A stretch of 64,000 nt of DNA, taken from NCBI GenBank assembly GCA_963422265.1, contig OY729416.1, positions 1,376,001 through 1,440,000 on the forward strand, written 5' to 3'. Under the pieces are notes generated by a model. That model had not been told where the DNA came from. It was given only the letters and a program-made list of their open reading frames with translations, and did not search any database. This document shows, piece by piece, positions 1 through 64,000 of this stretch. Position numbers and translations under genes: made by a program. How positions within the stretch are numbered: the stretch's first letter is position 1; each line of letters starts with the position of its first letter. The DNA is from Thermodesulfobacteriota bacterium (lineage in GTDB: Bacteria; Desulfobacterota_D; UBA1144; Nemesobacterales; UBA2774).

Positions 1-1497
1 TGAAAGAGCGTCAACCGGCTCGCCATTTACCAAGACGTCGAGTTTTATTAGGTCCGAAGCACGGTATCCTATCGTTTCATAGTCCATTGAGGCGTAACCG
101 CGGGAAACTGATTTCAACCTGTCGTAAAAATCAAACACTATCTCGGCTAGCGGGATTTCATATTCTACTATCACCCTGTCCTGAGTCATATATCTAACGT
201 TGCGCTGCGTCCCCCTTTTCTTGATACAGAGGTCAAATATGGAACCCAGGTAAGCCCCTGGAGTGTGAATGGACACTAATACGTAGGGCTCATCTATCAA
301 CTCCATTTTATCAGGCGCAGGTAGATCGCTAGGATTGTCTATATAGCTTATTTCCCCGCTAGTATTCGTGACCTTATATATGACTGTGGGGGCAGTGGTA
401 ATAAGTTCGAGTTCAAATTCACGCTCAAGCCTCTCCTTTACTATTTCCAAATGCAGCAGCCCGAGAAATCCACACCTAAACCCGAACCCCAGCGCGGCTG
501 AAGTCTCTGGCTCATAAGCTAGGGAAGAATCGTTCAACCCTAGTTTTTCGAGAGACTCCCTTAATCTTGCGTAGTCTCCTGAATCTATGGGGTACAAACC
601 ACTAAAAACCATTGGTTTCATCTCTCTAAATCCCGGTAGGGGCGTCTCCGTAGGTTTAATGGCATCCGTGATAGTTTCTCCTACTTTAGCCTCGCCAACT
701 TCCTTAATTGAGGCAGTAACAAAACCAACCTCACCGCCTGAGAGCTCTCTTACCTGCGACGCTCTCGGAGAAAAGACTCCCAGCGTCTTCACCTCATAAG
801 ATTTACCAGTTGACATCAGCGTAACCTTACTACCTACATCTATTCTACCTTCAAATACCCTTATCAGCATTACGACTCCCTGATAAGAATCAAACCAGCT
901 ATCAAAAATAAGTGCTTTTAATGGCTTATGGGATTTATCGGGGGGCGGCTCTACCCTTTCTATAATGGCTTCAAGGATTTCTTTCGTTCCTATGCCCTCT
1001 TTAGCACTTGCGGCTATAGCATCCTCAGCACTTAAGCCGATTACTTCTTCAATCTCTTCCTTTATCCTTTCTGGGTCTGCGGCAGGTAGGTCTATTTTGT
1101 TGATAACGGGTATCAGTTCAAGGTTTGAATCAGAAGCCATATACGCGTTTGCCACGGTTTGAGCTTCCACGCCTTGCGAAGCATCAACTATAAGTAGAGC
1201 GCCCTCACATGCCATTAGGCTTCTGGAAACCTCGTAGCTGAAGTCAACGTGCCCCGGTGTATCAATTAAATTAAATTGATAAATGCACCCGTCGTCGGCT
1301 TTATAGTTGATCCTTACGGCTTGAGCTTTGATAGTAATGCCTCGCTCCCGCTCGATTTCCATCTGGTCAAGAAACTGCTCCGTCTTATCGCGCTCTGTTA
1401 GCGTCCCAGTAAACTCCAAGATCCTATCCGCAAGGGTCGATTTGCCGTGGTCAACGTGCGCAATTATAGAAAAATTCCTGATGTGTCTGGGTTTCAT
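1..1497 (-). CDS. lepA: Elongation factor 4 (LepA), runs off the window edge
   Basis: Manual minus-strand translation from ATG 1497: [28 protein letters not shown], later [19 protein letters not shown] and [14 protein letters not shown]. Confidence 0.95.
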
Positions 1498-1675
1498 AAG
1501 GTCATTTACATCAATGGCGTTGAATCAAACTAGTTATTATAAAGTAACAGGGTTGAGATACAAACTTTTGTCATATTACATGCCAAAATTCACGGTGAAA
1601 ATCGTAGGGTGAAACGCATAAACTCTAAGCACGATTTGACAAAACAACCGCCACAACGTATTTAGGTGCAAATGA

Positions 1676-2929
1676 CTATTTCAGAAAACTGGCTAAATGA
1701 TCTCTTATATCGGAGTCGGCAAGTTTTCCGAGAGCAGCTTTTTCAATCTGCCTTATTCTTTCACGCGTTAAATTGAATCGCTTTCCAATCTCGTCTAAAG
1801 TATAGGTGCTCTTCTGATCAATACCGAACCTTAACCTTAGTATCTCTTCTTCCCTGTCATTTAGTAAAGTAAGGGCTTCCCTTAGCTTGTCCGTAAGATC
1901 GGATTTAGCTACTAATGAATCGGGTATCACTTTTTCGTTATCGGCTATAGAGTCAAGAAGAGTAGCTTTTTCTCCATCTAAAATCGGCGTATCTAGGCTA
2001 ATAGCATCTTTTGTGGAGCGTAATATTCGTTTAACAACCTCAACCGATATGCTGCAACTTCCAGATATTTCCTCAGGAGTAGGCTTACGGTTTAGCTCTT
2101 TAGCTAAAAGAGCATGAACTTTATAAACTCTGTTTGCCTGTTCAAGTAGATAAACGGGCACTTTAATCGTTCTTGTCTGTCCTTGCAGAGCTCTTAAAAT
2201 CGCTTGGTGTATCCACCATGAAGCATAGGTAGAGAACTTGAACCCTTTTCTGTGATCAAACCTTTCAACTGCTCTCATTAACCCCATGTTGCCCTCTTGA
2301 ATCAGATCGGACAAAGGTAACCCACGCCCCATATATTTTCTTGAAATGGTTATAACCAACCTTAAATTAGCCTTCACAAATCTCTGTTTTAGTTTCTTTG
2401 CATTTTCAGAGTAAACCATTATAAATGCGTTTAGACTTTCAATGCGCTTGGCAATCGCCGCCTCGGCTGCACTATGGGCAAATTTACTACCGCCAGTGTT
2501 GACGACACGGTAGCTTAACTCTCTTGCCCCTTCTTCGCTTTCACGGGGACAAGGATTTTCAGTCAATTTCGTTGGCTGCGCTCGGGACGTAAGTTTCTCT
2601 ACGACGCCAGTTAACTCCCCTACTTTTAACTCGCACTTTTCTATTTTAGCGGAGATCTCTATTTCTTCCTGGGCTGTGAACAAGGGCTCCACGGACATGT
2701 CCTTAAAATAAGCGTAAAGCAATCTGAGCTGCTCGTCAGGAGTCTCATCCGATTTTGACTTTGGCTTAACACCTTTTGTATTGTATTTACGATTAGAATC
2801 TTCACTATCAGTATAACTACCCTTAAAACTCAAAGACGTTACCCGCTCATCGTCCTGATCAAATCCTTCATACTCATTTCCTGCAATAGATTCGTTAGAT
2901 TCGTTGAACTCTTTGTATTTTGTCTCCAT
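1676..2929 (-). CDS. RpoD/SigA-family sigma-70 factor without a typical region 1.1
   Basis: NLRLVITISRKY, DLIQEGNMGLMRAVERFD, GFKFSTYASWWI, TLDEIGKRFNLTRERIRQIE. Confidence 0.92.
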   Translation of the reverse strand: METKYKEFNESNESIAGNEYEGFDQDDERVTSLSFKGSYTDSEDSNRKYNTKGVKPKSKSDETPDEQLRLLYAYFKDMSVEPLFTAQEEIEISAKIEKCELKVGELTGVVEKLTSRAQPTKLTENPCPRESEEGARELSYRVVNTGGSKFAHSAAEAAIAKRIESLNAFIMVYSENAKKLKQRFVKANLRLVITISRKYMGRGLPLSDLIQEGNMGLMRAVERFDHRKGFKFSTYASWWIHQAILRALQGQTRTIKVPVYLLEQANRVYKVHALLAKELNRKPTPEEISGSCSISVEVVKRILRSTKDAISLDTPILDGEKATLLDSIADNEKVIPDSLVAKSDLTDKLREALTLLNDREEEILRLRFGIDQKSTYTLDEIGKRFNLTRERIRQIEKAALGKLADSDIRDHLASFLK

Positions 2930-3259
2930 CTGCTTTATTCTATTCTCCGTTACTCAATCAAGTTGAGAACAAGCTACAAGGGATGTGTTTTTCCCTTTCC
3001 GATAAATATGTGATTTCTTAGTTCACCGGGACCCTAGGTTGGTAATGCTGTCGTCCCATCACCCTAAATGACCCCGGAAAACCTTTGCAGAGAGAAGCCG
3101 CAACGCCTCCTGTTAAATAGATAAAAACAATAATAGCGACGCCGTAATATAAGCCTAGAATTGCAGCGTTTCATATAAAAGCGCACGTTAAACCTGAAAA
3201 GTCCACTCTTATGAGCCCTGTCATCGCCCATTCTATCGAATGCTTAAGGTTAATTCAAC

Positions 3260-3871
3260 CTATTTATAAGCTGAATAGTTAGCGGCGACCTGATCCCAGT
3301 TTACGACGCTCCACCACGCGGATATATAATCCGGTCTTCGGTTTTGATATTTGAGATAGTAGGCGTGTTCCCAAACGTCTAGTCCTAGTATCGGCTTTAG
3401 TCCTTCAGACACGGGATTATCTTGATTTGGCGTTGAGGTTATCGTTAGGTTTCCACTCCCACCGATGCAGAGCCAAGCCCAGCCACTTCCAAATCGTGTT
3501 GCGCCGGCTTTGGCAAACATATCCTTAAAAACCCCCAAATCACCAAAGGCTGAGTTAATAGCTTCTGCTAATTCGCCCGTAGGCTCTCCTCCGCCATTTG
3601 GGCTCATGCAGAGCCAAAACATTTTATGGTTGGCGTGCCCTCCCCCGTTGTTCCTTACGGCTGCTCTTATATCTTCCGGCACCGAACTTAAATCTTCTAG
3701 CAAGCTCTGTAAATCTTTGTCAGCCAGCTCTGGACGTTTCTCTAAAGCCGCATTTAAATTATTGATATAGGTTTGATGATGCTTAGAATGATGAATTTCC
3801 ATAGTCTGCACGTCTATGTATGGTTCCAACGCGCTGTAGTCATAAGCGAGCTTTGGTAGTTCGTATGGCAT
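3260..3871 (-). CDS. sodA: Mn/Fe superoxide dismutase
   Basis: [33 protein letters not shown]. Confidence 0.93.
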
Positions 3872-4105
3872 TATATTGCCTCCCTATGTAACTTGTTATG
3901 TAAATTGCTCAGTCTGCTATTTCGAGTTAAACTTGTGAGCCAAGAAACCGATATCCTCATTATTCGTCTGTGATATTTTTTATTAACTCATTTTTTTGAA
4001 ACTTCTAACTTCCCTAGAATAACTCATCAATATCATTTTGTCAAAAACTATCTCAACTTATAGAGGGTTCAACGCGTTGGCAGTTCTAAGCCTTTCACTG
4101 AATAG

Positions 4106-4134
4106 TTGACATGAAACTAACTAGATGGTAATTT
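4106..4134 (+). promoter_or_regulatory. Putative sigma70 promoter of the suf operon
   Basis: TTGACA-17 nt-TAATTT with TG extension, about 200 nt upstream of sufB. Confidence 0.5.
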
Positions 4135-4336
4135 CTACTGTCTAATAATACACGTTCCAGATGTTAAGAATCAGTATTGCATGGGTGTCAATGTGCGGGC
4201 AACTAAAACGTTGGATTGTGCAGTTAGGTCTTTTGCACTTATCTATTTTTCGGAAGATGTTACGTCTAGAAAACATACTTAACGAGTAACGCGGCAAGTA
4301 GTTCGTCGAGCTAAACCTAAGGAGGTTCGTTGGTTT

Positions 4337-5773
4337 ATGAGCGTTGATTTGGAGAGATTGGCAGAGCAGGAATATAAATACGGCTTCGTTACAAACGTTG
4401 AGCAGGATATAGCACCCAAGGGTTTAAATGAAGACGTCGTCAGGTTCATCTCTTCAAAAAAAGGGGAGCCCGAATGGCTTCTTGCCTGGAGACTAAAGGC
4501 TTATGAGCGCTGGCTTACCATGAAGGAACCTGAATGGCAGCACGTAACTTATCCATCTATTAATTATCAAGACATTAGCTATTATGCGGCTCCTAGGCAG
4601 AAAGAGTCTCCTAAGAGCCTAGACGATATTGACCCTGAAATTAAAGAGACCTATGATAAGCTCGGAATCCCTCTCGAGGAACAGAAGATGCTCGCAGGCG
4701 TGGCGGTAGATGCAGTGTTTGACAGCATTTCCGTTATCACGACTTTTAAAGAGAAGCTAGCCGAGGCAGGGGTGATCTTCTGCTCCATTTCAGATGCGGT
4801 TCGCGAGCACCCGGAGTTGGTTAAAAAATATCTTGGCTTCGTCGTTCCTCGCAATGACAATTTCTTTGCAGCCTTGAACTCGGCGGTATTTTCAGATGGG
4901 TCGTTCGTTTACATTCCCAAGGGCGTGCGCTGTCCTATGGAGCTATCCACTTATTTCAGGATTAACGCAGAAAACACAGGTCAGTTTGAAAGAACCCTGA
5001 TTATTGCTGAAGAGGGAAGCTACGTTAGCTACTTAGAGGGATGCACCGCACCCAAACGAGACGAGAATCAGTTGCACGCCGCAGTGGTCGAGCTTATAGC
5101 ACACAGAAACGCTACGATTAAATACTCAACTATACAAAACTGGTATCCGGGAGATAACGAGGGCAAGGGCGGCATATATAATTTCGTCACCAAAAGAGGC
5201 AGATGTCTAGGCAATAACTCTCATATATCATGGACTCAGGTAGAGACGGGATCAGCCATAACGTGGAAGTACCCAAGTTGCATATTAGAGGGGGACAACT
5301 CAGTTGGAGAGTTTTACTCCGTAGCATTGACGAACAGGAGACAGCAGGCTGACACAGGAACAAAGATGATACACGTAGGAAAGAATACCAAGAGCACTAT
5401 CGTATCTAAGGGAATCTCCGCGGGATTGGGGCAAAATACGTATAGGGGGTTAGTGCAAATTGGTAGTGGTGCCACTGGGGCGAGAAACTATACGCAGTGT
5501 GACTCTATGCTTATAGGGGACAAGTGCGGCGCGCATACGTTTCCTTACATAGAGGTAAAAAATTCAACGGCTCAAATGGAGCATGAAGCCTCTACGTCTA
5601 AAATAGGCGAGGATCAAATGTTTTACTGTCAGCAGAGAGGGCTTTCAGCAGAGGACGCGGTGTCACTTATTGTAAATGGATTCTGTAAAGACGTATTTAA
5701 GGAGCTTCCGTTCGAGTTTGCAGTAGAGGCTGAAAAGCTGCTTAGCATCAGCCTAGAGGGCAGCGTTGGGTAA
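4337..5773 (+). CDS. sufB: Fe-S cluster assembly protein SufB
   Basis: [35 protein letters not shown]. Confidence 0.97.
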
Positions 5774-5829
5774 AAACTCCACCTAATTCCCTGCTAAGAC
5801 TAACCTGTAAATTACTAAGGAGAAACAAG

Positions 5830-6594
5830 ATGCTGGAGATAAAGGATCTACACGTTAGTGTGGATGGCAAGGAGATTATAAGGGGTCTTAATCTAGAAAT
5901 CAGACGAGGGGAGATGCACTCGATTATGGGACCGAATGGGTCTGGTAAAAGCACTTTAGCCCAGGTGCTTGCTGGGCGCGATTCGTATGAGGTTACTGGA
6001 GGTGAAATGATCTTCGATGGAAAAGACCTTCTTGATCTGTACCCCGAAGAAAGAGCCTGCGAGGGCATATTTCTCGCTTTTCAATATCCGGTCGAAATAC
6101 CGGGGGTGGCTAATACTTACTTGCTTAGAGAGGCTTTGAACTCCGTTCGCAAATACAGGGGTGAGAAACCCCTTAAGCACGTGGAATTTGGAAAGCTTGC
6201 CAAGGAAAAGATGAAGGTTTTAAACATCGGGGACGACTTACTTAAGCGCGCAGTTAACGAAGGATTTTCCGGTGGAGAAAAGAAGAGGAATGAAATTTTT
6301 CAGATGCAGATACTTGAGCCTAAGCTTGCTGTCCTAGATGAAACAGATTCGGGGTTAGATATAGACGCTCTTAAAATCGTAGCAGAAGGCGTGAACCATC
6401 TGAGAAGTCCCAAAAGATCATTCTTAGTAATAACGCACTATCAGAGGCTACTAAACTACATAGTTCCTGACTTCGTTCACGTGCTGGTGGATGGGAGAAT
6501 AGTGAAGTCAGGCGGGAAAGAGTTAGCGCTTGAACTCGAGGATAAAGGTTATGGCTGGGTAGAAGACGGCACCGAAGCAGCGGTCAACAATTAG
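5830..6594 (+). CDS. sufC: Fe-S cluster assembly ATPase SufC
   Basis: GPNGSGKST, VNEGFSGGEKKRNE, LDETDSGLDID. Confidence 0.97.
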   Translation: MLEIKDLHVSVDGKEIIRGLNLEIRRGEMHSIMGPNGSGKSTLAQVLAGRDSYEVTGGEMIFDGKDLLDLYPEERACEGIFLAFQYPVEIPGVANTYLLREALNSVRKYRGEKPLKHVEFGKLAKEKMKVLNIGDDLLKRAVNEGFSGGEKKRNEIFQMQILEPKLAVLDETDSGLDIDALKIVAEGVNHLRSPKRSFLVITHYQRLLNYIVPDFVHVLVDGRIVKSGGKELALELEDKGYGWVEDGTEAAVNN

Positions 6595-6611
6595 GAGAGA
6601 ATAACTAAATA

Positions 6612-7961
6612 ATGAGCATCACCTTAACCACTAATGAAAACGGTTACCTAGACGGATTTGATAAGTTTAGAGAAATTGCGCCGGGAAAAGATATTGATTG
6701 GCTTATGTCGCTAAGGGAAAGCGCTATAGCAAGGTTTTCAGAGCTAGGGTTTCCTACGGTCCACAACGAGGATTGGCGCTTCACTAACGTAACCCCGATT
6801 GCGAGGACAACTTTTCAGATGCCTGAAAACGTAAGTGGAAAGGTTAAGCCTGACGTCCTTAGTCAGTTTACGTTTCCGGGGATTGATTGCAGTCGCCTCG
6901 TATTTATAGATGGCTTATTTTCATCTGAGCTATCATCAATAAGGCAGCTACCAAACGGCGTAAAAGCACTAAGTCTTTCTCAGGCTTTGACGAAAGATCA
7001 AGAACTATTGAGTGAACGACTGGGAAAATACGTTGATTTTGATGAGGATGCTTTCTCAGCCTTAAACTCTGCTTTTTTTCAGGATGGAGGGTTTATCTTT
7101 GTTCCTAAAGGCACCCAATTTGAGGATCCCGTTCATCTACTTTACGTTACGACTAATAGCAAGTCGTCACCAGCAATAACGAACCCGCGAAACCTGATAG
7201 TCGTTGAAGATAACTGTGAGGCAAACATCATAGAGCATTACGTTTGCCTTACTGATGGCGGTGCCTACTTGTCCAACGTGGTAACGGAGCTTATCTTAGG
7301 GCAAAACAGCACGGTGGGACATTATTTAATAGAAAATGAGAGTAAGGATGCTTATAACATTTCCACTCTTAGGGTTCAGCAGGAGAGAAGCTCAAATATG
7401 AGGTCGCACTCTGTACTAATTGGCGGGGCATTGGTAAGGAACAACGTGCATCCCGTTCTCGCGGGCGAGGGGTGTGATTCTCTGATCAACGGGCTATTTA
7501 TGTCTAGTGGAAGGCAGCACATGGACAACTATATGAAGGTTGAGCACGCGAGCCCGCACTGCGACAGCAGGCAATTTTATAATGGAATTTTAGACGGCAG
7601 GTCAAGAGGGGTATTTCATGGGCGCATAATTGTTCATGAAGATGCCCAGAAGACCGATGCAAAGCAGACGAACAGAAATCTCTTGCTCTCGGATACTGCC
7701 CAGATAGATACAAAGCCACAGCTTGAAATTTATGCTGATGACGTTAAGTGCACGCACGGCGCTACTATAGGGCAAATAGACGAAAACGCCTTGTTTTACA
7801 TACGCTCTAGAGGGATTTCTGAGGAGGCGTCTAAGGATATAATATTAAATGCCTTTACTAATGAAACCCTTGAAAGTATGAATATAGAAGCGGTGAAAAG
7901 ATATTCTGAATCTCTTGCGGCCGACTGGTTTGCAAGAAGGCAGCACGCCCATAATGGCTGA
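6612..7961 (+). CDS. sufD: Fe-S cluster assembly protein SufD
   Basis: EDWRFT, KPQLEIYADDVKCTHGAT; position after sufC. Confidence 0.95.
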   Translation: MSITLTTNENGYLDGFDKFREIAPGKDIDWLMSLRESAIARFSELGFPTVHNEDWRFTNVTPIARTTFQMPENVSGKVKPDVLSQFTFPGIDCSRLVFIDGLFSSELSSIRQLPNGVKALSLSQALTKDQELLSERLGKYVDFDEDAFSALNSAFFQDGGFIFVPKGTQFEDPVHLLYVTTNSKSSPAITNPRNLIVVEDNCEANIIEHYVCLTDGGAYLSNVVTELILGQNSTVGHYLIENESKDAYNISTLRVQQERSSNMRSHSVLIGGALVRNNVHPVLAGEGCDSLINGLFMSSGRQHMDNYMKVEHASPHCDSRQFYNGILDGRSRGVFHGRIIVHEDAQKTDAKQTNRNLLLSDTAQIDTKPQLEIYADDVKCTHGATIGQIDENALFYIRSRGISEEASKDIILNAFTNETLESMNIEAVKRYSESLAADWFARRQHAHNG

Positions 7962-8268
7962 GTTTGAAAGAGTCGCCAAGGTATCAGACGTTGCACCCGG
8001 CGAGATCAAATCCTTCCCGTTAGGTATTGAAATGATTGCTGTATGTAAAGTTGACGGAAGGATTTACGCCTTTAAGGACGAGTGCTCTCATCAGGCTCTT
8101 CCCCTATCCGACGGGGTTCTTGAAGGTAAGACTATTACCTGCGCGTATCATGGAGCCGAGTTTGACATTGAGACCGGCAAGGCGATTTGCCTCCCTGCGA
8201 CTGACGGGGTTGAAACGTATGAGGTAAAAGTGGAAGGGGACTACGTATGCATTTTAATTCCGGATTAA
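7954..8268 (+). CDS. Rieske-type [2Fe-2S] ferredoxin
   Basis: CSH...CAYHGAEFD motif; likely start ATG 7954 (MAEFERV) overlapping the sufD stop. Confidence 0.9.
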   Translation: MAEFERVAKVSDVAPGEIKSFPLGIEMIAVCKVDGRIYAFKDECSHQALPLSDGVLEGKTITCAYHGAEFDIETGKAICLPATDGVETYEVKVEGDYVCILIPD

Positions 8269-8450
8269 AACCCCTATAGCCCAAAACTGATTCTATGCAG
8301 CCTCTTGTAGGGGTAACTCTTCCCCAATCGAGTTGGGGACATGCATGGTTAGCCGGACCCCACTGTCATTTCTAGTAGAGCGGATCCCTTAGGCTTTGCT
8401 CAGTAAATGGGCAGAAATGATATATTGATATATAGGACAATCCTCCACCC

Positions 8451-8503
8451 GTCATTCCCGCTCCCGTATCAGGGGACGGGACAGGCTTTGAGCAAGAATC
8501 CAG
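8451..8503. repeat. REP-like palindromic element
   Basis: GTCATTCCCG...GAATCCAG ends with internal CCCGT..ACGGG hairpin. Confidence 0.4.
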
Positions 8504-8644
8504 AAAGGGGGTAGCAACGTCTTCTGATTTCTTCTGAATTAGATCCGTGGAGCAGTTCATATTACTTGACTCTGACCTTTAAAATATGTATATGTAATTC
8601 TTAGTGCTTTATATGAACGTATTGAATATTTAGAACAAGAGCAA

Positions 8645-10412
8645 ATGAATAAGGATACAAGCCAATCACTCTCCTTATTCCTTATCTTTGTTGCTTTGGC
8701 AGTGCCAGTGGCCGTCACTTCCTGCGGGGGGGTGGGGGCACAGAAGCCCAAAGTTAGATCCGAACCATGGTGACCCCGCCGCAACGGCGCCATCGGCATT
8801 CAGGCTTGAACCGGTTTCCCATGGTGCCGTATTCTCGAAAATGACCGACCTTGCCCCAGGGGCGATACCCTCAAATTGGCCGTACATGCAAAGAACACCC
8901 GCCATCTGGCCTTCAAGGTGAGGCAAATCGGGACACAGGGACGATACGAAGAAATACCGCTAACGAATGCGTCCACGTCCGAACCTTGCTATGACGGGGA
9001 CGGAGGAGACGCTATCGCGGACTACCCTGCGCGGGAAGGGCGCCCTTCCAGTCATATTCTGCGTGGCTGGTTTGGCTGCCATTCAAGCGACGGCACATGG
9101 CTTGCTTCCACGAACAGCGATGCTAAATGCCGGTGGTACACACTGCGACAACCTCAGCCACCAACTCTATACCACACATACACAATTATAGGGCCGCAGC
9201 CCGCGCCGGTAATTCAGGAACTCCACGGCAGACGCTATGTGTCATTAGCTAATTGGACATATAATGTTGAAGTGCCCATTCCAGAAGACTGGTAGAATGG
9301 ATTCTACGAATTCGTTTCACTTCCCCATGATGGGACCGTCGACTGGACCATGCAGGACACCGCCCCGTTTGTCGTCGAGGACAGGTCCGCACCGGAGCCG
9401 GTATGCATCGTGGCCTCGTACCTGACTGCGGCCGCCTACAACACCGGCTTCGGAGCAAGCCTCTACAAAGGTTTTGACGGGAGAGCGTACCACCCCCGCC
9501 TGCAAGCCTCCGCCGTCAGCATGCAGCGGCCATAAGTTAGCTATTATCGGCACATCAAACCGGTCGTGCAATTTCTTGAGGGTTCGGACGTGCCGATCCG
9601 CTATGCGACAACCTTGTTGGTTCACAAGGATCCAACGATCCTCGAGGGGTGCCGGGTCATCGTCTTGGCGTATCATCCCGAGTACCTATCAAGTCGGGTG
9701 CGGACCGCAGTGACGAGCACCATTAAGCAGGGCGTGCATCTGTTGTTGTCCTTTTCCGCCAATGCCTTCTACTGGAGGGTGGCATTGCATAAAGACGCCT
9801 TCGGACACGACATCATGATGGTTGACAAGAAGGCAGGCAATCTCTGGAGAAGCCAGGGCTATGCATTCAGCGAACAGAACATCTTCGGAGCTCGGTATCC
9901 GAAGGGCGCCTGGGGAAGCAACAATGCGCTATTTGTCGTGGAGCCCCGTACGCACGCCAATGCGACGCCAGATCCCGGACTCATGTCGCATTGGATATTC
10001 GAGGGCACGGGGTTGCGTTTCGGAGATAGAATCGACGACCTGATGGGCGGGGAGGTTAACACGTTTCACCCGTCCTACCCGGTTCCTGACGTGCAGGAGC
10101 AGATTGTTTTCCTCTCCCCTTACTACAATAAAGAAGGAAAAGAGTTCATGGCGCACACGTCATACTTCATGCGCCCGAACGGCCAGACGACTTTTCATTC
10201 GGCGTCGTTGCGGTTCCAGCACGCCCTGGTGTCCACGAACGAGCCAGGATGGAACAATTCAGCGGATGATCGGGAATATCCTACCGAAGATGCTGAATCC
10301 GGACGATAGAATCATATCCAAAAGCAGCAACAAGGATTCGCACACCTTCCGCTATGCCAAGTCTCATCTGCACGACGGCCGTATCTGGAGCAATCGCAGC
10401 GATATGTTCTAA
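8645..10412 (+). pseudogene. Disrupted lipoprotein with N,N-dimethylformamidase large-subunit-like domain
   Basis: Signal/lipobox MNKD...VAVTSC at 8645. ORFs 8876, 9350 and 9566 are in one frame, broken by TAG 9293 and TAA 9533 (IPEDW*NGFY; AYNTGFGASLY; SMQRP*; HPEYLS; SANAFYWRV; HWIFEGTG). Further frameshifts at both ends. Confidence 0.65.
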
Positions 10413-10456
10413 AAAAGATTTACTCACTGCCGACCTCTCTACCGCATCCGGATGAC

Positions 10457-11014
10457 GTGTATAACTGGGTCGGCTGCGGCGCCACAAGATCTAATGTCTA
10501 TCTCGTCTGGCTCTACGAGGCAGAAGCGTTACATTACGAATACAGACCCAAGGAGTTTGCCGCATTGTTGCCCGGCATGCAGGTCGCGAGGCGACTCTGG
10601 AGGATGGAATCATATTCAAGATCAGCAAGGATTCATGCAACAATACGGAACATCTGGATAAAAATTCTGGAGACTATCGGCAAGGACGCCCGACTGCTTG
10701 CCCGCTCTGACTTTGATGTGTATAAGGACAAGAATGAAAACAGGCTGATTTACGTCCGGGAGGAATGTGGCGGCGAAGATAGTCGCCCTGAATTTTTTCT
10801 GCACATCTTCCCCGTGAACAGGGCAGACCTCCCTGCAGAGCGCCGCCGCTTTACTTATGACAATTTGGATTGTTGCTTCGATTATCACGGGTTTCATGAC
10901 GGTGCGCGTTGCGTGGCGGTGCGTGATCTTCCCGACTATCCCATTGCCCGTATCCGCACCGGCCAGTTCATACAGGGTCAAGGCAGACTGTGGACGAGTG
11001 AATTCATGCCTTGA
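10457..11014 (+). CDS. Hypothetical protein or orphaned C-terminal module (FFLHIFP...DNLD...IRTGQF); start uncertain
   Basis: ORF track; the C-terminal half reads as a coherent globular module. Confidence 0.5.
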   Translation: MYNWVGCGATRSNVYLVWLYEAEALHYEYRPKEFAALLPGMQVARRLWRMESYSRSARIHATIRNIWIKILETIGKDARLLARSDFDVYKDKNENRLIYVREECGGEDSRPEFFLHIFPVNRADLPAERRRFTYDNLDCCFDYHGFHDGARCVAVRDLPDYPIARIRTGQFIQGQGRLWTSEFMP

Positions 11015-11321
11015 TGAACAACAGTCTCATGGTGCCCAAGCCACCCAACGCGAGCCGCTTCGCTGATGGCTTTATAAGGGTAGTCACGCTTATCTTTCAC
11101 CCTCCTTTTTAGCTATATTGCAGTTGAGAAATATCCTCCTACGTTAGCGTAGAAGCCAAGCTAGCTTTTTCAGAAACATTAATCACTTTACGCCCTGTAA
11201 TTTAAGAGTTTTGCTTAAGCAGATATTAAGAGCTTCCAAGTAATCAAATGGCAGATAGTCTTGACATAAGATAGGTAGGGCTTAACATATTTCTACTAGA
11301 CAATTTATGAGAGGCTATGTA

Positions 11322-11450
11322 ATGATAGAAAGAGATGAAACGGGTTCTTATGAAGGAATTTTCGCGATATTAGCTTTTGGGATTTTACTGGCTACTGTTC
11401 TCCTTGCGATAGGTGGTATTTACTATACTTTCATCAATCCTTCATTTTAA
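11322..11450 (+). CDS. Small single-pass membrane protein (42 aa), not in ORF track
   Basis: GAGAGG RBS; MIERDETGSYEGIFAILAFGILLATVLLAIGGIYYTFINPSF*; stop 5 nt before the next ATG. Confidence 0.65.
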   Translation: MIERDETGSYEGIFAILAFGILLATVLLAIGGIYYTFINPSF

Positions 11451-11455
11451 TACGA

Positions 11456-11959
11456 ATGAGTGACGCAAAATCTCTAAATTTGGAAAGAGCGTCGTTAATC
11501 GTTCTCATAGCGTTGTCCGCTGTGGGGATAGGCATAACGAATTTTGCACCTATAAAAAGTTTTTGGTTCTGGGCTGCGATGCCCCTTATATTCGGGGCGA
11601 CTAGCTTATACATAGGCTGGCGTAAGGCTAGACTGCGCGGCGAGTGCCTATCCAGAATAATTAAATTACAGCTTCTTCATTGGGCAAGCCTATTAGCTGT
11701 GATCGTATTGACTTACTCTCTATATGAAACAACGGGTAGAATCAATAATAATGAGCTTGCTTTAGTAACGCTCTTTTCTTTAGCCATTACGACTTTTCTC
11801 GCCGGCGTTCATTTTGATAGTAGGTTCCTAATAGTAGGGGTAATTTTGGGAGCTGCCTTGGCGGGAGCGGCGTTTATAGAGCAGTTTTTCTGGATTATTA
11901 TCTTTCCTATTGTCGCAGCCGCTGGCTTAATTATCTTTTGGCAGAAACGTCAGACTTAG
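11456..11959 (+). CDS. Hypothetical multi-pass membrane protein
   Basis: About six hydrophobic segments. Confidence 0.8.
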   Translation: MSDAKSLNLERASLIVLIALSAVGIGITNFAPIKSFWFWAAMPLIFGATSLYIGWRKARLRGECLSRIIKLQLLHWASLLAVIVLTYSLYETTGRINNNELALVTLFSLAITTFLAGVHFDSRFLIVGVILGAALAGAAFIEQFFWIIIFPIVAAAGLIIFWQKRQT

Positions 11960-11975
11960 AGTTGCTCGTAACGTT

Positions 11976-14900
11976 TTAAGAGATAGTTCTCGGCTTGGTA
12001 CTCTTGGTCACCTCGTGCGTGTATTGGTTTCTTCTCCGTAAGAAGGAGTCCCATTGTTTGCTTAAATAGGCGTGTAAGTCATCCAAAATAAGATAAAGGC
12101 AGGGTATTAACAACAACGTTATGATTGTGGCAAATAAAAGCCCAAATCCTAATGCTATAGCCATCGGGGCGAGAAACGCTGCCTCACCTCTAAACTTAAT
12201 CATCAGTGTTGCGAGACCCCCAAAGGTCGTGGCCGTTGTCAGTATTATTGGTCTAAATCTATGTTTAGCCGAGAGAGCTACGGCTAGCACTCTATTCATT
12301 TTCTTAAAGCGTGCGTTTATAAAGGTCATCAGCACTAGGCTGTCGTTAACAACAATCCCCAATAACGCGACGGTACCAATCAAGGCAGGCAGGGTTAGTG
12401 GCTCTCCGCGGAGCAGGACACCTATCATAACTCCTATAATAGCGAACGGAAGCACAGACATAATAATAAAGGGCTGGGTGTATGATTTAAGCATGCTTGC
12501 CAGAATTAAATAGATTAGCATTATAGATATTATAGCGGCTCTCTTTATACTCTCGAGCGATTCTCTCGTCTGCTCTTCCTCCCCGCCGAATGCGTATAGG
12601 TAGCCCTGAAAGTCAGATAGCTTCTCGTCAAGAAACGAGGATACTCCTGCATTTACTTCTGTTGCGGTGATTATCCGTTGATTTATCTCAGCCGTGATTC
12701 TTACTGATCTTTCCATATTATGACGGGATATACTTAACATGCTCGGCTCTATAGACATATCAGCCACGTTACCGAGTGGCACCCAGCCACCTTGGTCCGT
12801 TTGTATTTGATAGGACTCAAGTATCGACAGCAAGTTGCCCGAAGGTAACTCATACTTAACTATAATATCCGCCTCCTCTGTGCCCAGGCGCGTCTGGGAT
12901 ACCGTTAAACCTTCTGCGGATGCTCTTATACTTCTTGCGATAGTTCTAGTATCAAGACCATAAATAGAGGCTCTTTCTTCATCTACTTTAATGCGCAGCT
13001 CCGGTTTTCCCCATACCAGATCATCTCTTACCCCTTTTACTCCGGGGATACCTTCTAGGTACTCTTTGGTATCATTTGCGAGTTGTTTGAGGATATTAAA
13101 GTCTCCTCCTTGTATGCGTAGGTCAACTGGCTTTCCCACGGGTGGACCCTCGTTGACTATAAAGTCAACTGATGAAGGTCCTACAACCTTAGTCTCCACG
13201 CTGTTTCTTATCTCTTGCATTAATTCCTTACCGTTTTCCTCTCGTTCTTCAAAATCCTCATACTCTACTATGACAGTCGCAAGATGATCTCCAAACTCAG
13301 GCTTTTCCGACAGATACATCCCTGTCAGTGATACAGTGTCTTTTAACACGTGCTCCGGGACCACTTCCTTTACTACTTCTTCAATTTTGACTACGGATTC
13401 TTTAGTGGAGTTAATATTTGACCAAGTAGGATTTTCAATTCTAACGTAAAATTGAGCAATATCCTGTGAATAGAATAATATTTTGGGGATTTTAATGAAA
13501 ACTACTAACGTCAGAGCAAGAATCAGTATAAAGCTTAGAACGGTTACGTATCTGTGTCTAATAGCAAATATAACGGATTTCATATATTGACAACGGATTT
13601 TATGAACCCATTTTCTAGTAGGTACGTTTCTACGCTGGCTTTTTAAGAAATCGGCGCAGTGAGACGGCAGTATAATCAGGGCTTCTATAAGAGAAACCAG
13701 AAGGGCATATATAGCGACCTTAGGTATGACAGACATAAATTTCCCGATCACGCCCGTTGCGATAAGAAGCGGGATGAACGAGGCGATATTAGTGAGAATG
13801 GTCGCTACTACCGGAAGTGCAACCTCCTTTGCGCCTTTTACGGCGGAGTCTATGGGTGAATAGCCCATCTGTATGTATCTCTGTATGTTCTCGGCGACTA
13901 TAATAGCGTCGTCAACAATAATGCCCAGCACCAGAATCAAGCCGAACATGGATAGTATGTTAAGCGTTATGCCTGAGAACTGCATGAGTATGAACGCCCC
14001 AAAAAATGCCACCGGAAGCCCTATCGCCGCCATAATGGCGGATCTCAAGTCAAGAAACAAAACGAGTATAACAAGGACGATTAAAAGCCCTATTGCGCCG
14101 CTATTCACCATTGTGTTAAATCTTTGCTTTACCCAGTAAGAGCTATCGTTAGTTACGAATATTTTTAGATTATCAGGCACTCTGTTCCTGAAACTATCAA
14201 TCTCTCTTTCAATTTCTTTTACCGTTTTTATAGAGTCTGCGCCCTTTTGTTTGTTTATCCAGAAGTTTATTGCCGGAAGACCATTTACTCTTGCCATTGT
14301 CTTTACGAGTTTCTCTCCCTGCTCTACTCTTGCAATATCTTTGAGCAGCACATGCCTTCCAGTCGGGTTTTTTTTAACTGGAATATGGAGCAAATCCTGC
14401 GCTTTCTGCACTCTGCCAGTTACTCGCACAAGAAGCTCTGCGTCTCCTTGCTTCACAGCCCCTCCGGGCAGGTCGATATTTTTTCTTTCTATGGAGGACG
14501 AAACCTGTTCTAGCGTAACCTCGTATTGTTTGAGTTTTTCGGGATATATGTAAACCCAGAACGCAGGGTCTTCAATGCCCGTAGCAACGATGTTATCAAC
14601 GCCCGGCGATAGCTTGAGTTGGTTTTCTAGGACGAGCCCGTAATATCTGAGCGTTTCCCTCGGGACGCTTCCCGCTATAGCAACGCTAATAAGAGGAAAA
14701 CCGGCGGCAATCTGTTCTGTCACCGGTTCTTCCGCATCTTCAGGAAGTTGGGACCGAAGCTTCGCTACTTCCGATCTTATATCCTGGGAGAGCTTTTGTG
14801 TATCTTCTCCGACCTCTATCTCAGCTACGACGGATGAAAGCCCCTCCGAGGACTTTGAGCGTATATTTTTTACGCCGCTTAAATCGTTTATTTCCTCTTC

Positions 14901-15101
14901 AATGGGTATTGTTATCAGCTTTTCTACGTCCTCGGCGGAGGCTCCAGGAAAAGCTGTCGTTATTTTGACTAGTTCTAGCTTAATTGATGGAAATAGTTCT
15001 AGTGGAAGGCTTAAAGCGGACATAACGCCCACGACCAATATAGCAATCGTCAAAAGGTTGACAAGCACCGGATTTTTAACTGAAAATTTGGCTATATGCA
15101 T
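11976..15101 (-). CDS. RND efflux permease (AcrB-like family)
   Basis: 1041 aa; GIIVDDAIIVAENI, RFRPIILT. Confidence 0.95.
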   Translation of the reverse strand: MHIAKFSVKNPVLVNLLTIAILVVGVMSALSLPLELFPSIKLELVKITTAFPGASAEDVEKLITIPIEEEINDLSGVKNIRSKSSEGLSSVVAEIEVGEDTQKLSQDIRSEVAKLRSQLPEDAEEPVTEQIAAGFPLISVAIAGSVPRETLRYYGLVLENQLKLSPGVDNIVATGIEDPAFWVYIYPEKLKQYEVTLEQVSSSIERKNIDLPGGAVKQGDAELLVRVTGRVQKAQDLLHIPVKKNPTGRHVLLKDIARVEQGEKLVKTMARVNGLPAINFWINKQKGADSIKTVKEIEREIDSFRNRVPDNLKIFVTNDSSYWVKQRFNTMVNSGAIGLLIVLVILVLFLDLRSAIMAAIGLPVAFFGAFILMQFSGITLNILSMFGLILVLGIIVDDAIIVAENIQRYIQMGYSPIDSAVKGAKEVALPVVATILTNIASFIPLLIATGVIGKFMSVIPKVAIYALLVSLIEALIILPSHCADFLKSQRRNVPTRKWVHKIRCQYMKSVIFAIRHRYVTVLSFILILALTLVVFIKIPKILFYSQDIAQFYVRIENPTWSNINSTKESVVKIEEVVKEVVPEHVLKDTVSLTGMYLSEKPEFGDHLATVIVEYEDFEEREENGKELMQEIRNSVETKVVGPSSVDFIVNEGPPVGKPVDLRIQGGDFNILKQLANDTKEYLEGIPGVKGVRDDLVWGKPELRIKVDEERASIYGLDTRTIARSIRASAEGLTVSQTRLGTEEADIIVKYELPSGNLLSILESYQIQTDQGGWVPLGNVADMSIEPSMLSISRHNMERSVRITAEINQRIITATEVNAGVSSFLDEKLSDFQGYLYAFGGEEEQTRESLESIKRAAIISIMLIYLILASMLKSYTQPFIIMSVLPFAIIGVMIGVLLRGEPLTLPALIGTVALLGIVVNDSLVLMTFINARFKKMNRVLAVALSAKHRFRPIILTTATTFGGLATLMIKFRGEAAFLAPMAIALGFGLLFATIITLLLIPCLYLILDDLHAYLSKQWDSFLRRRNQYTHEVTKSTKPRTIS

Positions 15102-15120
15102 TTCTGGGATATTTATTAAG

Positions 15121-16248
15121 CTAACGCATTAAGCGAACCGGCTGTCCACCAGCTAGACCGACGTGACCCTCTGTAATGATCATCGCTCCTTCTGGTATCA
15201 AACGTGCAGGGATGCAGCCTTCTTCCTCGTTGATCCACTCTACTGAGATAGGGATTTTAATAGCTTTCCCATCCTGATAAACAAATATGAAAGAGTCTTC
15301 GCTATCAGATAAAACGGTTGTTCTGGGAACAATTACAACGTCGGTTAGCAGATCTACGGGAATTTCCATAGATACTACCTCTCCAGCCAGCCAGCTATGG
15401 TTATCATTTATTATTCTGGCTTCAACCGAGTAGGTTCCTGAAAATGAGTCCATATTGGGACTAACCCCTATTATCTCGCCTTGATTCTCTTCGTTCGCCC
15501 TTGTCCTTAGCCTCACTTTCATGCCAGGCTTAATTATCCGCGCCTGACGCGGCTCGACTCCAGCTGCTACCCTTTTCTCCTTGGCGCTTGCCATTTTTAT
15601 AACAAGTTCTCCCGCTCTGACCTCCTGTCCCACGTCGGGTAGCACTTTCACAATCCGCCCTGATATTGGTGAGGCAATATTAAGGCTATCTACATCCCAC
15701 CTCATAAGATTGTATGAAGCTTTGAGAGAGTCGATCTTAGCTGATTCAGAAGCGATTTGGTTAGAGAGCGAGTCCAGAATATCGCGGGCGACAATTCCCT
15801 TTTCAACAAGTGTAAGTGACTGTTTGTGCTTTCTCTCAATCTCATTCAGATTGGCGCGGGCTGATTTAAGACGAGCTTGGGCTTCTTTGAGCTTTAGCAG
15901 CTTCCTTGAATCCTCAAGGACTATTAGGGACGCACCCTTTTGGACGCTCTGTCCGAGAGCTACCTTTTTTTCTACAACCCATCCACCCACGTCGGCTATT
16001 ACGTCTATAGTCTGTGCGTCCTCGACGCGCGCAAGGAAGCTTGACGCCTTCCAAACTTCTTGGGTTCTTATAGCCTTCTGAGCGCGCACCGGGGTCAGCT
16101 TGTTTTCAGATGCAGTGTCAAGCGTGGCAACTCGCACGAACGTCATCCGAATGTAGAGACCGATTATAAGTGCTATGAAACATATTAGGAAGCCAAAAAA
16201 CCAAACCCACTGCTTTTTTTGCCTAAACATCTTTTTTATGGATAACAT
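15121..16248 (-). CDS. RND periplasmic adaptor (membrane fusion protein)
   Basis: N-terminal TM segment, lipoyl halves and coiled hairpin, IASPISG; adjacent to RND permease. Confidence 0.9.
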   Translation of the reverse strand: MLSIKKMFRQKKQWVWFFGFLICFIALIIGLYIRMTFVRVATLDTASENKLTPVRAQKAIRTQEVWKASSFLARVEDAQTIDVIADVGGWVVEKKVALGQSVQKGASLIVLEDSRKLLKLKEAQARLKSARANLNEIERKHKQSLTLVEKGIVARDILDSLSNQIASESAKIDSLKASYNLMRWDVDSLNIASPISGRIVKVLPDVGQEVRAGELVIKMASAKEKRVAAGVEPRQARIIKPGMKVRLRTRANEENQGEIIGVSPNMDSFSGTYSVEARIINDNHSWLAGEVVSMEIPVDLLTDVVIVPRTTVLSDSEDSFIFVYQDGKAIKIPISVEWINEEEGCIPARLIPEGAMIITEGHVGLAGGQPVRLMR

Positions 16249-16394
16249 GCCTAACCTTATTTAATGAAAACTATTATAAGAGTTTAACACATGCTACGTA
16301 TTTTTATTTGCTCTCAAAACATGCAATTGATTATACTAAGATTTGTGTATAGAGTTTGTATAAATAACTAAATTTGTTAGAGGAGGAGAGCACA

Positions 16395-16700
16395 ATGGGA
16401 GGAAAGCCTATGACAAAATCTGAATTATCAAGCTACATTGCTGAAAAGACTGGTGTAACGAAAAGGACGGCGACGGCGATGCTAGATGAGTTAGCTACGA
16501 TTGTGTGTTCAGAAGCTAGGGACAGTAAGCAGTTTACTATACCGGGTATTGGCAAGCTTGTCCTTGATAACAGAAAAGCGAGAATGGGACGAAATCCTGC
16601 CACGGGGGAAGAAATAGAGATACCTGCTAAGACCGTAGTCAAATTCAGGGTAGCCAAGGCTTGTAAGGATGCGATTTTAGGCAGTGTCCCAAGCTCGTAG
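16395..16700 (+). CDS. hup: HU-family DNA-binding protein
   Basis: MTKSEL, ARMGRNPATGEEIEIPAK; GAGGAG RBS before ATG 16395. Confidence 0.93.
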   Translation: MGGKPMTKSELSSYIAEKTGVTKRTATAMLDELATIVCSEARDSKQFTIPGIGKLVLDNRKARMGRNPATGEEIEIPAKTVVKFRVAKACKDAILGSVPSS

Positions 16701-16956
16701 AAGGGTTGATTGTTTAACAAGCTAGGGATAGTTAGCGTGCCAACTTCCCATCAATCGCTTTTCGGACTACATTATATTGCAAGGCTGATATGGTTCAGAG
16801 GGAGCAGTTAAAAGATATGGTTGTTAAGCACGGTGTGCAAGATTATCATCCGCATTCCGAGCTCGATTCAGAACTAAATTCTTTTATAACGTAGCGGGCA
16901 AAGCGTAACATGAGCGTAGCCTAAGGGGTAGGTTCTGCCTACGGTTAGGTAGTAAT

Positions 16957-18171
16957 TTATCTTATATCAGCTCTAGCCTTTCTTAAATCTGAAATTTTAT
17001 CCAAGATTCTATCCGCTAAATCATCCTTTGACATTATAGGAAGCGCCTCTACCTTGTCTTTACCGTAAACAAAGTGAGCTATGTTAGTGTCTCCTTCAAA
17101 TCCCGCCCCTGGTTTTAGCACGTCATTGGCTACGATAATATCCGCGTTTTTTCTCTTGAGTTTATCCTTGGCGTTTTTCACCAAGTTTTCAGTCTCAACT
17201 GCAAAGCCTACCACAATCCTGCCGTTTTTGTTCCTTCCAATTTGCTCTAAGATGTCGTTTGTTTGTTTAAGCCTAAGGATGTTGTCTTTTAAATCCTTTT
17301 TGATTTTGTCTTTAGCTTTACTTACGGGCGCATAGTCGCCCACGGCCGCAGCCTTCACAACTATGGTTGACCAATTGATATGCTCCATAACTGATTCATA
17401 CATGTCATAAGAGCTTATCACGTTCACCAATTTTACGCCGTGCGGCGGTTTTAAGTTACACTTTGCTGAAACCAATACTACTTCAGCTCCCCTCCTGTAA
17501 GCCGCTTTGGCTATTGCGTATCCCATTTTTCCGCTCGATGGGTTTGATATGAATCTGACTGGATCTAGAAATTCCCTGGTCGCTCCAGCAGTAACCAATA
17601 CCTTTTCCCCCATCATATCTTTTGGCGTTAACGTTCTCTCAATTTTCCCAACTATTTCCTCTATTTCAGGAAGCCTCCCCTTTCCTTCCCATCCACAGGC
17701 AAGATAGCCCTCTTCAGACTCCACAATCATAAGCCCACGCTGTCTCAATTTGCGTATGTTCTCTTGCACTATAGGATTCTCATACATGTTCACATTCATG
17801 GACGGACAGAGAATAATGGGAGAACGGGTAGCTAGAATTATCGTTGAAAGTATGCTGTCTGCGATCCCTGAGGATAGCTTGCCGATAAAGCTCGCCGTAG
17901 CGGGGGCAACTACTATTGCATCGGCATTATCCGCAAGAGCTATGTGTCCGATTTCCGCCTCCCATTCACTATCAAATACGCTTGTCGCAACACGTTTTCC
18001 AGATAAAGTCTGAAGCGTGAGCGGGGTAATGAATTGGGTTGCATTTTGCGTCATCACTACCTGTACTGATGCTTCTTCTTTAACAAGCTGTCTCACAAGC
18101 TCGCACGATTTATAAGCGGCTATTCCACCCGTTACACCTAATATAATGTTTTTCCCACTTAGAATAGACAT
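16957..18171 (-). CDS. coaBC: Bifunctional PPC decarboxylase / PP-cysteine ligase
   Basis: GVTGGIAAYK, PSMNVNMY, DPVRFISNPSSGKMG; likely start MSILSGK at 18171. Confidence 0.96.
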   Translation of the reverse strand: MSILSGKNIILGVTGGIAAYKSCELVRQLVKEEASVQVVMTQNATQFITPLTLQTLSGKRVATSVFDSEWEAEIGHIALADNADAIVVAPATASFIGKLSSGIADSILSTIILATRSPIILCPSMNVNMYENPIVQENIRKLRQRGLMIVESEEGYLACGWEGKGRLPEIEEIVGKIERTLTPKDMMGEKVLVTAGATREFLDPVRFISNPSSGKMGYAIAKAAYRRGAEVVLVSAKCNLKPPHGVKLVNVISSYDMYESVMEHINWSTIVVKAAAVGDYAPVSKAKDKIKKDLKDNILRLKQTNDILEQIGRNKNGRIVVGFAVETENLVKNAKDKLKRKNADIIVANDVLKPGAGFEGDTNIAHFVYGKDKVEALPIMSKDDLADRILDKISDLRKARADIR

Positions 18172-18329
18172 TGCGCTTGTATGCTCCGCTCGAGATATTA
18201 TAGGGAGTAACGGTAAATTGAGCAAACAGGCTAATTTGAGTATGGTCAATCTTCTCCCTACCGCAACGAAGCGAGACTGCCTGCCCTGCTATTACGCTTC
18301 ACTCTGAGCCTGCTTTGGAATTCCTCTTT

Positions 18330-18640
18330 TGTCATTCCAAATAGAGAGACGTTCCCAGGTCTCGGGCTAAAATCCACTGAGGATTTTTTCTTCTACTCGG
18401 TTGGAGAACCTGTCGAATCAGGGAGAGGGATGCAAGTTCGGATTGGAATGAGGGCGGCGCCCTAAGGCATCGGCGTGAGCCCAGCCGAACGCTTGTCGAA
18501 GGGTATCTATAAGCTATCTCTCCTAGCCATTCCTACCTAGCCTTCGCTGCTTACAACTTTGGGGGTATGCTTATTAAGCAGGCAACTGGCGACCCACTTC
18601 TTTTGCTTCCCTCTTTGATAAAGGGGGATATAGAGAGTTC
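18330..18640. repeat. Cluster of degenerate REP-like palindromes upstream of cas6
   Basis: CGTGAGCC..CTTGTCGAAGGG and CCCTCTTTGATAAAGGGGG hairpins related to those at 32-35.7 kb. Confidence 0.4.
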
Positions 18641-18697
18641 AAATAGAGTTAGCTCTATAGCAAGTATCTGAGCTTTATGATAATTTATCTAGCGCTA

Positions 18698-19474
18698 ATG
18701 AGAATGAAGATTGAGTTTAGTTCAGACGACGAAGTCCGCCTTCCAATACATCATAACCATATAATACAGGGCGTTATTTACAGCTCTATTTCTTCCAAGC
18801 TGGCTAAAATGCTTCATGACAAAGGGTTTGAGTTTAATAATAGGAGGTTCAAACTTTTTACCTTTTCCAGAATCGAGGTGAATTTCAGAGTAGATAGAAA
18901 GGAAAATACTATAGTTTTTGGCTCTCCGTTCAGGCTTGTTATAAGCTCTGCCCTTAACCGGTTCATCGAAGAACTAGGAAACGAAATGCTCCGAAAAGAG
19001 CGTCTTAATATCGGAAAAAACACGGTAAGGGTCAACTCAATTGAGATCTCCAATTCTGTGCTATCGGACAAGAACAGGATAAAAATCCTCTCTCCCATAA
19101 CCATATACAGCACTCTTAAGAAAGCGGATGGGAAAAAGAAGACCTATTACTACTCGCCTTTTGAGGAAGAATTCTCTCACCTTGTCTCGGAGAATGCGAA
19201 GAAAAAGTTCAAAGCGTTTCATCAGGTGCATCCCCGAAAGCTGTTACCCAAGAACGTGAGTAAAAGCATTGAAGTAAAGAGAGCAATAAGCCTATCTCCG
19301 GTAGGCGTAAGACCCAACAATCAAAAGATAGTCAATTACAAAGGAACGATTATCAAAGGATGGATGGGAATTTATGAACTGAGCGGAGACCCCGAGCTTA
19401 TGAAGATGGTCTATGACGCCGGTCTCGGTGGCAAAAACTCACAGGGTTTTGGATGTTTTGAGGTTTTGGGGTGA
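18698..19474 (+). CDS. cas6: CRISPR endoribonuclease Cas6
   Basis: FKLFTFS and C-terminal G-rich loop GLGGKNSQGFG; start placed at MRMKIEF. Confidence 0.95.
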   Translation: MRMKIEFSSDDEVRLPIHHNHIIQGVIYSSISSKLAKMLHDKGFEFNNRRFKLFTFSRIEVNFRVDRKENTIVFGSPFRLVISSALNRFIEELGNEMLRKERLNIGKNTVRVNSIEISNSVLSDKNRIKILSPITIYSTLKKADGKKKTYYYSPFEEEFSHLVSENAKKKFKAFHQVHPRKLLPKNVSKSIEVKRAISLSPVGVRPNNQKIVNYKGTIIKGWMGIYELSGDPELMKMVYDAGLGGKNSQGFGCFEVLG

Positions 19475-19509
19475 TAGGATTGACTATGCGGGAATGAGTA
19501 TTAGTTTTT

Positions 19510-19590
19510 ATCCAAGGGATACCTACGAGGGATTGAAACTTTGGATTGTTATAAGATTGTTCAGCATATCTACCTATAAGGAATGAATGG
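19510..19590 (+). ncRNA. Degenerate CRISPR mini-array (crRNA-like regulatory RNA, CreA/CreR type)
   Basis: TACCTACGAGGGATTGAAAC (19520-19539, 18/20 to the repeat 3' end), ~21-nt spacer 19540-19560, then CTACCTATAAGGAATGAA (19570-19587). Confidence 0.8.
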
Positions 19591-19592
19591 TC

Positions 19593-19649
19593 TTGACAGT
19601 TTTGATATGATGTTCATCTTAATTTTATGCTATTTGGATTGTTGTAAGA
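19593..19649 (+). promoter_or_regulatory. Putative promoter region containing the mini-spacer target site
   Basis: TTGACA 19593; TTGATA(19602)-18-TATGCT(19626); target TTTGGATTGTTGTAAGA 19633-19649. Confidence 0.6.
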
Positions 19650-19684
19650 AACCTACCAAACACTAAATTGTTTAGGAGTAAACA

Positions 19685-19750
19685 ATGAAACACATAAGCG
19701 TAAAAATCGAAGAGCAAAGAGAAAAAGTTGTCACTAAGAAATCAATATAG
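19685..19750 (+). CDS. Candidate 21-aa leader or mini ORF (MKHISVKIEEQREKVVTKKSI)
   Basis: Strong TAGGAG RBS correctly spaced before ATG 19685. Confidence 0.35.
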   Translation: MKHISVKIEEQREKVVTKKSI

Positions 19751-19953
19751 ATACTCTTGCGTGCAAAATGACAGCGAAACATACGTTGATCCGACAACTC
19801 ATTGCTCTCGCAACCAACGCAGTTGTTTGCATCCCATAGGTTTACAGGGGAAGAGAAGAGGAGATGATTCAAGCAATGACAAAACCCAACAAGATGTTGA
19901 GAATAGGCTGAATGGGTGTGGATAAAATATCAGAGAAGGTTATTGTGTAAGAG

Positions 19954-21315
19954 ATGAACATGTTAGAAGAGATTATATATCAAAAATCAATGGGAAATCC
20001 ATTCATTGACGCTGGTGTGAGTGTAATGAGTCAATGGTTGGATATAAAGCCGCATGAAATTACTTCTGATGATTTAAGAAGGGTTGTAAAAGGAATTGTC
20101 CCTGTGTTTAACAATACGAGTTTTAAGAAAAGTTTATATTCTATATTTCCCAACAGTACTTTTACTAATAACTCTATAAGAGGTGATAGAAAAGCGAAAT
20201 TCATTTGTGATTGCAATAAATATATTGATGCCATTATAGTAATGCAGGACTCGGGCGATTGCCTTGGGTGTGGTAGGCGTAACTCAACCTACAAATTAGG
20301 AAAAGATAAAGTTCCTTTAACAGGAAGTGGAAAACTTGCAAATTTCTTTCCGAGTTTTGACAAGGGTGTGGGATATTGCTCAGCTTGTACTCTTGCAATC
20401 CAGTTTTCACCCTTATCATTTGTTGCCAGCGGTGGAAAATTGTTAATGCTTAGTTCTACTTCATGGCAAGCAATGGTTTCATGGACAAAAATATGCGTTA
20501 AAGACATACGAAGCAAGATGTTAAAAGGTGAAGACGTAACTTGTTATAACCCTGGATACTCTAATCCACGTAATGGCTTATTTTACATGGCAGGTGAAAT
20601 GATTAAGCTCGAGGAAGGCGGGGTAACAAATGAAGATGTGTCTATGCAGGTGTTTTATTTTACAAACTACAATCAAGGTCCGGAATTAGAAATTTTTTAT
20701 CTTCCTACACCGGCATTTAGATTTCTCCGCTATGCTAACCAAATTCAATATAAATCTGCGTGGATTAGCATTGTCAAAAGTGGCTATCAGAAAGTAAACT
20801 GGAACAAAGTAAAATTAGAAGATGATTACAAAAATAAGTATAACCTTGTTTATGAATATCTTTTACAAGAAAGGTCAATTATACAGTTCTTTCTAAATCA
20901 GAAGGAAAGAAAACAAAGAGGTGATTGGGAATTACTCTCTCTTTACTTAAAGGAGGTTAGAAATATGAGTGAAGAAAGGATTGAAGTGATTAGAAAAGTA
21001 GCTGATAAAATCGCAGATATTATAGAGAAATCTAGAAGTGATAAAAGACTAGGTCAGTTGGAAAGAGCAGGAAGCTACAGGGAGTTCCAAAACATACTTA
21101 GGTTTATTATAAAAGACAGATTAAAAAATGATGAAGATGAATGTCTTTTTACGTTGGATGAATATACAAAACATTTATTTCCTGATGGTTCACGCACATG
21201 GAAAGAGACGCAGTATTTATTATTGTTCGGAATTTACGAGACTCTTCATGAATGGCTTAAAGATAAGGGAATAATAGAAGATGAAAATACAAACCAATCA
21301 ACGGAGGAAAACTAG
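19954..21315 (+). CDS. cas8: Type I-B large subunit Cas8 (Cst1/Cas8b-like)
   Basis: GNPFIDAG N-terminus, CxxC pairs, PLTGSG..NF; lies before cas7. Confidence 0.88.
   Translation: MNMLEEIIYQKSMGNPFIDAGVSVMSQWLDIKPHEITSDDLRRVVKGIVPVFNNTSFKKSLYSIFPNSTFTNNSIRGDRKAKFICDCNKYIDAIIVMQDSGDCLGCGRRNSTYKLGKDKVPLTGSGKLANFFPSFDKGVGYCSACTLAIQFSPLSFVASGGKLLMLSSTSWQAMVSWTKICVKDIRSKMLKGEDVTCYNPGYSNPRNGLFYMAGEMIKLEEGGVTNEDVSMQVFYFTNYNQGPELEIFYLPTPAFRFLRYANQIQYKSAWISIVKSGYQKVNWNKVKLEDDYKNKYNLVYEYLLQERSIIQFFLNQKERKQRGDWELLSLYLKEVRNMSEERIEVIRKVADKIADIIEKSRSDKRLGQLERAGSYREFQNILRFIIKDRLKNDEDECLFTLDEYTKHLFPDGSRTWKETQYLLLFGIYETLHEWLKDKGIIEDENTNQSTEEN
20965..21315 (+). CDS. cas11: Putative Cas11 from an internal in-frame start in cas8
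   Basis: AAGGAGG at 20950-20956, in-frame ATG 20965, 116-aa helical product. Confidence 0.7.
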   Translation: MSEERIEVIRKVADKIADIIEKSRSDKRLGQLERAGSYREFQNILRFIIKDRLKNDEDECLFTLDEYTKHLFPDGSRTWKETQYLLLFGIYETLHEWLKDKGIIEDENTNQSTEEN

Positions 21316-21317
21316 TT

Positions 21318-22343
21318 ATGTCTAAACATATTATTGGACTTGTACTTATAGACGCACCGTTTTCGGCTCTTAATAACGCAGGGACAGAAGCCTCTCAATC
21401 AACTGAAAACATAGTTGCTGTAAAAACATTAAGAAAGGGGCGGAATGTGTATCCCTATGTATCAGGACAGGCTTGGAGAAATTGGTGGAGGATTACTCTT
21501 GAGAAAGAACTTGTATGGAATCTTTCTCCCATTACACGGGGAACGAAAACAGCTTTTACTGCTGCAGATCCGGTGGAATATCCTGATGACGATCTTTTTG
21601 GTTATATGCGTGCGCAGTCAGAAGAGGTTCACCAAGAAGGCAAGAAGCCTAAAAAACAAAACATTACAGTTACTCGTTTATCTCCTCTCAAATGTTCTCC
21701 TCTTATCTCAATTGAGTCTCAACAGCCAACTAACGACTTTGGAGTTATGGCACGACAAGAGGACAATCCTGTTCCTTATGAACATCAATTTTATTCAACT
21801 GTCTTAAAAGGAATTTTTTCACTTGATTTAAGCGCCGTCGGCACATTTTGGAACGTTAATAAAACGGGTTACAAAAATGTCTCTGAACAATATGCCGAAA
21901 AGATCAGAGAAAACGGTGGAATACAGTCTGATGATAAAACTCATTGGATTCTGCCAAAAGATATACGGCTAAAAAGAAGCAAAGACGTAATTAAGGCTTT
22001 GTCTGTAATAAGCGGTGGGGCGAATTTAACCTCTCATCTAACGGATGTTACACCTAAGTTAATAATTCTTGGAGTAAATGAGGGTGGAAATCATCCATTT
22101 ATGCATCTGGTGGTAGAGAAACAAGGGAAAGGTGAATTTAGCATTCCAGCATTTAAGCAGGTTTTAGAAGATTATAAGGATAGGCTGGATTCTATCTACG
22201 TAGGGAGGAGAGAAGGTTTTATGGATGAGCTAGATGACTCTCTAACTAATCTCGCCAAATATAATGAACGAGTGATCTACAGTTCGCCTAATAATGTTAT
22301 TAGTGAACTGACCGAAAGCCTTGGACAATACTTAGATGGGTAG
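21318..22343 (+). CDS. cas7: Cas7 (Cst2/DevR family)
   Basis: YPYVSGQAWR, DDLFGYMRA, VTRLSPL. Confidence 0.93.
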   Translation: MSKHIIGLVLIDAPFSALNNAGTEASQSTENIVAVKTLRKGRNVYPYVSGQAWRNWWRITLEKELVWNLSPITRGTKTAFTAADPVEYPDDDLFGYMRAQSEEVHQEGKKPKKQNITVTRLSPLKCSPLISIESQQPTNDFGVMARQEDNPVPYEHQFYSTVLKGIFSLDLSAVGTFWNVNKTGYKNVSEQYAEKIRENGGIQSDDKTHWILPKDIRLKRSKDVIKALSVISGGANLTSHLTDVTPKLIILGVNEGGNHPFMHLVVEKQGKGEFSIPAFKQVLEDYKDRLDSIYVGRREGFMDELDDSLTNLAKYNERVIYSSPNNVISELTESLGQYLDG

Positions 22344-22362
22344 GTAAGAAGGCAAGTAACCA

Positions 22363-22989
22363 ATGGAAGTCCTAAGGATTCACATAACGGGTTGGGTTGC
22401 TTCATTTCGCAACCCTTTATTTGTAAGTGGGTATCAGCCTACTTTATCTGTTCCACCAGTTTCGACCGTTTACGGTTTAATCTCGGCAGCTTACGGAGAC
22501 TACATAACTCCTGGCCGAGCAAACATAGGGTATGTTTTTCACAGTGAAGGTAGAGCAGTTGATTTGGAAACCATATATGAATTTGGGGGAGGTTTAGATG
22601 CAAAGCCCAACATCATAAAACGTGAATTTCTCTTATCACCGCATCTATATATCTATACCCCAGATATATGGTTGAAAGAAGTATTTGAGGAACCTCATTA
22701 TCCTTTACTATTGGGTCGTTCCACAGAACTTGCAACAGTTGAATCAATAGAAAAGATCGTATTAAAAAAAGTAACCGAAACAAATTATTGTGGCACCCTG
22801 ATACCATTTCCAAATGACCAAATATCTGGGACTTTGCATGCTCTTCCAACTCACTTTACTCAAGACCAACCTCGTCGTCCCCAGGGTATTCGTGCTTTTC
22901 TTGCTGTTACAAAAAGAAATGGTTACGTAGGGGATGCATGGGAAGATAATGATAAGGGGTGGGGTGTTTATTTTTATGGGAAAGGATAG
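22363..22989 (+). CDS. cas5: Cas5
   Basis: ASFRNP...PTLSVPPVSTVYGLISAA, LLGRS. Confidence 0.93.
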   Translation: MEVLRIHITGWVASFRNPLFVSGYQPTLSVPPVSTVYGLISAAYGDYITPGRANIGYVFHSEGRAVDLETIYEFGGGLDAKPNIIKREFLLSPHLYIYTPDIWLKEVFEEPHYPLLLGRSTELATVESIEKIVLKKVTETNYCGTLIPFPNDQISGTLHALPTHFTQDQPRRPQGIRAFLAVTKRNGYVGDAWEDNDKGWGVYFYGKG

Positions 22990-25231
22990 CTCCGAACCTA
23001 TTCTTGCTAAAAGTGAACCTAAAGAAAGTTTATTAGATCATACCAAGAACTGCATTGAAGTCTATTTGAGCATTAGAGATAGAATGCCGTTCTTGGGAGA
23101 CACATCTGGAAATTCTGATTTCTTTGAACATTTGTATTATGCAGTTGCTTTGCATGATCTAGGAAAAGCCGCAGAAGGTTTTCAGGATCAGCTTAAACCT
23201 AACGGTAGAAGATGGAATTATAGACATGAAATACTATCAGCTGGATTCACAGTTGGAGTGCAGTTGCCAGATATAGCTAAACAGGCAATTGGGCTGTCAG
23301 TCCTTACACACCATAAAGATATTAAAACTCTTAGGAGTAATTATCCATGCTTTCCAGAAAGGAACCCAGGCTTTGCAACTTATCAGAAAAAAGTGAAAGA
23401 AATGAAAGCAAATTGGGAACAAATAATTCAAATTCAAAACTACATAATAAAGATGTGTCCTGAGAACGAATGCCGATTTGAGCCTGTTGAAGATACTGGT
23501 GAAGTAATAAATGCTTACGAAAGTTATCTCTTGCCCTATTATAAGAATATTGAAAACGGGGACTCTACCGACTTACGGAACAACTATGGAATGCTTATGC
23601 GTGGGTGTTTAATTGCATGCGATCATCTGGCTTCGGATAGTTCGGGAGAAAATAAAATAATCTGTGCTTTAGAAAATTTAGATGGAGCTTTAAAAAGTAA
23701 TATTAGGGATAGGAACATAAAATGGAATAGCGTGCAAAAATCCTCTATGGATACTCATGGCAATTTAATGCTTTCTGCTCCTACGGGGTCGGGGAAAACA
23801 GAAGCATCTATGTTATGGAGTAGCATTAATCAGAATAAGACAAATGGTAAGAGAGTATTTTACGTATTGCCTTATACCGCTAGCATAAATGCAATGTATA
23901 AGAGATTGAAAGGAGTATTAACAGGTGAGAGAGTGTGTATGTTGCACGGCAAAGCATCTTACTTTCATTATAGATCTCTTGCTAATTGGGAAGATGATTA
24001 TTTCACAAGGCAAACTACTGTCAAAAAAATACAGAGCTTATCTCGAAAGATATACAGACCATACAAGGTATTAACACCATTCCAATTACTTAAATCTTTT
24101 TTTGGCATCAAGGGTTTTGAAATGCAGTTTGCTGAGATGTCAAATGGATTGTTCATCTTTGATGAAATTCACGCTTACGATGAGCATACCACCGCATTGA
24201 TAATAAAGATGATTGAGAAATTATATAAAGACTACAATGCAAAAATTTGTGTTATGACTGCCACTATGCCTAAATTTCTCAAAGATAAGATTGAAGATGT
24301 TTTTTGTAGAGCGGACTATAATGACGTGGCAATGCCATCAGATGAGAGGAATAAATCATATACGCGTCATAAGGTTAAGATGTTGGGTGATAATATGCTT
24401 GGAGTAATCCCACATATAAAAGAGGAATTAGAGCGCGGCAGAAAAGTAATGGTTGTGTGCAATACGGTAAAGAAGTCACAAGAAGTTTATAAAGAGTTAC
24501 AAGATGACAAGACCAAGTCCGTGCTTATACACAGCAGATTTATTCTGAAGGACAGAGAACGAATAGAGGCCAATTTGAAAGATGTTGATTTAATTGTGGG
24601 GACTCAAGCCGTTGAAGTTTCGCTTGATATTGACTTTGATGTTTTATTTACAGAGCCGGCGCCGTTGGATTCTCTAATTCAAAGGTTTGGCAGGATCAAT
24701 CGTAAGAACAAAAAAGGTATTTGTAATGTATTTATTTGTAAAATAGGGGGTAAAAGTGATAGATATATCTATTCACAGAAAATTGTTGATAAGACAGTTG
24801 AGGTGCTTGTAAATATTGATATTTTATATGAGTCTGAAATACAAGGCTTGATAGACACCGTATATGGTCAAGGGTATACAGAGGTTCAGGAAGAGAAATA
24901 TAATTATATAAGAGATACTTTTGAAACACATTTAAACTCTTTAAATCCATTCATTGAAAATCCCGAAAGTGAGCAAGAGTTTGAAGGATTATTTAAGAGT
25001 GTTGAAGTTGTTCCTGAGCAATTTCAGAATGAGTATTTAGAATGCGTTGATCAGAAAAAATATTATGAATCTATGTCTTATATAACTCAAATATCTCAAC
25101 GACGATTCCAGAGATTAAAGAAGGAAAAGTTGATCAATATTATTGATGGAAACTGTATTGTTAATGTTGGATATGATGAAAAACTCGGATTATTGGTTGA
25201 AAAGGAAAATCATCCGTATAAGGAATTCTAA
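22976..25231 (+). CDS. cas3: Cas3 HD nuclease-helicase
   Basis: LHDLGKA, RHE, APTGSGKTE, DEIH, MTAT, QRFGRINR; start probably MGKDS at 22976. Confidence 0.96.
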   Translation: MGKDSSEPILAKSEPKESLLDHTKNCIEVYLSIRDRMPFLGDTSGNSDFFEHLYYAVALHDLGKAAEGFQDQLKPNGRRWNYRHEILSAGFTVGVQLPDIAKQAIGLSVLTHHKDIKTLRSNYPCFPERNPGFATYQKKVKEMKANWEQIIQIQNYIIKMCPENECRFEPVEDTGEVINAYESYLLPYYKNIENGDSTDLRNNYGMLMRGCLIACDHLASDSSGENKIICALENLDGALKSNIRDRNIKWNSVQKSSMDTHGNLMLSAPTGSGKTEASMLWSSINQNKTNGKRVFYVLPYTASINAMYKRLKGVLTGERVCMLHGKASYFHYRSLANWEDDYFTRQTTVKKIQSLSRKIYRPYKVLTPFQLLKSFFGIKGFEMQFAEMSNGLFIFDEIHAYDEHTTALIIKMIEKLYKDYNAKICVMTATMPKFLKDKIEDVFCRADYNDVAMPSDERNKSYTRHKVKMLGDNMLGVIPHIKEELERGRKVMVVCNTVKKSQEVYKELQDDKTKSVLIHSRFILKDRERIEANLKDVDLIVGTQAVEVSLDIDFDVLFTEPAPLDSLIQRFGRINRKNKKGICNVFICKIGGKSDRYIYSQKIVDKTVEVLVNIDILYESEIQGLIDTVYGQGYTEVQEEKYNYIRDTFETHLNSLNPFIENPESEQEFEGLFKSVEVVPEQFQNEYLECVDQKKYYESMSYITQISQRRFQRLKKEKLINIIDGNCIVNVGYDEKLGLLVEKENHPYKEF

Positions 25232-25732
25232 GTGAATGAGGTAGCAATTACTGGAAATATAGTCCAATACTATTTCATTTGTAAGAGGAAAATATGGCTT
25301 AGTTCAAGACAAATATCGCCTGACCAAGATAATGCCCACTTAGAATTAGGCAGATTCATAAGCGAAACCACGTATAAAAGAAATAAAAAAGAGATTAGAT
25401 TAGAAAACATTATCGTTGACCTTTCAAAACTTGATAGTGAAAAGGTGGTTGTCGGAGAAGTAAAAAAAAGCTCCAAAGCTTCGGAAGCAGCTAGGATGCA
25501 GCTTGCGTTTTATCTTTACACCCTAAGAGAATATGGGATAGATGCTGAAGGCGAGCTTCTTTTTCCAAAGGAGAAGAAAAAGGAAAAGGTGCTTTTAGAT
25601 GAAGGGCTTACACAGAAACTTGAAAATGCAATTGAGGAGATAAAAACCATCGCAGCAGGAGATGTGCCACCGCCTGCGGTTAAAATCAGATATTGCACGA
25701 ACTGCGCCTACAGGGAGTTTTGCTGGAGCTAG
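25232..25732 (+). CDS. cas4: Cas4
   Basis: YYFICKRKIW, EVKKS, QLAFYL, CTNCAYREFCW. Confidence 0.95.
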   Translation: MNEVAITGNIVQYYFICKRKIWLSSRQISPDQDNAHLELGRFISETTYKRNKKEIRLENIIVDLSKLDSEKVVVGEVKKSSKASEAARMQLAFYLYTLREYGIDAEGELLFPKEKKKEKVLLDEGLTQKLENAIEEIKTIAAGDVPPPAVKIRYCTNCAYREFCWS

Positions 25733-25775
25733 TTTGGACTTTAGTGGAATAATCGTTCAACAACTTTATCTTTAC

Positions 25776-25960
25776 TCACTCCTCTCTTACTATATGCAAT
25801 CGTACTAAAGAAGGAGCGGACTCATCGGAATCATAATGATACTTTAGAGCATCTTTTATATTACTTCTTAGCTTCTTCAAGAGTGTCACCTTCGGTAAAT
25901 ATAGAATAACCAAGTGCTCTTGCCGTATATCCACCTTCTGGATCATCTTCTACCATAAAC
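25776..25960 (-). pseudogene. HicB-like antitoxin remnant
   Basis: Minus-strand FMVEDDPEGGYTARALGYSIFTEGDTLEEAK, frameshift, then NIKDALKYHY...VRLHIVREE. Confidence 0.65.
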
Positions 25961-26017
25961 TACCTTACAATTCCGGTGCTTTTGCAAAGTTGATATCTAT
26001 ACGCCATATTATAGTTT

Positions 26018-26395
26018 ATGAGAAGAACCCAGCTTTATTTGAAAGAAGAGCAGTGCGATTATCTGTTAAAAGAGTCCCTTAATAAATGGAAAAACATTGC
26101 GGGGATTATAAGAGAATTGATAGACGTTAGTATCTCTTCAGAACGGAATAAATTGGGGCGCAGATCTTTCTGGAACGTCTGCGAAGACGGCTTTTTAACC
26201 GGGATCAAAAACGGATCAGTTTCTCATGACAAGTTTATATATATAAATCTAAATTGGATATTGATGAATAGCAAGAGAGTTTTTATTGATACAAGTGCGT
26301 TTATTGCATTAACCCGATCGCACAAATTTTTCAATTTACAATAGATTAAGAATAAGAGAAGTTTTCGCATTTGATGTGCATTTTACCAGTTTGGC
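26018..26395 (+). pseudogene. Decayed RHH antitoxin plus internally deleted PIN (VapC) toxin
   Basis: MRRTQLYL..IIRELID (RHH-like); VFIDTSAFIAL (PIN N-terminus); IREVFAFDVHF (PIN C-terminus) only about 50 nt later. Confidence 0.7.
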
Positions 26396-26437
26396 AAGTT
26401 AAAAATCATTGATAATTATACTAAGAATAGCTAGCAG

Positions 26438-27439
26438 ATGGCTAATAGAATATTTATTTTCAGCAACGGGGAACTAAAGAGAAAGCAGAACACACTTTTC
26501 TTTGAGAATGGGGATGGCGAGAAAAAGTATATTCCCGTTGAAACTACTCAGGAGTTGATGGTGTTCGGGGAGGTAAGTCTTAATAAAAAGTTTCTGGATT
26601 TCGCTTCACAGAACCAGATGATCCTTCACTTCTTTAACTATTACGGCTATTACTCAGGAAGCTACTATCCGAGGGAACACCTAAACTCGGGACACATGAT
26701 CCTAAGGCAGGCGGAAGCTTACCTTGGTACGGATAGAAGAATAGGGATTGCGCGAAAGATTGTTCAAGGTGCAGTCCGGAATATTCTTAAAGTTATTGAT
26801 TACTACGTAAGAAGAAAAGAGGATGAACAAGTTAGAGAAGTAAGGTTTCAAATAGATGACCTTTATGCAAAAATTGCTGATCAGGATTCGACAGACACGC
26901 TGATGGCTATTGAGGGAAATATAAGAGACAGATACTACTCTGCCTTTGACAAGATTGTTGAAAACGACACTTTTAAATTTGAAAGTAGGACGAGACGCCC
27001 TCCCAAAAATAGGATGAATGCTTTAATCAGTTTTGGAAATTCACTCCTTTATACAACCGTGCTTAGCGAAATTTATAAAACTCACCTTGATCCTCGTATC
27101 GGTTTTCTTCACACGACCAATTTCAGAAGGTTTAGTTTGAACCTTGACATAGCAGAGATATTTAAGCCCGTGCTCGTTGATAGAATGCTGTTTTCCTTGA
27201 TAAACAAAGGCGAGCTGAAGGCTAAACATTTTGAGAAGAGGATGGGAGGAGTGGTTATGAATGAGAGTGGAATGAAGATTTTTTCAAAGGAATTTGAAGA
27301 GAGGCTTCAAAGAACCGTGAAACACAGAAAGATTGGCAAGCCCGTATCAAACAGAAGGCTCATGAGGCTTGAGCTTTATAAGCTGGAAAAGCACCTGATC
27401 GGCGAAGAAGAATATAAGCCCTTTGTATGGGAGTGGTAA
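26438..27439 (+). CDS. cas1: Cas1 (type I-B)
   Basis: FFNYYGYYSGSYYP, NALISFGNSLLY, FSLNLDIAEIFKP. Confidence 0.97.
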   Translation: MANRIFIFSNGELKRKQNTLFFENGDGEKKYIPVETTQELMVFGEVSLNKKFLDFASQNQMILHFFNYYGYYSGSYYPREHLNSGHMILRQAEAYLGTDRRIGIARKIVQGAVRNILKVIDYYVRRKEDEQVREVRFQIDDLYAKIADQDSTDTLMAIEGNIRDRYYSAFDKIVENDTFKFESRTRRPPKNRMNALISFGNSLLYTTVLSEIYKTHLDPRIGFLHTTNFRRFSLNLDIAEIFKPVLVDRMLFSLINKGELKAKHFEKRMGGVVMNESGMKIFSKEFEERLQRTVKHRKIGKPVSNRRLMRLELYKLEKHLIGEEEYKPFVWEW

Positions 27440-27443
27440 AGCA

Positions 27444-27707
27444 ATGTTCGTGATACTTGTTTATGATGTGGGGCAGAAGAGGGTCGCCAAAGTTTTAAGG
27501 ACTAGCAGAAAGTATCTTAACTGGGTTCAAAACTCGGTTTTGGAAGGAGAGCTTACAAAAGCGCAATACGAAACCTTAAAGTTCGAATTAAATGGTATAA
27601 TAAAAGAGAAGTATGATTCTCTTATCTTTTATACTTTTAGAACGAGGAAGTATTCTCTAAGGGAGTTAATTGGGGTTCAAAAAGGTGGAGAAGAGGTATT
27701 TATCTAA
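27444..27707 (+). CDS. cas2: Cas2
   Basis: MFVILVYDV, WVQNSVLEG. Confidence 0.96.
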   Translation: MFVILVYDVGQKRVAKVLRTSRKYLNWVQNSVLEGELTKAQYETLKFELNGIIKEKYDSLIFYTFRTRKYSLRELIGVQKGGEEVFI

Positions 27708-27896
27708 GGTTTGAGTTTGCTTCGGTATCTTCAGTCTATGTGTAATAAAGTAAAAATGGCGGTTCTTTGACTGAATGCTACTTTTTATATATGTTAAATG
27801 ATTTGAGGCTGTTGTAACTCGTGTCGATTTTAATTAGAGGATCATTATACCGCTCTTTGAAAACTAAATATTCAATAGTTTCAGTGGATGGGATGC
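27708..27896 (+). promoter_or_regulatory. CRISPR leader
   Basis: AT-rich non-coding segment between cas2 and the first repeat. Confidence 0.75.
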
Positions 27897-30800
27897 CTTT
27901 TTTGACTACCTATAAGGGATTGAAACAGCGTAAACTTAGATCACTTTTCAAAGCCATTTTCAACTTTTTTGACTACCTATAAGGGATTGAAACCTGTGCA
28001 TCTGTAATTTACCTCCATTTTACAACCTCCTTTCTTTTTTGACTACCTATAAGGGATTGAAACATCACTAAAATTTGGCATCTCGCCTCCTTATGGCGGC
28101 TTTTTTGACTACCTATAAGGGATTGAAACTCCCCTTCCCGGATCGCCTCGCCGTAGCCGTCCCCGACTTTTTTGACTACCTATAAGGGATTGAAACTTGT
28201 CGATCTTCAGGGGAGCGTAGCAGTTCGTTCTCCCTTTTTTGACTACCTATAAGGGATTGAAACTTGCCATTGCGGTACGCTCCCCCATAGCCGTCCCCTC
28301 TTTTTTGACTACCTATAAGGGATTGAAACTCGAAAATATCCCCCGCTCCTAAATTACGGGTACCTTCTTTTTTGACTACCTATAAGGGATTGAAACCTGC
28401 CTTCACGGCGCGCACTACAGGCGCCGCCGCCAACTTTTTTGACTACCTATAAGGGATTGAAACTAGAGATTTTGCTCGGGTCGAAAGAATCGGGGGTTGC
28501 TTTTTTGACTACCTATAAGGGATTGAAACGTAATTCGCATAATACAACCTCCTAGTAATTTGATTGCTTTTTTGACTACCTATAAGGGATTGAAACTGAT
28601 GGTGGCAGCGTCGAAAGAAGAAATTGAAAGTGACTTTTTTGACTACCTATAAGGGATTGAAACGCATAAGGAGGTAGGACATGAAAGATATCAGAGGATA
28701 TCTTTTTTGACTACCTATAAGGGATTGAAACACTCTCCCGTATGTCCAGGCCACGAGAGCGAGCCGTCCTTTTTTGACTACCTATAAGGGATTGAAACTT
28801 GCCATTGCGGTACGCTCCCCCATAGCCGTCCCCTGCTTTTTTGACTACCTATAAGGGATTGAAACTTGTCCTGTGCCTCGTCCAACAGAGAGTAAACCCA
28901 GTCCTTTTTTGACTACCTATAAGGGATTGAAACCTCGTAATCTCGCTCTGCCTTTTCTAGAGCATCGCCCCTTTTTTGACTACCTATAAGGGATTGAAAC
29001 AGTTGAAATGAATTCTAAATGTTCGAATCCAGTCATTCTTTTTTGACTACCTATAAGGGATTGAAACTAGAGGTGGACTACCTCTACGATGAAATTGAAG
29101 AAGACTTTTTTGACTACCTATAAGGGATTGAAACGTTGTCGTTCGCCTCGTCCAACAGGGCGTAAACCCAGCTTTTTTGACTACCTATAAGGGATTGAAA
29201 CTGATTGGACTTAACCCTACACACTTCTCGGGTCACCTTTTTTGACTACCTATAAGGGATTGAAACTGAAGATCGACAATGGCTGTGGGAAGAGGCAATC
29301 GCCTTTTTTGACTACCTATAAGGGATTGAAACTAAAAATAATGATTAAGCCAATCTTCACAATCGCCAACTTTTTTGACTACCTATAAGGGATTGAAACA
29401 GACAATTCCCTCGTACCTATCTCTGCGGAGTAGTTTACTTTTTTGACTACCTATAAGGGATTGAAACAATAGTATAAAGTATACTATCTACATATCAAAC
29501 AAGACTTCTTTGACTACCTATAAGGGATTGAAACCCGTTTTTGCTTCGTTTTTCTCACAGGGGCGTTCATGGCTTCTTTGACTACCTATAAGGGATTGAA
29601 ACTCCCCGATGTGCCACGCGTGCCCGTCGCCGTCCCCCTCCTTCTTTGACTACCTATAAGGGATTGAAACACATTGAATCAGCATAAGAAGGATTAGCCT
29701 TGTCCACTTCTTTGACTACCTATAAGGGATTGAAACTCTCAAGTCTCTTGTTACGACTGGTCGTGTTCGGAAGCTTCTTTGACTACCTATAAGGGATTGA
29801 AACAACAATAGAATAGTTAATAAAATGATTATAATCATAACTTCTTTGACTACCTATAAGGGATTGAAACTGCGATACGAGTTTCCTTTGCCTTCGCCAT
29901 CATGGCCTTCTTTGACTACCTATAAGGGATTGAAACTCAAGAACAATTTTTTTATTTCTGATCCCATCAGGGACTTCTTTGACTACCTATAAGGGATTGA
30001 AACCGATTCTACCCTCAGAATCGCGATAGGTTTGATGCGGCTTCTTTGACTACCTATAAGGGATTGAAACTGTTCTTTCCTCCTTATGCGGGCGGTTTAT
30101 ACGCCCCTTCTTTGACTACCTATAAGGGATTGAAACTATTTCTAATGGGTACGGGATCCTCGGGGAGGCAAGCTTCTTTGACTACCTATAAGGGATTGAA
30201 ACTGCCTTCTTCTGCTGCAGGTAGCCCTGTAGTTTGGCCCTTCTTTGACTACCTATAAGGGATTGAAACCCTTGTGCCAAAACGCAGTTTTCATATTGTG
30301 TCCGTCTTCTTTGACTACCTATAAGGGATTGAAACATCGGCACTTTGAGAGAAGAAGATCGACAAGCGTTAGCTTCTTTGACTACCTATAAGGGATTGAA
30401 ACTAGAAAAGGATTGTGCTCGTATAGATAAACTACTTCCTTCTTTGACTACCTATAAGGGATTGAAACTGGGAACGGACTTTGTGAAAAGAGCTCAAGGC
30501 GGGACTTCTTTGACTACCTATAAGGGATTGAAACCGTCGTCGATCAACTCGTTCAACAGCGCGTAAACCGCCTTCTTTGACTACCTATAAGGGATTGAAA
30601 CGCGCCCATATGACCTATACCGGTCTGAAGTCCACGAGCTTCTTTGACTACCTATAAGGGATTGAAACTGATTCTTCAGATCCCAGTAAAATTTCTACAG
30701 GTTGGCTTCTTTGACTACCTATAAGGGATTGAAACCCCGTAACGGCGGCGGGGCGTAATTGGTAATTTTACTTCTTTGACTACCTATAAGGGATTGAAAC

Positions 30801-31733
30801 GCATAGGAGGAAAGAAATAGGAGGTAATAAAATGTATCTTCTTTGACTACCTATAAGGGATTGAAACCATTGTGCCAAAACGCAGTTTTCCAATTCTGCC
30901 CGTCCCTTCTTTGACTACCTATAAGGGATTGAAACCCCGTAACGGCGGCGGGGCGTAATTGGTAATTTTACTTCTTTGACTACCTATAAGGGATTGAAAC
31001 CTCTACAAAATAGTACGATTTGAAGAAGGTTCCACATTCTTCTTTGACTACCTATAAGGGATTGAAACTTGCAAGGAAAGCTCAAACGGGTGTCTGGATT
31101 AGGGCTTCTTTGACTACCTATAAGGGATTGAAACGTCGTGTTCGTGATAGAATCCAGAAAGTAGAGCAATCCTTCTTTGACTACCTATAAGGGATTGAAA
31201 CACGTAGAAACTGGCAGCCAGCCATATGAAACCGCCGCCTTCTTTGACTACCTATAAGGGATTGAAACTGCGATACGAGTTTCCTTTTCCTTTGCCATCG
31301 TGGCACTTCTTTGACTACCTATAAGGGATTGAAACTGGAAATGTTATCTTAAGATGCCTGGAGTGGTTCATTCTTCTTTGACTACCTATAAGGGATTGAA
31401 ACTCCGAAAAACAGGTATCCACACATTTTCCATCTTCTCCTTCTTTGACTACCTATAAGGGATTGAAACTGAGCAAAGTCATAGACGAAGCAGGCGACAA
31501 GTCAACTTCTTTGACTACCTATAAGGGATTGAAACTGGAAATGTTATCTCAAAATGCCTGGCGTTGTTCATCTTCTTTGACTACCTATAAGGGATTGAAA
31601 CGCGCGAACTCCCGGAACATCTGTCTGACTTTGTCGCTTCTTTGACTACCTATAAGGGATTGAAACGCAGGATCGAGTAGCCTTAGAATCATATGTTGCG
31701 ATTCTTCTTTGACTACCTATAAGGGATTGAAAC
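27897..31733 (+). CRISPR. CRISPR array, 58 repeats / 57 spacers, repeat CTT(T/C)TTTGACTACCTATAAGGGATTGAAAC
   Basis: Direct count of 30-nt repeats, spacers 35-40 nt; the 3' ATTGAAAC handle and the leader position give orientation. Confidence 0.99.
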
Positions 31734-31859
31734 CGCACTGAGGTAGTGGTAGTGGCGCGTGCGGGGGGTTGGGTAATACCTACGAAGCGGCCTCTGAGCC
31801 TTTGGAAAGAGCCATAATGATGAGAAAAGCGACGCTGACTTCCTCTGGACGAGAGATAA

Positions 31860-32137
31860 ATAAGGCTGTAAGGTGTAAAGGGGATAGCATTTATCCGGCG
31901 ATAGTAGATCAATGCTCTGGTTGGGGTGGATTTTGAGGACAGAAATCCTGACGAGGGAAAAATTTTTTATTTCGCTTGCCGCAATTAGGATTTTCGGTCA
32001 AGCGGCTGGGAATAGGTAAAGGGGGATTTTGGCTCACGCCGGATAATAGTATGTTTCAGCGGGAGTTTTTTCCAGTAGAAGATTTAGATCAGGGACTGAT
32101 CGCAGGGCGAGTGCGGTGGGTGTTTAATAAGGTGTGA
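31860..32137 (+). pseudogene. S24/LexA-like C-terminal domain remnant of a phage repressor
   Basis: Across frameshifts: VRCKGDSIYPAIVD, LVGVDFEDRNPDEGKIF, FSVKRL...LTPDN...IAGRVRWVFNKV*. Confidence 0.7.
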
Positions 32138-32142
32138 TAGTT

Positions 32143-32276
32143 CGAACTGTGATTTGAATGATTAAATGATGGGCTGTGATAGGAAGGATAAAGATTTAAA
32201 TCCCACTATATCCCCCTTTTTGAAAGGGGGAGACGATAAGGAAGCGCCCTCACCCTCTCCCAGGGGGGAGAGGGTC
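32143..32276. repeat. Composite palindromic repeat, copy 1
   Basis: ATCCCCCTTTTTGAAAGGGGGA and CCCTCACCCTCTCCCAGGGGGGAGAGGG hairpins. Confidence 0.85.
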
Positions 32277-32277
32277 A

Positions 32278-32727
32278 CTACAAATTGGAAAGCAAGCGTA
32301 GTAGGACTTCAGCGATTTCGTCTTCATCGTCTTGGGCTAACATGAGGAAAGGGCGTGGTGGAATGGTTACTTTTTTGTTTTTACCGGCTTTGCCGCCGAG
32401 CTGATGAATGCGGGCGTAGGGTTTGTTGGTTCCTACAATGGCGGAGAGTTTGTCAGAGTCAGCAGATATGGAGCCTAGCAATCCACGACCACCTGATAGA
32501 TTTAGTATGGGGTGGTAGCCTCTTTTTTTACCTCCCTTTTTCTGATTGGCGGTAGCTTTAGATAGAGGAGTCCATTTGGGTCTTCCTTCTTGTTCGAAGT
32601 TTTCGGCGATGGCGTCAAGCATGATGTCTGCGATGTCTCTCATTTCTGCAGATAAGTCTTGTGATTTGCGTAGGAGCGCTCTTGCGAGGTCGTCAATTTC
32701 TTTTGTGTTGGCAGAGATTGTTATCAT
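32278..32727 (-). CDS. Phage virion morphogenesis protein (Mu gpG-like)
   Basis: NFEQEGRPKWTPLS, VGTNKPYARIHQLGG, IPPRPFL. Confidence 0.92.
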   Translation of the reverse strand: MITISANTKEIDDLARALLRKSQDLSAEMRDIADIMLDAIAENFEQEGRPKWTPLSKATANQKKGGKKRGYHPILNLSGGRGLLGSISADSDKLSAIVGTNKPYARIHQLGGKAGKNKKVTIPPRPFLMLAQDDEDEIAEVLLRLLSNL

Positions 32728-32743
32728 GGTAGTGTAGTGTAAG

Positions 32744-32990
32744 GATTGAAAGGGGAAAGATCAAATCCCCCTGTGTCCCCCTTTTCTAAAGGGGGAGAAG
32801 ATGAGGAAGTGCCCTCACCCTGACCCTCTCCCAGGGGGAAAGGAGGTCTGAACTAGGGTTTTTAGGATGGAATGAGGGGCTAATGATTGGAAGGATAAAG
32901 ATCAAATCATCCTGTATCCCCCTTTTCTAAAGGGGGAGAAGATGAGGAAGCTCCCTCACTCTGTATTCCTCTCCCAGAGAGAGAGGGAGC
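32744..32990. repeat. Composite palindromic repeat, two tandem units
   Basis: GATCAAATCCCCCTGTGTCCCCCTTTTCTAAAGGGGGAGAAGATGAGGAAG..CCCTCAC twice. Confidence 0.9.
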
Positions 32991-33224
32991 TGAAAGAGGG
33001 GGTGGGTGGTCGGGGGAATCTTTGTGGTTGGTGGGGATTTTGTTTGTATTGGGCGAAAATGATAAAGAAGAGCCTGTAATCATTATGTTTTCTGTTTTTA
33101 AAAGCGCTTAACTCCATGCCAAACCATCTTGTCCAAAGCCAGAAAATCGCTAAAAGGTATAAGTTTGTAAGGTTTTCAGGGGAGCTGGGTAGCTGAGCAG
33201 TTCAGCAGTTTTGCTGATTAGGCA

Positions 33225-33445
33225 AGCTCACCCCTTCTACATGGTTCGGCAGGTTCACCAATCGCTCGGGGTAGCGTAACCAGTTCACTTACCACAAGCT
33301 TATGAATCGTGAGGGGAAGCTAGAAAAGCCCGCAATAACAGGCAGTTAACAGCATTTCTGTTGATTGGAGAAGCTCGCCCATTCTTATATAGTTCGGCAG
33401 GTTCACTAACCGCTCGGGACAGCGCAACCAGCTCGCTGACCGCTC
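33225..33445. repeat. Imperfect ~70-nt duplication (GTTCGGCAGGTTCAC..CGCTCGGG..AGCG.AACCAG)
   Basis: Copies at about 33225-33293 and 33372-33441. Confidence 0.75.
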
Positions 33446-33539
33446 AGGATACCACCCTGAAGAGCCGACTCAGACAGGAGCTATCGCCCCTTTCCAATCG
33501 TGCCAAACCATCTTTCAAACTATAATGAGGGGGGTTGAT

Positions 33540-33810
33540 ACCCTCACCCTGTGTCCCTCTCCCAGGGGGAAAAGGGGGTCTGAACTAGGATTTTTAGGAT
33601 TGAATGAGGGGCTGTGATTGAAAGGGGAAAGATCAAATGCCCCTAAATCCCCCTTTTCTAAAGGGGGAGAAGGCAGAGAATCGCCCTCACCCTGTGTCCC
33701 TCTCCCGGAGGGAAAGGATGTCTGAACTAAGATTTTTAGGATTGAATGAGAGGCTATGATTGAAAGGGGAAAGATCAAATGCCCCTAAATCCCCCTTTTC
33801 TAAAGGGGGA
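33540..33810. repeat. Composite palindromic repeat, two near-identical tandem units
   Basis: CCCTCACCCTGTGTCCCTCTCCC..TCTGAACTA..GCCCCTAAATCCCCCTTTTCTAAAGGGGGA twice. Confidence 0.9.
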
Positions 33811-33824
33811 TTGTGTGAGGGAAT

Positions 33825-33860
33825 AAAAAAGCCCTGAGCTTCTTCAAGCTCAAGGCTTTT
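33825..33860 (-). terminator. Intrinsic terminator
   Basis: Minus strand AAAAGCCTTGAGCTT-GAAG-AAGCTCAGGGCTTTTTT. Confidence 0.85.
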
Positions 33861-33990
33861 AGTAATGCTTGAGACTGCGCCTGATAGTCTCATGGGACAT
33901 GCGAGAAGGACTCAAACACCCCTTCTACGAAACTTTTTGGGGTCAGGCACTCCCTCAGCTACCGCCTTGAGATTTTGCCGCATATCCTTA
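33825..33990 (-). ncRNA. Candidate structured small RNA downstream of MuF
   Basis: Bounded by promoter and terminator; several hairpins; no convincing ORF. Confidence 0.6.
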
Positions 33991-33996
33991 CTTCTA

Positions 33997-34025
33997 AATA
34001 TATGACAAACAATAAAGCGTGTCAA
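33997..34025 (-). promoter_or_regulatory. Near-consensus sigma70 promoter
   Basis: Minus strand TTGACA(34025-34020)-17 nt-TATATT(34002-33997), starting 3 nt after the gpF stop. Confidence 0.8.
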
Positions 34026-34028
34026 GTA

Positions 34029-35273
34029 TTATTCCCTGACGATTGTTCCTTGACTTATTTTTTTCTTTTTCTGCTTAGGCTGTATTCGGTGAAATGATTT
34101 CACATATACTTCCGTTCCATCCTTTGTTACCTTGATCGGTATCATGTATAGCCTATTATTCTCCTTATAAATAAACTCAAGGTGATTTTCGGTATTTGCA
34201 GGGCGAACAACCAATGCCTCATCTATAACATCCTGTATTTGAGAATAATCTTCAACCTTTATACCAGGGTGATCTCTTACTGTATCAGCTGATAATCTTA
34301 CGGTTTGCGTATTAGTCCCGAGAGCTTTTTTAATCTCAGTTGGTATAACGGCAATGGGGAAAAAGTCGTCTGTTCTTACCTCTCTCATTTCTACAAACAT
34401 CCTAAAAGCGGGACCCGTGACTGTGCCTTTGACGTATTGTTTGGCAATATCGTAGTCGTATTTGTTTAGGTCTGGTTGATAGGCGGCTTTGTAGGGGTTA
34501 TAGTCAAAGCTAGGTTGTGGGAAGATTTGCTTGCCATTAGGGAGTTGGTAACCGCGCACCTTTACTTGTCTGACTTCACCGGTGCTTTTGTTTACGAGAG
34601 TTTGAGTGGAGCGGATCATCTTGCCGGATTGTGAAGCCCCCTTTGGTGGACTCTTTTGAGTGGAGAGGACTTTGAGTTTACGGCGTCCGACGTCGCGTTT
34701 GGACAGGGAGCGTTTGGAGCAGCGGCAGTTGAAGTCAAGTGGTGGTGTAAAGGTGTCCCAGAAGGGGTCGTCAAGGGGGAATACCTTGCCGTGTAGCTCT
34801 GCGTGAGCGGGGCGGACGCGGTCGTCTAGGACTGCGACATATTGTCCATAGGGGCGGTTCTTTTTGTTCTCTTGGAATCTCTCTTCCCTACCGACGGCGT
34901 AGGCAGAGGCAAGATTGGTGTTGTAGATGGTTCGTAGGCGGTGTGGCGAGCCTTCTAGGATACTCTCTGCTTGTCCTTGTGGATTAACAACTATTTTGCG
35001 ACCCCACCAGTCCTTTTTTTTGAGAGTAGGCTCGAGATTTTTACGGAATTGTTGGAAGGTTAGTCCTTTAGCAATAGCATTGTCAACGGCGTTACGGACG
35101 TCTTGCAGGACGTCAGCGCGGACAACGCGAGCGACAGTGAAGGCTTTGGCGTGTGCTTGTTTGAGAGTATCTTGCCAGTTCCATGAGAATGCGTAGCCCT
35201 TGGAGCGGAAGTATTTTATTGCCTTTTCTGGTTTGAGGTTAAAGGCGTAAGTTAGGTCAATTGGTTGGGGCAT
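34029..35273 (-). CDS. Mu gpF-like minor head protein with C-terminal PBECR-like nuclease extension
   Basis: HAKAFTVA, RLRTIYNTN, DDRVRPAH, PPLDFNCRC; ~120-aa tail (DHP..EDY..IQDVID..IKVTKDGTEVYVKSFHR). Confidence 0.88.
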   Translation of the reverse strand: MPQPIDLTYAFNLKPEKAIKYFRSKGYAFSWNWQDTLKQAHAKAFTVARVVRADVLQDVRNAVDNAIAKGLTFQQFRKNLEPTLKKKDWWGRKIVVNPQGQAESILEGSPHRLRTIYNTNLASAYAVGREERFQENKKNRPYGQYVAVLDDRVRPAHAELHGKVFPLDDPFWDTFTPPLDFNCRCSKRSLSKRDVGRRKLKVLSTQKSPPKGASQSGKMIRSTQTLVNKSTGEVRQVKVRGYQLPNGKQIFPQPSFDYNPYKAAYQPDLNKYDYDIAKQYVKGTVTGPAFRMFVEMREVRTDDFFPIAVIPTEIKKALGTNTQTVRLSADTVRDHPGIKVEDYSQIQDVIDEALVVRPANTENHLEFIYKENNRLYMIPIKVTKDGTEVYVKSFHRIQPKQKKKKISQGTIVRE

Positions 35274-35288
35274 GGTTTCTCCTCCGTG

Positions 35289-35380
35289 TCTGAACTGTGA
35301 TTTGTGGGATTAGATGAGGGGCTATGATTGAAAGGATAAGGATCAAATCCCCCTGTGTCCCCCTTTTCTAAAGGGGGAGT
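35289..35380. repeat. Composite palindromic repeat copy between the portal fragment and gpF
   Basis: TCTGAACTGTGATTT..GATCAAATCCCCCTGTGTCCCCCTTTTCTAAAGGGGGAG. Confidence 0.88.
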
Positions 35381-35391
35381 ATGTGAGGTTT

Positions 35392-35676
35392 TCATTTCTT
35401 CTCTCCGTTTAGGCGTCCCCAGATATGGGAGGTGAAGGCACCTTTTTGTAGTTGTTGGGTGATGGAGGCAGTGTCTAGTTCTGGGTAGAGCTGGGCTAGT
35501 TTGGATGAGAAGTCTGAGAAGTTCGTAGATTTCTCTGCGAGGTCAAATATGACGTCAAGTAGGGCTTCTGCTTGTTGTTGTAGCGCGGGGGCGTCATCGC
35601 CTATCTCTTGTTCGAGAGAGTCTAGGGCGGGGTCTGAGAAGGAAGGATCAAATCCCCCTGTGTCCCCCTTTTTCAA
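35392..35676 (-). pseudogene. C-terminal fragment of a Mu gp29-like portal (DUF935)
   Basis: KLAQLYPELD..LQKGAFTSHIWGRLN tail and position before gpF; the apparent N-terminus is repeat DNA. Confidence 0.7.
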
Positions 35677-35755
35677 AGGGGGAGAAGATAAGGAAGTGCC
35701 CTCACCCTGTGTCTCTCTCCCGGATTCGGCAAGCTCATTAACCGAGGGAGAAGGG
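35645..35755. repeat. Composite palindromic repeat copy at the portal breakpoint
   Basis: GGATCAAATCCCCCTGTGTCCCCCTTTTTCAAAGGGGGAG..CCCTCACCCTGTGTCTCTCTCCC. Confidence 0.88.
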
Positions 35756-36246
35756 GATATTAGGGACGAGGAGCTTGAGGTTTTACTTGAAGTGGAGCGG
35801 GAGTTGGAATCACTGCTAGCTACGTTGCAATATCAGCAGCAGGAGTGGATAAGGGTATGGCAGTTGTGTCATACGCAGAGACACGGGCAGGGGATGACAA
35901 TGGGGACGTTGATTCATTCAGAGATATGGAACAATCTACGTATGCTTGGGATACGAGGGGCATGAGAAGGAGCGAGTATTTAGGGTTACGCTTGAAATAG
36001 ATGAGGTGTTTAGGGAGTATGCGGAGAGGGAAGAGAAGAGGACATCAGCGGTGAGAACAGCACGCTCCACACGGAGAGCGATAGCAAGCGAGATTCCTCA
36101 ACCCCGTCCCGTTCGGAATGAGAGGGGACAACAAGACATAAGGATCCAACGTTACAAATCCTTGACTCAGCAAATATCAAAGGGTAACCTAAAAGGTTAA
36201 ACTTAACACAATCTTAACACTAACTTTTTCCAGAGGAGTTTCCCCA

Positions 36247-37254
36247 ATGTCAACTAAGGTTGGTATCAACGGATTCGGAAGGATCGGGAGGCACGTTCTA
36301 CGCATCGGGCTTAAAGAGAAAGAATTAGAGTTTGTAGGAATAAATGATATAAGCGACCCGAAAACGCTAGCGCACCTCTTCAAATACGATTCTACTTTCG
36401 GACCTTGCAAAAGTGAGGTTAAATCTGAGAACGGCCATATTTTAGTAGATAACAAACCTATTAGGGTCTTTTCAGAGAAAAACCCTTCGGATATTCCCTG
36501 GGGCGAAACAGGTGCACAGGTTATCGCCGAGTCAAGTGGCGTTTTCAGAAGTAAGGAGCAAGCATCTGCTCACCTTGGTAAAACCGTAAAAAAGGTAATT
36601 ATTACCGCCCCTGCAAAGGGCAACGTGGATTTCACTACAGTTCTTGGCGTAAATCAGGATAAGTATGAAAACGCCAGTCATAATATTATTTCTAACGCAT
36701 CATGCACGACTAACTGTTTTGCGATGATAGTTAAAGTCCTCCACGAAAACTTCAGAATATGCAAAGGGCAGATGACAACGGTTCATTCATATACCAACGA
36801 TCAACAGGTATTAGACGCTCCTCATAAGGACCTGAGAAGGTCTCGCGCCGCCGCTGTGTCTATCATACCGACGAGTACTGGAGCTGCAGACGCTATTAAC
36901 ATCATTTACCCTGAACTAAAAGGAAAAATGAGCGCCATCTCCATGAGGGTTCCAACGGCAAACGTTTCAGTAGTAGATTTTACTTGCGAGGTTGAAAAAC
37001 CTACCAACGCAGAAGAGGTGAACGAGAAATTTAGAACGGCTTCAAAAGAGGAACTTAACGGATATTTAAGATACGTTGGCGAGGAGCTAGTATCTTCTGA
37101 CTTTATTGGAGACTCACATTCCGCGTCTATTGACGCACCCCTTACTTCAGTAGTAGAAGGTAATCTTGTAAAGGTCATAGGCTGGTATGACAACGAGTAC
37201 GGATACTCATCGAGAGTAGTAGATTTACTCAAATTTATAGGAGACCAAATTTGA
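36247..37254 (+). CDS. gap: Glyceraldehyde-3-phosphate dehydrogenase
   Basis: GINGFGRIGR, SNASCTTNC, WYDNE. Confidence 0.97.
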   Translation: MSTKVGINGFGRIGRHVLRIGLKEKELEFVGINDISDPKTLAHLFKYDSTFGPCKSEVKSENGHILVDNKPIRVFSEKNPSDIPWGETGAQVIAESSGVFRSKEQASAHLGKTVKKVIITAPAKGNVDFTTVLGVNQDKYENASHNIISNASCTTNCFAMIVKVLHENFRICKGQMTTVHSYTNDQQVLDAPHKDLRRSRAAAVSIIPTSTGAADAINIIYPELKGKMSAISMRVPTANVSVVDFTCEVEKPTNAEEVNEKFRTASKEELNGYLRYVGEELVSSDFIGDSHSASIDAPLTSVVEGNLVKVIGWYDNEYGYSSRVVDLLKFIGDQI

Positions 37255-38474
37255 CCGGCAAGAAGGTAATATCTGATATTCCAGATTCTCAGTTTGTAGG
37301 GAAAAGGGTGTTTTTAAGGGTGGATTTTAACGTCCCGATTAGAGATGGTAAAATTCGTGAAGATTATAGAATAAGAAGGGCAATTCCTACGATTGATTAT
37401 CTAATAGAAAGAAAGGCTAAGCTGATAATAGCCTCTCATCTAGGTCGCCCCAAAGGATTAGTAATTTCGGATTTATCCTTAAGACCAATTCAAAAGCGTC
37501 TGTCCGAGCTTTTGGGAAAGTCAGTAAAATTCACCGGCAAAGTAATAGGTGAGGAAGTAAAAGAATCGGTAATGGCTCTACAAAATGGTGAGGTGTTACT
37601 TCTTGAGAACCTAAGGTTTCATAAAGAAGAAACTGACGACGCCCCTGACTTTTCTGATGAGCTTTCATCTATTGCAGACGTATATGTTAATGACGCATTT
37701 GGAACATCTCACAGGAAACATGCCTCAACATATGGAATGGCTTCCTGCTTTGACTTGAGGCTCGCTGGATTTTTAGTAAATAGAGAGCTAAAATTCCTTT
37801 CAACGATACGCGAGAATCCTGACCATCCGTTCGTGGCTATAGTAGGTGGAGGCAAGATAAAGGACAAAATCCACGCTTTGAAAAGTTTAATAGAAAAAGC
37901 GGACAAAATACTACTGGGAGGGGGAGTCGCCTACACCTTCCTAAAGGCTAAAGGTGTGAACATTGGACATTCTATAGTAGAGGAAGAGATGATTGATTGG
38001 GCTAAGCAATCGCTCCAAAAACACGGTGAGAAAATTTTTCTTCCCGAGGACCACGTAGTCGCGGGAGGCTTTGAAAGAAGAAAGAACTGTATGGTTGTGG
38101 ACGGAGACATCCATGATGAACTGCAAGGGTTCGACATAGGACCTAAAACCGCAGCAAACTACAGTCATCAGATAAAGGGGGCGGGGTCTATATTTTGGAG
38201 CGGTCCTATGGGCGTATTTGAGATTACAGACTTCTCAGCAGGCACGTCACAGCTCGCCCGCGCGGTCGCCCTTGCAACCTGGAGAGGCACTACGACAGTT
38301 GTAGGTGGCGGAGAAACCATTGCATCCATAAGAAATGCGGAGGTTCTAGATTCTGAAATCACGCACATTTCTACTGGCGGAGGAGCGCTGCTTGAATTCC
38401 TTGGAGGGGGAGAACTACCTGGGATATCCATCTTAAATGAAAGGAAAGAGAATATGTCGCTCGTCGCCAATTAA
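37251..38474 (+). CDS. pgk: Phosphoglycerate kinase
   Basis: RVDFNVP, SHLGRP, LLENLRF, HISTGGGA. Confidence 0.97.
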   Translation: MTGKKVISDIPDSQFVGKRVFLRVDFNVPIRDGKIREDYRIRRAIPTIDYLIERKAKLIIASHLGRPKGLVISDLSLRPIQKRLSELLGKSVKFTGKVIGEEVKESVMALQNGEVLLLENLRFHKEETDDAPDFSDELSSIADVYVNDAFGTSHRKHASTYGMASCFDLRLAGFLVNRELKFLSTIRENPDHPFVAIVGGGKIKDKIHALKSLIEKADKILLGGGVAYTFLKAKGVNIGHSIVEEEMIDWAKQSLQKHGEKIFLPEDHVVAGGFERRKNCMVVDGDIHDELQGFDIGPKTAANYSHQIKGAGSIFWSGPMGVFEITDFSAGTSQLARAVALATWRGTTTVVGGGETIASIRNAEVLDSEITHISTGGGALLEFLGGGELPGISILNERKENMSLVAN

Positions 38475-38557
38475 AATTAGGCTTTTTTTGTCTCTGAATT
38501 CCACGTTAATCTAAACCTAATAAGTTACAAACCAATTATAGTGAATGGGGGTAATAA

Positions 38558-39631
38558 ATGGTAAAGGCGAGGGAAGACCTAGACTCAATAGCTGAGCTAT
38601 TGGGCAATGAAGCTAGTTACCTTCTTGACCATAAATGTAAGACGGTATCTAAAGACCAACTTCACCTACCGGGACCCTCTTTTGTTGATAATGTATTTAT
38701 ACCCTCTGATCGCCAGAATTCAGTGCTCAGAAATTTGCAACTATTGTTCAATACAGGAAGGCTCGCTGGAACTGGCTACTTATCAGTACTACCCGTTGAT
38801 CAGGGTATAGAACATTCCGCAGGCGCCTCTTTCACCCCTAATCCTTTGTATTTTGATCCCGAAAATATAGTTAAATTAGCTATCGAGGGTGGGTGCAACG
38901 CGGTTGCCTCTACGCTTGGAGTGCTTGGATGTGTTTCAAGAAGATATGCCCACAAAATTCCATTTATCGTCAAGATAAATCATAATGAGTTGCTTACTTA
39001 TCCTAATAAATATGATCAGGTTATATTTGCAAACGTAGATCAGGCTTTCCAGATGGGCGCCGTTGCGGTCGGAGCAACTATATACTTCGGCTCGAACGAG
39101 AGCACGCGTCAGATACAGGAAATATCGGAAGCCTTCAGATATGCCCACACTCTGGGACTGGTAACCGTACTTTGGGCTTACCTGAGGAATCCAGCTTTCA
39201 AGACCGAAGGGATGGATTACCACCTTGCGGCGGATTTAACTGGACAGGCGAATCACCTAAGCGCTACAATTGAGGCTGACATAGTCAAACAAAAACAGGC
39301 GGAAAATAATGGTGGATTCACGTCTCTTAAGTTTGGTAAGACCGATCCAAAGGTTTATTCACAACTGACTTCTGCACATCCTATAGACTTAACTCGTTAT
39401 CAGGTTATAAATTGTTATATGGGACGCGCAGGTCTCATCAATTCAGGCGGAGCATCTACTGGCGATGACGACCTTGCTCAGGCAGTTCGCACTGCCGTGA
39501 TAAACAAAAGGGCAGGCGGCATGGGACTGATAAGCGGTAGAAAATCCTTCCAAAAACCTATGAAGGAAGGAATTAAACTTTTAAACGCCGTTCAGAACGT
39601 TTACCTTAATAAAAGCGTAACTATCGCCTGA
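38558..39631 (+). CDS. fbaB: Class I fructose-bisphosphate aldolase
   Basis: [29 protein letters not shown]. Confidence 0.95.
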
Positions 39632-39642
39632 CGATTTATATA

Positions 39643-40524
39643 TTAAACACCTTTATCTTCAAGACCTTCTGGTACCTCTCCATAATAAATAGAACCCTCT
39701 TGGTAGAGAGCTCTTATCTTTTCCTTAGGCATATCGGGCATACCCTCCGTAAGTCCAAACATCCGGCAAAGGTGCTTTAATTCTTCATCTCTACCTGGAT
39801 GAGGTGCCATTGGCTGTATCATCTTTGCCTCTCTCAACTGTTCCTTCACCCGTGAGTCTTCCTTTAGAGGAGTGCCGTATTCATTATAGTGATACAGCTT
39901 GTCAAAGCGCTTTCTGGGACGTTGTCCAGGTGCCTCAGCCGCGTATCCTACTGCCATGAGCCATAAGGGCACGACGTTCTCAGGTATGCCAAGCACCTTA
40001 GGAAATTCAGCCGGCTTCCTTCCAGTTGCAAGTAGGCATGTTCCAAGCCCAAGCTCTGTCGCCGCCAGCATGGAATGTGCAATAGCCTGTCCAGCTTCTA
40101 TCCTCAGCAGGTCCTCCGCCCTGTCCCGAGGGAAACTCATCAAACGCGGATAGGTAGTTTCTGTAAGTATCTTATACGTCCATCCATAAGCAGCCGTTAC
40201 GGCTCTTGCGGGGAACAGCACAGAAAAAGACTCCACAAGCTCCTTATACCATGCGTCCATGTTTATTAACCAAGCAATAACGATTGGTGCTTGTCTAAGC
40301 TGCTGCTCGTTGAACGTTGAAGCGCATTCAACTATTTGCTCAAACCTGTCCTTGGGATAAGTCTTTTTGTCTATAACTATTGCCTCCGTAGAACCGCAGT
40401 TGCCCTGACAGGACGCATATCTTGCAGCCTGAAGTATCCTTTGAATTTTCCAGTCTTCTACTTCCTGCCAAGGTTTGAAAAACCTAATGCTCCTTCTCGT
40501 TCCAACTGCCTCTAGAAGTTCCAT
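39643..40524 (-). CDS. Nitroreductase-family protein
   Basis: RRSIRFFK, MLAATELGLGTC, LMAVGY. Confidence 0.85.
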   Translation of the reverse strand: MELLEAVGTRRSIRFFKPWQEVEDWKIQRILQAARYASCQGNCGSTEAIVIDKKTYPKDRFEQIVECASTFNEQQLRQAPIVIAWLINMDAWYKELVESFSVLFPARAVTAAYGWTYKILTETTYPRLMSFPRDRAEDLLRIEAGQAIAHSMLAATELGLGTCLLATGRKPAEFPKVLGIPENVVPLWLMAVGYAAEAPGQRPRKRFDKLYHYNEYGTPLKEDSRVKEQLREAKMIQPMAPHPGRDEELKHLCRMFGLTEGMPDMPKEKIRALYQEGSIYYGEVPEGLEDKGV

Positions 40525-40592
40525 TTGCCCTGCCTCCTTTACTATAAATTGGGTTAATTCCCCCGACTAGTCATTATGAATTTAAGAACTAC

Positions 40593-41216
40593 TTAAATCT
40601 CTCTAGCCTCTCTAAGTCTGCTTATTAATGTTTTAATTTCTTCCGATTTAATTTTCATGCTTACTCTATTAACGACGAGTCTTGCTGTAATATCTGCAAT
40701 TGTTTCAAACTCAACAAGGTTATTCTTCTTAAGGGTTTCACCAGTCGCGGTTAAATCTACAATTACATCTGAAAGCCCAGCAATCGGCGCCAGTTCCACC
40801 GACCCATAGAGCTTTACTATTTCAGATACAATGCCTTTAGCCGTAAAATACTCGTGTGAGATTTTGGGATACTTCGTCGCTACCCTTAGTTGCTTGGCTG
40901 AACCGTAATCAAACTCCTTCAAAGCCGCTACTACTAATCTACATTGCCCGATTCCCATATCCAAAGGTTCGTATAAGTCATATTTTTCTTCAATAAGGGT
41001 ATCCTTACCTACTACTCCACAGTCCGCAGCTCCATGTTCCACGTAGGATGGAACGTCGGCAGGACGCATAACCAGTATCTTCATCCCTAACTTTGGGTAC
41101 TCAAATATGAGTTTTCTTGAATCCTCGCTCATACTGCTTAACGGATATCCAGCTTTGTCGAGAAGCTTTACTGCCTCAATTAACAATCTTCCCCTTGCCA
41201 TAGCCATAGTTATCAT
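40593..41216 (-). CDS. hisG: ATP phosphoribosyltransferase, short form
   Basis: VATKYP, GSVELAP, ATGETLKKN. Confidence 0.95.
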   Translation of the reverse strand: MITMAMARGRLLIEAVKLLDKAGYPLSSMSEDSRKLIFEYPKLGMKILVMRPADVPSYVEHGAADCGVVGKDTLIEEKYDLYEPLDMGIGQCRLVVAALKEFDYGSAKQLRVATKYPKISHEYFTAKGIVSEIVKLYGSVELAPIAGLSDVIVDLTATGETLKKNNLVEFETIADITARLVVNRVSMKIKSEEIKTLISRLREAREI

Positions 41217-42469
41217 TTTTTATCTCTCCATATCCTAGCCCCCAAATTTTCTAGCTTTCTGTCCAATTTTTCGTAACCCCTGTCCAGATGGTATATGCGG
41301 GAAATCTCCGTCCTCCCATTAGCCGAGACGCCTGCTAATACCAGCGAAGCGCTTGCCCTGAGATCACTCGCCATAATAGGCGCCCCGCTTAGATGCGGTA
41401 CTCCTCTAACAACGGCGTTGTTTCCTACGAGCTTCACATCGGCTCCCATCCTCCTAAGCTCGCCCGCATGTAGAAACCTCTGGGGGAATATATTCTCGGT
41501 AATAATGCTTAGTCCGTCCGCAATGCTCATTAACGACATCATCTGCGCTTGCATATCAGTTGGAAACCCAGGATATGGCAGAGTGGTAAAATCAATGCTC
41601 TTTGCCCGATAATCCCCCTCCACTCTTATTCCCCTTTCCTCACGAGTTATATTAGCCCCTGTCTCCAGCAGTTTGCTGATAAGCGAACCTAAATTCTCAA
41701 AGCGGACACCCTTAATCAATAGATTCCCTTTAGTCATTATCGACGCAATCATAAACGTTCCCGCCTCAATTCTGTCTGGCATCACCTTGTGATCCTTAAT
41801 TGGCGATAGCTTCTCAACCCCTCTAATCGTTATAATGTCAGTTCCAGCGCCCGTAATGTCAGCGCCCATTTTATTAAGGGCATTCGCCAGTTCTACAACC
41901 TCTGGCTCACAGGCGGCGTTCAGCAAAATAGTCTCTCCTTGAGCAAGTGCTGAAGAAAGAATAAGGTTCTCAGTACCGGTTACTGTGGAGACGTCAAAAG
42001 GAATTATGCCCCCCTTCAGCTTAGGGGCAGCTATTTCGATGTAACCCTCCTCTATCCGCACCTGCGCTCCTAGGATTCTCAGCCCCTTGAGATGCTGGTC
42101 TATGGGTCTTTCCCCAATAGCACACCCTCCCGGAAGGGAAACTCTACACTTGCCAAACCTAACGGTAAGGGGACCCAATACGAGAACGGACGCGCGCATA
42201 GTCTTTACAAGATCGTAAGGTGCTATCCACCTCTTTAGATTTGTAGTATTAATAGTCAGGTCGCCATCTTGATAGTCTATACGAGCACCAAGAATTTCAA
42301 GTAACCTCGCCATAGTCCTGACATCGGCAAGATCAGGAACGTTAGTAAGAACGTGATCGCCATCTGCCAGTATTGAAGCTGCCATGAGAGGTAAAACGGC
42401 ATTTTTCGCACCGCTTATATCCACATCTCCTACCAATCTGGCGGCGCCCTCTATTATTATTTTTTCCAC
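41213..42469 (-). CDS. murA: UDP-GlcNAc enolpyruvyl transferase
   Basis: [27 protein letters not shown]. Confidence 0.97.
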
Positions 42470-43308
42470 TTGGCTTTGACAACTCTTCCTATATTACTAA
42501 TATCACTAACTGAAGAGATGCTATGAAAACCGTATTCTTCAAATAGCTCATCTACCCTTACGTCTTGTCCTTGTCCTACCTCTAACAAGCACCAGCCCCC
42601 CCCTTTGAGAAGGTTTCTGGAGTTGCTGATTATATTTTTAATATAATACAACCCATCTTCGCCAGCCAACAAAGATTTTCTAGGCTCATAATCCTTAACG
42701 TCTGGCTCCAATAAATGAAACTCACCCTCTGAAACATAAGGTGGATTGGATACTACTACGCCAAATTTACCACCCTTAAAACCGTAAGATAAATCAGCAT
42801 TTACAAACACTATTCTTAGGTGAGAGTTATGCCTACGGGCATTCCTCCCCGCCACTGATAGCGCTTTGAAAGATATATCAGTCGCATAAATGCTCAAGCT
42901 GTCATGCTCACAAGCGAGGGTAACGGCTAAGCATCCACTCCCCGTACCCACTTCCAGTATAGTCGGTGATTCCATCTTATCCAATACTTTTAATGTTTCC
43001 TCAACCAAAATTTCAGTTTCGGGTCTCGGTATGAGAACCTGTGAATTAACCTCAAAAGTCCTTGAATAAAATTCCTTTTCCCCCACGACGTAAGCCATAG
43101 GCTCTCCCGCCATTCTTCTTTTAATTAATTGGAAAAGCTGCTCACCTGCCCATTTCCCCACGTCCTTTTCCGGAAAGACGTAAATATCGGAGATGGCTTT
43201 AACTACTCCTAATTTTAACAACAAGATTGATATTTCGCGCCCTGGGCTTTCTACGGAACTACGTTTAAGCTCTTTCTTCCCAAGGTGATAGAGGTCTTTT
43301 AATTGCAT
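42457..43308 (-). CDS. prmC: Release factor glutamine methyltransferase
   Basis: LIPRPETE, GTGSG, SNPPY. Confidence 0.95.
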   Translation of the reverse strand: MQLKDLYHLGKKELKRSSVESPGREISILLLKLGVVKAISDIYVFPEKDVGKWAGEQLFQLIKRRMAGEPMAYVVGEKEFYSRTFEVNSQVLIPRPETEILVEETLKVLDKMESPTILEVGTGSGCLAVTLACEHDSLSIYATDISFKALSVAGRNARRHNSHLRIVFVNADLSYGFKGGKFGVVVSNPPYVSEGEFHLLEPDVKDYEPRKSLLAGEDGLYYIKNIISNSRNLLKGGGWCLLEVGQGQDVRVDELFEEYGFHSISSVSDISNIGRVVKAKWKK

Positions 43309-43621
43309 GGAGTGGTCGCACAGCGTCACAAAGCTATCTAGTTTATCAATTTTCTATTAAGTTTGCAACCAAATGCTTTGGGACATGCAAGCAACTAGTA
43401 GCTATCAGAGGCTGTTCTTTTACCAACTGTGCAAAAACGAGATCCTAAAATGAGTTCAGGATGACCATTTAAGACAGGGGACAAAGACTCAGGAAAGGGA
43501 GACAGTGTCATTTACTTTCCCTCCCCCCTCTCCATTTCTCTGACAGCTCTTCTGAGATTTTACCCGATTCTCAGTATACGAGTTTTAGTTTGTGATAATT
43601 TAAACCAAAGGGAGATTTAGT

Positions 43622-44284
43622 TCATTCCAGTTCTAAAGAATGATGTTTGAGCGTCTTTCCGCTTGCTATATAGTAAGTATCCTCGGCTATGTTGGTAGCT
43701 AGGTCTGCTACCCTTTCAAGCGACCTCGCTATTAGTATTAAGGTTAATGCTCTATCAATTGTTTGGGGGTCTGAGATCATATAAGTAACGAGCTCCCTTA
43801 CTATTTGCGGCTCAAGTGAATCGACCTCATCATCTTTTTTGCATACGTCAATTGCAAGCTGATAATCCTTGTTTACGAAAGCATCCAGGCTTTGTTGTAA
43901 CATCTCAATCGCTTTTTCAGCCATTTTAGGAATATCTATCAGCGGTTTTACCTGGGGTTTGTCGGCTAAATAGATAACCTTTTCGGCAATGTTAGCAGCA
44001 TGATCGCCTATTCTCTCAAGGTCATTGTTGATCTTCATAATCATCGTAACCGTTCTAAGGTCTTCCGCCTCCGGATGGTAAAGAGCAAAAATCCTAATGC
44101 ACTGATTATCTATCTCAATCTCCATTTCATCAACATTCTTATCACTTCTTATTACGTCTCCTGCTAAGATCATATTGTTTTCTCTAAGCGCCACTATACT
44201 TTTGCCAATCATCTCCTCTACGGAGGTCGCCATTTCAAAGAGCATCTTCTTTAATTTACCGATTTCCTCTTCCAATCTAACCAT
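43622..44284 (-). CDS. phoU: Phosphate signalling protein PhoU
   Basis: DLERIGDHA, LERVADLATNIAE. Confidence 0.96.
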   Translation of the reverse strand: MVRLEEEIGKLKKMLFEMATSVEEMIGKSIVALRENNMILAGDVIRSDKNVDEMEIEIDNQCIRIFALYHPEAEDLRTVTMIMKINNDLERIGDHAANIAEKVIYLADKPQVKPLIDIPKMAEKAIEMLQQSLDAFVNKDYQLAIDVCKKDDEVDSLEPQIVRELVTYMISDPQTIDRALTLILIARSLERVADLATNIAEDTYYIASGKTLKHHSLELE

Positions 44285-44345
44285 AATTTTTTTCTTAAAA
44301 TGTAGCAGAGACTAACAAGGTTTTGGAGTCACGTATAAAATACGT

Positions 44346-44771
44346 TTAGTAGTGTTCAAACTCGCTTGCTAACCAATTTCTAATCTCATCCCTGACTTTT
44401 CTGAAGCCGTATAATATTTCCTCATCCTTTCCCCTAAACTTAGATGGATCTACAAATCCCTTATGAATAAGTCTATAGGCGCCCGGAAGAGCAGGACAGC
44501 TCTCCTTAGCACTGCTGCAAACAGTTACTACGTAATCGAATTTGTCGCCGACAAAGTTATCAATACTTTTTGACTTATGACCTGAAATATCTATCCCCAA
44601 TTCTTTCATGGCGCGCACAGCGTATGGATTTACCCGTGAAGGCTGCGTGCCCGCACTTAGAGCATCAAACCTGTCTCCATACAAATCCCTTAGCAGTCCC
44701 TCCGCCATTTGGGATCGCGCGGAATTGTGAGTGCAGAGAAATAAAACCCTTTTCTTATCTTCCCTCTTCAT
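44346..44771 (-). CDS. arsC: Arsenate reductase ArsC (LMW-PTP fold)
   Basis: CTHNSARSQMAEG, VTVC...CP, FVDP. Confidence 0.85.
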   Translation of the reverse strand: MKREDKKRVLFLCTHNSARSQMAEGLLRDLYGDRFDALSAGTQPSRVNPYAVRAMKELGIDISGHKSKSIDNFVGDKFDYVVTVCSSAKESCPALPGAYRLIHKGFVDPSKFRGKDEEILYGFRKVRDEIRNWLASEFEHY

Positions 44772-44819
44772 CTCATCCAGCAAATTAATTTACTAAAAAG
44801 CCTTTAAGAAATAATTGCA

Positions 44820-45695
44820 TTATCCGAATTTTCCTGAAACATAGTCTTCGGTTTGTTTCAGCTTTGGATTGAGAAAAATAGTCTCGGTAGTATCATACTC
44901 TATAAGTTCACCCATATACATAAAAGCCGTATAGTCCGAGACGCGCGATGCTTGCTGCATATTGTGGGTTACAATTACAATAGTGTAGTTTGCCTTAAGT
45001 TCAGTTATTAGATCCTCTATCTTACCCGTCGCAATCGGGTCGAGAGAAGAGCACGGCTCATCCATTAGAAGCACTTCAGGTTCTACTGCGATCGCCCTCG
45101 CTATACAGAGCCTTTGCATTTGACCACCTGACAGTCCAAGAGCGCTATCACTTAATCTATCGCTCACCTCATCCCAAAGAGCGGCTCCCTTTAAGCTGTT
45201 TTCTACAACCTCATCAAGTACCGATTTCCTGTTCTCGCCAGCGATACGCGCCCCGTAGGCTACGTTCTCATATACGGATTTAGGGAACGGGTTAGACTTC
45301 TGGAAAACCATGCCCACATTTTTTCTAAGCTCCGTTATATCTATAGCGGGATCGTGAACGTCGCGACCGTGGATTTTTATCTCTCCCTCTACGCGTGCCC
45401 CATCCACAAGATCATTAAGACGATTAAAACAGCGAAGAAGCGTTGACTTGCCACACCCTGAAGGTCCTATAAACGCAGTCGCTTTGTTCTTGGATATATC
45501 CATATCTATATCCTTCAAAGCCTGCTTCTTGCCATAAAATAAATTGACGCCTTTCACCTCTACCACAGGATCGGGAATTGACGGACTGGGAATCTGTTGA
45601 TGGCTAGTTTGAGACTCTTTAGGTTCATCTGTGCTGCCTACTTTGACTTGATCCCGCACTTTGTATTCCATTGTCTTATTGGCTAAGTTTAGCAA
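44820..45695 (-). CDS. pstB: Phosphate ABC ATPase
   Basis: [33 protein letters not shown]. Confidence 0.97.
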
Positions 45696-45744
45696 GCCCT
45701 CCTTTAGAATTACCTAATAGCCACGGCGGTGATTGTAACATAAA

Positions 45745-47355
45745 TTAGACCGCTGAGGTAGTGTATTTCTTTTTAAGCTGATTCCTTATTATTATGGCAG
45801 TCAAATTTAAGACTATAACTATCAATATGAGTAGCAGCGCAGTTGTAAAGACCATCGGTTTTGCGGCTTCGGCGTTAGGAGACTGAAATCCCACATCGTA
45901 TATGTGAAAACCCAGGTGCATAAACTTTCTTTCAAGGTGTACATAGGGAAAATATCCGTCTATAGGAAGGTCTGGTGCCAGCTTTACCACACCTGTAATC
46001 ATAAGGGGCGCTACTTCTCCAGTTGCGCGTGCTATAGCCAGAATGAGTCCAGTAAGTATAGCAGGTAGGGCACTAGGTATAACTATTTTCCAAGTCGTCT
46101 CAAACTTATTAGCCCCCAAGGCTAGCGAACCGTGTCGTATCTCATTGGGAACGGCAGCGAGACCCTCTTCGGTAGCTACGATAACAACAGGCACTGTAAG
46201 CAGTGCGAGAGTTAGAGATGCCCAAAGTATGCCCCCCGTTCCAAATGTAGGATTAGGAAGAGCTTCTTGATAGAAGATGCTATCTATCGACGCCCCCACC
46301 CCATAGATGAAGAAGCCTACGGCAAAAACCCCAAATACGATTGAAGGAACACCAGCAAGGTTGTTCACGCATATTCTCACTAATCTTACCAGCATGCCCT
46401 GCTTGGCGTACTCCCTAAGGTATAAAGCAGCTAGAACGCCGAACGGCAACACGACAAGGCTCATTATTAGCACCATCATAATAGTTCCAAATATGGCAGG
46501 AAACACACCCCCTTCCATGTTTGCTTCCCTTGGTTCTTCTGATACGAACACCCATGCCCTGTGTGCATAAAGTGAAGCCTTTTGAAACCAATTCATGGCA
46601 TTAGGTCTGTAGGCAAGCACTATATTCCCCAAAGACATCTCCTTTTCCTTTCCATCCACCGATAACATTACTATTTTCTCTTTATTAAATTCCTGATATA
46701 GAACGGATAATTCCTTCTCTTTCTCGTTGTATTTACCCTCTTGAACCTGGATTTTCGCTTCTATCTCTTTTATCTGACTTTTGTCTCTACCCTTTAACTC
46801 AATACCGCGTATTTGAAGCCTATACTTCTCAATCTCCCGGTTTATAGCACCTATTTCATTCTTTTCTATATCCCTTATCTTCTTATAGATGTTAGCATAA
46901 ACAGGTATTCCCTTCTCAAGAGTAGTCCAGCATTGCTCATTTTCCCTGCAGAGGAAGTCGCCGTTCTCTCTGATTTCCTTTATGAATCCATAGAAATTGC
47001 CCCATTCCCTTCTCTCTAAAACCACGAGATATTCAGGCTTAGATCGTTTTACTACTTGGTCATCGTCTATCCATCTAAAGTCTAGTCCATACAAGTCTCT
47101 ATTGCCTATTTTGAGCTGCGTTCTGTAACTATCCGCACCGTCTTTGGCATCCTTTATTTTCTCGCGGCCAGTAACTTCACCAATTACTTTGCTACCGTCT
47201 TTGAGCTTAAACTCCGCTACGGGCGATGGCCAGAAGAACCCCAGACCCTTAGCCATTATCAACCACAGCAATCCCGCAATCATAAGGAGGCTAAACATTA
47301 ACGCAACGCCAGTTAGCCATACAAAAGGATCACCATTCTTCCAGAACTTATTCAT
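45745..47355 (-). CDS. pstA: Phosphate ABC permease PstA (long form)
   Basis: PREANMEGGVFPAIFGT, NLAGVPSIVFG. Confidence 0.94.
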   Translation of the reverse strand: MNKFWKNGDPFVWLTGVALMFSLLMIAGLLWLIMAKGLGFFWPSPVAEFKLKDGSKVIGEVTGREKIKDAKDGADSYRTQLKIGNRDLYGLDFRWIDDDQVVKRSKPEYLVVLERREWGNFYGFIKEIRENGDFLCRENEQCWTTLEKGIPVYANIYKKIRDIEKNEIGAINREIEKYRLQIRGIELKGRDKSQIKEIEAKIQVQEGKYNEKEKELSVLYQEFNKEKIVMLSVDGKEKEMSLGNIVLAYRPNAMNWFQKASLYAHRAWVFVSEEPREANMEGGVFPAIFGTIMMVLIMSLVVLPFGVLAALYLREYAKQGMLVRLVRICVNNLAGVPSIVFGVFAVGFFIYGVGASIDSIFYQEALPNPTFGTGGILWASLTLALLTVPVVIVATEEGLAAVPNEIRHGSLALGANKFETTWKIVIPSALPAILTGLILAIARATGEVAPLMITGVVKLAPDLPIDGYFPYVHLERKFMHLGFHIYDVGFQSPNAEAAKPMVFTTALLLILIVIVLNLTAIIIRNQLKKKYTTSAV

Positions 47356-47402
47356 AAATCTCAACCTTAACAATACACGTTCAATTTAGCTTACACATAT
47401 AT

Positions 47403-49721
47403 TTATAGCTGTCCGTATTTCTTTCTTAACCTCTGTCTTACCAGCTCCGCAGCCGTATTAACGATAAAAGTAAAAAAGAAAAGCAATAAGGCTGCCAGGA
47501 ACAATACCCTGTAAAGTGTTCCACCATGAGGAGCTTCGGGTATTTCAACGGCGATGTTCGCTGATAAAGCACGAAAACCGTTAAATATACTCCAATCCAT
47601 AATAGGGGTATTCCCCGTTGCCATAAGCACTATCATCGTTTCACCTATAGCCCTGCCCAAACCGATCATTATCGCAGAGAATATTCCTGGGCTAGCAGTA
47701 GGAAGTATTACTCTTACGGCAGTTTGCCAACGGTTAGCTCCAAGTGCCAGCGAACCGGCTTGCAAGTGTTTAGGCACACTGGATAAGGAATCTTCGGATA
47801 TTGTAAAGATTATAGGTATAACCGCGAATCCCATAGCAAACCCTATTATTAATGAGTTTCTCTGATCGTATTGCAGACCCAGCACGTTATAGAACCATTG
47901 CTTGTAGTCTCCACCAAAAATAGCGCTCTCTAACGGGGCGTTCAACCAAAAGCTAACTAGCAATCCAATTATGATTGCCGGAACTAAGAAAAAGAGCTCG
48001 GTTCCTACTTTAAACCTTCCTATTATTGATCGTGGCAGTCTTTGCCATACAAACACGCTTAAAAAGGTAAAGACCGTTAATACGATGGGTATGGTAAACA
48101 CCGCTGGAATCACTTTCTCAACGTGTGGCGCAAGCCAAAGCCCTGCGAAAAACCCTAGAACAACGCTAGGCAATGCAGCCATCACTTCTATAATAGGCTT
48201 AATTGTATTTCTAAGCGAAGGGTGCATAAACTGCGAAACGCATAAAGCAGCGAAAATAGAAAGTGGTATTGCTAAAGCTAGAGCGTATATAGCTCCCTTT
48301 AATGTCCCGAACACAAGGGGAGTCAGGCTTAGCTTGGGTTCAAAATCGTCCGTTCCTCCCGTTGACTGCCACACGAATTCAGGTTTGGGATAACCCTCGT
48401 ACCAGACCTTGCCGAAAAGGGTTTTCATATTTGTCTCAGGATGGTTGTTCTCTAGACCCCAGTTAAAAATCTTGCCTTTATCGTCAATTGCAACTATGCC
48501 GTCTGCTTTAGGAGAAAAAGCCATTCTGACGACCGGGGTGCCACCCGTGCTTAGCTTATCAAGCAACTGACCGGACGTTGTATGATAAAGCTTAATATTG
48601 CCATCTACGTCCGACGCGATAAACCCTCTATCCCTAGCCGAGGCAGTTATCTTAGTAATCGAGGACTCAAACGATGGAAATTGATGTATTCTTTTTAATA
48701 TTCTTCCCCTTGGCGAGCTTTCATCCGGTGCCTCAAACCAGACTGACACCTGCCCCACTTCGTCACCTACTACAAGCGAACGGTCGCCTAAAAGAAATGA
48801 GAGAGACGTAACGGCTATATCAGATTTAGCCGTCGCATCTATCACATCCAATAATGCTGGTTCTTCCCCGCCGTCAAGATTCCAATGGAAAACCTTTCCG
48901 TTCTCAGTACCTACAAAAAGGTTTGCAAGGTAATAATCAAGCTCAATTGAAGTAACCCTTGCCCCTTCAAGGCTATCCGTGAGGTTAAAGGTTGACTTTT
49001 CCTGTTTCGCTTCACCGATGCCAAAGTCATCGTCCGACTCTGTGAGAGTTACAAATATAAGCTCGTTTTTGGCAGTATAAGCTGCTGCGGCTGTGCCTTC
49101 GCCTTCTACGGATTCTTCATAAGCTATTCGAAGGAGCGCCGAGTCGCTCAAGCTAAATAGCCCTTTCTCTATAACTGAAGGGGTAATAATCCTGGAATCC
49201 CCATCAAAATCCACTTGATAGTTAAACCTAACGGGGAGAAGATTGCCGTTATCCAAACCAAGAGCGTAAAACTTATTGTTGATTGATACGAAGCTCGAAG
49301 TAACCCTTGCTCCTTCAACTCCAATTAATCCTATTTTTTTTATAACTTCGCCGTCTTCGAGTGACAGAAAGTAAACCACGCCATCGTTAGTAATGGTAAA
49401 GCCAATCTCCCTATATTCTTCAGTGCCAGTAGCGAGGAAAGGGAAATCGCTTTTGTCACTGCCATCAGTTGAGTATGAAGCAAGTTCAGGCGATTTCTCC
49501 AATACAAAAGAGCTTGAAAGCTCAGACTTAGCTCCTTCCCATAGAGGTAGGGTTTCAATACCTATAAACACCAGAATTGCGAGTATGCTAAGAATAATCG
49601 CAATTCCACCGGTTGTTACGACTCCGGTAGCTATACGATCAAAGAGTTTCCTCCGTCTTAATCCGGAGGAAACTCTTTGATCGCTTTTCTTATTTTCTCT
49701 AAGTTCTAGTTTTGGAGACAT
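47403..49721 (-). CDS. pstC: Phosphate ABC permease PstC (long form with large periplasmic domain)
   Basis: WQSTGG, GRAIGETMIVLMATGN. Confidence 0.93.
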   Translation of the reverse strand: MSPKLELRENKKSDQRVSSGLRRRKLFDRIATGVVTTGGIAIILSILAILVFIGIETLPLWEGAKSELSSSFVLEKSPELASYSTDGSDKSDFPFLATGTEEYREIGFTITNDGVVYFLSLEDGEVIKKIGLIGVEGARVTSSFVSINNKFYALGLDNGNLLPVRFNYQVDFDGDSRIITPSVIEKGLFSLSDSALLRIAYEESVEGEGTAAAAYTAKNELIFVTLTESDDDFGIGEAKQEKSTFNLTDSLEGARVTSIELDYYLANLFVGTENGKVFHWNLDGGEEPALLDVIDATAKSDIAVTSLSFLLGDRSLVVGDEVGQVSVWFEAPDESSPRGRILKRIHQFPSFESSITKITASARDRGFIASDVDGNIKLYHTTSGQLLDKLSTGGTPVVRMAFSPKADGIVAIDDKGKIFNWGLENNHPETNMKTLFGKVWYEGYPKPEFVWQSTGGTDDFEPKLSLTPLVFGTLKGAIYALALAIPLSIFAALCVSQFMHPSLRNTIKPIIEVMAALPSVVLGFFAGLWLAPHVEKVIPAVFTIPIVLTVFTFLSVFVWQRLPRSIIGRFKVGTELFFLVPAIIIGLLVSFWLNAPLESAIFGGDYKQWFYNVLGLQYDQRNSLIIGFAMGFAVIPIIFTISEDSLSSVPKHLQAGSLALGANRWQTAVRVILPTASPGIFSAIMIGLGRAIGETMIVLMATGNTPIMDWSIFNGFRALSANIAVEIPEAPHGGTLYRVLFLAALLLFFFTFIVNTAAELVRQRLRKKYGQL

Positions 49722-49785
49722 TCAACAACCCTAAAACTAATTAGACATTAGCTTTAGTCAATCATTGCACCGGACTTACGTTAGC

Positions 49786-50772
49786 CTAACCACCAATGCT
49801 CTTCAGGATTTCCTTAACTTTGTCAGCCGGAAGTGGCAAATAACCGTCTTTAACTACAATCTCCTGACCCTCTTTGCTAAGCACGTATTTTAAGAACTCC
49901 ATACGTAGCGGATCAAGTGCTTCGTTAGGCTTTTTGTTGATGTATATATATAAATATCTTCCGAGTGGATATGCTTTGCTCATGATGTTTGCAAGGTTTG
50001 GCTCGGCGCATCCCGTTTTTTTCTCGAGCTTAATCGCCTTTACGCCTGAAGTGCGGTATCCAATACCGCTGTATCCCATGCCGGCTTTGTCTTCCGTTAT
50101 ACCCTGAACAACCGCTGACGATCCAGGCTGCTCTTTTACGGCGTCTTTATAGTCACCCTTGCATAACGCTTTCTTTTTGAAATAACCGTAAGTTCCAGAA
50201 GCCGAGTTTCTGCCATATAGACTTATAGGCCTTTTAGCCCAGCTATCTTTCAGTCCAACTTGTCCCCAGGTCACAACATCTTCAGCCCCGCCGCACTTTC
50301 TGTTCCTTGAAAAAACGGCGTCAACCTGCTTGATTGTTAGACACTCGATCGGGTTGTCCTTATTAACGAATACTGCTAGAGCGTCTATTGACGTCTGCAC
50401 GCTCGTAGGCTTGTACCCATACCTCTTCTCAAAACTATCTACCTCTTTAGACTTCATCTGACGGGACATAGGTCCGAACTGAGACGTTCCCTTTATAAGG
50501 GCAGGAGGTGCCGTGCTAGAACCCTTTCCCTCTATCTGACACTTGACGTTAGGATAGCTCTTTGTGAACCCTTCACACCAAAGAGTCATAAGGTTATTAA
50601 GCGTATCTGACCCTACGCTGCTGATGTTCCCCGACACGCCACTGGTTTTAGCGTATGATGGAATGCTAGGATCAACTTTCACCGGACCTGCTTTAACGAC
50701 GCCAGCGGTCAGCGCAAAAGCAAATATAAAAACACCAACTGCAAGACACCTCGTAAAAAGCGCTTTGCTCAT
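49786..50772 (-). CDS. pstS: Phosphate-binding protein PstS
   Basis: SVGSDTL, GSSTAPPAL, YGRNSASGT. Confidence 0.95.
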   Translation of the reverse strand: MSKALFTRCLAVGVFIFAFALTAGVVKAGPVKVDPSIPSYAKTSGVSGNISSVGSDTLNNLMTLWCEGFTKSYPNVKCQIEGKGSSTAPPALIKGTSQFGPMSRQMKSKEVDSFEKRYGYKPTSVQTSIDALAVFVNKDNPIECLTIKQVDAVFSRNRKCGGAEDVVTWGQVGLKDSWAKRPISLYGRNSASGTYGYFKKKALCKGDYKDAVKEQPGSSAVVQGITEDKAGMGYSGIGYRTSGVKAIKLEKKTGCAEPNLANIMSKAYPLGRYLYIYINKKPNEALDPLRMEFLKYVLSKEGQEIVVKDGYLPLPADKVKEILKSIGG

Positions 50773-50819
50773 CTTTTTATTACCTCCTTTAAGATTTTAA
50801 TATCCAAAGGATTAAAACT

Positions 50820-50855
50820 TATAAGTATTAAGAGATTGTTAAGAGATCATTAAAC
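50820..50855 (-). promoter_or_regulatory. Putative Pho box
   Basis: Minus strand TTAATGATCTC-TTAACAATCTC-TTAATACTTAT: 11-nt periodic direct repeats upstream of pstS. Confidence 0.65.
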
Positions 50856-50860
50856 ACGGG

Positions 50861-51724
50861 TTAATCGCTTTTAGAAGACTTTTGCCTTAAAGCCGCCGCG
50901 ACGACAAGCTCTTCCCTCAAAAGATCAACATCATCCCTTTCTATTGCATACTCAATTTTAGCAAAAGATTTCTTGAATGTGCCTATTGCTTCTAAAACAT
51001 CTTTCTTATTCGCAAAAAATATATCTACCCACATGTCCGGTGAGCTTGAAGCTACTCTGGTATAATCGTTCAGTCCTCCACCTGCGAAATCCATTAAAGT
51101 CTCTGACTCTTCTGAAGATATTACTGATTTAATAAGCGAATACGCAACTACGTGAGGCAAGTGGCTAACAAGACTAAATACGCGGTCGTGCGCATCAGCA
51201 CTCATCTTAAAGACCTGGCATCCAGCGGCTTCCCATAGTGAGATGATCCTGCTTAAAACAAAAGGGCTAGTTTTATCAGTGGGCGTTAAGATACATCTCT
51301 TGCCACTAAAAAGGTTAGGGTTAGCATATCTAACTCCTGAATTTTCAGTTCCCGCAATGGGGTGTCCCCCGATAAAATTTACGTGATCAGGTATAACGCC
51401 TTCTACACCCCTTACTATGCTGCCTTTTACGCTTCCCGTATCCGTTATTACGGCATCTTGTCCAAGAAACTGTGATAGCGATTTAATAACCTTAACAATA
51501 CTGCCTACGTGCGTTGCTACAACAAATATCTCAGCACTAAGAGCACAGCGATTAAGCTCTTGAGACCCTCTGTCAATCATTCCATTAGCTAAAGCATAAC
51601 ATATAGCTTCACCATCAGTATCAATCCCAATGACGTCCTCAACTTGCCCAGATTTCTTTAATGCCAAGGCTAGCGAGCCGCCGATAAGTCCAAGACCTAT
51701 TATCGCAACGCTCTTAAACAACAT
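50861..51724 (-). CDS. tyrA: Prephenate/arogenate dehydrogenase
   Basis: GLGLIGGS, DTGSVK, GHPIAG, SHLPH. Confidence 0.93.
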   Translation of the reverse strand: MLFKSVAIIGLGLIGGSLALALKKSGQVEDVIGIDTDGEAICYALANGMIDRGSQELNRCALSAEIFVVATHVGSIVKVIKSLSQFLGQDAVITDTGSVKGSIVRGVEGVIPDHVNFIGGHPIAGTENSGVRYANPNLFSGKRCILTPTDKTSPFVLSRIISLWEAAGCQVFKMSADAHDRVFSLVSHLPHVVAYSLIKSVISSEESETLMDFAGGGLNDYTRVASSSPDMWVDIFFANKKDVLEAIGTFKKSFAKIEYAIERDDVDLLREELVVAAALRQKSSKSD

Positions 51725-51862
51725 TTTCTCTGTATTCTATCCGCAGATTCACCAAGATAAGAATTAAAAGGGTAAGTATTCTTTGAGATGTTAAGTTATA
51801 ATAGGGAAATTTCAAGGTGTTATATAGCAATCAGAAGTTTGGACTTTATACGTTAATTATTG

Positions 51863-52951
51863 TCACTTATTCAACACCTTTCTCAATGCTTTTATGAACT
51901 TCTCATTCTCTTCAGGTAAGCCAATCGTAACCCTAAGGTGCGTCTTTAATCCGTATGCCCCGACGGGTCTTACAATAACCCCTTCTTTCAGAAGGCTGTT
52001 ATAAATCGGCATAGGGTCCTCTTGCAAGTCTATCAATACGAAATTAGCGAATGAGGGCGTATAGGAAACGCTTATCTGCTCAAGCTCACCTTTTACATAT
52101 CTTAGACCTTCAAGGTTGAGCCTTTTGGACCTCTCTACGTAAGCAGTATCACCAAGAGCGGCTATACCGGCAATCTGAGCAAAGAAGTTGACGTTAAAAG
52201 GGTGCCTTACCCTATGCATGCCTGATATTATCCCCTCCTGAGCTACTCCATATCCTAGCCGAATACCCGCAAGACCGTAAATTTTGGAAAAGGTTCGGAC
52301 GGTGAGTATTGACTTGCCTGAGTCGTGATAATCAAGGGAATTTGGATATTGAAGGGCATCAACGTATTCAAAATACGCCTCATCTATAACTACCAAGACG
52401 TCCTCTGGAACCTTATCTAAAAACCATTCAAGTTCCTGACGCTCTACCATAGAGCCGGTTGGATTGTTGGGGTTAGCGATAAATACGATTTTAGTCTTAG
52501 GCGTTATGCGCGAGCTCATATCCTCAAGATCGTGCTTATAGTCCGGCATCGGCGATATTATCGCTTTGGCTCCCACGGCTTTTGTAGAGATTGGGTAAAC
52601 GATAAAGGCGTATTCACCCATAACCGCCTCGTCTCCCGGATGCATAAATGCTCTGGCGGCGATATCCAATACGTCATTAGAGCCATTGCCAAAAATAAGC
52701 GTTTCAGGGTTGACCCCGAGCCTTTCCGACACCTTATTTCTTAGATAGAAGGCATCTCCATCAGGATAGAAGTGTGCCTTATTCAGGGCATTCCTAATGG
52801 CGTCCATAGCCAGTGGTGAGGGTCCCGCTGGATTCTCGTTAGAAGCTATCTTGACCGCATCCTTAATCCCTAGCTCGCGCTCCAATTCCTCCACAGGCTT
52901 CCCCGGCTTGTAAGGGATCAAGCCTTCCACGAATATATTCGGTTTTATCAA
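51863..52951 (-). CDS. hisC: Histidinol-phosphate aminotransferase
   Basis: SNENP, NPNNPTG, RTFSKIYGLAGIRLG. Confidence 0.95.
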   Translation of the reverse strand: MIKPNIFVEGLIPYKPGKPVEELERELGIKDAVKIASNENPAGPSPLAMDAIRNALNKAHFYPDGDAFYLRNKVSERLGVNPETLIFGNGSNDVLDIAARAFMHPGDEAVMGEYAFIVYPISTKAVGAKAIISPMPDYKHDLEDMSSRITPKTKIVFIANPNNPTGSMVERQELEWFLDKVPEDVLVVIDEAYFEYVDALQYPNSLDYHDSGKSILTVRTFSKIYGLAGIRLGYGVAQEGIISGMHRVRHPFNVNFFAQIAGIAALGDTAYVERSKRLNLEGLRYVKGELEQISVSYTPSFANFVLIDLQEDPMPIYNSLLKEGVIVRPVGAYGLKTHLRVTIGLPEENEKFIKALRKVLNK

Positions 52952-53037
52952 TTAATTACCCTATTCTGCTCATTATCCTATTCTTCAAAAAGTCACTTTC
53001 TTTAGCTTATTCAACTGAGCATTGTGAAAGCAATTAT

Positions 53038-54135
53038 TCAGCTGAACTCTACCCTGCTTTGGAGAACTATTTCATCCATTATTTCTCTAATCTTATTTCT
53101 CTTCACTTGTTCCGCAAATATCTCAATGAGTTTTGGAATATTGATCACATCCTCCACAGAGTTCATGTAACGCTGCACTATAGCTTTTATCCCATATAAA
53201 GATTGAGCATTAGATTCTAATCGCTCATAGATTTTTCCTTCTTCCAACTCTGTTTTAATTACAAAGGTGATTGGATATCGTTACACTTTATCAATATCTA
53301 GGAAGTATTTTTTAAAGTCTAACGTTTCAGTCACTTGGAAAAATCTTCCCAATGGTTTCATTACGAAATCAATCCCACCATCATTAGCGTTGGTCCGACC
53401 CGTTTTATACAGCATGAGAGGCTCTTCGTTTAATTCATCTGGTTCCCATCCCCAATATAAAATGGTATCCGCATAATGTGCTTTCAATACAGCGTAACTA
53501 ACAATTTCAAATATCCTTGCATCTATATTTGGTTGGATTTGCTGATTTACAAATTCTATCGCTTTATCAGCATCCTCATCTGGAACCTGTGCAAGCTCCG
53601 ATGTATAAGCGACAAACTGGTCAAAAACCGATCTTTTCGCCTCAACATAGGAATCAATTATTTCAATAATCGCACGGGCAATATTATACTGTTCTCCTCC
53701 AGCAGATATTTTTAGAAGATTTTCGTTTATCCAATATCTTTTAGTAGTAAGGTCTCTTATAATCGGTTGGCACTGAACGTCTGGGAAGAACTTCCTGAAC
53801 TCATCGTTCATTCGGTTGTTTAGTGCGTGATTTTGAAGCCTTTGCCCAAAAGGCAGCTCCCTGATTCGTGTGAATAATTCTGTATAAACAGCCCCTTCAT
53901 ACTCTGAATATAAGTCATCACCATCAGCAAAACCTTGTAATATATAATCTTCTACAAGAGCGTAAATGGTATAATGGTTTGCAAATGCCCCTCTTGATTT
54001 ACTACTACGGTTCGCAGACTTGGTTTTGTTGTTTAAGTATTTTATAAGATAGCTTTTTTCAAAAACCTCTTTGGCATCACCGCCAAAATGATTTTTGAGG
54101 ACGCCTTTTATGACAGAGGTGAATCCATGTTCCAT
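53038..54135 (-). pseudogene. Type II restriction endonuclease interrupted by an in-frame TAA
   Basis: GRTNANDGGIDFVMKPLGRFFQVTE; DIDKV*RYPITFVIKTELEEG continues in frame; next to a methyltransferase. Confidence 0.78.
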
Positions 54136-54137
54136 AA

Positions 54138-54998
54138 CTAAAATAACTCAACTTGATTCTCATCTTTTTCCAACCCATTTTTTCTTGTATAGGTTTTATC
54201 TAGCGGCTTGAGTCTTTCGCCATTAAGCTCATCCGTGATATTCAACCTACGCAAACCAATCTTAAAGAAATCTTCCTGGAGTTCGATGCCAATAGATCTA
54301 CGCCCTAGACGTTGAGCAACCGCACACGTAGTGAAAGTTCCAGCGAAAGGATCTAGAACTAAATCTCCTTCGTTCGAGCTCGCGTTAATTATCCTTTCCA
54401 TCAATGCCTCAGGTTTTTGAGATGGATGAACTTCATACTCATCCATCTTATAACGCACCCGTGGAAATTCCCAAACGTTACCCGGCACCTTTTTAGTATT
54501 ATAAATTCTTGGTGTTTTACCTCTATAATCAATAAGACCACGCCTTGCACCCGTTCTTGCTTCAACGAGAATGTCCTCCGCATTGAATGTATAATTAGTT
54601 CTATCTTTGACGCAAAACAAGATTGGCTCCCAAAGGGAGCCATAATATTTTTTAGCCTGTACACTAGAGCTATCATACGACCAGACAATACGGGATAAGA
54701 CGGTTAATTTGTCCCGTAAGTATAAATCTAAATAGGGCATTGCTTGTGTGCTAGTCATTAAATACATCGAGCCACTTGGCTTTAGCTTTTTCAAGCAAAT
54801 GTCAATCCATTCATAGCACCATTCAACATATTCTCTATCACTAGGCCATTTATCATGAAAGCTCACAAAATTTTTTCCGATATTGTAAGGCGGATCAACA
54901 AAGATTAAATCAACCGAAGCATCTGTCACTTGACTGTCAAGCACTTCCCCAGCGTTGTCGTTGATTACTCGACTGAGTTCATTTTCAAGAATCTTCAT
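54138..54998 (-). CDS. DNA adenine methyltransferase, beta class (YhdJ-like)
   Basis: DPPY before HPSQKP and LDPFAGTFTT. Confidence 0.92.
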   Translation of the reverse strand: MKILENELSRVINDNAGEVLDSQVTDASVDLIFVDPPYNIGKNFVSFHDKWPSDREYVEWCYEWIDICLKKLKPSGSMYLMTSTQAMPYLDLYLRDKLTVLSRIVWSYDSSSVQAKKYYGSLWEPILFCVKDRTNYTFNAEDILVEARTGARRGLIDYRGKTPRIYNTKKVPGNVWEFPRVRYKMDEYEVHPSQKPEALMERIINASSNEGDLVLDPFAGTFTTCAVAQRLGRRSIGIELQEDFFKIGLRRLNITDELNGERLKPLDKTYTRKNGLEKDENQVELF

Positions 54999-55094
54999 AG
55001 TTAGGCTTTACTATTACCTTTATGTATGGACCTCCACCTATATTTTACCAAACCCAATCCCTGCTTGAAAATACAACTTTACAATAAGAACGCG

Positions 55095-55415
55095 TCAGCT
55101 AACCATTCTTTTAGTAACGTAGCAGCCGTCTTTGAAATCAGCAAAGAATACGGATAAAAATGGGTGGTCTATTGGTTTTGCTGTCTCGTCAGGCTCAAGG
55201 TTCCTTTCAGTCACGTAGGTCACGTGCACAGCTTTGTCCACCAAAACGTGATACCAGGGCTTATTCTTAGGTGGTCTAGAAAGGGCGACCTTATCATACC
55301 ATTCATTGGTATTGTTAAATACTAGGTCAACGTCCACAACCACGCCCCGGTAATCAAACATCTTGTGGTGAACTACTTGTCCTATTGAGAATCTCACGCG
55401 TTTTTCTTCAAGCAT
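55095..55415 (-). CDS. hspQ: Heat-shock protein HspQ (YccV-like)
   Basis: FSIGQVVHH..YRGVVVDVD, PWYHVLVD, YVTERNL. Confidence 0.92.
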   Translation of the reverse strand: MLEEKRVRFSIGQVVHHKMFDYRGVVVDVDLVFNNTNEWYDKVALSRPPKNKPWYHVLVDKAVHVTYVTERNLEPDETAKPIDHPFLSVFFADFKDGCYVTKRMVS

Positions 55416-55538
55416 CCTTTTATCATTCTCCGCTTCAAATAGCTATAAACTAATATGATTTGATTATTCTATTATGCTCAGGCTATGATTTCAAGAATAT
55501 AAATTGAGTGTTGATAGGCTAATTGATATAATCTATGA

Positions 55539-58166
55539 GTGATGTCTTCACAGACTCCCATGCTGGAGCAATATAAGAAAATAAAGAAAGAGTATCCGGA
55601 CTCAATACTTTTTTTTCGCCTCGGGGATTTTTACGAAATGTTTTATGAGGATGCTAAAATTGCATCAAGGGTACTCGGTATCGCTTTGACGTCCAGAAAT
55701 AAATCCAAAAAGAACCCGATCCCTCTTTGCGGCGTTCCTCATCATAGCGCTGAGCCTTACCTAGCCAAGCTTCTTAAGGAAGGGCATAAAGTAGCGATAT
55801 GCGAGCAGGTTGATGACCCAAAACCAGCAAAGGGAGTCGTCAGAAGAAAGGTGGTGAGAGTTTTCAGCCCCGGAGTAGTTCTGGACTCAGAACACCTAGA
55901 CTCAAAGTCTAATAATTACCTTGCGAGCATCTACTTAGGCGGTGATCCCCTATCCAATCGGGATCAGGAAAGCGTTTACGGACTAGCTTACGCCGATATA
56001 TCAACGGGATTATTTAGGACTACTTCGTTAGATTCATTAGATGCCCTAGCGGATGAGATATCTAGAATAGAACCCAAGGAGCTCCTCCTTCAGGAAGAGG
56101 TAAGTCAAGACGATAGCCTTCTCTCTTCAATAATCAGAAAAGCTGAGTTGCTGATAACGCCCCTTAATTCATGGATATGGGATAGAGAAAGCGCTAGGGA
56201 ATTATTGCTCGATCACCTCTCAACGCGCACACTTGAGCCGTATGGGCTTGAAGAGAATCCGGAAGCCACAGTGGCGTGCAGCTCATTGGTTCAATATCTG
56301 AAAGACACCCAGCTTGAGGATATGCCCTTACTTAACGACCCTCATCTCTATCAAAAATCCGATTTCCTTATAATCGACGATTCCACAAAGAGGAATCTCG
56401 AAATCCTTCAACCTATTAGGGGAGATTCTTCTGAGGGATCGCTAATATGGGTAATTGACGAGACGCGAACGGCCATGGGCGCGAGGCTCATCAAGGAATG
56501 GCTGAACTACCCCCTTATAGAGAAGCAAAAAATAGAAGAGCGCCTTGACTCCGTGGCAGAGTTTAAAATAAAAACGAGCCTCAGCCTAGAGCTTGAAAGT
56601 GCATTAAAGGAGATTGGGGACATAGAAAGACTCATCGGCAGGATTTCAACGTCATCTGGGAGGCCCAGGGATCTAGCGTCCATAAGGGACTCATCCCACT
56701 TCATAACGAAAATTAGGGACGCTCTAGGCGACGCCGATTCTAGGATTCTAAAAGAGATTGGAAGGACAATCGATAACTTCTCGGACGTAAAAAAGATGAT
56801 TGAAGGAACCATAGTGGAGAATCCACCCGCCTCCGGGCGAGACGGGGGAATAATAAGAGATGGGTTTAACGCTGAGCTTGATGGGCTTAAATCCATAAGA
56901 CGGGATGGGAAAAAGTGGATAGCCAAACTTGAAGCGAATGAAAGAGAGTCAACAGGAATAGGCTCCCTCAAGGTAAGCTACAATAGAGTGTTTGGCTATT
57001 ACATAGAGGTCAGCAAAATAAATCTAAATTCCGTGCCGGAAAGGTATATAAGGAAGCAGACCTTAGTCAACGCCGAGAGGTTCATAACGGATAATCTCAA
57101 GGAGTACGAGGAAAAAATCCTAGGAGCGGAAGACAGGATTATTGATATAGAAAGAGAACTTTTCGATGAGATAAGAAAGCGGGTAGCCAATGAGGCTGAG
57201 CGTATAAGGCGGACGTCATCGCTTATTGCCCAGGTGGACGTGCTCTGTGCTTTTTCGCGAGCCTCTGAGAAGAACGACTACGTGAGACCCATTATAACTG
57301 ACGATAAAGTCATAGAACTTAAAAATAATCGTCACCCGGTGATTGAAAGAATGCGGCTGGGCGAGCGTTTTGTTCCTAACAACATAAAACTCGATCCTAA
57401 TGAGAACCAATTTCTCATTATCACGGGTCCCAACATGGCAGGCAAATCAACGCTTATTAGGCAGGTTGCGCTAACTATACTCATGGCTCAGATCGGGTGC
57501 TTTGTTCCCGCGTCTTATGCGAAGATTGGAATAGCGGACAAAATCTTCAGCAGAGTCGGAGCCTCAGATAATTTGGCAAGAGGGCAATCCACCTTTATGG
57601 TAGAAATGGTCGAAACCGCTTATATACTAAGACACTCAACGGAGAAGAGCCTGGTAATCCTTGATGAGATTGGAAGGGGCACAAGCACTTTTGACGGTAT
57701 GAGCATTGCCTGGGCGGTCGCCGAATCCTTGCACGACAAGGGGTGTAGGACGCTCTTCGCTACTCACTATCACGAGCTCGCCGGGCTTGCTTTATCTAAA
57801 AGTAGGACTAAGAACTACAATATATATGTAAAGAACAGTGGAGATAATATCGTATTTCTAAGAAAGTTAGTTCCCGGCGCCGCAAGCCACAGCTACGGCA
57901 TTCACGTTGCCAAACTAGCCGGAGTGCCAGAGCCCGTTATAAAGTCAGCTCGCAAGATACTATCAAACTTAGAAAAATCTCAATCTGAACTCAGAAACTC
58001 AATTCTCGGCGGACAAACGTCATTGTTTAAGCAAGTGGATGAGAACAAAATGCAGGAGGAACATCCCATAGTAACAGAGATTAGAGAACTAGACGTTAAT
58101 TCTATGACCCCGCTTGACGCTTTAACCAAACTTGCCGAGGTAAAAAAGACATTAGAAAAAACTTAA
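55539..58166 (+). CDS. mutS: DNA mismatch repair protein MutS
   Basis: GDFYEMF, GPNMAGKST, DEIGRGTS. Confidence 0.97.
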   Translation: MMSSQTPMLEQYKKIKKEYPDSILFFRLGDFYEMFYEDAKIASRVLGIALTSRNKSKKNPIPLCGVPHHSAEPYLAKLLKEGHKVAICEQVDDPKPAKGVVRRKVVRVFSPGVVLDSEHLDSKSNNYLASIYLGGDPLSNRDQESVYGLAYADISTGLFRTTSLDSLDALADEISRIEPKELLLQEEVSQDDSLLSSIIRKAELLITPLNSWIWDRESARELLLDHLSTRTLEPYGLEENPEATVACSSLVQYLKDTQLEDMPLLNDPHLYQKSDFLIIDDSTKRNLEILQPIRGDSSEGSLIWVIDETRTAMGARLIKEWLNYPLIEKQKIEERLDSVAEFKIKTSLSLELESALKEIGDIERLIGRISTSSGRPRDLASIRDSSHFITKIRDALGDADSRILKEIGRTIDNFSDVKKMIEGTIVENPPASGRDGGIIRDGFNAELDGLKSIRRDGKKWIAKLEANERESTGIGSLKVSYNRVFGYYIEVSKINLNSVPERYIRKQTLVNAERFITDNLKEYEEKILGAEDRIIDIERELFDEIRKRVANEAERIRRTSSLIAQVDVLCAFSRASEKNDYVRPIITDDKVIELKNNRHPVIERMRLGERFVPNNIKLDPNENQFLIITGPNMAGKSTLIRQVALTILMAQIGCFVPASYAKIGIADKIFSRVGASDNLARGQSTFMVEMVETAYILRHSTEKSLVILDEIGRGTSTFDGMSIAWAVAESLHDKGCRTLFATHYHELAGLALSKSRTKNYNIYVKNSGDNIVFLRKLVPGAASHSYGIHVAKLAGVPEPVIKSARKILSNLEKSQSELRNSILGGQTSLFKQVDENKMQEEHPIVTEIRELDVNSMTPLDALTKLAEVKKTLEKT

Positions 58167-58186
58167 GAATCTAGATACACGTTTTT

Positions 58187-58552
58187 ATGACCAAGAACAA
58201 AAGAGCAACAGGAAAAAGAGGAGAAGATATAGCTTGCAGGTTTCTGAAGAAAGATAGTTATAAAATTTTGCAAAAGAACTTCAGATGCCACCAGGGGGAG
58301 ATTGACCTAATTGCTAAGGATAAAGATGGCGTGCTCTGTTTCGTTGAGGTAAAAGCTAGAAACTCTGAAGATTTCGGACTTCCTGAAGAGTCTATAACCT
58401 ATTGGAAAAGAAAGAAGTTATTATATATCGCCTTAGCTTACATCGAGGTGAAAAAACTTAAATCAAAGGCTATGCGCTTTGACGTGGTGTCCATCAACCT
58501 TGCTAACAATAAAACAACGATTATCAAAAATGCCTTTGATGTTAACGACTAA
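58187..58552 (+). CDS. yraN: YraN-family protein
   Basis: GEIDLIA, FVEVKAR, RFDVV. Confidence 0.92.
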   Translation: MTKNKRATGKRGEDIACRFLKKDSYKILQKNFRCHQGEIDLIAKDKDGVLCFVEVKARNSEDFGLPEESITYWKRKKLLYIALAYIEVKKLKSKAMRFDVVSINLANNKTTIIKNAFDVND

Positions 58553-58722
58553 ACTACACCTCGTATAGACTAAGATGAAAGTTTTTATCAATTCTCCCTT
58601 GACACGCATAAATTCATGCATAGTTTATATCTGGTATTTCACTAGCCGTAATATAACTTTGATTTTTCACGTTGTAGATAATGGAATATTGAATTACGTT
58701 GAATTAGGGAGGTATTGTATTT

Positions 58723-59010
58723 ATGAAGGTAAGGCCTCTACAGGACAAGGTATTGGTAAAGCGTATAGATGCGCCTGAGAAGACGAAGGGTGGTATAATA
58801 GTTCCTGACACGGCATCTGAGAAGCCGCAGGAGGGTGCAGTAGTAGCAGTGGGGAAAGGAGCGATAACGTCTGAGGGTGGAGTAAGGGCTCTTGACGTTA
58901 AGGAGGGCGACAGGATTTTGTTTAGCAAGTATGGTGGGACGGAGATAAGCATAGAGGGGGAGGAGTATTTGATAATAAGGGAAGAGGAGATATTAGCGGT
59001 AATTGAGTAG
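58723..59010 (+). CDS. groES: Co-chaperonin GroES
   Basis: [26 protein letters not shown]. Confidence 0.97.
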
Positions 59011-59053
59011 GGGGTTAGTGGGGATGGGGATACATCAAGCAAAAGACATTTAG

Positions 59054-60715
<1,662 letters not shown>

Positions 60716-60745
60716 TCGCATAAAAAGACGAAAGCACATGAAGAG

Positions 60746-60782
60746 AAGGCGGCTACTCTTAAAAGGAGCTAGCCGCTTTTTT
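60746..60782 (+). terminator. Intrinsic terminator after groEL
   Basis: GCGGCTA..TAGCCGC stem followed by T6. Confidence 0.8.
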
Positions 60783-60795
60783 ATTTGGTTTGTAC

Positions 60796-61686
60796 CTATG
60801 ACAGATTATTGAATTTGTAACCTATAGATTTATAGGCAAGTTTAGCAGCTAAAACGTCAGGAGCCACTATCCCCCCGATTGGAGCTAGTTCTACAATGTC
60901 TAGCCCTATTACTTCACGACTTTGAAACACGCTCTTAATAAGCTCTAACACTTCATACCATCCGAGTCCCCCAGGTTCAGGGGTTCCCGTTCCTGGTGCT
61001 ATAGAAGGATCAAATACATCTATATCTACGCTTATATAAACCTTTGGAAGTAAGCTGGATAGTGCTCTCTCAACCCAAGATTCACTGTCTTCTCTCAAAA
61101 TCTCCCTAGCGTGTATCACATTTATGCGTTCCCCGACTTTAATAAACTCAGCCTCTTCAGAAGAATAACTCCTAATGCCAACTTGCGTAACGGGACACCC
61201 TGTCTCTACAATCCTACGCATAACACAGGCGTGATTTAGTTTTGTCCCCTCATAGAAATTTCTCAGATCACAATGAGCATCTACACTCAAAACTGAAAAC
61301 TCGCAGTGTTTTTCTCGATGTCCAGCTACAACGCCATAGGTAATTAAATGCTCGCCTCCGAGCGCAACGATGAACTTATCCGCGTCCAGGAGGCTCTTGC
61401 ACGTGCGGCTAACATCTCTTATCATGTCTTTGGGCTCAACGTCCAATTCAAGCTCGGAAAGCGTGTGAATACCAACCTTACAAGGCTCGAATCCAAGTTC
61501 ATCGTCGTAAAGTTCAAGGGAGCGTGAAGCGTAAATTATTGAACTTGGACCTCTGGACGTTCCCCTGCCGAATGATACCGTTCTCTCGTAAGGAACTGGC
61601 AATACTACGACTTTTGATCCTTCAAATTGCGAGTCTGGCTCTTGAAGCCCTAAAAAATTATTTGCTAGAAAATTTCCTTTAATCAT
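60796..61686 (-). CDS. speB: Agmatinase
   Basis: LGGEH, DAHCD, DIDVFDP..APGTGTPEPGG. Confidence 0.92.
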   Translation of the reverse strand: MIKGNFLANNFLGLQEPDSQFEGSKVVVLPVPYERTVSFGRGTSRGPSSIIYASRSLELYDDELGFEPCKVGIHTLSELELDVEPKDMIRDVSRTCKSLLDADKFIVALGGEHLITYGVVAGHREKHCEFSVLSVDAHCDLRNFYEGTKLNHACVMRRIVETGCPVTQVGIRSYSSEEAEFIKVGERINVIHAREILREDSESWVERALSSLLPKVYISVDIDVFDPSIAPGTGTPEPGGLGWYEVLELIKSVFQSREVIGLDIVELAPIGGIVAPDVLAAKLAYKSIGYKFNNLS

Positions 61687-61912
61687 CTGACCTATGGGGT
61701 TGCTTATGTTACACAATTATTTAGGAATGTAACAACGTTTTAATGTGTATATAACAATGCGTTAATACTAAAATAGGTTCTACACGCACTAGATGAGACT
61801 AGCTTACTAGTTTGGAATAATTCATAGAGAGTGAAGCCCTCTACTTTCCTTTGACTTAGCATGTTAGTATATTAAAATGCGATAGAATTTTAGAATTCAC
61901 CTTACGCCTACT

Positions 61913-62611
61913 ATGACTAAAGAGAACCCTCATTACATTGGGCATAGAGAAAGGTTGAGGAAGCGGTTTTTGAAATCTGGAGCAGAGGGTTTCCACGATT
62001 ATGAGATTCTTGAGCTTCTTTTAACTTATTCTATTCCGAGAGTGGACGTAAAACCACTTGCAAAAAAATTGTTAGGCCATTTCGGGAGTCTCTCTCGCGT
62101 TTTCGACGCAAGTCGCAAAGAGATTGAGGAGATTCAGGGGCTGGGTTCTGCCTCAGTAACTTTAATAAAACTCGTAAAGGGAGTGGGATCTAAGTATCTA
62201 GCGGAAAAGATGGAAGACAAAGATTTTCTTTCCTGCCCCAGCGCCGTATTTGAATTCTCGCGTTTTGAGCTAGAAGGTCGTTCCCACGAAGCTTTTATGG
62301 TAATTTATCTAAATACGAAGAACAAGGTGATACATCACGAGATTTTACAGGAAGGCGACGTGGACACGGTAGCCGTATATCCGAGAAGAGTTGTTGAATC
62401 GGCACTTTCTCATCACTCTTCAGGGCTTATTCTTGCCCACAATCATCCAAGTGGCAACCCCATTCCCTCGGAAGAGGATAAACGACTTACCAAAGATATC
62501 GCTAGTGCGTCTAGCACGCTAAGCATTAGGGTTTTGGATCACGTCATAGTAGGGAAAGATACCTACTTTAGCTTTGCTGAGCACAATTTATTACCCGCTA
62601 ACGTTGGATAA
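61913..62611 (+). CDS. radC: RadC/JAB-domain protein
   Basis: GHRERLR, HNHPSG..PS.ED, LDHVIV. Confidence 0.94.
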   Translation: MTKENPHYIGHRERLRKRFLKSGAEGFHDYEILELLLTYSIPRVDVKPLAKKLLGHFGSLSRVFDASRKEIEEIQGLGSASVTLIKLVKGVGSKYLAEKMEDKDFLSCPSAVFEFSRFELEGRSHEAFMVIYLNTKNKVIHHEILQEGDVDTVAVYPRRVVESALSHHSSGLILAHNHPSGNPIPSEEDKRLTKDIASASSTLSIRVLDHVIVGKDTYFSFAEHNLLPANVG

Positions 62612-62783
62612 TTGAGTGTCAAGTGCATTTTGAGCTATAACCTAAGCACACGCATTTAGTCTCAGTCCACTTTGCTTGACTAATGCGTCTCTTCTTTTTA
62701 TGATAAACTAACTACTCAGATCGCATAGCGTGTTTCAAACAACACAGGCACTTCGCGAGATGCCCTTTTAGGAGACGCATATT

Positions 62784-64000
62784 ATGAAACCAATTATAAT
62801 GGCTGTTTTGATCACGACCGCTTTTGCATTCTTTTTCTACAACATCTATAACCTTATAAAGATACTACGCTTGGGTAAGAGTGAGATGAGATTTGATAAT
62901 CTTACCGAGAGGTTTAGACGCGTTTTAGTTTACGTTTTTGGACAAAAAAGGCTTCTAAAAAACTATACCTTCGCTGGAATTGAGCATTTTATGATTTTCT
63001 GGGGCTTCGTGATTATCACTATAGGAACAATTGAAATGCTAGCTGGCGGCGTCATTGCAGGATTCAAGCTGATACCGGATCCTGCCCACGCTGTTTATGA
63101 ATTTATACTTGATATAGTTCAGCTATTTGTTCTGATAGCAATTATTATGGGAATAATCAATCGAACGACGATTGCTAAGAGAAGAGAAGTAAACGGATTA
63201 GACGCAGTGGTAATCTTGGGACTGATTTTTGGGCTTATCATAACGGCATTTGGCGCGACAGGATCAAAAATAGCTATGGCTGGAGAATTATCTGGGTGGC
63301 ATCCTGTATCCAGCACTTTTGCAGGCTTGTTCTTCTTGGGCATGAGCGAAAATGGTTTGGTTTTCTCTCACGAATTCTTCTGGTGGTTCCACGTGCTTAT
63401 AGTTCTCGGTTTTCTTAACTATCTTCCTTATTCCAAACACAGCCACGTTTTCACCGCAGTGCCAAACGTGTTTTTTCAAAATTTAGAACCCAGGGGTGCG
63501 TTGAAGCCTATTGATTTCGAGAACATGCCGGATGACATAGATCATTTTGGGGCTGGAACAATAAAAGATTTTACGTGGAAGGATATTCTGGACGCCTACA
63601 CTTGCACAGAATGCGGAAGATGCACCGATAACTGCCCAGCGTGGCACACTGAAAAACCACTTTCACCTAGGGAAATCGTTGTAAAACTTAGGCATTACGC
63701 GTCAAGCGATGGAAAAAGCCTAATGAATGAGGATGGTTCATCAAATGGAGATAGAACCGCTAAAATAATCCCCGGACCTGAATGGATTACTGAAGACGAA
63801 TTATGGGCTTGCACTAGCTGTAACGCGTGCGTGGAACAGTGTCCATTGTTCATTGACCAAATGGGGAAGATTATGGAGATGAGGCGCTTTTTAACCCTTG
63901 AGGGAAGGCTAACGGGCACAGCGGTTAAAACCTTACAAGCTCTTCAGACCCAGGGAAACCCGTGGGGATTTAGCGATAGAGATAGGGCTAAATGGGTATC
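62784..64000 (+). CDS. Membrane Fe-S oxidoreductase (FadF/HdrD-like), runs off the window edge
   Basis: Manual translation from ATG 62784 after AGGAG: HFMIFWGF, LPYSKHSH, CTECGRCTDNCP, CTSCNACVEQCP. Confidence 0.88.
   Translation, partial: MKPIIMAVLITTAFAFFFYNIYNLIKILRLGKSEMRFDNLTERFRRVLVYVFGQKRLLKNYTFAGIEHFMIFWGFVIITIGTIEMLAGGVIAGFKLIPDPAHAVYEFILDIVQLFVLIAIIMGIINRTTIAKRREVNGLDAVVILGLIFGLIITAFGATGSKIAMAGELSGWHPVSSTFAGLFFLGMSENGLVFSHEFFWWFHVLIVLGFLNYLPYSKHSHVFTAVPNVFFQNLEPRGALKPIDFENMPDDIDHFGAGTIKDFTWKDILDAYTCTECGRCTDNCPAWHTEKPLSPREIVVKLRHYASSDGKSLMNEDGSSNGDRTAKIIPGPEWITEDELWACTSCNACVEQCPLFIDQMGKIMEMRRFLTLEGRLTGTAVKTLQALQTQGNPWGFSDRDRAKWV

Follow-up and report, generated by a model that had tools for sequence, protein, structure and literature searches.

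A candidate CreR-type regulatory mini-CRISPR between cas6 and cas8 in a bacterial type I-B (Cas8b1/Cst1) locus

‘Stand-alone’ creA-like genes, named creR (Cas-regulating RNA), repress cas promoters in type I-B, I-E and V-A systems (Liu et al., bioRxiv 10.1101/2023.03.10.532045; this and the other papers mentioned below are cited from excerpts). The repeats of creA and creR undergo ‘divergent degeneration’, in which the first repeat keeps the 5′ handle and the second one the 3′ handle (Liu et al.; PMC8501985). CreA of Haloarcula hispanica, which lies between cas6 and cas8, acts as a repressor of P_creT as well as of P_cas8 (Liu et al.). More generally, mini-arrays occur in ∼19% of bacterial type I-B loci and are enriched beside cas6 (Shmakov et al., bioRxiv 10.1101/2023.03.03.530964). 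This class of regulatory elements has been in print since 2021–2023, and the locus presented here reveals no new mechanism; it adds to the CreR class a well-documented bacterial case of the Cas8b1 type, and such single-case evidence is seldom laid out.

The locus lies in a stretch of 64 000 nt of bacterial DNA, called the window, to which all positions refer unless a contig is named. Judged from sequence, the element is very probably a functional regulatory mini-CRISPR of the CreR type in a bacterial type I-B (Cas8b1/Cst1) system. It likely guides Cascade to a site in the same intergenic gap, repressing transcription toward cas8. What is observed, namely the anatomy, the low probability of a chance match, conservation and the covariation of guide and target, is considered before the proposed mechanism and its rivals.

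The type I-B locus and the mini-array in the cas6–cas8 gap

The type I-B locus in the window is complete and of the Cas8b1/Cst1 kind, and all its cas genes score above the NCBIfam cut-offs. On the forward strand, cas6 (265 aa; 18677–19474; TIGR01877, E 5.4e-41) is followed by genes recognized by profile matches, namely cas8b1/cst1 (19954–21315), which is the first effector gene and has its ATG at 19954, cas7 (21318–22343), cas5 (22363–22989), cas3 (22934–25231), cas4 (25232–25732), cas1 (26438–27439) and cas2 (27423–27707). The families found (TIGR01908, TIGR02585, TIGR01895, TIGR01587/01596, TIGR00372, TIGR03641, TIGR01573 and TIGR01877, each above its cut-off) make up the type I-B1 set, i.e. 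Cas8b1, Cas7/Cst2, Cas5t, Cas3, Cas4, Cas1b, Cas2 and Cas6, together with a repeat that terminates in ATTGAAAC. A 108-aa open reading frame (ORF) between cas4 and cas1 (26018–26344) is without an NCBIfam family and has a sub-threshold match to DUF6979 only.

The CRISPR array (27897–31733, + strand) comprises 58 repeats of 30 nt and 57 spacers of 35–40 nt; the canonical crRNAs derive from it and would be competitors of the mini-array RNA for Cas proteins. Two repeat variants are present, 24 repeats starting with CTTTTTT and 34 with CTTCTTT; TRF places the former at 28100–29202 and the latter from 29840 onward. One spacer is present twice (30736 and 30936), and related spacers form several families that seem to be directed at variants of the same foreign genes, with offsets of one base in some. 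Beyond the array, a tandem repeat with a 142-nt unit (1.9 copies, 93% matches) is found at 33541–33810.

Away from this array, the 479-nt gap between cas6 and cas8b (19474 to 19954) contains a mini-array, in the kind of location where CreR-type regulatory mini-arrays lie. An earlier sequence-only reading had seen here two decayed repeat copies around a spacer of about 21 nt, which correspond to a degenerate repeat psiR1 (19510–19539, + strand), a spacer-like guide psiS (19540–19560, + strand) and a second degenerate repeat psiR2 (19561–19590, + strand). The last 12 nt of psiR1, including the 8-nt 5′ handle ATTGAAAC, are identical to the CRISPR repeat, and its positions 19519–19539 correspond to the 21-nt 3′ core of the repeat with 3 mismatches. 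Beyond the 58-repeat array, psiR1 is the sole match to the repeat core in the window (59 matches in total, 0 expected). Compared over 30 nt, psiR1 retains 12/22 of the first 22 nt and 8/8 of the last 8 nt of the repeat; psiR2 retains 13/22 and 3/8, having kept the 3′-handle part, with CTACCTATAAGG exact at 19570–19581, and lost the last 8 nt. Such an asymmetry (8/8 of the handle in psiR1, 13/22 versus 3/8 in psiR2) is ‘divergent degeneration’ and therefore counts for the CreR reading, as do two degenerate repeats around one spacer, the first with the 8-nt 5′ handle and the second with the 3′-handle part. At 21 nt, psiS is short compared with the 57 array spacers of 35–40 nt.

Read in the sequence, the CCT-ACG-AGG hairpin of psiR1 (19522–19530) appears to retain its stem and to have a counterpart in psiR2 (19573–19581), and two changes within the psiR1 core would fall in the loop of this small CCT/AGG hairpin present in both pseudo-repeats. 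Rfam gave nothing above threshold for the element, CRISPR-DR2 on psiR1 being sub-threshold (24.6 bits versus a gathering score of 37); folding of the mini-array transcript was uninformative (z −0.98), and a scan of viral contigs for copies of the mini-array in phage gave 0 hits.

As for expression, the sequence-only reading had proposed a promoter for the RNA itself, TTGACT-16-TAGTTT (19480–19507, + strand). The two hexamers are indeed present in the sequence (19480–19485 and 19502–19507), yet this possible promoter is weak and absent from the promoter-scan list, as its second hexamer matches the consensus at only 3/6 positions. Alternatively, the mini-array RNA may arise by read-through of cas6.

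The in-gap target, its promoter and its flank

The first 17 nt of psiS (19540–19556) match a site in the same gap (19633–19649, + strand) at 16/17 positions; position 12 is mismatched, and identity ends at position 18, which is mismatched as well. The match starts exactly at the psiR1/psiS junction. All of this had been noticed in the sequence-only reading and holds. Given the base composition of the gap, 1.5e-5 sites of at least 16/17 are expected in 479 nt on both strands, and none of 3000 first-order Markov random gaps reached 16/17, the best giving 15/17 once. Genome-wide, 19633–19649 is the best non-self match of the guide when positions 6 and 12 are ignored. Direct copies of at least 16/17 within 30–500 nt exist for 1.2% of genome positions; this frequency is a poor null, dominated by long repeats, so that random gaps and shuffled guides were used as nulls instead.

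The target adjoins the −10 hexamer of a σ70-like promoter pointing toward a small ORF and cas8, TTGATA-18-TATGCT (19602–19631, + strand; 9/12 in the promoter scan), which is known as a consensus match only. Here too the sequence-only reading stands, having placed the target behind this promoter and ahead of a strong ribosome-binding site, a 21-aa ORF and cas8; the AGGAG motif is at 19674–19678 and the ATG of the ORF at 19685. With the site directly after the promoter, the PAM position (CTA, 19630–19632, + strand) takes in the final two bases of the −10 hexamer, and the start of transcription expected from this promoter would be covered by the guide. In the CreR class, pairing is seed-proximal (at least 10 nt from position 1) and located at or near a cas promoter; here it spans positions 1–17 with the mismatch at 12. 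In the promoter/terminator scan, no terminator-like site is found on the + strand from the target to cas8, and a transcript starting at ∼19640 would therefore run into cas8. However, the distance from the target to the cas8 ATG is 305 nt, with three weaker promoter-like sites between them (19728–55, 19841–68 and 19876–904), and for this reason the promoter proposed to be repressed may not be the main cas8 promoter.

The purified Cas8b1 Cascade of Thermotoga maritima offers a point of reference for the flank and for the tolerated mismatches (PMC13199841). It has the same repeat-adjacent AAC as the present system, its PAM is YYD and its seed consists of positions 1–5 and 7; a mismatch at 6 is without effect, and a target with a mismatch at 9 is bound like a perfect one. 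The flanks in the window (CTA) and in two sister loci detailed below, G013 (CCA) and G004 (TCA), each fit YYD. The mismatches found in the three loci (6, 9 and 12) are tolerated ones according to the T. maritima data (6 and 9), positions 6 and 12 being unpaired. The sequence-only reading had cautioned that CTA departs from the CCN PAM suggested by the spacers. This caveat is largely removed by the fit of CTA to YYD; CTA, like TCA, is also a PAM, albeit a weak one, in the type I-B system of P. thermoglucosidasius (PMC10551041). The local hints are for CCN, and if CCN were the PAM of the system, CTA would be suboptimal. By analogy with T. maritima, and by that analogy only, CTA would be a PAM of the sort found in the CreR class.

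Three related array spacers offset by single bases seem compatible with a CCN PAM, which is a weak hint, and one partial protospacer (23/24 nt of the spacer at 29468) occurs in G063 with a CCA flank, too weak a case to define a PAM. Among the 57 array spacers, there is no match longer than 19 nt elsewhere in the genome and none in a phage collection, and three spacer patterns gave 0 hits in viral contigs. Searched against 120 genomes of the phylum, the whole array mainly matches other arrays, and 255 spacers of relatives match the genome of the window (G000) over at most 17 nt. A 17-mer of one G013 spacer recurs at eight places in G000:C1:309899–317029, mostly 285 nt or multiples thereof apart, which suggests a long repeat family, tandem or dispersed.

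The extent of pairing bears on the outcome of binding. In P. thermoglucosidasius, type I-B guides pairing over at most 26 nt repress without cutting, and the switch point from repression to cleavage is 24 nt in H. hispanica (both from PMC10551041). Pairing over 17 nt in the window, 17 nt in G013 and 22 nt in G004 is below this 24–26-nt switch of type I-B systems.

Conservation in strain variants and covariation in sister loci

Strain variants were compared over 19350–20050 using contigs from four public runs. Of the runs listed for the region, none is on record as RNA; one (X9) is RNA by guess only and consists of contigs, which are silent on expression. One contig (X6 record 5; 5964 nt) starts at 19414 and spans the whole gap. 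It has no listed difference over 19517–19608, i.e. the conserved part of psiR1, psiS, psiR2 and 18 nt beyond, and its flanks (19491–19516 and 19609–19750) carry 10 listed substitutions and 4 indels; as differences near contig ends are omitted from the list, 2 of the 12 substitutions counted for this record cannot be placed. Within the target, only positions 12, which becomes identical to psiS, and 17, which becomes a mismatch, are changed. The PAM and both hexamers of TTGATA-18-TATGCT are without a listed change, the changes at 19609, 19615 and 19618 lying between the hexamers. The listed changes of strain variants around TTGACT-16-TAGTTT (19489, 19491, 19492 and 19510) lie between or after its hexamers. 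From 19751 to 19953, X6 record 5 differs by one indel only. Three other contigs agree with the window through the psiR1 handle and into psiS, for 5, 11 or 15 nt, and are unlike it from there on; in one of them, a second repeat follows that is better kept. Since the psiR1 handle and the first 5–15 nt of psiS are kept in all strain variants, the seed-proximal part is the constant part of the element.

Relatives of the locus are few. Within the phylum, Cas6 relatives were found in 10 of 120 genomes and Cas8b relatives in 2 of 120; a search with Cas8b retrieved only G013 across the phylum and none among the genome contigs. A mini-array is present in the cas6–cas8 gap of all three Cas6-bearing loci of one family, f1 (G000, G013 and G004); in the neighbouring family f7, five gaps could be read and none has one. 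The related set thus consists of three loci only, two of them of one genus. The psiS differs from one f1 locus to the next, and each is matched by a site of its own upstream of cas8. In G013, psiS pairs with a cas-sense site in the gap over positions 1–17 with mismatches only at 6, 9 and 12 (flank CCA), and in G004 with an in-gap site at 20/22 positions with mismatches at 6 and 9 (flank TCA), the latter site being the best match of its psiS in the whole genome. With positions 6 and 12 ignored, none of 3000 random gaps was as good in either case. The first base of the G004 site is the last one of the −10 hexamer of TTGACT-17-TATCAT (10/12, toward cas8); the PAM is inside this hexamer, and the site ends 33 nt upstream of the cas8 ATG. 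At the G013 site, the only promoter listed points the opposite way, and none in the cas sense was detected.

In both sister loci, the mini-array runs against the cas genes, on the other strand, and has a terminator hairpin behind it; despite this inversion, the target is on the cas-sense strand in all three loci. An alignment of the G013 gap with that of G004 extends over psiR1, psiR2 and the terminator hairpin and puts the two targets in the same columns; alignment of the G000 and G013 gaps gave no homology beyond the repeat-like parts. Ten of the guide positions 1–17 differ between G013 and G004, and the cognate target compensates at 8 of these 10. Spacer–target covariation in homologous loci, which the sequence-only reading had named as a check, is therefore seen; guide and target change together in the f1 loci (3/3 with a mini-array), and the mini-array of X6 record 5 is without a listed change. 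The Cas8 of G004 is a different protein of 585 aa, missed by the search with the Cas8b of the window, which means that the design has been kept across a change of large subunit.

Further afield, crude scans of 17 metagenome loci with Cas6 relatives (40–80% identity) gave no mini-array, their own repeats being unknown, which is not evidence of absence; in several of them the cas6–cas8 gap is only ∼30 nt. A scan for the psiR2–terminator block of G013 and G004 found only the contig of G004. Two more distant type I-B loci, L045 (G056) and L027 (metagenome), have cas6–cas8 gaps of 570–950 nt with short coding-looking stretches common to both, possibly cargo genes rather than a mini-array. In another, L046 (G038), a motif resembling GGGAATGACA occurs four times within 250 nt of the gap, in both orientations, and may be a protein-binding site replacing the mini-array.

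Proposed mechanism, competing explanations and comparison with known systems

From this evidence we infer transcription and processing of the mini-array RNA, binding, repression, and a repressed promoter that feeds cas8. The psiR1–psiS–psiR2 unit would be transcribed from its own weak promoter or by cas6 read-through, and Cas6 would cut both degenerate repeats to yield a crRNA-like RNA of ∼51 nt (8-nt handle, 21-nt guide and 22-nt 3′ handle). Cascade carrying this RNA would recognize CTA at 19630–19632 and pair, over guide positions 1–17, with the site at 19633–19649. Pairing over 17 nt would be too short to license Cas3, so that the complex would remain bound as a repressor and lower transcription into the leader and cas8–cas7–cas5–cas3. 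Canonical crRNAs or anti-CRISPRs drawing off Cas proteins would relax the repression. Autorepression of the cas operon by Cascade, one of the two functions suggested in the sequence-only reading, gains support from the compensatory guide and target changes in G013 and G004 and from the unchanged mini-array of X6 record 5, in so far as sequence comparison can speak to it.

The other suggested function, the silencing of a small toxin, fares poorly. In a CreTA (CRISPR-regulated toxin–antitoxin) module, the mini-array RNA would be an antitoxin guide and the blocked promoter would drive a toxin, in the form of the 21-aa ORF (19685–19750, + strand) or of the 300 nt of RNA from target to cas8; a cell losing Cascade would then be poisoned. 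This is unlikely, though it does have points in its favour. CreTA modules of haloarchaeal type I-B loci occupy this same gap, the ORF follows a strong AGGAG located 6 nt before its ATG, right behind the promoter proposed to be repressed, and G013, on a reading of its sequence, also has a Shine–Dalgarno-like GAAGGAG and a short frame behind its target; moreover, 19751–19953 carries a single indel in the strain variant. However, known CreT toxins are highly translated mini-ORFs that need consecutive rare codons; in the present ORF, ATA and AGA occur singly and not in succession, and in 680 long ORFs of the genome no Ile or Arg codon is commoner (32.6 and 18.6 per 1000, respectively). Codon usage, the strain frame and the gap of G004 speak against membership in the CreTA class. 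When the listed strain differences are applied, the 21-aa frame becomes one of 75 aa, which argues against conservation of the peptide, and the ORF has no Pfam family; it is probably not a conserved gene. Lastly, the 33 nt between target and cas8 in G004 leave no room for such an ORF, and toxin control cannot be a function shared by the three loci, whose leaders have no common sequence, the leader of the window being without a notable fold (z −0.62).

Even less probable is a decaying relic, either of an old array or of a recombination event, with the 17-nt repeat as a local duplication without present function. Recombination often gives rise to stand-alone repeats, many of them presumed to lack a function (Shmakov et al.); psiR2 is badly decayed and psiS is short, the divergence of other strain contigs after nt 5–15 of psiS implies rapid turnover, and the genome is rich in nearby repeats (the 1.2% of positions given above). 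A relic would not readily account for a match that begins at the handle/guide junction, ends at 17 and has its sole mismatch at an unpaired position, or for three loci with the same logic, different sequences and compensatory changes. Against it also stand the mini-array without a listed change in a strain with changed flanks and the psiR1 handle and first 5–15 nt of psiS kept in every strain variant.

A second near-perfect match of psiS 1–17 exists in the genome (G000:C1:721419–721435, i.e. L055 3920–3936, + strand; 16/17, mismatch at 15), with a flank, TCA, that fits YYD. It lies 222 nt inside a minus-strand gene beside dprA that encodes a 156-aa protein with a cNMP-binding domain (PF00027). 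Of 600 shuffled 17-mers, 24 had a genome hit of at least 16/17 and 3 had one with a YYD flank, and the match is probably due to chance. That the guide has here a second, PAM-flanked target outside the CRISPR locus is, judging from sequence, improbable; were it true, Cascade with the autoregulatory RNA would also throttle a host signalling gene and tie Cas abundance to host physiology, a role that scaRNA has for Francisella Cas9. In G013, psiS has a 15/17 match (positions 1–12 perfect, flank TTA) at L057 1501–1517 (G013:C2:294345–294361, minus strand), 80 nt upstream of a rhodanese-domain gene; as reversed-pattern controls give similar counts, this match too is probably a chance one. The stronger proposal, that the main job of the guide is the site in the cNMP-binding-protein gene and that the in-gap site is secondary, is very improbable: in spite of the 16/17 match with its YYD-fitting TCA, equalled by only 3 of the 600 shuffled guides, the site is within a coding region rather than at a promoter, the search was post hoc, and nothing comparable occurs in the sister loci, where the best site of G004 is the in-gap one and the other near-matches of G013 are beside unrelated genes, one of them the rhodanese gene.

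Autorepression by a CreR-type element is thus the preferred reading. At the sequence level, the features that characterize the CreR class are found at this locus, apart from the PAM, for which CTA would qualify by analogy only. Across the three related loci, guide and promoter site have both been replaced and still match, and the mini-array has flipped strand with the orientation of the target kept. Together these loci form a natural test set for self-targets held below the cleavage threshold and for the joint turnover of guide and target.

Among the known systems considered, the tracr-L and scaRNA of type II systems, for which Shmakov et al. is the source, share the principle of a partial-complementarity guide that makes a nuclease effector a transcriptional repressor; they rely on the single-protein Cas9 and another RNA architecture, and the mini-array is not in that group. 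The regulatory mini-arrays of Shmakov et al. resemble the present one, with a well-kept proximal and a degraded distal repeat, a conserved position with variable spacer and target, and 20–60-bp spacers partly matching cas promoters with a PAM. In their type I-B examples the cas6 promoter is targeted from upstream of cas6, whereas here the target is before cas8. CreTA and CreA of the type I-B systems of Haloarcula hispanica and Halobacterium hubeiense (Cheng et al. 2021, PMC8501985) have in common with the present element the cas6–cas8 gap and the guide design; their Cascade-bound site flanks P_cas8, a binding that is only proposed here. The present element differs from them in having neither a rare-codon mini-ORF toxin nor a divergent toxin promoter, and in its host, a bacterium and not an archaeon. 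A further comparison is with CreR (Liu et al.). Unlike the CreR cases, the present one is known from sequence alone and belongs to a different bacterial lineage with Cas8b1/Cst1; its target is 305 nt from cas8 with a Shine–Dalgarno-led mini-ORF in between, and the mini-arrays of its sister loci are inverted. The likeness to CreR consists in a two-repeat degenerate mini-array inside the cas locus, in the 5′ handle of psiR1 and the 3′ handle of psiR2, in the lack of a convincing toxin partner, and in seed-proximal partial pairing beside an effector-gene promoter, over 15 nt in their Salmonella case and 17 nt here.

What the first reader, a model, noticed from the sequence alone, without database searches (positions are those of the whole stretch)
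33825..35273. MuF with a nuclease-like tail followed by an autonomous structured RNA instead of an immunity gene
Seen: 3 nt after the gpF stop lies TTGACA-17-TATATT, then ~165 nt with consecutive hairpins (CTCA..TGAG; GGG..CCC; AGAAGG..CCTTCT; TGAGACT..AGTCTCA), then a strong intrinsic terminator. The ORF from the first ATG is 23 aa with an RBS too close to the start. The unit looks intact although the surrounding prophage has decayed, and gpF itself is unbroken. Known: MuF proteins with C-terminal toxin domains are usually followed by an immunity protein gene; the tail resembles the phage Barnase/EndoU/ColicinE5-D/RelE (PBECR) RNases (my recognition, not a search result). Inference: a virion-associated RNase neutralised by a cognate RNA (type III TA-like logic), which could explain why this module was kept.
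Basis: partly seen in the sequence, partly recalled or inferred. Interest (0 to 1): 0.85.

Follow-up and report, generated by a model that had tools for sequence, protein, structure and literature searches.

The report
Small RNA partnered with phage RNase tail
Next to a leftover phage head-protein gene that ends in a likely RNA-cutting domain sits a small, self-contained, folded RNA gene from a previously undescribed family that almost always accompanies such domains, so it is probably their RNA antidote or regulator.

Summary
The 414-aa gene (34029..35273, minus) is a Mu gp30-type MuF head protein. Its last ~120 residues resemble PBECR3 (below Pfam's cut-off) and model as a BECR/RelE-like fold (weak Z) that keeps the family's conserved His/Ser/Thr/Lys/Arg.

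The ~200 nt after it are a real RNA gene. R1, a covariance model built here, finds 50 copies in 26 of 120 genomes of the phylum. The copies read in full show a TTGAC-16/18-TAnnnT promoter, a ~130-nt RNA with compensatory changes in four helices and co-varying complementary loops, and mostly a hairpin plus U-tract. Rfam has no such family. The 23-aa ORF is not conserved.

Of 16 tail genes in the phylum, 15 have this RNA at their 3' end. A related RNA lies in the gpF-gpG spacer of 23 of 24 viral contigs. Immunity genes are not the norm there.

Two corrections. In the other 14 loci the RNA is convergent, antisense to the spacer; only here is it tandem. The "decayed" stretch is mostly a 58-repeat CRISPR array, with a portal-F-RNA-G remnant beside it.

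An antidote or regulator role is inferred from linkage. Transcription, toxicity and binding are untested.

The parts
35395..35832 (-). Remnant of the 3' end of the portal (gp29-like) gene. It contains the 94-aa ORF 35392..35676.
   Evidence: The stop-to-stop frame matches the region upstream of gpF in L064, L066 and L079 (46-51% identity over about 80 residues, E 1e-14). Pfam finds nothing in the 94-aa ORF.
34029..35273 (-). Intact gpF gene: a Mu gp30-type MuF minor head protein of 414 aa.
   Evidence: PF04233 at residues 57-186, E 1.7e-27. PHROG 220 'minor head protein and DNA pilot', E 8.6e-91. TIGR01641. It is the only MuF match in the genome. It is 54% identical to gpF of L066/L079.
34032..34391 (-). 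C-terminal tail of gpF (residues ~295-414): a PBECR3-like, BECR-fold putative RNase domain.
   Evidence: PBECR3 at E 1.6e-4 to 2.1e-5, 22-25 bits against a cut-off of 30. The tail has 268 relatives at E<=1e-3, both fused to MuF and solo. The model has pLDDT 92. Best structural matches are CdiA-CT NC101 (Z 5.8), BrnT (5.6) and colicin D (4.8). S328, T331, H335, K381, T383, S393 and R396 match the family's most conserved columns.
33997..34025 (-). Promoter of the sRNA: TTGACA (34025-34020), 17 nt, TATATT (34002-33997).
   Evidence: A TTGAC(A/T) or TTGAAA -35 with a TAnnnT -10 stands at the same place before the 19 aligned family members, including copies with no gpG next to them. Most of the 30 loci show it too.
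33863..33995 (-). sRNA body, about 130 nt. P1 is 33987-33979 with 33903-33895. P2 is 33954-33952 with 33941-33939. P3 is 33926-33921 with 33909-33904. The terminal hairpin T is 33891-33886 with 33876-33871. Loop-loop pairing is 33948-33943 with 33884-33879.
   Evidence: Covariance model R1 scores it 104.5 bits, E 4.6e-27, on this strand. Loop complementarity was 20 of 20. It is single-copy in the genome.
33825..33860 (-). Strong intrinsic terminator: a 15-bp hairpin plus UUUUUU. In this copy it takes the place of the U-tract that follows hairpin T in most other copies read.
   Evidence: Most other copies have the U-tract directly after hairpin T.
33915..33983 (-). 23-aa ORF inside the sRNA; not a gene.
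   Evidence: An ATG stands at this place only in this copy and L067a. Stops and frame differ among the 20 copies.
32740..33836 (.). MITE-like repeat copies that fill the former F-G spacer (32740, 32881, 33612, 33754). Further copies lie at 32175, 35322 and 35627.
   Evidence: Repeat families D5, D6 and D8. Many more copies lie elsewhere in the genome. One copy abuts the gpG start codon.
32278..32727 (-). gpG: a Mu gp31-type virion morphogenesis protein of 149 aa, with no visible ribosome-binding site.
   Evidence: PF05069, E 2.1e-27. 54% identical to gpG of L066/L079. Upstream sequence read.
27896..31733 (+). Neighbouring CRISPR array of 58 repeats and 57 spacers, downstream of cas6-cas8b-cas7-cas5-cas3-cas4-cas1. 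It is context only, not part of the module.
   Evidence: No spacer matches the genome or any fetched locus.

Best explanation
What it is. The gene is a Mu gp30-type head protein (MuF) that ends in a BECR-fold, PBECR3-like, probably catalytic RNase domain. The 200 nt behind it are a self-contained small-RNA gene: a sigma-70-type promoter, a ~130-nt RNA and a terminator. The RNA has a closing helix P1, hairpins P2 and P3, and a terminal hairpin T whose loop base-pairs with the P2 loop.

Where it belongs. It is a member of a conserved RNA family, not in Rfam, that is the fixed neighbour of this tail domain in Mu-like phages and in solo 'tail + RNA' modules.

Likely mechanism (inferred). The RNA is made from its own constitutive promoter, including in lysogens when late genes are off. 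It keeps the RNase tail harmless or in check. It would do this mainly through its conserved fold, as a bound inhibitor or substrate decoy, which is type III-like logic. In its usual convergent position it would also act as a perfect antisense to the mRNA just past the tail's stop codon, which is type I-like logic.

This window. The unit lies in the opposite orientation to the other 14 linked copies. It cannot act as a cis-antisense here, it uses a different terminator, and it can only work in trans or as the 3' part of the gpF transcript.

Shown: the anatomy, the family, the structure and the linkage. Inferred: transcription, toxicity, and any binding or neutralisation. The confidence of 0.5 is for the antidote/regulator role acting through the fold; that the unit is a real, conserved sRNA gene linked to the tail I hold at about 0.9.
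For: 1. Family and structure.
- R1 finds 50 matches in 26 of 120 genomes of the phylum and exactly 1 in this genome.
- On the model-fitted alignment A4, 83.4% of cells pair against 68.7% after shuffling (0 of 500 shuffles reach it). 20 of 23 pairs change on both sides, against 14.3 expected (0 of 500). The covariation score is 0.527 against at most 0.224 when partners are slid.
- The P2 loop CCUG(G/A) and the T loop (C/U)CAGG are complementary in 20 of 20 copies (12 G:C, 8 A:U). L107 has CUUGG with CCAAG.

- The promoter is conserved in 19 of 19 aligned copies, including those not next to gpG.
- Most copies read have hairpin T followed by a U-tract.
- G-U pairs outnumber A-C mismatches 33 to 14 in the inner pairs.

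3. Linkage to the tail.
- Of the 16 tail genes found in the phylum, 15 have an R1 match within about 125 nt of their 3' end. Fourteen are convergent and one, this window, is tandem. The sixteenth (G030, L006) carries the related family-2 RNA.
- In 8 loci the tail's stop codon starts 8-9 nt inside the RNA's 3' end, and in one more 3 nt inside.
- Solo tail genes without MuF or gpG keep the RNA, so the link is to the tail and not to gpG.
- G025 holds 7 tail genes and 12 RNA copies.

4. Breadth.
- The family-2 motif occurs in 24 viral contigs. In 23 of them MuF lies convergent to it, and in 19 the gpG start lies on its promoter side. Its P1 and P3 co-vary: 12 of 19 pairs change on both sides.
- It is also found in a Desantisbacteria MAG contig and a Pasteurellaceae genome.

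5. Selection on the RNA itself.
- Loops and junctions stay nearly identical where the neighbouring proteins are only 30-45% identical.
- Well-scoring orphan copies (96-114 bits) sit beside ordinary chromosomal genes, some with the same neighbours in different species.

6. The tail is plausibly an active RNase. The His plus Ser/Thr active-site configuration is as described in section 19 of PMC5512222.

7. No protein alternative: there is no conserved ORF.
Against: - No expression data exist. No RNA run holds the site, and contigs of the possible RNA run X1 do not cover 33910-35277.
- Nothing tested here shows that the tail is toxic or that the RNA binds it.
- The PBECR3 match is below Pfam's cut-off, and all structural Z scores are below 8, which the tool warns may reflect only a common arrangement.
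- The tail has a 4-residue deletion just before the conserved His. The deletion spans columns where many relatives carry a Lys.
- Seen from the RNA's side the linkage is loose. Of the 30 RNA loci examined, only 9 have a tail-like convergent ORF.
- Strand evidence from folding is weak. The sense MFE is lower in only 12 of 20 copies, and the single-sequence z scores are similar on both strands.
- The loop-loop rule has exceptions outside the first set. In the 30 loci both motifs were found in 19: 17 Watson-Crick, 1 G-U (L096) and 1 A-C mismatch (L085).
- The sequences are related to each other, and alignment A4 is fitted to the model, so the statistics overstate independence.
- The usual convergent arrangement by itself suggests plain antisense control rather than protein binding.
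- gpG here has no visible ribosome-binding site, so the whole remnant may be silent.
Confidence: 0.5

Rival explanations
1. It is a pure cis-antisense regulator of the phage late operon, in type I-like fashion. In its normal convergent place the RNA pairs with the F-G spacer of the late mRNA and alters gpF or gpG expression, for example through duplex cleavage or transcriptional interference. The copy in this window, facing the other way, is then a displaced relic with no target.
For: Of the 15 linked copies, 14 are convergent, and the tail's stop codon lies 3-9 nt inside the RNA. In L066, L072 and L132 the RNA's -35 box abuts or overlaps the gpG ribosome-binding site or start. The same anatomy appears in 23 of 24 family-2 viral contigs. 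A known parallel is SR6 of prophage SPbeta, an antisense RNA that overlaps the 3' end of yonT and the 5' end of the next gene (abstract of PMC5848175, seen in the listing).
Against: A cis-antisense RNA needs no conserved sequence of its own. Yet here loops, junctions, the loop-loop pairing and the four-helix fold are conserved across lineages whose proteins are only 30-45% identical. Orphan copies away from any tail gene keep high scores. This window's copy is intact (104.5 bits), has the best promoter of the set, and has a new strong terminator.
Confidence: 0.28
2. It is an independent phage or host small RNA whose function has nothing to do with the RNase tail. It might regulate other targets, or serve as a portable promoter-plus-terminator cassette. 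In this view it merely tends to lodge at the 3' end of tail genes.
For: There are 50 RNA copies in 26 genomes but tail genes in only 10 genomes. About 20 of the 30 RNA loci examined have no tail-like neighbour. One copy lies convergent to a 505-aa ORF with no tail-like C-terminus (L095). Some loci carry two copies in a row (L007, L011).
Against: Of 16 tail genes, 15 carry the RNA and the sixteenth carries its relative. Solo tail genes keep it. Family 2 holds the same position in 23 of 24 viral contigs from unrelated samples. P1 co-varies rather than being conserved in sequence, which does not fit inverted terminal repeats recognised by a transposase.
Confidence: 0.12
3. The conserved structure acts on the other strand, as a cis element within the F-G spacer of the late mRNA (processing, stability or translational coupling of gpG). 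The 'promoter' is then incidental. Here the element faces away from gpF and is dead.
For: In 14 of 15 cases the element lies inside the gpF-gpG or tail transcript in the sense direction. Watson-Crick covariation cannot tell the strands apart. The sense MFE is lower in only 12 of 20 copies.
Against: Most copies read have a U-tract after hairpin T on that strand, several orphans among them. G-U pairs outnumber A-C mismatches 33 to 14.
Confidence: 0.07
4. The unit encodes the 23-aa peptide, as a tiny immunity or regulatory protein.
For: An ATG at 33983 is preceded by AAGGA. Part of the peptide (AEG.PDP) recurs in the same frame in several copies.
Against: The ATG stands at that place in only 2 of 20 copies. 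Stops fall at different places (for example after 13 codons in L064). Indels are not multiples of three. The recurrence follows from nucleotide conservation. The spacing of the ribosome-binding site is 1 nt.
Confidence: 0.02

Closest known systems
Mu gp30 (MuF) with its C-terminal MuF-C/PBECR domain, as described by Iyer et al. 2017 (PMC5512222; section 19 read in full, other passages by 'find')
   Same: The architecture is the same: a MuF domain plus a C-terminal phage-BECR domain. The gene order is the same: portal, then F, then G. The protein is predicted to be packaged into the virion. The His plus Ser/Thr configuration is kept.
   Different: The passages of that paper that I read mention no partner RNA. 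The tail here reaches PBECR3 only below Pfam's cut-off. The gene sits in a remnant of two genes plus fragments.
Type I toxin-antitoxin pairs of prophages with a convergent antisense RNA that overlaps the 3' end, such as yonT/SR6 of SPbeta (abstract of PMC5848175, from the listing) and txpA/RatA (recalled)
   Same: The family's usual layout matches: a constitutively promoted ~100-130-nt RNA, convergent with the toxin gene, overlapping its 3' end and reaching towards the next gene.
   Different: The putative toxin is a 120-residue RNase domain of a virion protein, not a small membrane peptide. The RNA's sequence and fold are conserved far beyond what antisense pairing needs. In this window the RNA is not antisense at all.
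Type III toxin-antitoxin systems such as ToxIN (features recalled, not looked up here)
   Same: The proposed logic is the same: a folded RNA that directly neutralises an endoribonuclease. The pairs also multiply and move as modules (7 tails and 12 RNAs in G025).
   Different: There is no tandem repeat array. The RNA does not lie upstream of the toxin in one operon. The toxin belongs to a different fold family. No evidence shows processing or binding.
MuF polymorphic toxins with protein immunity (Jamet et al. 2017, PMC5576092, and PMC12226406; abstracts seen in the listing)
   Same: A MuF N-terminal domain carries a variable C-terminal toxic domain, on temperate phages.
   Different: Those toxins are followed by an immunity protein gene. 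Here, and in 30 of 32 other Mu-type loci, gpG follows within 258 nt. No conserved ORF lies between them. An RNA gene fills the gap.

Membership tests
Phage_Mu_F / Mu gp30-type minor head protein | Pfam PF04233 match above the curated cut-off | tested here: met
   96.8 bits against a cut-off of 29.6, E 1.7e-27, residues 57-186. TIGR01641 at 72.3 bits against 39.65.
Phage_Mu_F / Mu gp30-type minor head protein | Position between the portal gene and the gpG (Phage_tail_S) gene of a Mu-like head module | tested here: met
   A portal 3' remnant lies upstream. gpG (PF05069, E 2.1e-27) lies downstream on the same strand. The same order holds in 32 other loci.
PBECR3 (PF18812), a phage BECR RNase domain | Pfam match at or above the gathering score of 30 bits | tested here: not met
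   22.0 bits for the whole protein and 24.9 bits for the tail alone. 26 of 80 relatives match PBECR3 at E<=0.01; the best E is 3.1e-7. The tail is best treated as a sister group, not a member by Pfam's rule.
[quoted passage not shown] | An N-terminal helix followed by a 4-5-stranded sheet, similar to solved BECR RNases | tested here: inconclusive
   The model has pLDDT 92. BECR/RelE-ParE-type chains fill most of the top 35 rows: CdiA-CT NC101 Z 5.8, BrnT 5.6, colicin D 4.8 and 4.0, RelE about 4. All Z scores are below 8, and the best Foldseek E is 0.035.
[quoted passage not shown] | [quoted passage not shown] | tested here: met
   H335 falls in the column that is His in 68 of 80 relatives. S393 falls in the column that is Ser or Thr in 75 of 80. 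K381, T383 and R396 are also kept. Which residues are truly catalytic is inferred.
[quoted passage not shown] | Ribonuclease activity or toxicity | not testable with these tools
   This needs expression and cleavage assays.
Type III toxin-antitoxin (ToxIN-like) | The antitoxin is an array of tandem RNA repeats upstream of the toxin gene in one operon | tested here: not met
   There is no tandem repeat in 33780-34028; the only row is a 14-nt x1.9 stretch at the end of gpF. The RNA lies downstream here and is convergent elsewhere.
Type III toxin-antitoxin (ToxIN-like) | The RNA binds and inhibits the endoRNase protein | not testable with these tools
   No RNA-protein predictor or assay is available. 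There is only linkage: 15 of 16.
Type I toxin-antitoxin (cis-antisense RNA) | The RNA is transcribed opposite to, and overlapping, the toxin mRNA | tested here: not met
   In this window the RNA is on the same strand as gpF. In 14 related loci the feature is met, with a 3-9 nt overlap of the ORF and full complementarity to its 3' flank.
MuF polymorphic toxin plus immunity protein | A conserved immunity ORF directly downstream of the toxin domain | tested here: not met
   The only ORF, of 23 aa, is not conserved. The F-G gaps of 30 of 32 other loci are at most 258 nt.
Any Rfam 15 family | A match at the family's gathering score | tested here: not met
   There are 0 matches in the window and none at the element in related loci. 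The best sub-threshold rows are about 15-17 bits against gathering scores of 56-80.

The most novel reading that the evidence does not exclude
Mu-like phages carry, opposite the gpF-gpG spacer, a dedicated folded RNA that serves as RNA-based immunity to the virion-delivered BECR RNase of gpF. It may be partly tRNA-like: P3 stacks directly on P1 and has a T-loop-like ..CGAGU loop, and in Neisseria/Haemophilus-type prophages the same spacer holds a tRNA-like element. As a substrate decoy it would protect the lysogen from its own RNase and from the RNase of superinfecting relatives. Hosts would then keep orphan copies, or remnants like this one, as an anti-phage defence.
Probability: 0.2. Interest if true: 0.9.

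Novelty: new variant of a known kind. Interest (0 to 1): 0.75.

Why it matters
BECR-fold RNase domains fused to MuF or portal proteins are among the commonest predicted virion-delivered phage effectors. How the producing cell is shielded from them is not addressed in the passages I read of the paper that described them (PMC5512222).

The finding is a conserved RNA gene locked to these domains. It occurs in one bacterial phylum (15 of 16 tail genes). A related form occurs in 23 of 24 viral contigs, a Desantisbacteria contig and a Pasteurellaceae genome. This gives a concrete, testable candidate for that shield.

It would also add an RNA class absent from Rfam 15, with a rare co-varying loop-loop interaction. 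It would link polymorphic-toxin immunity, type I/III antitoxins and phage superinfection control.

Even if the RNA is only an antisense regulator, it is an unannotated gene inside a well-studied type of head module.

Tried and rejected
- RNA evidence: no RNA holder was listed. Contigs of the possible RNA run X1 cover parts of gap and the MITEs but not 33910-35277; X7 and X8 laid nothing. This says nothing either way.
- DNA run X2: one contig spans 33791-34476 with no differences, while variants occur further into gpF. This was too little to use.
- Rfam: nothing at gathering score and nothing meaningful at E<=10.
- ARAGORN: no tRNA or tmRNA in the window or in the F-G spacers of 12 loci.
- PDB by sequence: no match for the tail at E<=10.
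- PADLOC: no family for gpF, gpG or the 94-aa ORF.
- Word-based protein search on the tail: only 1 relative. The exhaustive search was needed.
- The search for related loci with alignment A1 failed because no stretch was conserved enough. The single protein was used instead.
- Metagenome pattern scan: 58 loci matched the loose pattern, but only 2 (L180, L188) are true family members by R1; the other 56 are chance matches.
- blastn of a family-2 RNA against 50,697 GenBank phage records: no match.
- CRISPR spacers: none of the 57 matches the rest of the genome or any fetched locus, so there is no sign of self-targeting of the remnant.
- Strand assignment by folding energy was inconclusive: 12 of 20.
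- MAFFT alone misaligned the loops. The loop-loop count was therefore made by anchoring on the motifs in a script.
- The MITE hypothesis for the unit was rejected. The first 216 nt after the stop are single-copy; only the trailing MITE part repeats.
- Earlier notes of this scan: nothing found by sequence or by words.
- Literature: searches for MuF/PBECR, Mu-like antisense RNA, transposable-phage antisense RNA and tRNA-like RNA antitoxin found no description of this RNA. Subscription journals and supplementary files were not searched.
- How the unit came to face the other way here could not be worked out. No flanking inverted repeat was found, and MITEs have replaced the original spacer.
Full report
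**1. What is at the coordinates**

- The ORF 34029..35273 on the minus strand encodes 414 aa.
- Three bases after its TAA stop stands TTGACA, then 17 nt, then TATATT (34025-33997). This is the best promoter-like site in 32000-36300, at 11 of 12.
- About 130 nt of hairpins follow, then a 15-bp hairpin with a run of six U (33860-33825).

By itself it is not compelling:
- Without the terminator the fold has z -2.31, and 6 of 200 shuffles fold as well.
- The opposite strand gives z -2.10.
- Promoter-like sites are about as frequent in the region as in shuffles: 6 found against 4.1 +/- 2.0.

**2. Surroundings**

- The ORF-poor stretch to the left is not decayed prophage. It is a CRISPR array of 58 repeats (27896-31733), none expected by chance. 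It lies behind cas6, a CXXC-type large subunit, cas7, cas5, cas3, cas4 and cas1.
- The real prophage remnant runs from about 31900 to 35830. On the minus strand it holds about 80 codons of the portal's 3' end (35395-35832), intact gpF, the RNA unit, several MITE-like repeats, intact gpG (32278..32727; PF05069, E 2.1e-27) and traces of the next gene.
- To the right come gap, pgk and an aldolase gene.
- A MITE copy abuts the gpG start codon, leaving no visible ribosome-binding site.
- This is the only MuF match in the 1.78-Mb genome.
- None of the 57 spacers matches the genome or any fetched locus.

**3. The protein**

- Residues 57-186 are a MuF domain (PF04233, E 1.7e-27). PHROG 220, 'minor head protein and DNA pilot', matches residues 3-390 (E 8.6e-91).
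- The tail hits PBECR3 at 22-25 bits, below the 30-bit cut-off.
- An exhaustive HMMER search with residues 250-414 found 268 relatives at E<=1e-3 (55 at <=1e-10). Some are fused to MuF (~400 aa) and some are solo proteins of 110-200 aa.
- Of 80 aligned relatives, 35 carry MuF and 26 reach PBECR3 at E<=0.01.
- A model built on that alignment is confident: pLDDT 92, pTM 0.85.
- Foldseek gives only weak matches (best E 0.035), headed by a CDI toxin, BrnT and RelE.
- The search that does not lean on Foldseek ranks CdiA-CT NC101 (Z 5.8), BrnT (5.6), a Salmonella toxin (5.0), colicin D (4.8, 4.0) and many RelE/YafQ/YoeB/ParE chains. The list is consistent, but every Z is below 8, which the tool says can be a common arrangement.
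- The protein keeps the family's most conserved residues: S328 (Ser in 74 of 80), H335 (His in 68 of 80), K381, T383, S393 (Ser or Thr in 75 of 80) and R396.
- This fits the His-in-helix plus Ser/Thr-in-strand-4 configuration described for PBECR domains (PMC5512222, section 19).
- There is a 4-residue deletion just before the His. It spans columns where many relatives carry a Lys.
- That paper also states that Mu gp30 itself ends in such a domain. So 'MuF with a nuclease-like tail' is the standard Mu-type architecture, not an oddity.

**4. The downstream unit is a member of a conserved RNA family**

How it was found:
- Downstream of tail genes in relatives of the same order I found a conserved ~130-nt element. 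nhmmer confirmed 19 distinct copies.
In most copies a U-tract follows directly.

Distribution:
- A covariance model (R1) scores this window's copy at 104.5 bits on the minus strand (33995..33863).
- It finds exactly one copy in this genome.
- It finds 50 copies in 26 of 120 genomes of the phylum.

Structure:
- On the model-fitted alignment the four helices pair in 83.4% of cells, against 68.7% after shuffling (0 of 500 shuffles reach it).
- 20 of 23 pairs show changes on both sides, against 14.3 expected (0 of 500).
- The covariation score is 0.527, against at most 0.224 when partners are slid.
- These figures lean towards the model, and the sequences are kin.

Loop-loop pairing:
- The P2 loop and the terminal loop are complementary: CCUGG with CCAGG in 12 copies, and CCUGA with UCAGG in 8. 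That is 20 of 20.
- One further copy has CUUGG with CCAAG (L107).
- Among the 30 loci, both motifs were found in 19: 17 Watson-Crick, one G-U (L096) and one A-C mismatch (L085).

Not a protein, not a known RNA:
- No ORF is conserved. The ATG stands at that place in only 2 of 20 copies, and stops and frame vary.
- Rfam 15 has no such family.

**5. Linkage and orientation**

- The tail query finds 16 genes in 10 of 120 genomes.
- Comparing their coordinates with the R1 matches, 15 have the RNA within about 125 nt of their 3' end.
- The sixteenth (G030, L006) has a related element, described in section 6.
- In 14 of the 15 the RNA is convergent. The tail's stop codon starts 8-9 nt inside the RNA's 3' end in 8 loci and 3 nt inside in one. 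The U-tract is the antisense of the tail's final Lys codons.
- In prophage-like loci (L066, L072, L132) the RNA's -35 box abuts or overlaps the gpG ribosome-binding site or start. The RNA is therefore antisense to the whole F-G spacer.
- Solo tail genes with no MuF domain and no gpG keep the RNA. G025 holds 7 tail genes and 12 RNA copies.
- This window is the single exception. The unit lies on the same strand as gpF, promoter first, and lacks the U-tract directly after hairpin T. It ends at a separate strong terminator.
- The closest gpF (54% identity, L066/L079) has the convergent layout, so the tandem order here is probably derived. How it arose is unclear, because MITEs have replaced the old spacer.
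- From the RNA's side the link is looser. Of 30 RNA loci examined, 9 have a tail-like convergent ORF, this one is tandem, and about 20 have none.
- Several of those orphans score 96-114 bits and share neighbouring genes between species (L085 with L086, L089 with L092).

**6. Beyond the phylum**

- In Mu-like loci fetched with gpF, gpG follows gpF after -14 to 258 nt in 30 of 32 other loci. The commonest gaps are 100-130 nt, with no room for a usual immunity gene. Some of these loci are the same phage found in two collections.
- L006, L056 (a Desantisbacteria MAG contig) and L057 (a Pasteurellaceae genome) share a second element in that spacer.
- Its 20-nt motif occurs in 24 viral contigs. In 23 of them MuF is convergent to it, and in 19 the gpG start lies on the promoter side.
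- Its closing helix and P3 co-vary: 12 of 19 predicted pairs change on both sides. The motif itself is invariant only because I selected the loci by it.
- It shares with family 1 the ..CGGYRAAUCUC.. and ..CGUAG.. motifs and a P3 loop ending in GAGU, so homology is plausible but not shown.
- It is not in Rfam. blastn did not find it in 50,697 GenBank phage records.
- In Neisseria/Haemophilus-type prophages the same spacer holds an antisense tRNA-like element. The best Rfam row is tRNA-Sec at 22 bits, E 0.02, below gathering score, and ARAGORN calls nothing.
- The gpF proteins of these other phages carry PBECR2, PBECR3 or MuF_C at or above cut-off in 4 of the 10 tested. Two more have weaker matches and four have none.
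- Family 1 itself occurs in one viral contig and two metagenome contigs (L132, L180, L188). The other 56 of the 58 metagenome pattern matches were chance.

**7. Which strand**

- Watson-Crick covariation cannot decide.
- Folding energy is neutral: the sense strand is lower in 12 of 20 copies.
- No RNA data cover the site.

**8. How it most likely works**

Shown:
- a conserved, structured, separately promoted RNA gene;
- its tight linkage to a BECR-like tail.

Inferred: it is the tail's antidote or regulator. Two mechanisms fit.
- The usual layout is that of a prophage type I pair. SR6 of SPbeta likewise overlaps the 3' end of yonT and the 5' end of the next gene (abstract of PMC5848175, from the listing).
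- However, antisense pairing needs no conserved sequence. Here loops, junctions and a loop-loop contact are held constant while the adjacent proteins fall to 30-45% identity. Orphans stay intact. This window's copy, which cannot be antisense, is intact, has the best promoter of the set, and has a new terminator.

I therefore favour a function carried by the fold itself: binding or decoying the RNase, as in type III logic, with antisense control as an added layer in phages. My confidence in this is about 0.5. Pure antisense control gets about 0.28.

The unit does not meet the defining features of type III systems: there is no repeat array and the gene order differs. In this window it does not meet those of type I systems either.

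**9. Novelty**

- I found no description of this RNA in the searches made. The passages I read of the two papers that mention PBECR describe only protein partners.
- Subscription journals and supplementary files were not searched.
- I class it as a new variant of a known kind: an RNA partner for a toxin-like RNase, with unusual anatomy and an undescribed RNA family.

Noticed in passing
window 18677-31733: A complete type I (I-B-like) CRISPR-Cas locus: cas6, a CXXC-type large subunit, cas7, cas5, cas3, cas4, cas1, then 58 repeats. One spacer-and-repeat unit is duplicated exactly (30706-30800 equals 30906-31000). The prophage remnant starts about 170 nt after the last repeat.
   Followed up: partly
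L056:1-1970 (Desantisbacteria MAG contig): A 1.5-kb piece of a Mu-like phage lies between two CRISPR repeats of an array (RF01320 matches at 66-392 and 1934-1970). It runs from mid-gpF through the RNA and gpG into the next gene. It is either a giant 'spacer' or an assembly chimera. This is the second case, after this window, of gpF-gpG next to a CRISPR array.
   Followed up: no
L020, L028, L029, L033 (two copies), L034: gpF-gpG spacers: In Neisseria/Haemophilus-type Mu-like prophages the spacer holds a ~75-nt element. Its strand antisense to gpF looks like a tRNA, with a 7-8-bp acceptor-like stem and a GGTTCGAATCC T-arm. A TATACT-type -10 box sits just beside the gpG start. ARAGORN calls nothing there. 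The Rfam tRNA-Sec row is at 22 bits, E 0.02.
   Followed up: partly
L108-L131, L006, L056, L057: A second RNA family lies antisense in the gpF-gpG spacer. It has a co-varying closing helix, the hairpin ACGGU-GAAUCUCCCN-GCCGU, a variable hairpin, and a P3 whose loop ends in GGGAG(U/C). In AT-rich phages a U-tract follows the closing helix.
   Followed up: partly
L085/L086 and L089/L092 (genus g14 of the genome search): Orphan copies of the RNA score 100-111 bits. They have no tail gene beside them, and the neighbouring chromosomal genes are the same in different species.
   Followed up: partly
G025 (genome search handle): One 2.0-Mb genome holds 7 tail-gene matches, several of them solo or truncated, and 12 RNA copies. 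Some RNA copies stand two in a row. This is an expansion like that of selfish toxin-antitoxin modules.
   Followed up: no
window 32175-33836, 35272-35730, and many sites in the genome: A MITE-like repeat family with a CCCCCTTTTCTAAAGGGGGA hairpin core and a CCCTCACCCTG..CTCTCCC arm. Seven copies flank gpF and gpG. Dozens more lie near both ends of the contig.
   Followed up: no
window 33238-33293 and 33386-33441: Two 56-nt direct repeats, 82% alike and 148 nt apart, lie between the MITEs and gpG. Their nature is unknown.
   Followed up: no
window 34485-34600 and 34902-35016: Contigs of DNA run X2 carry clusters of single-base variants inside gpF. One contig matches 33791-34476 (the RNA plus the tail) without any difference.
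   Followed up: no
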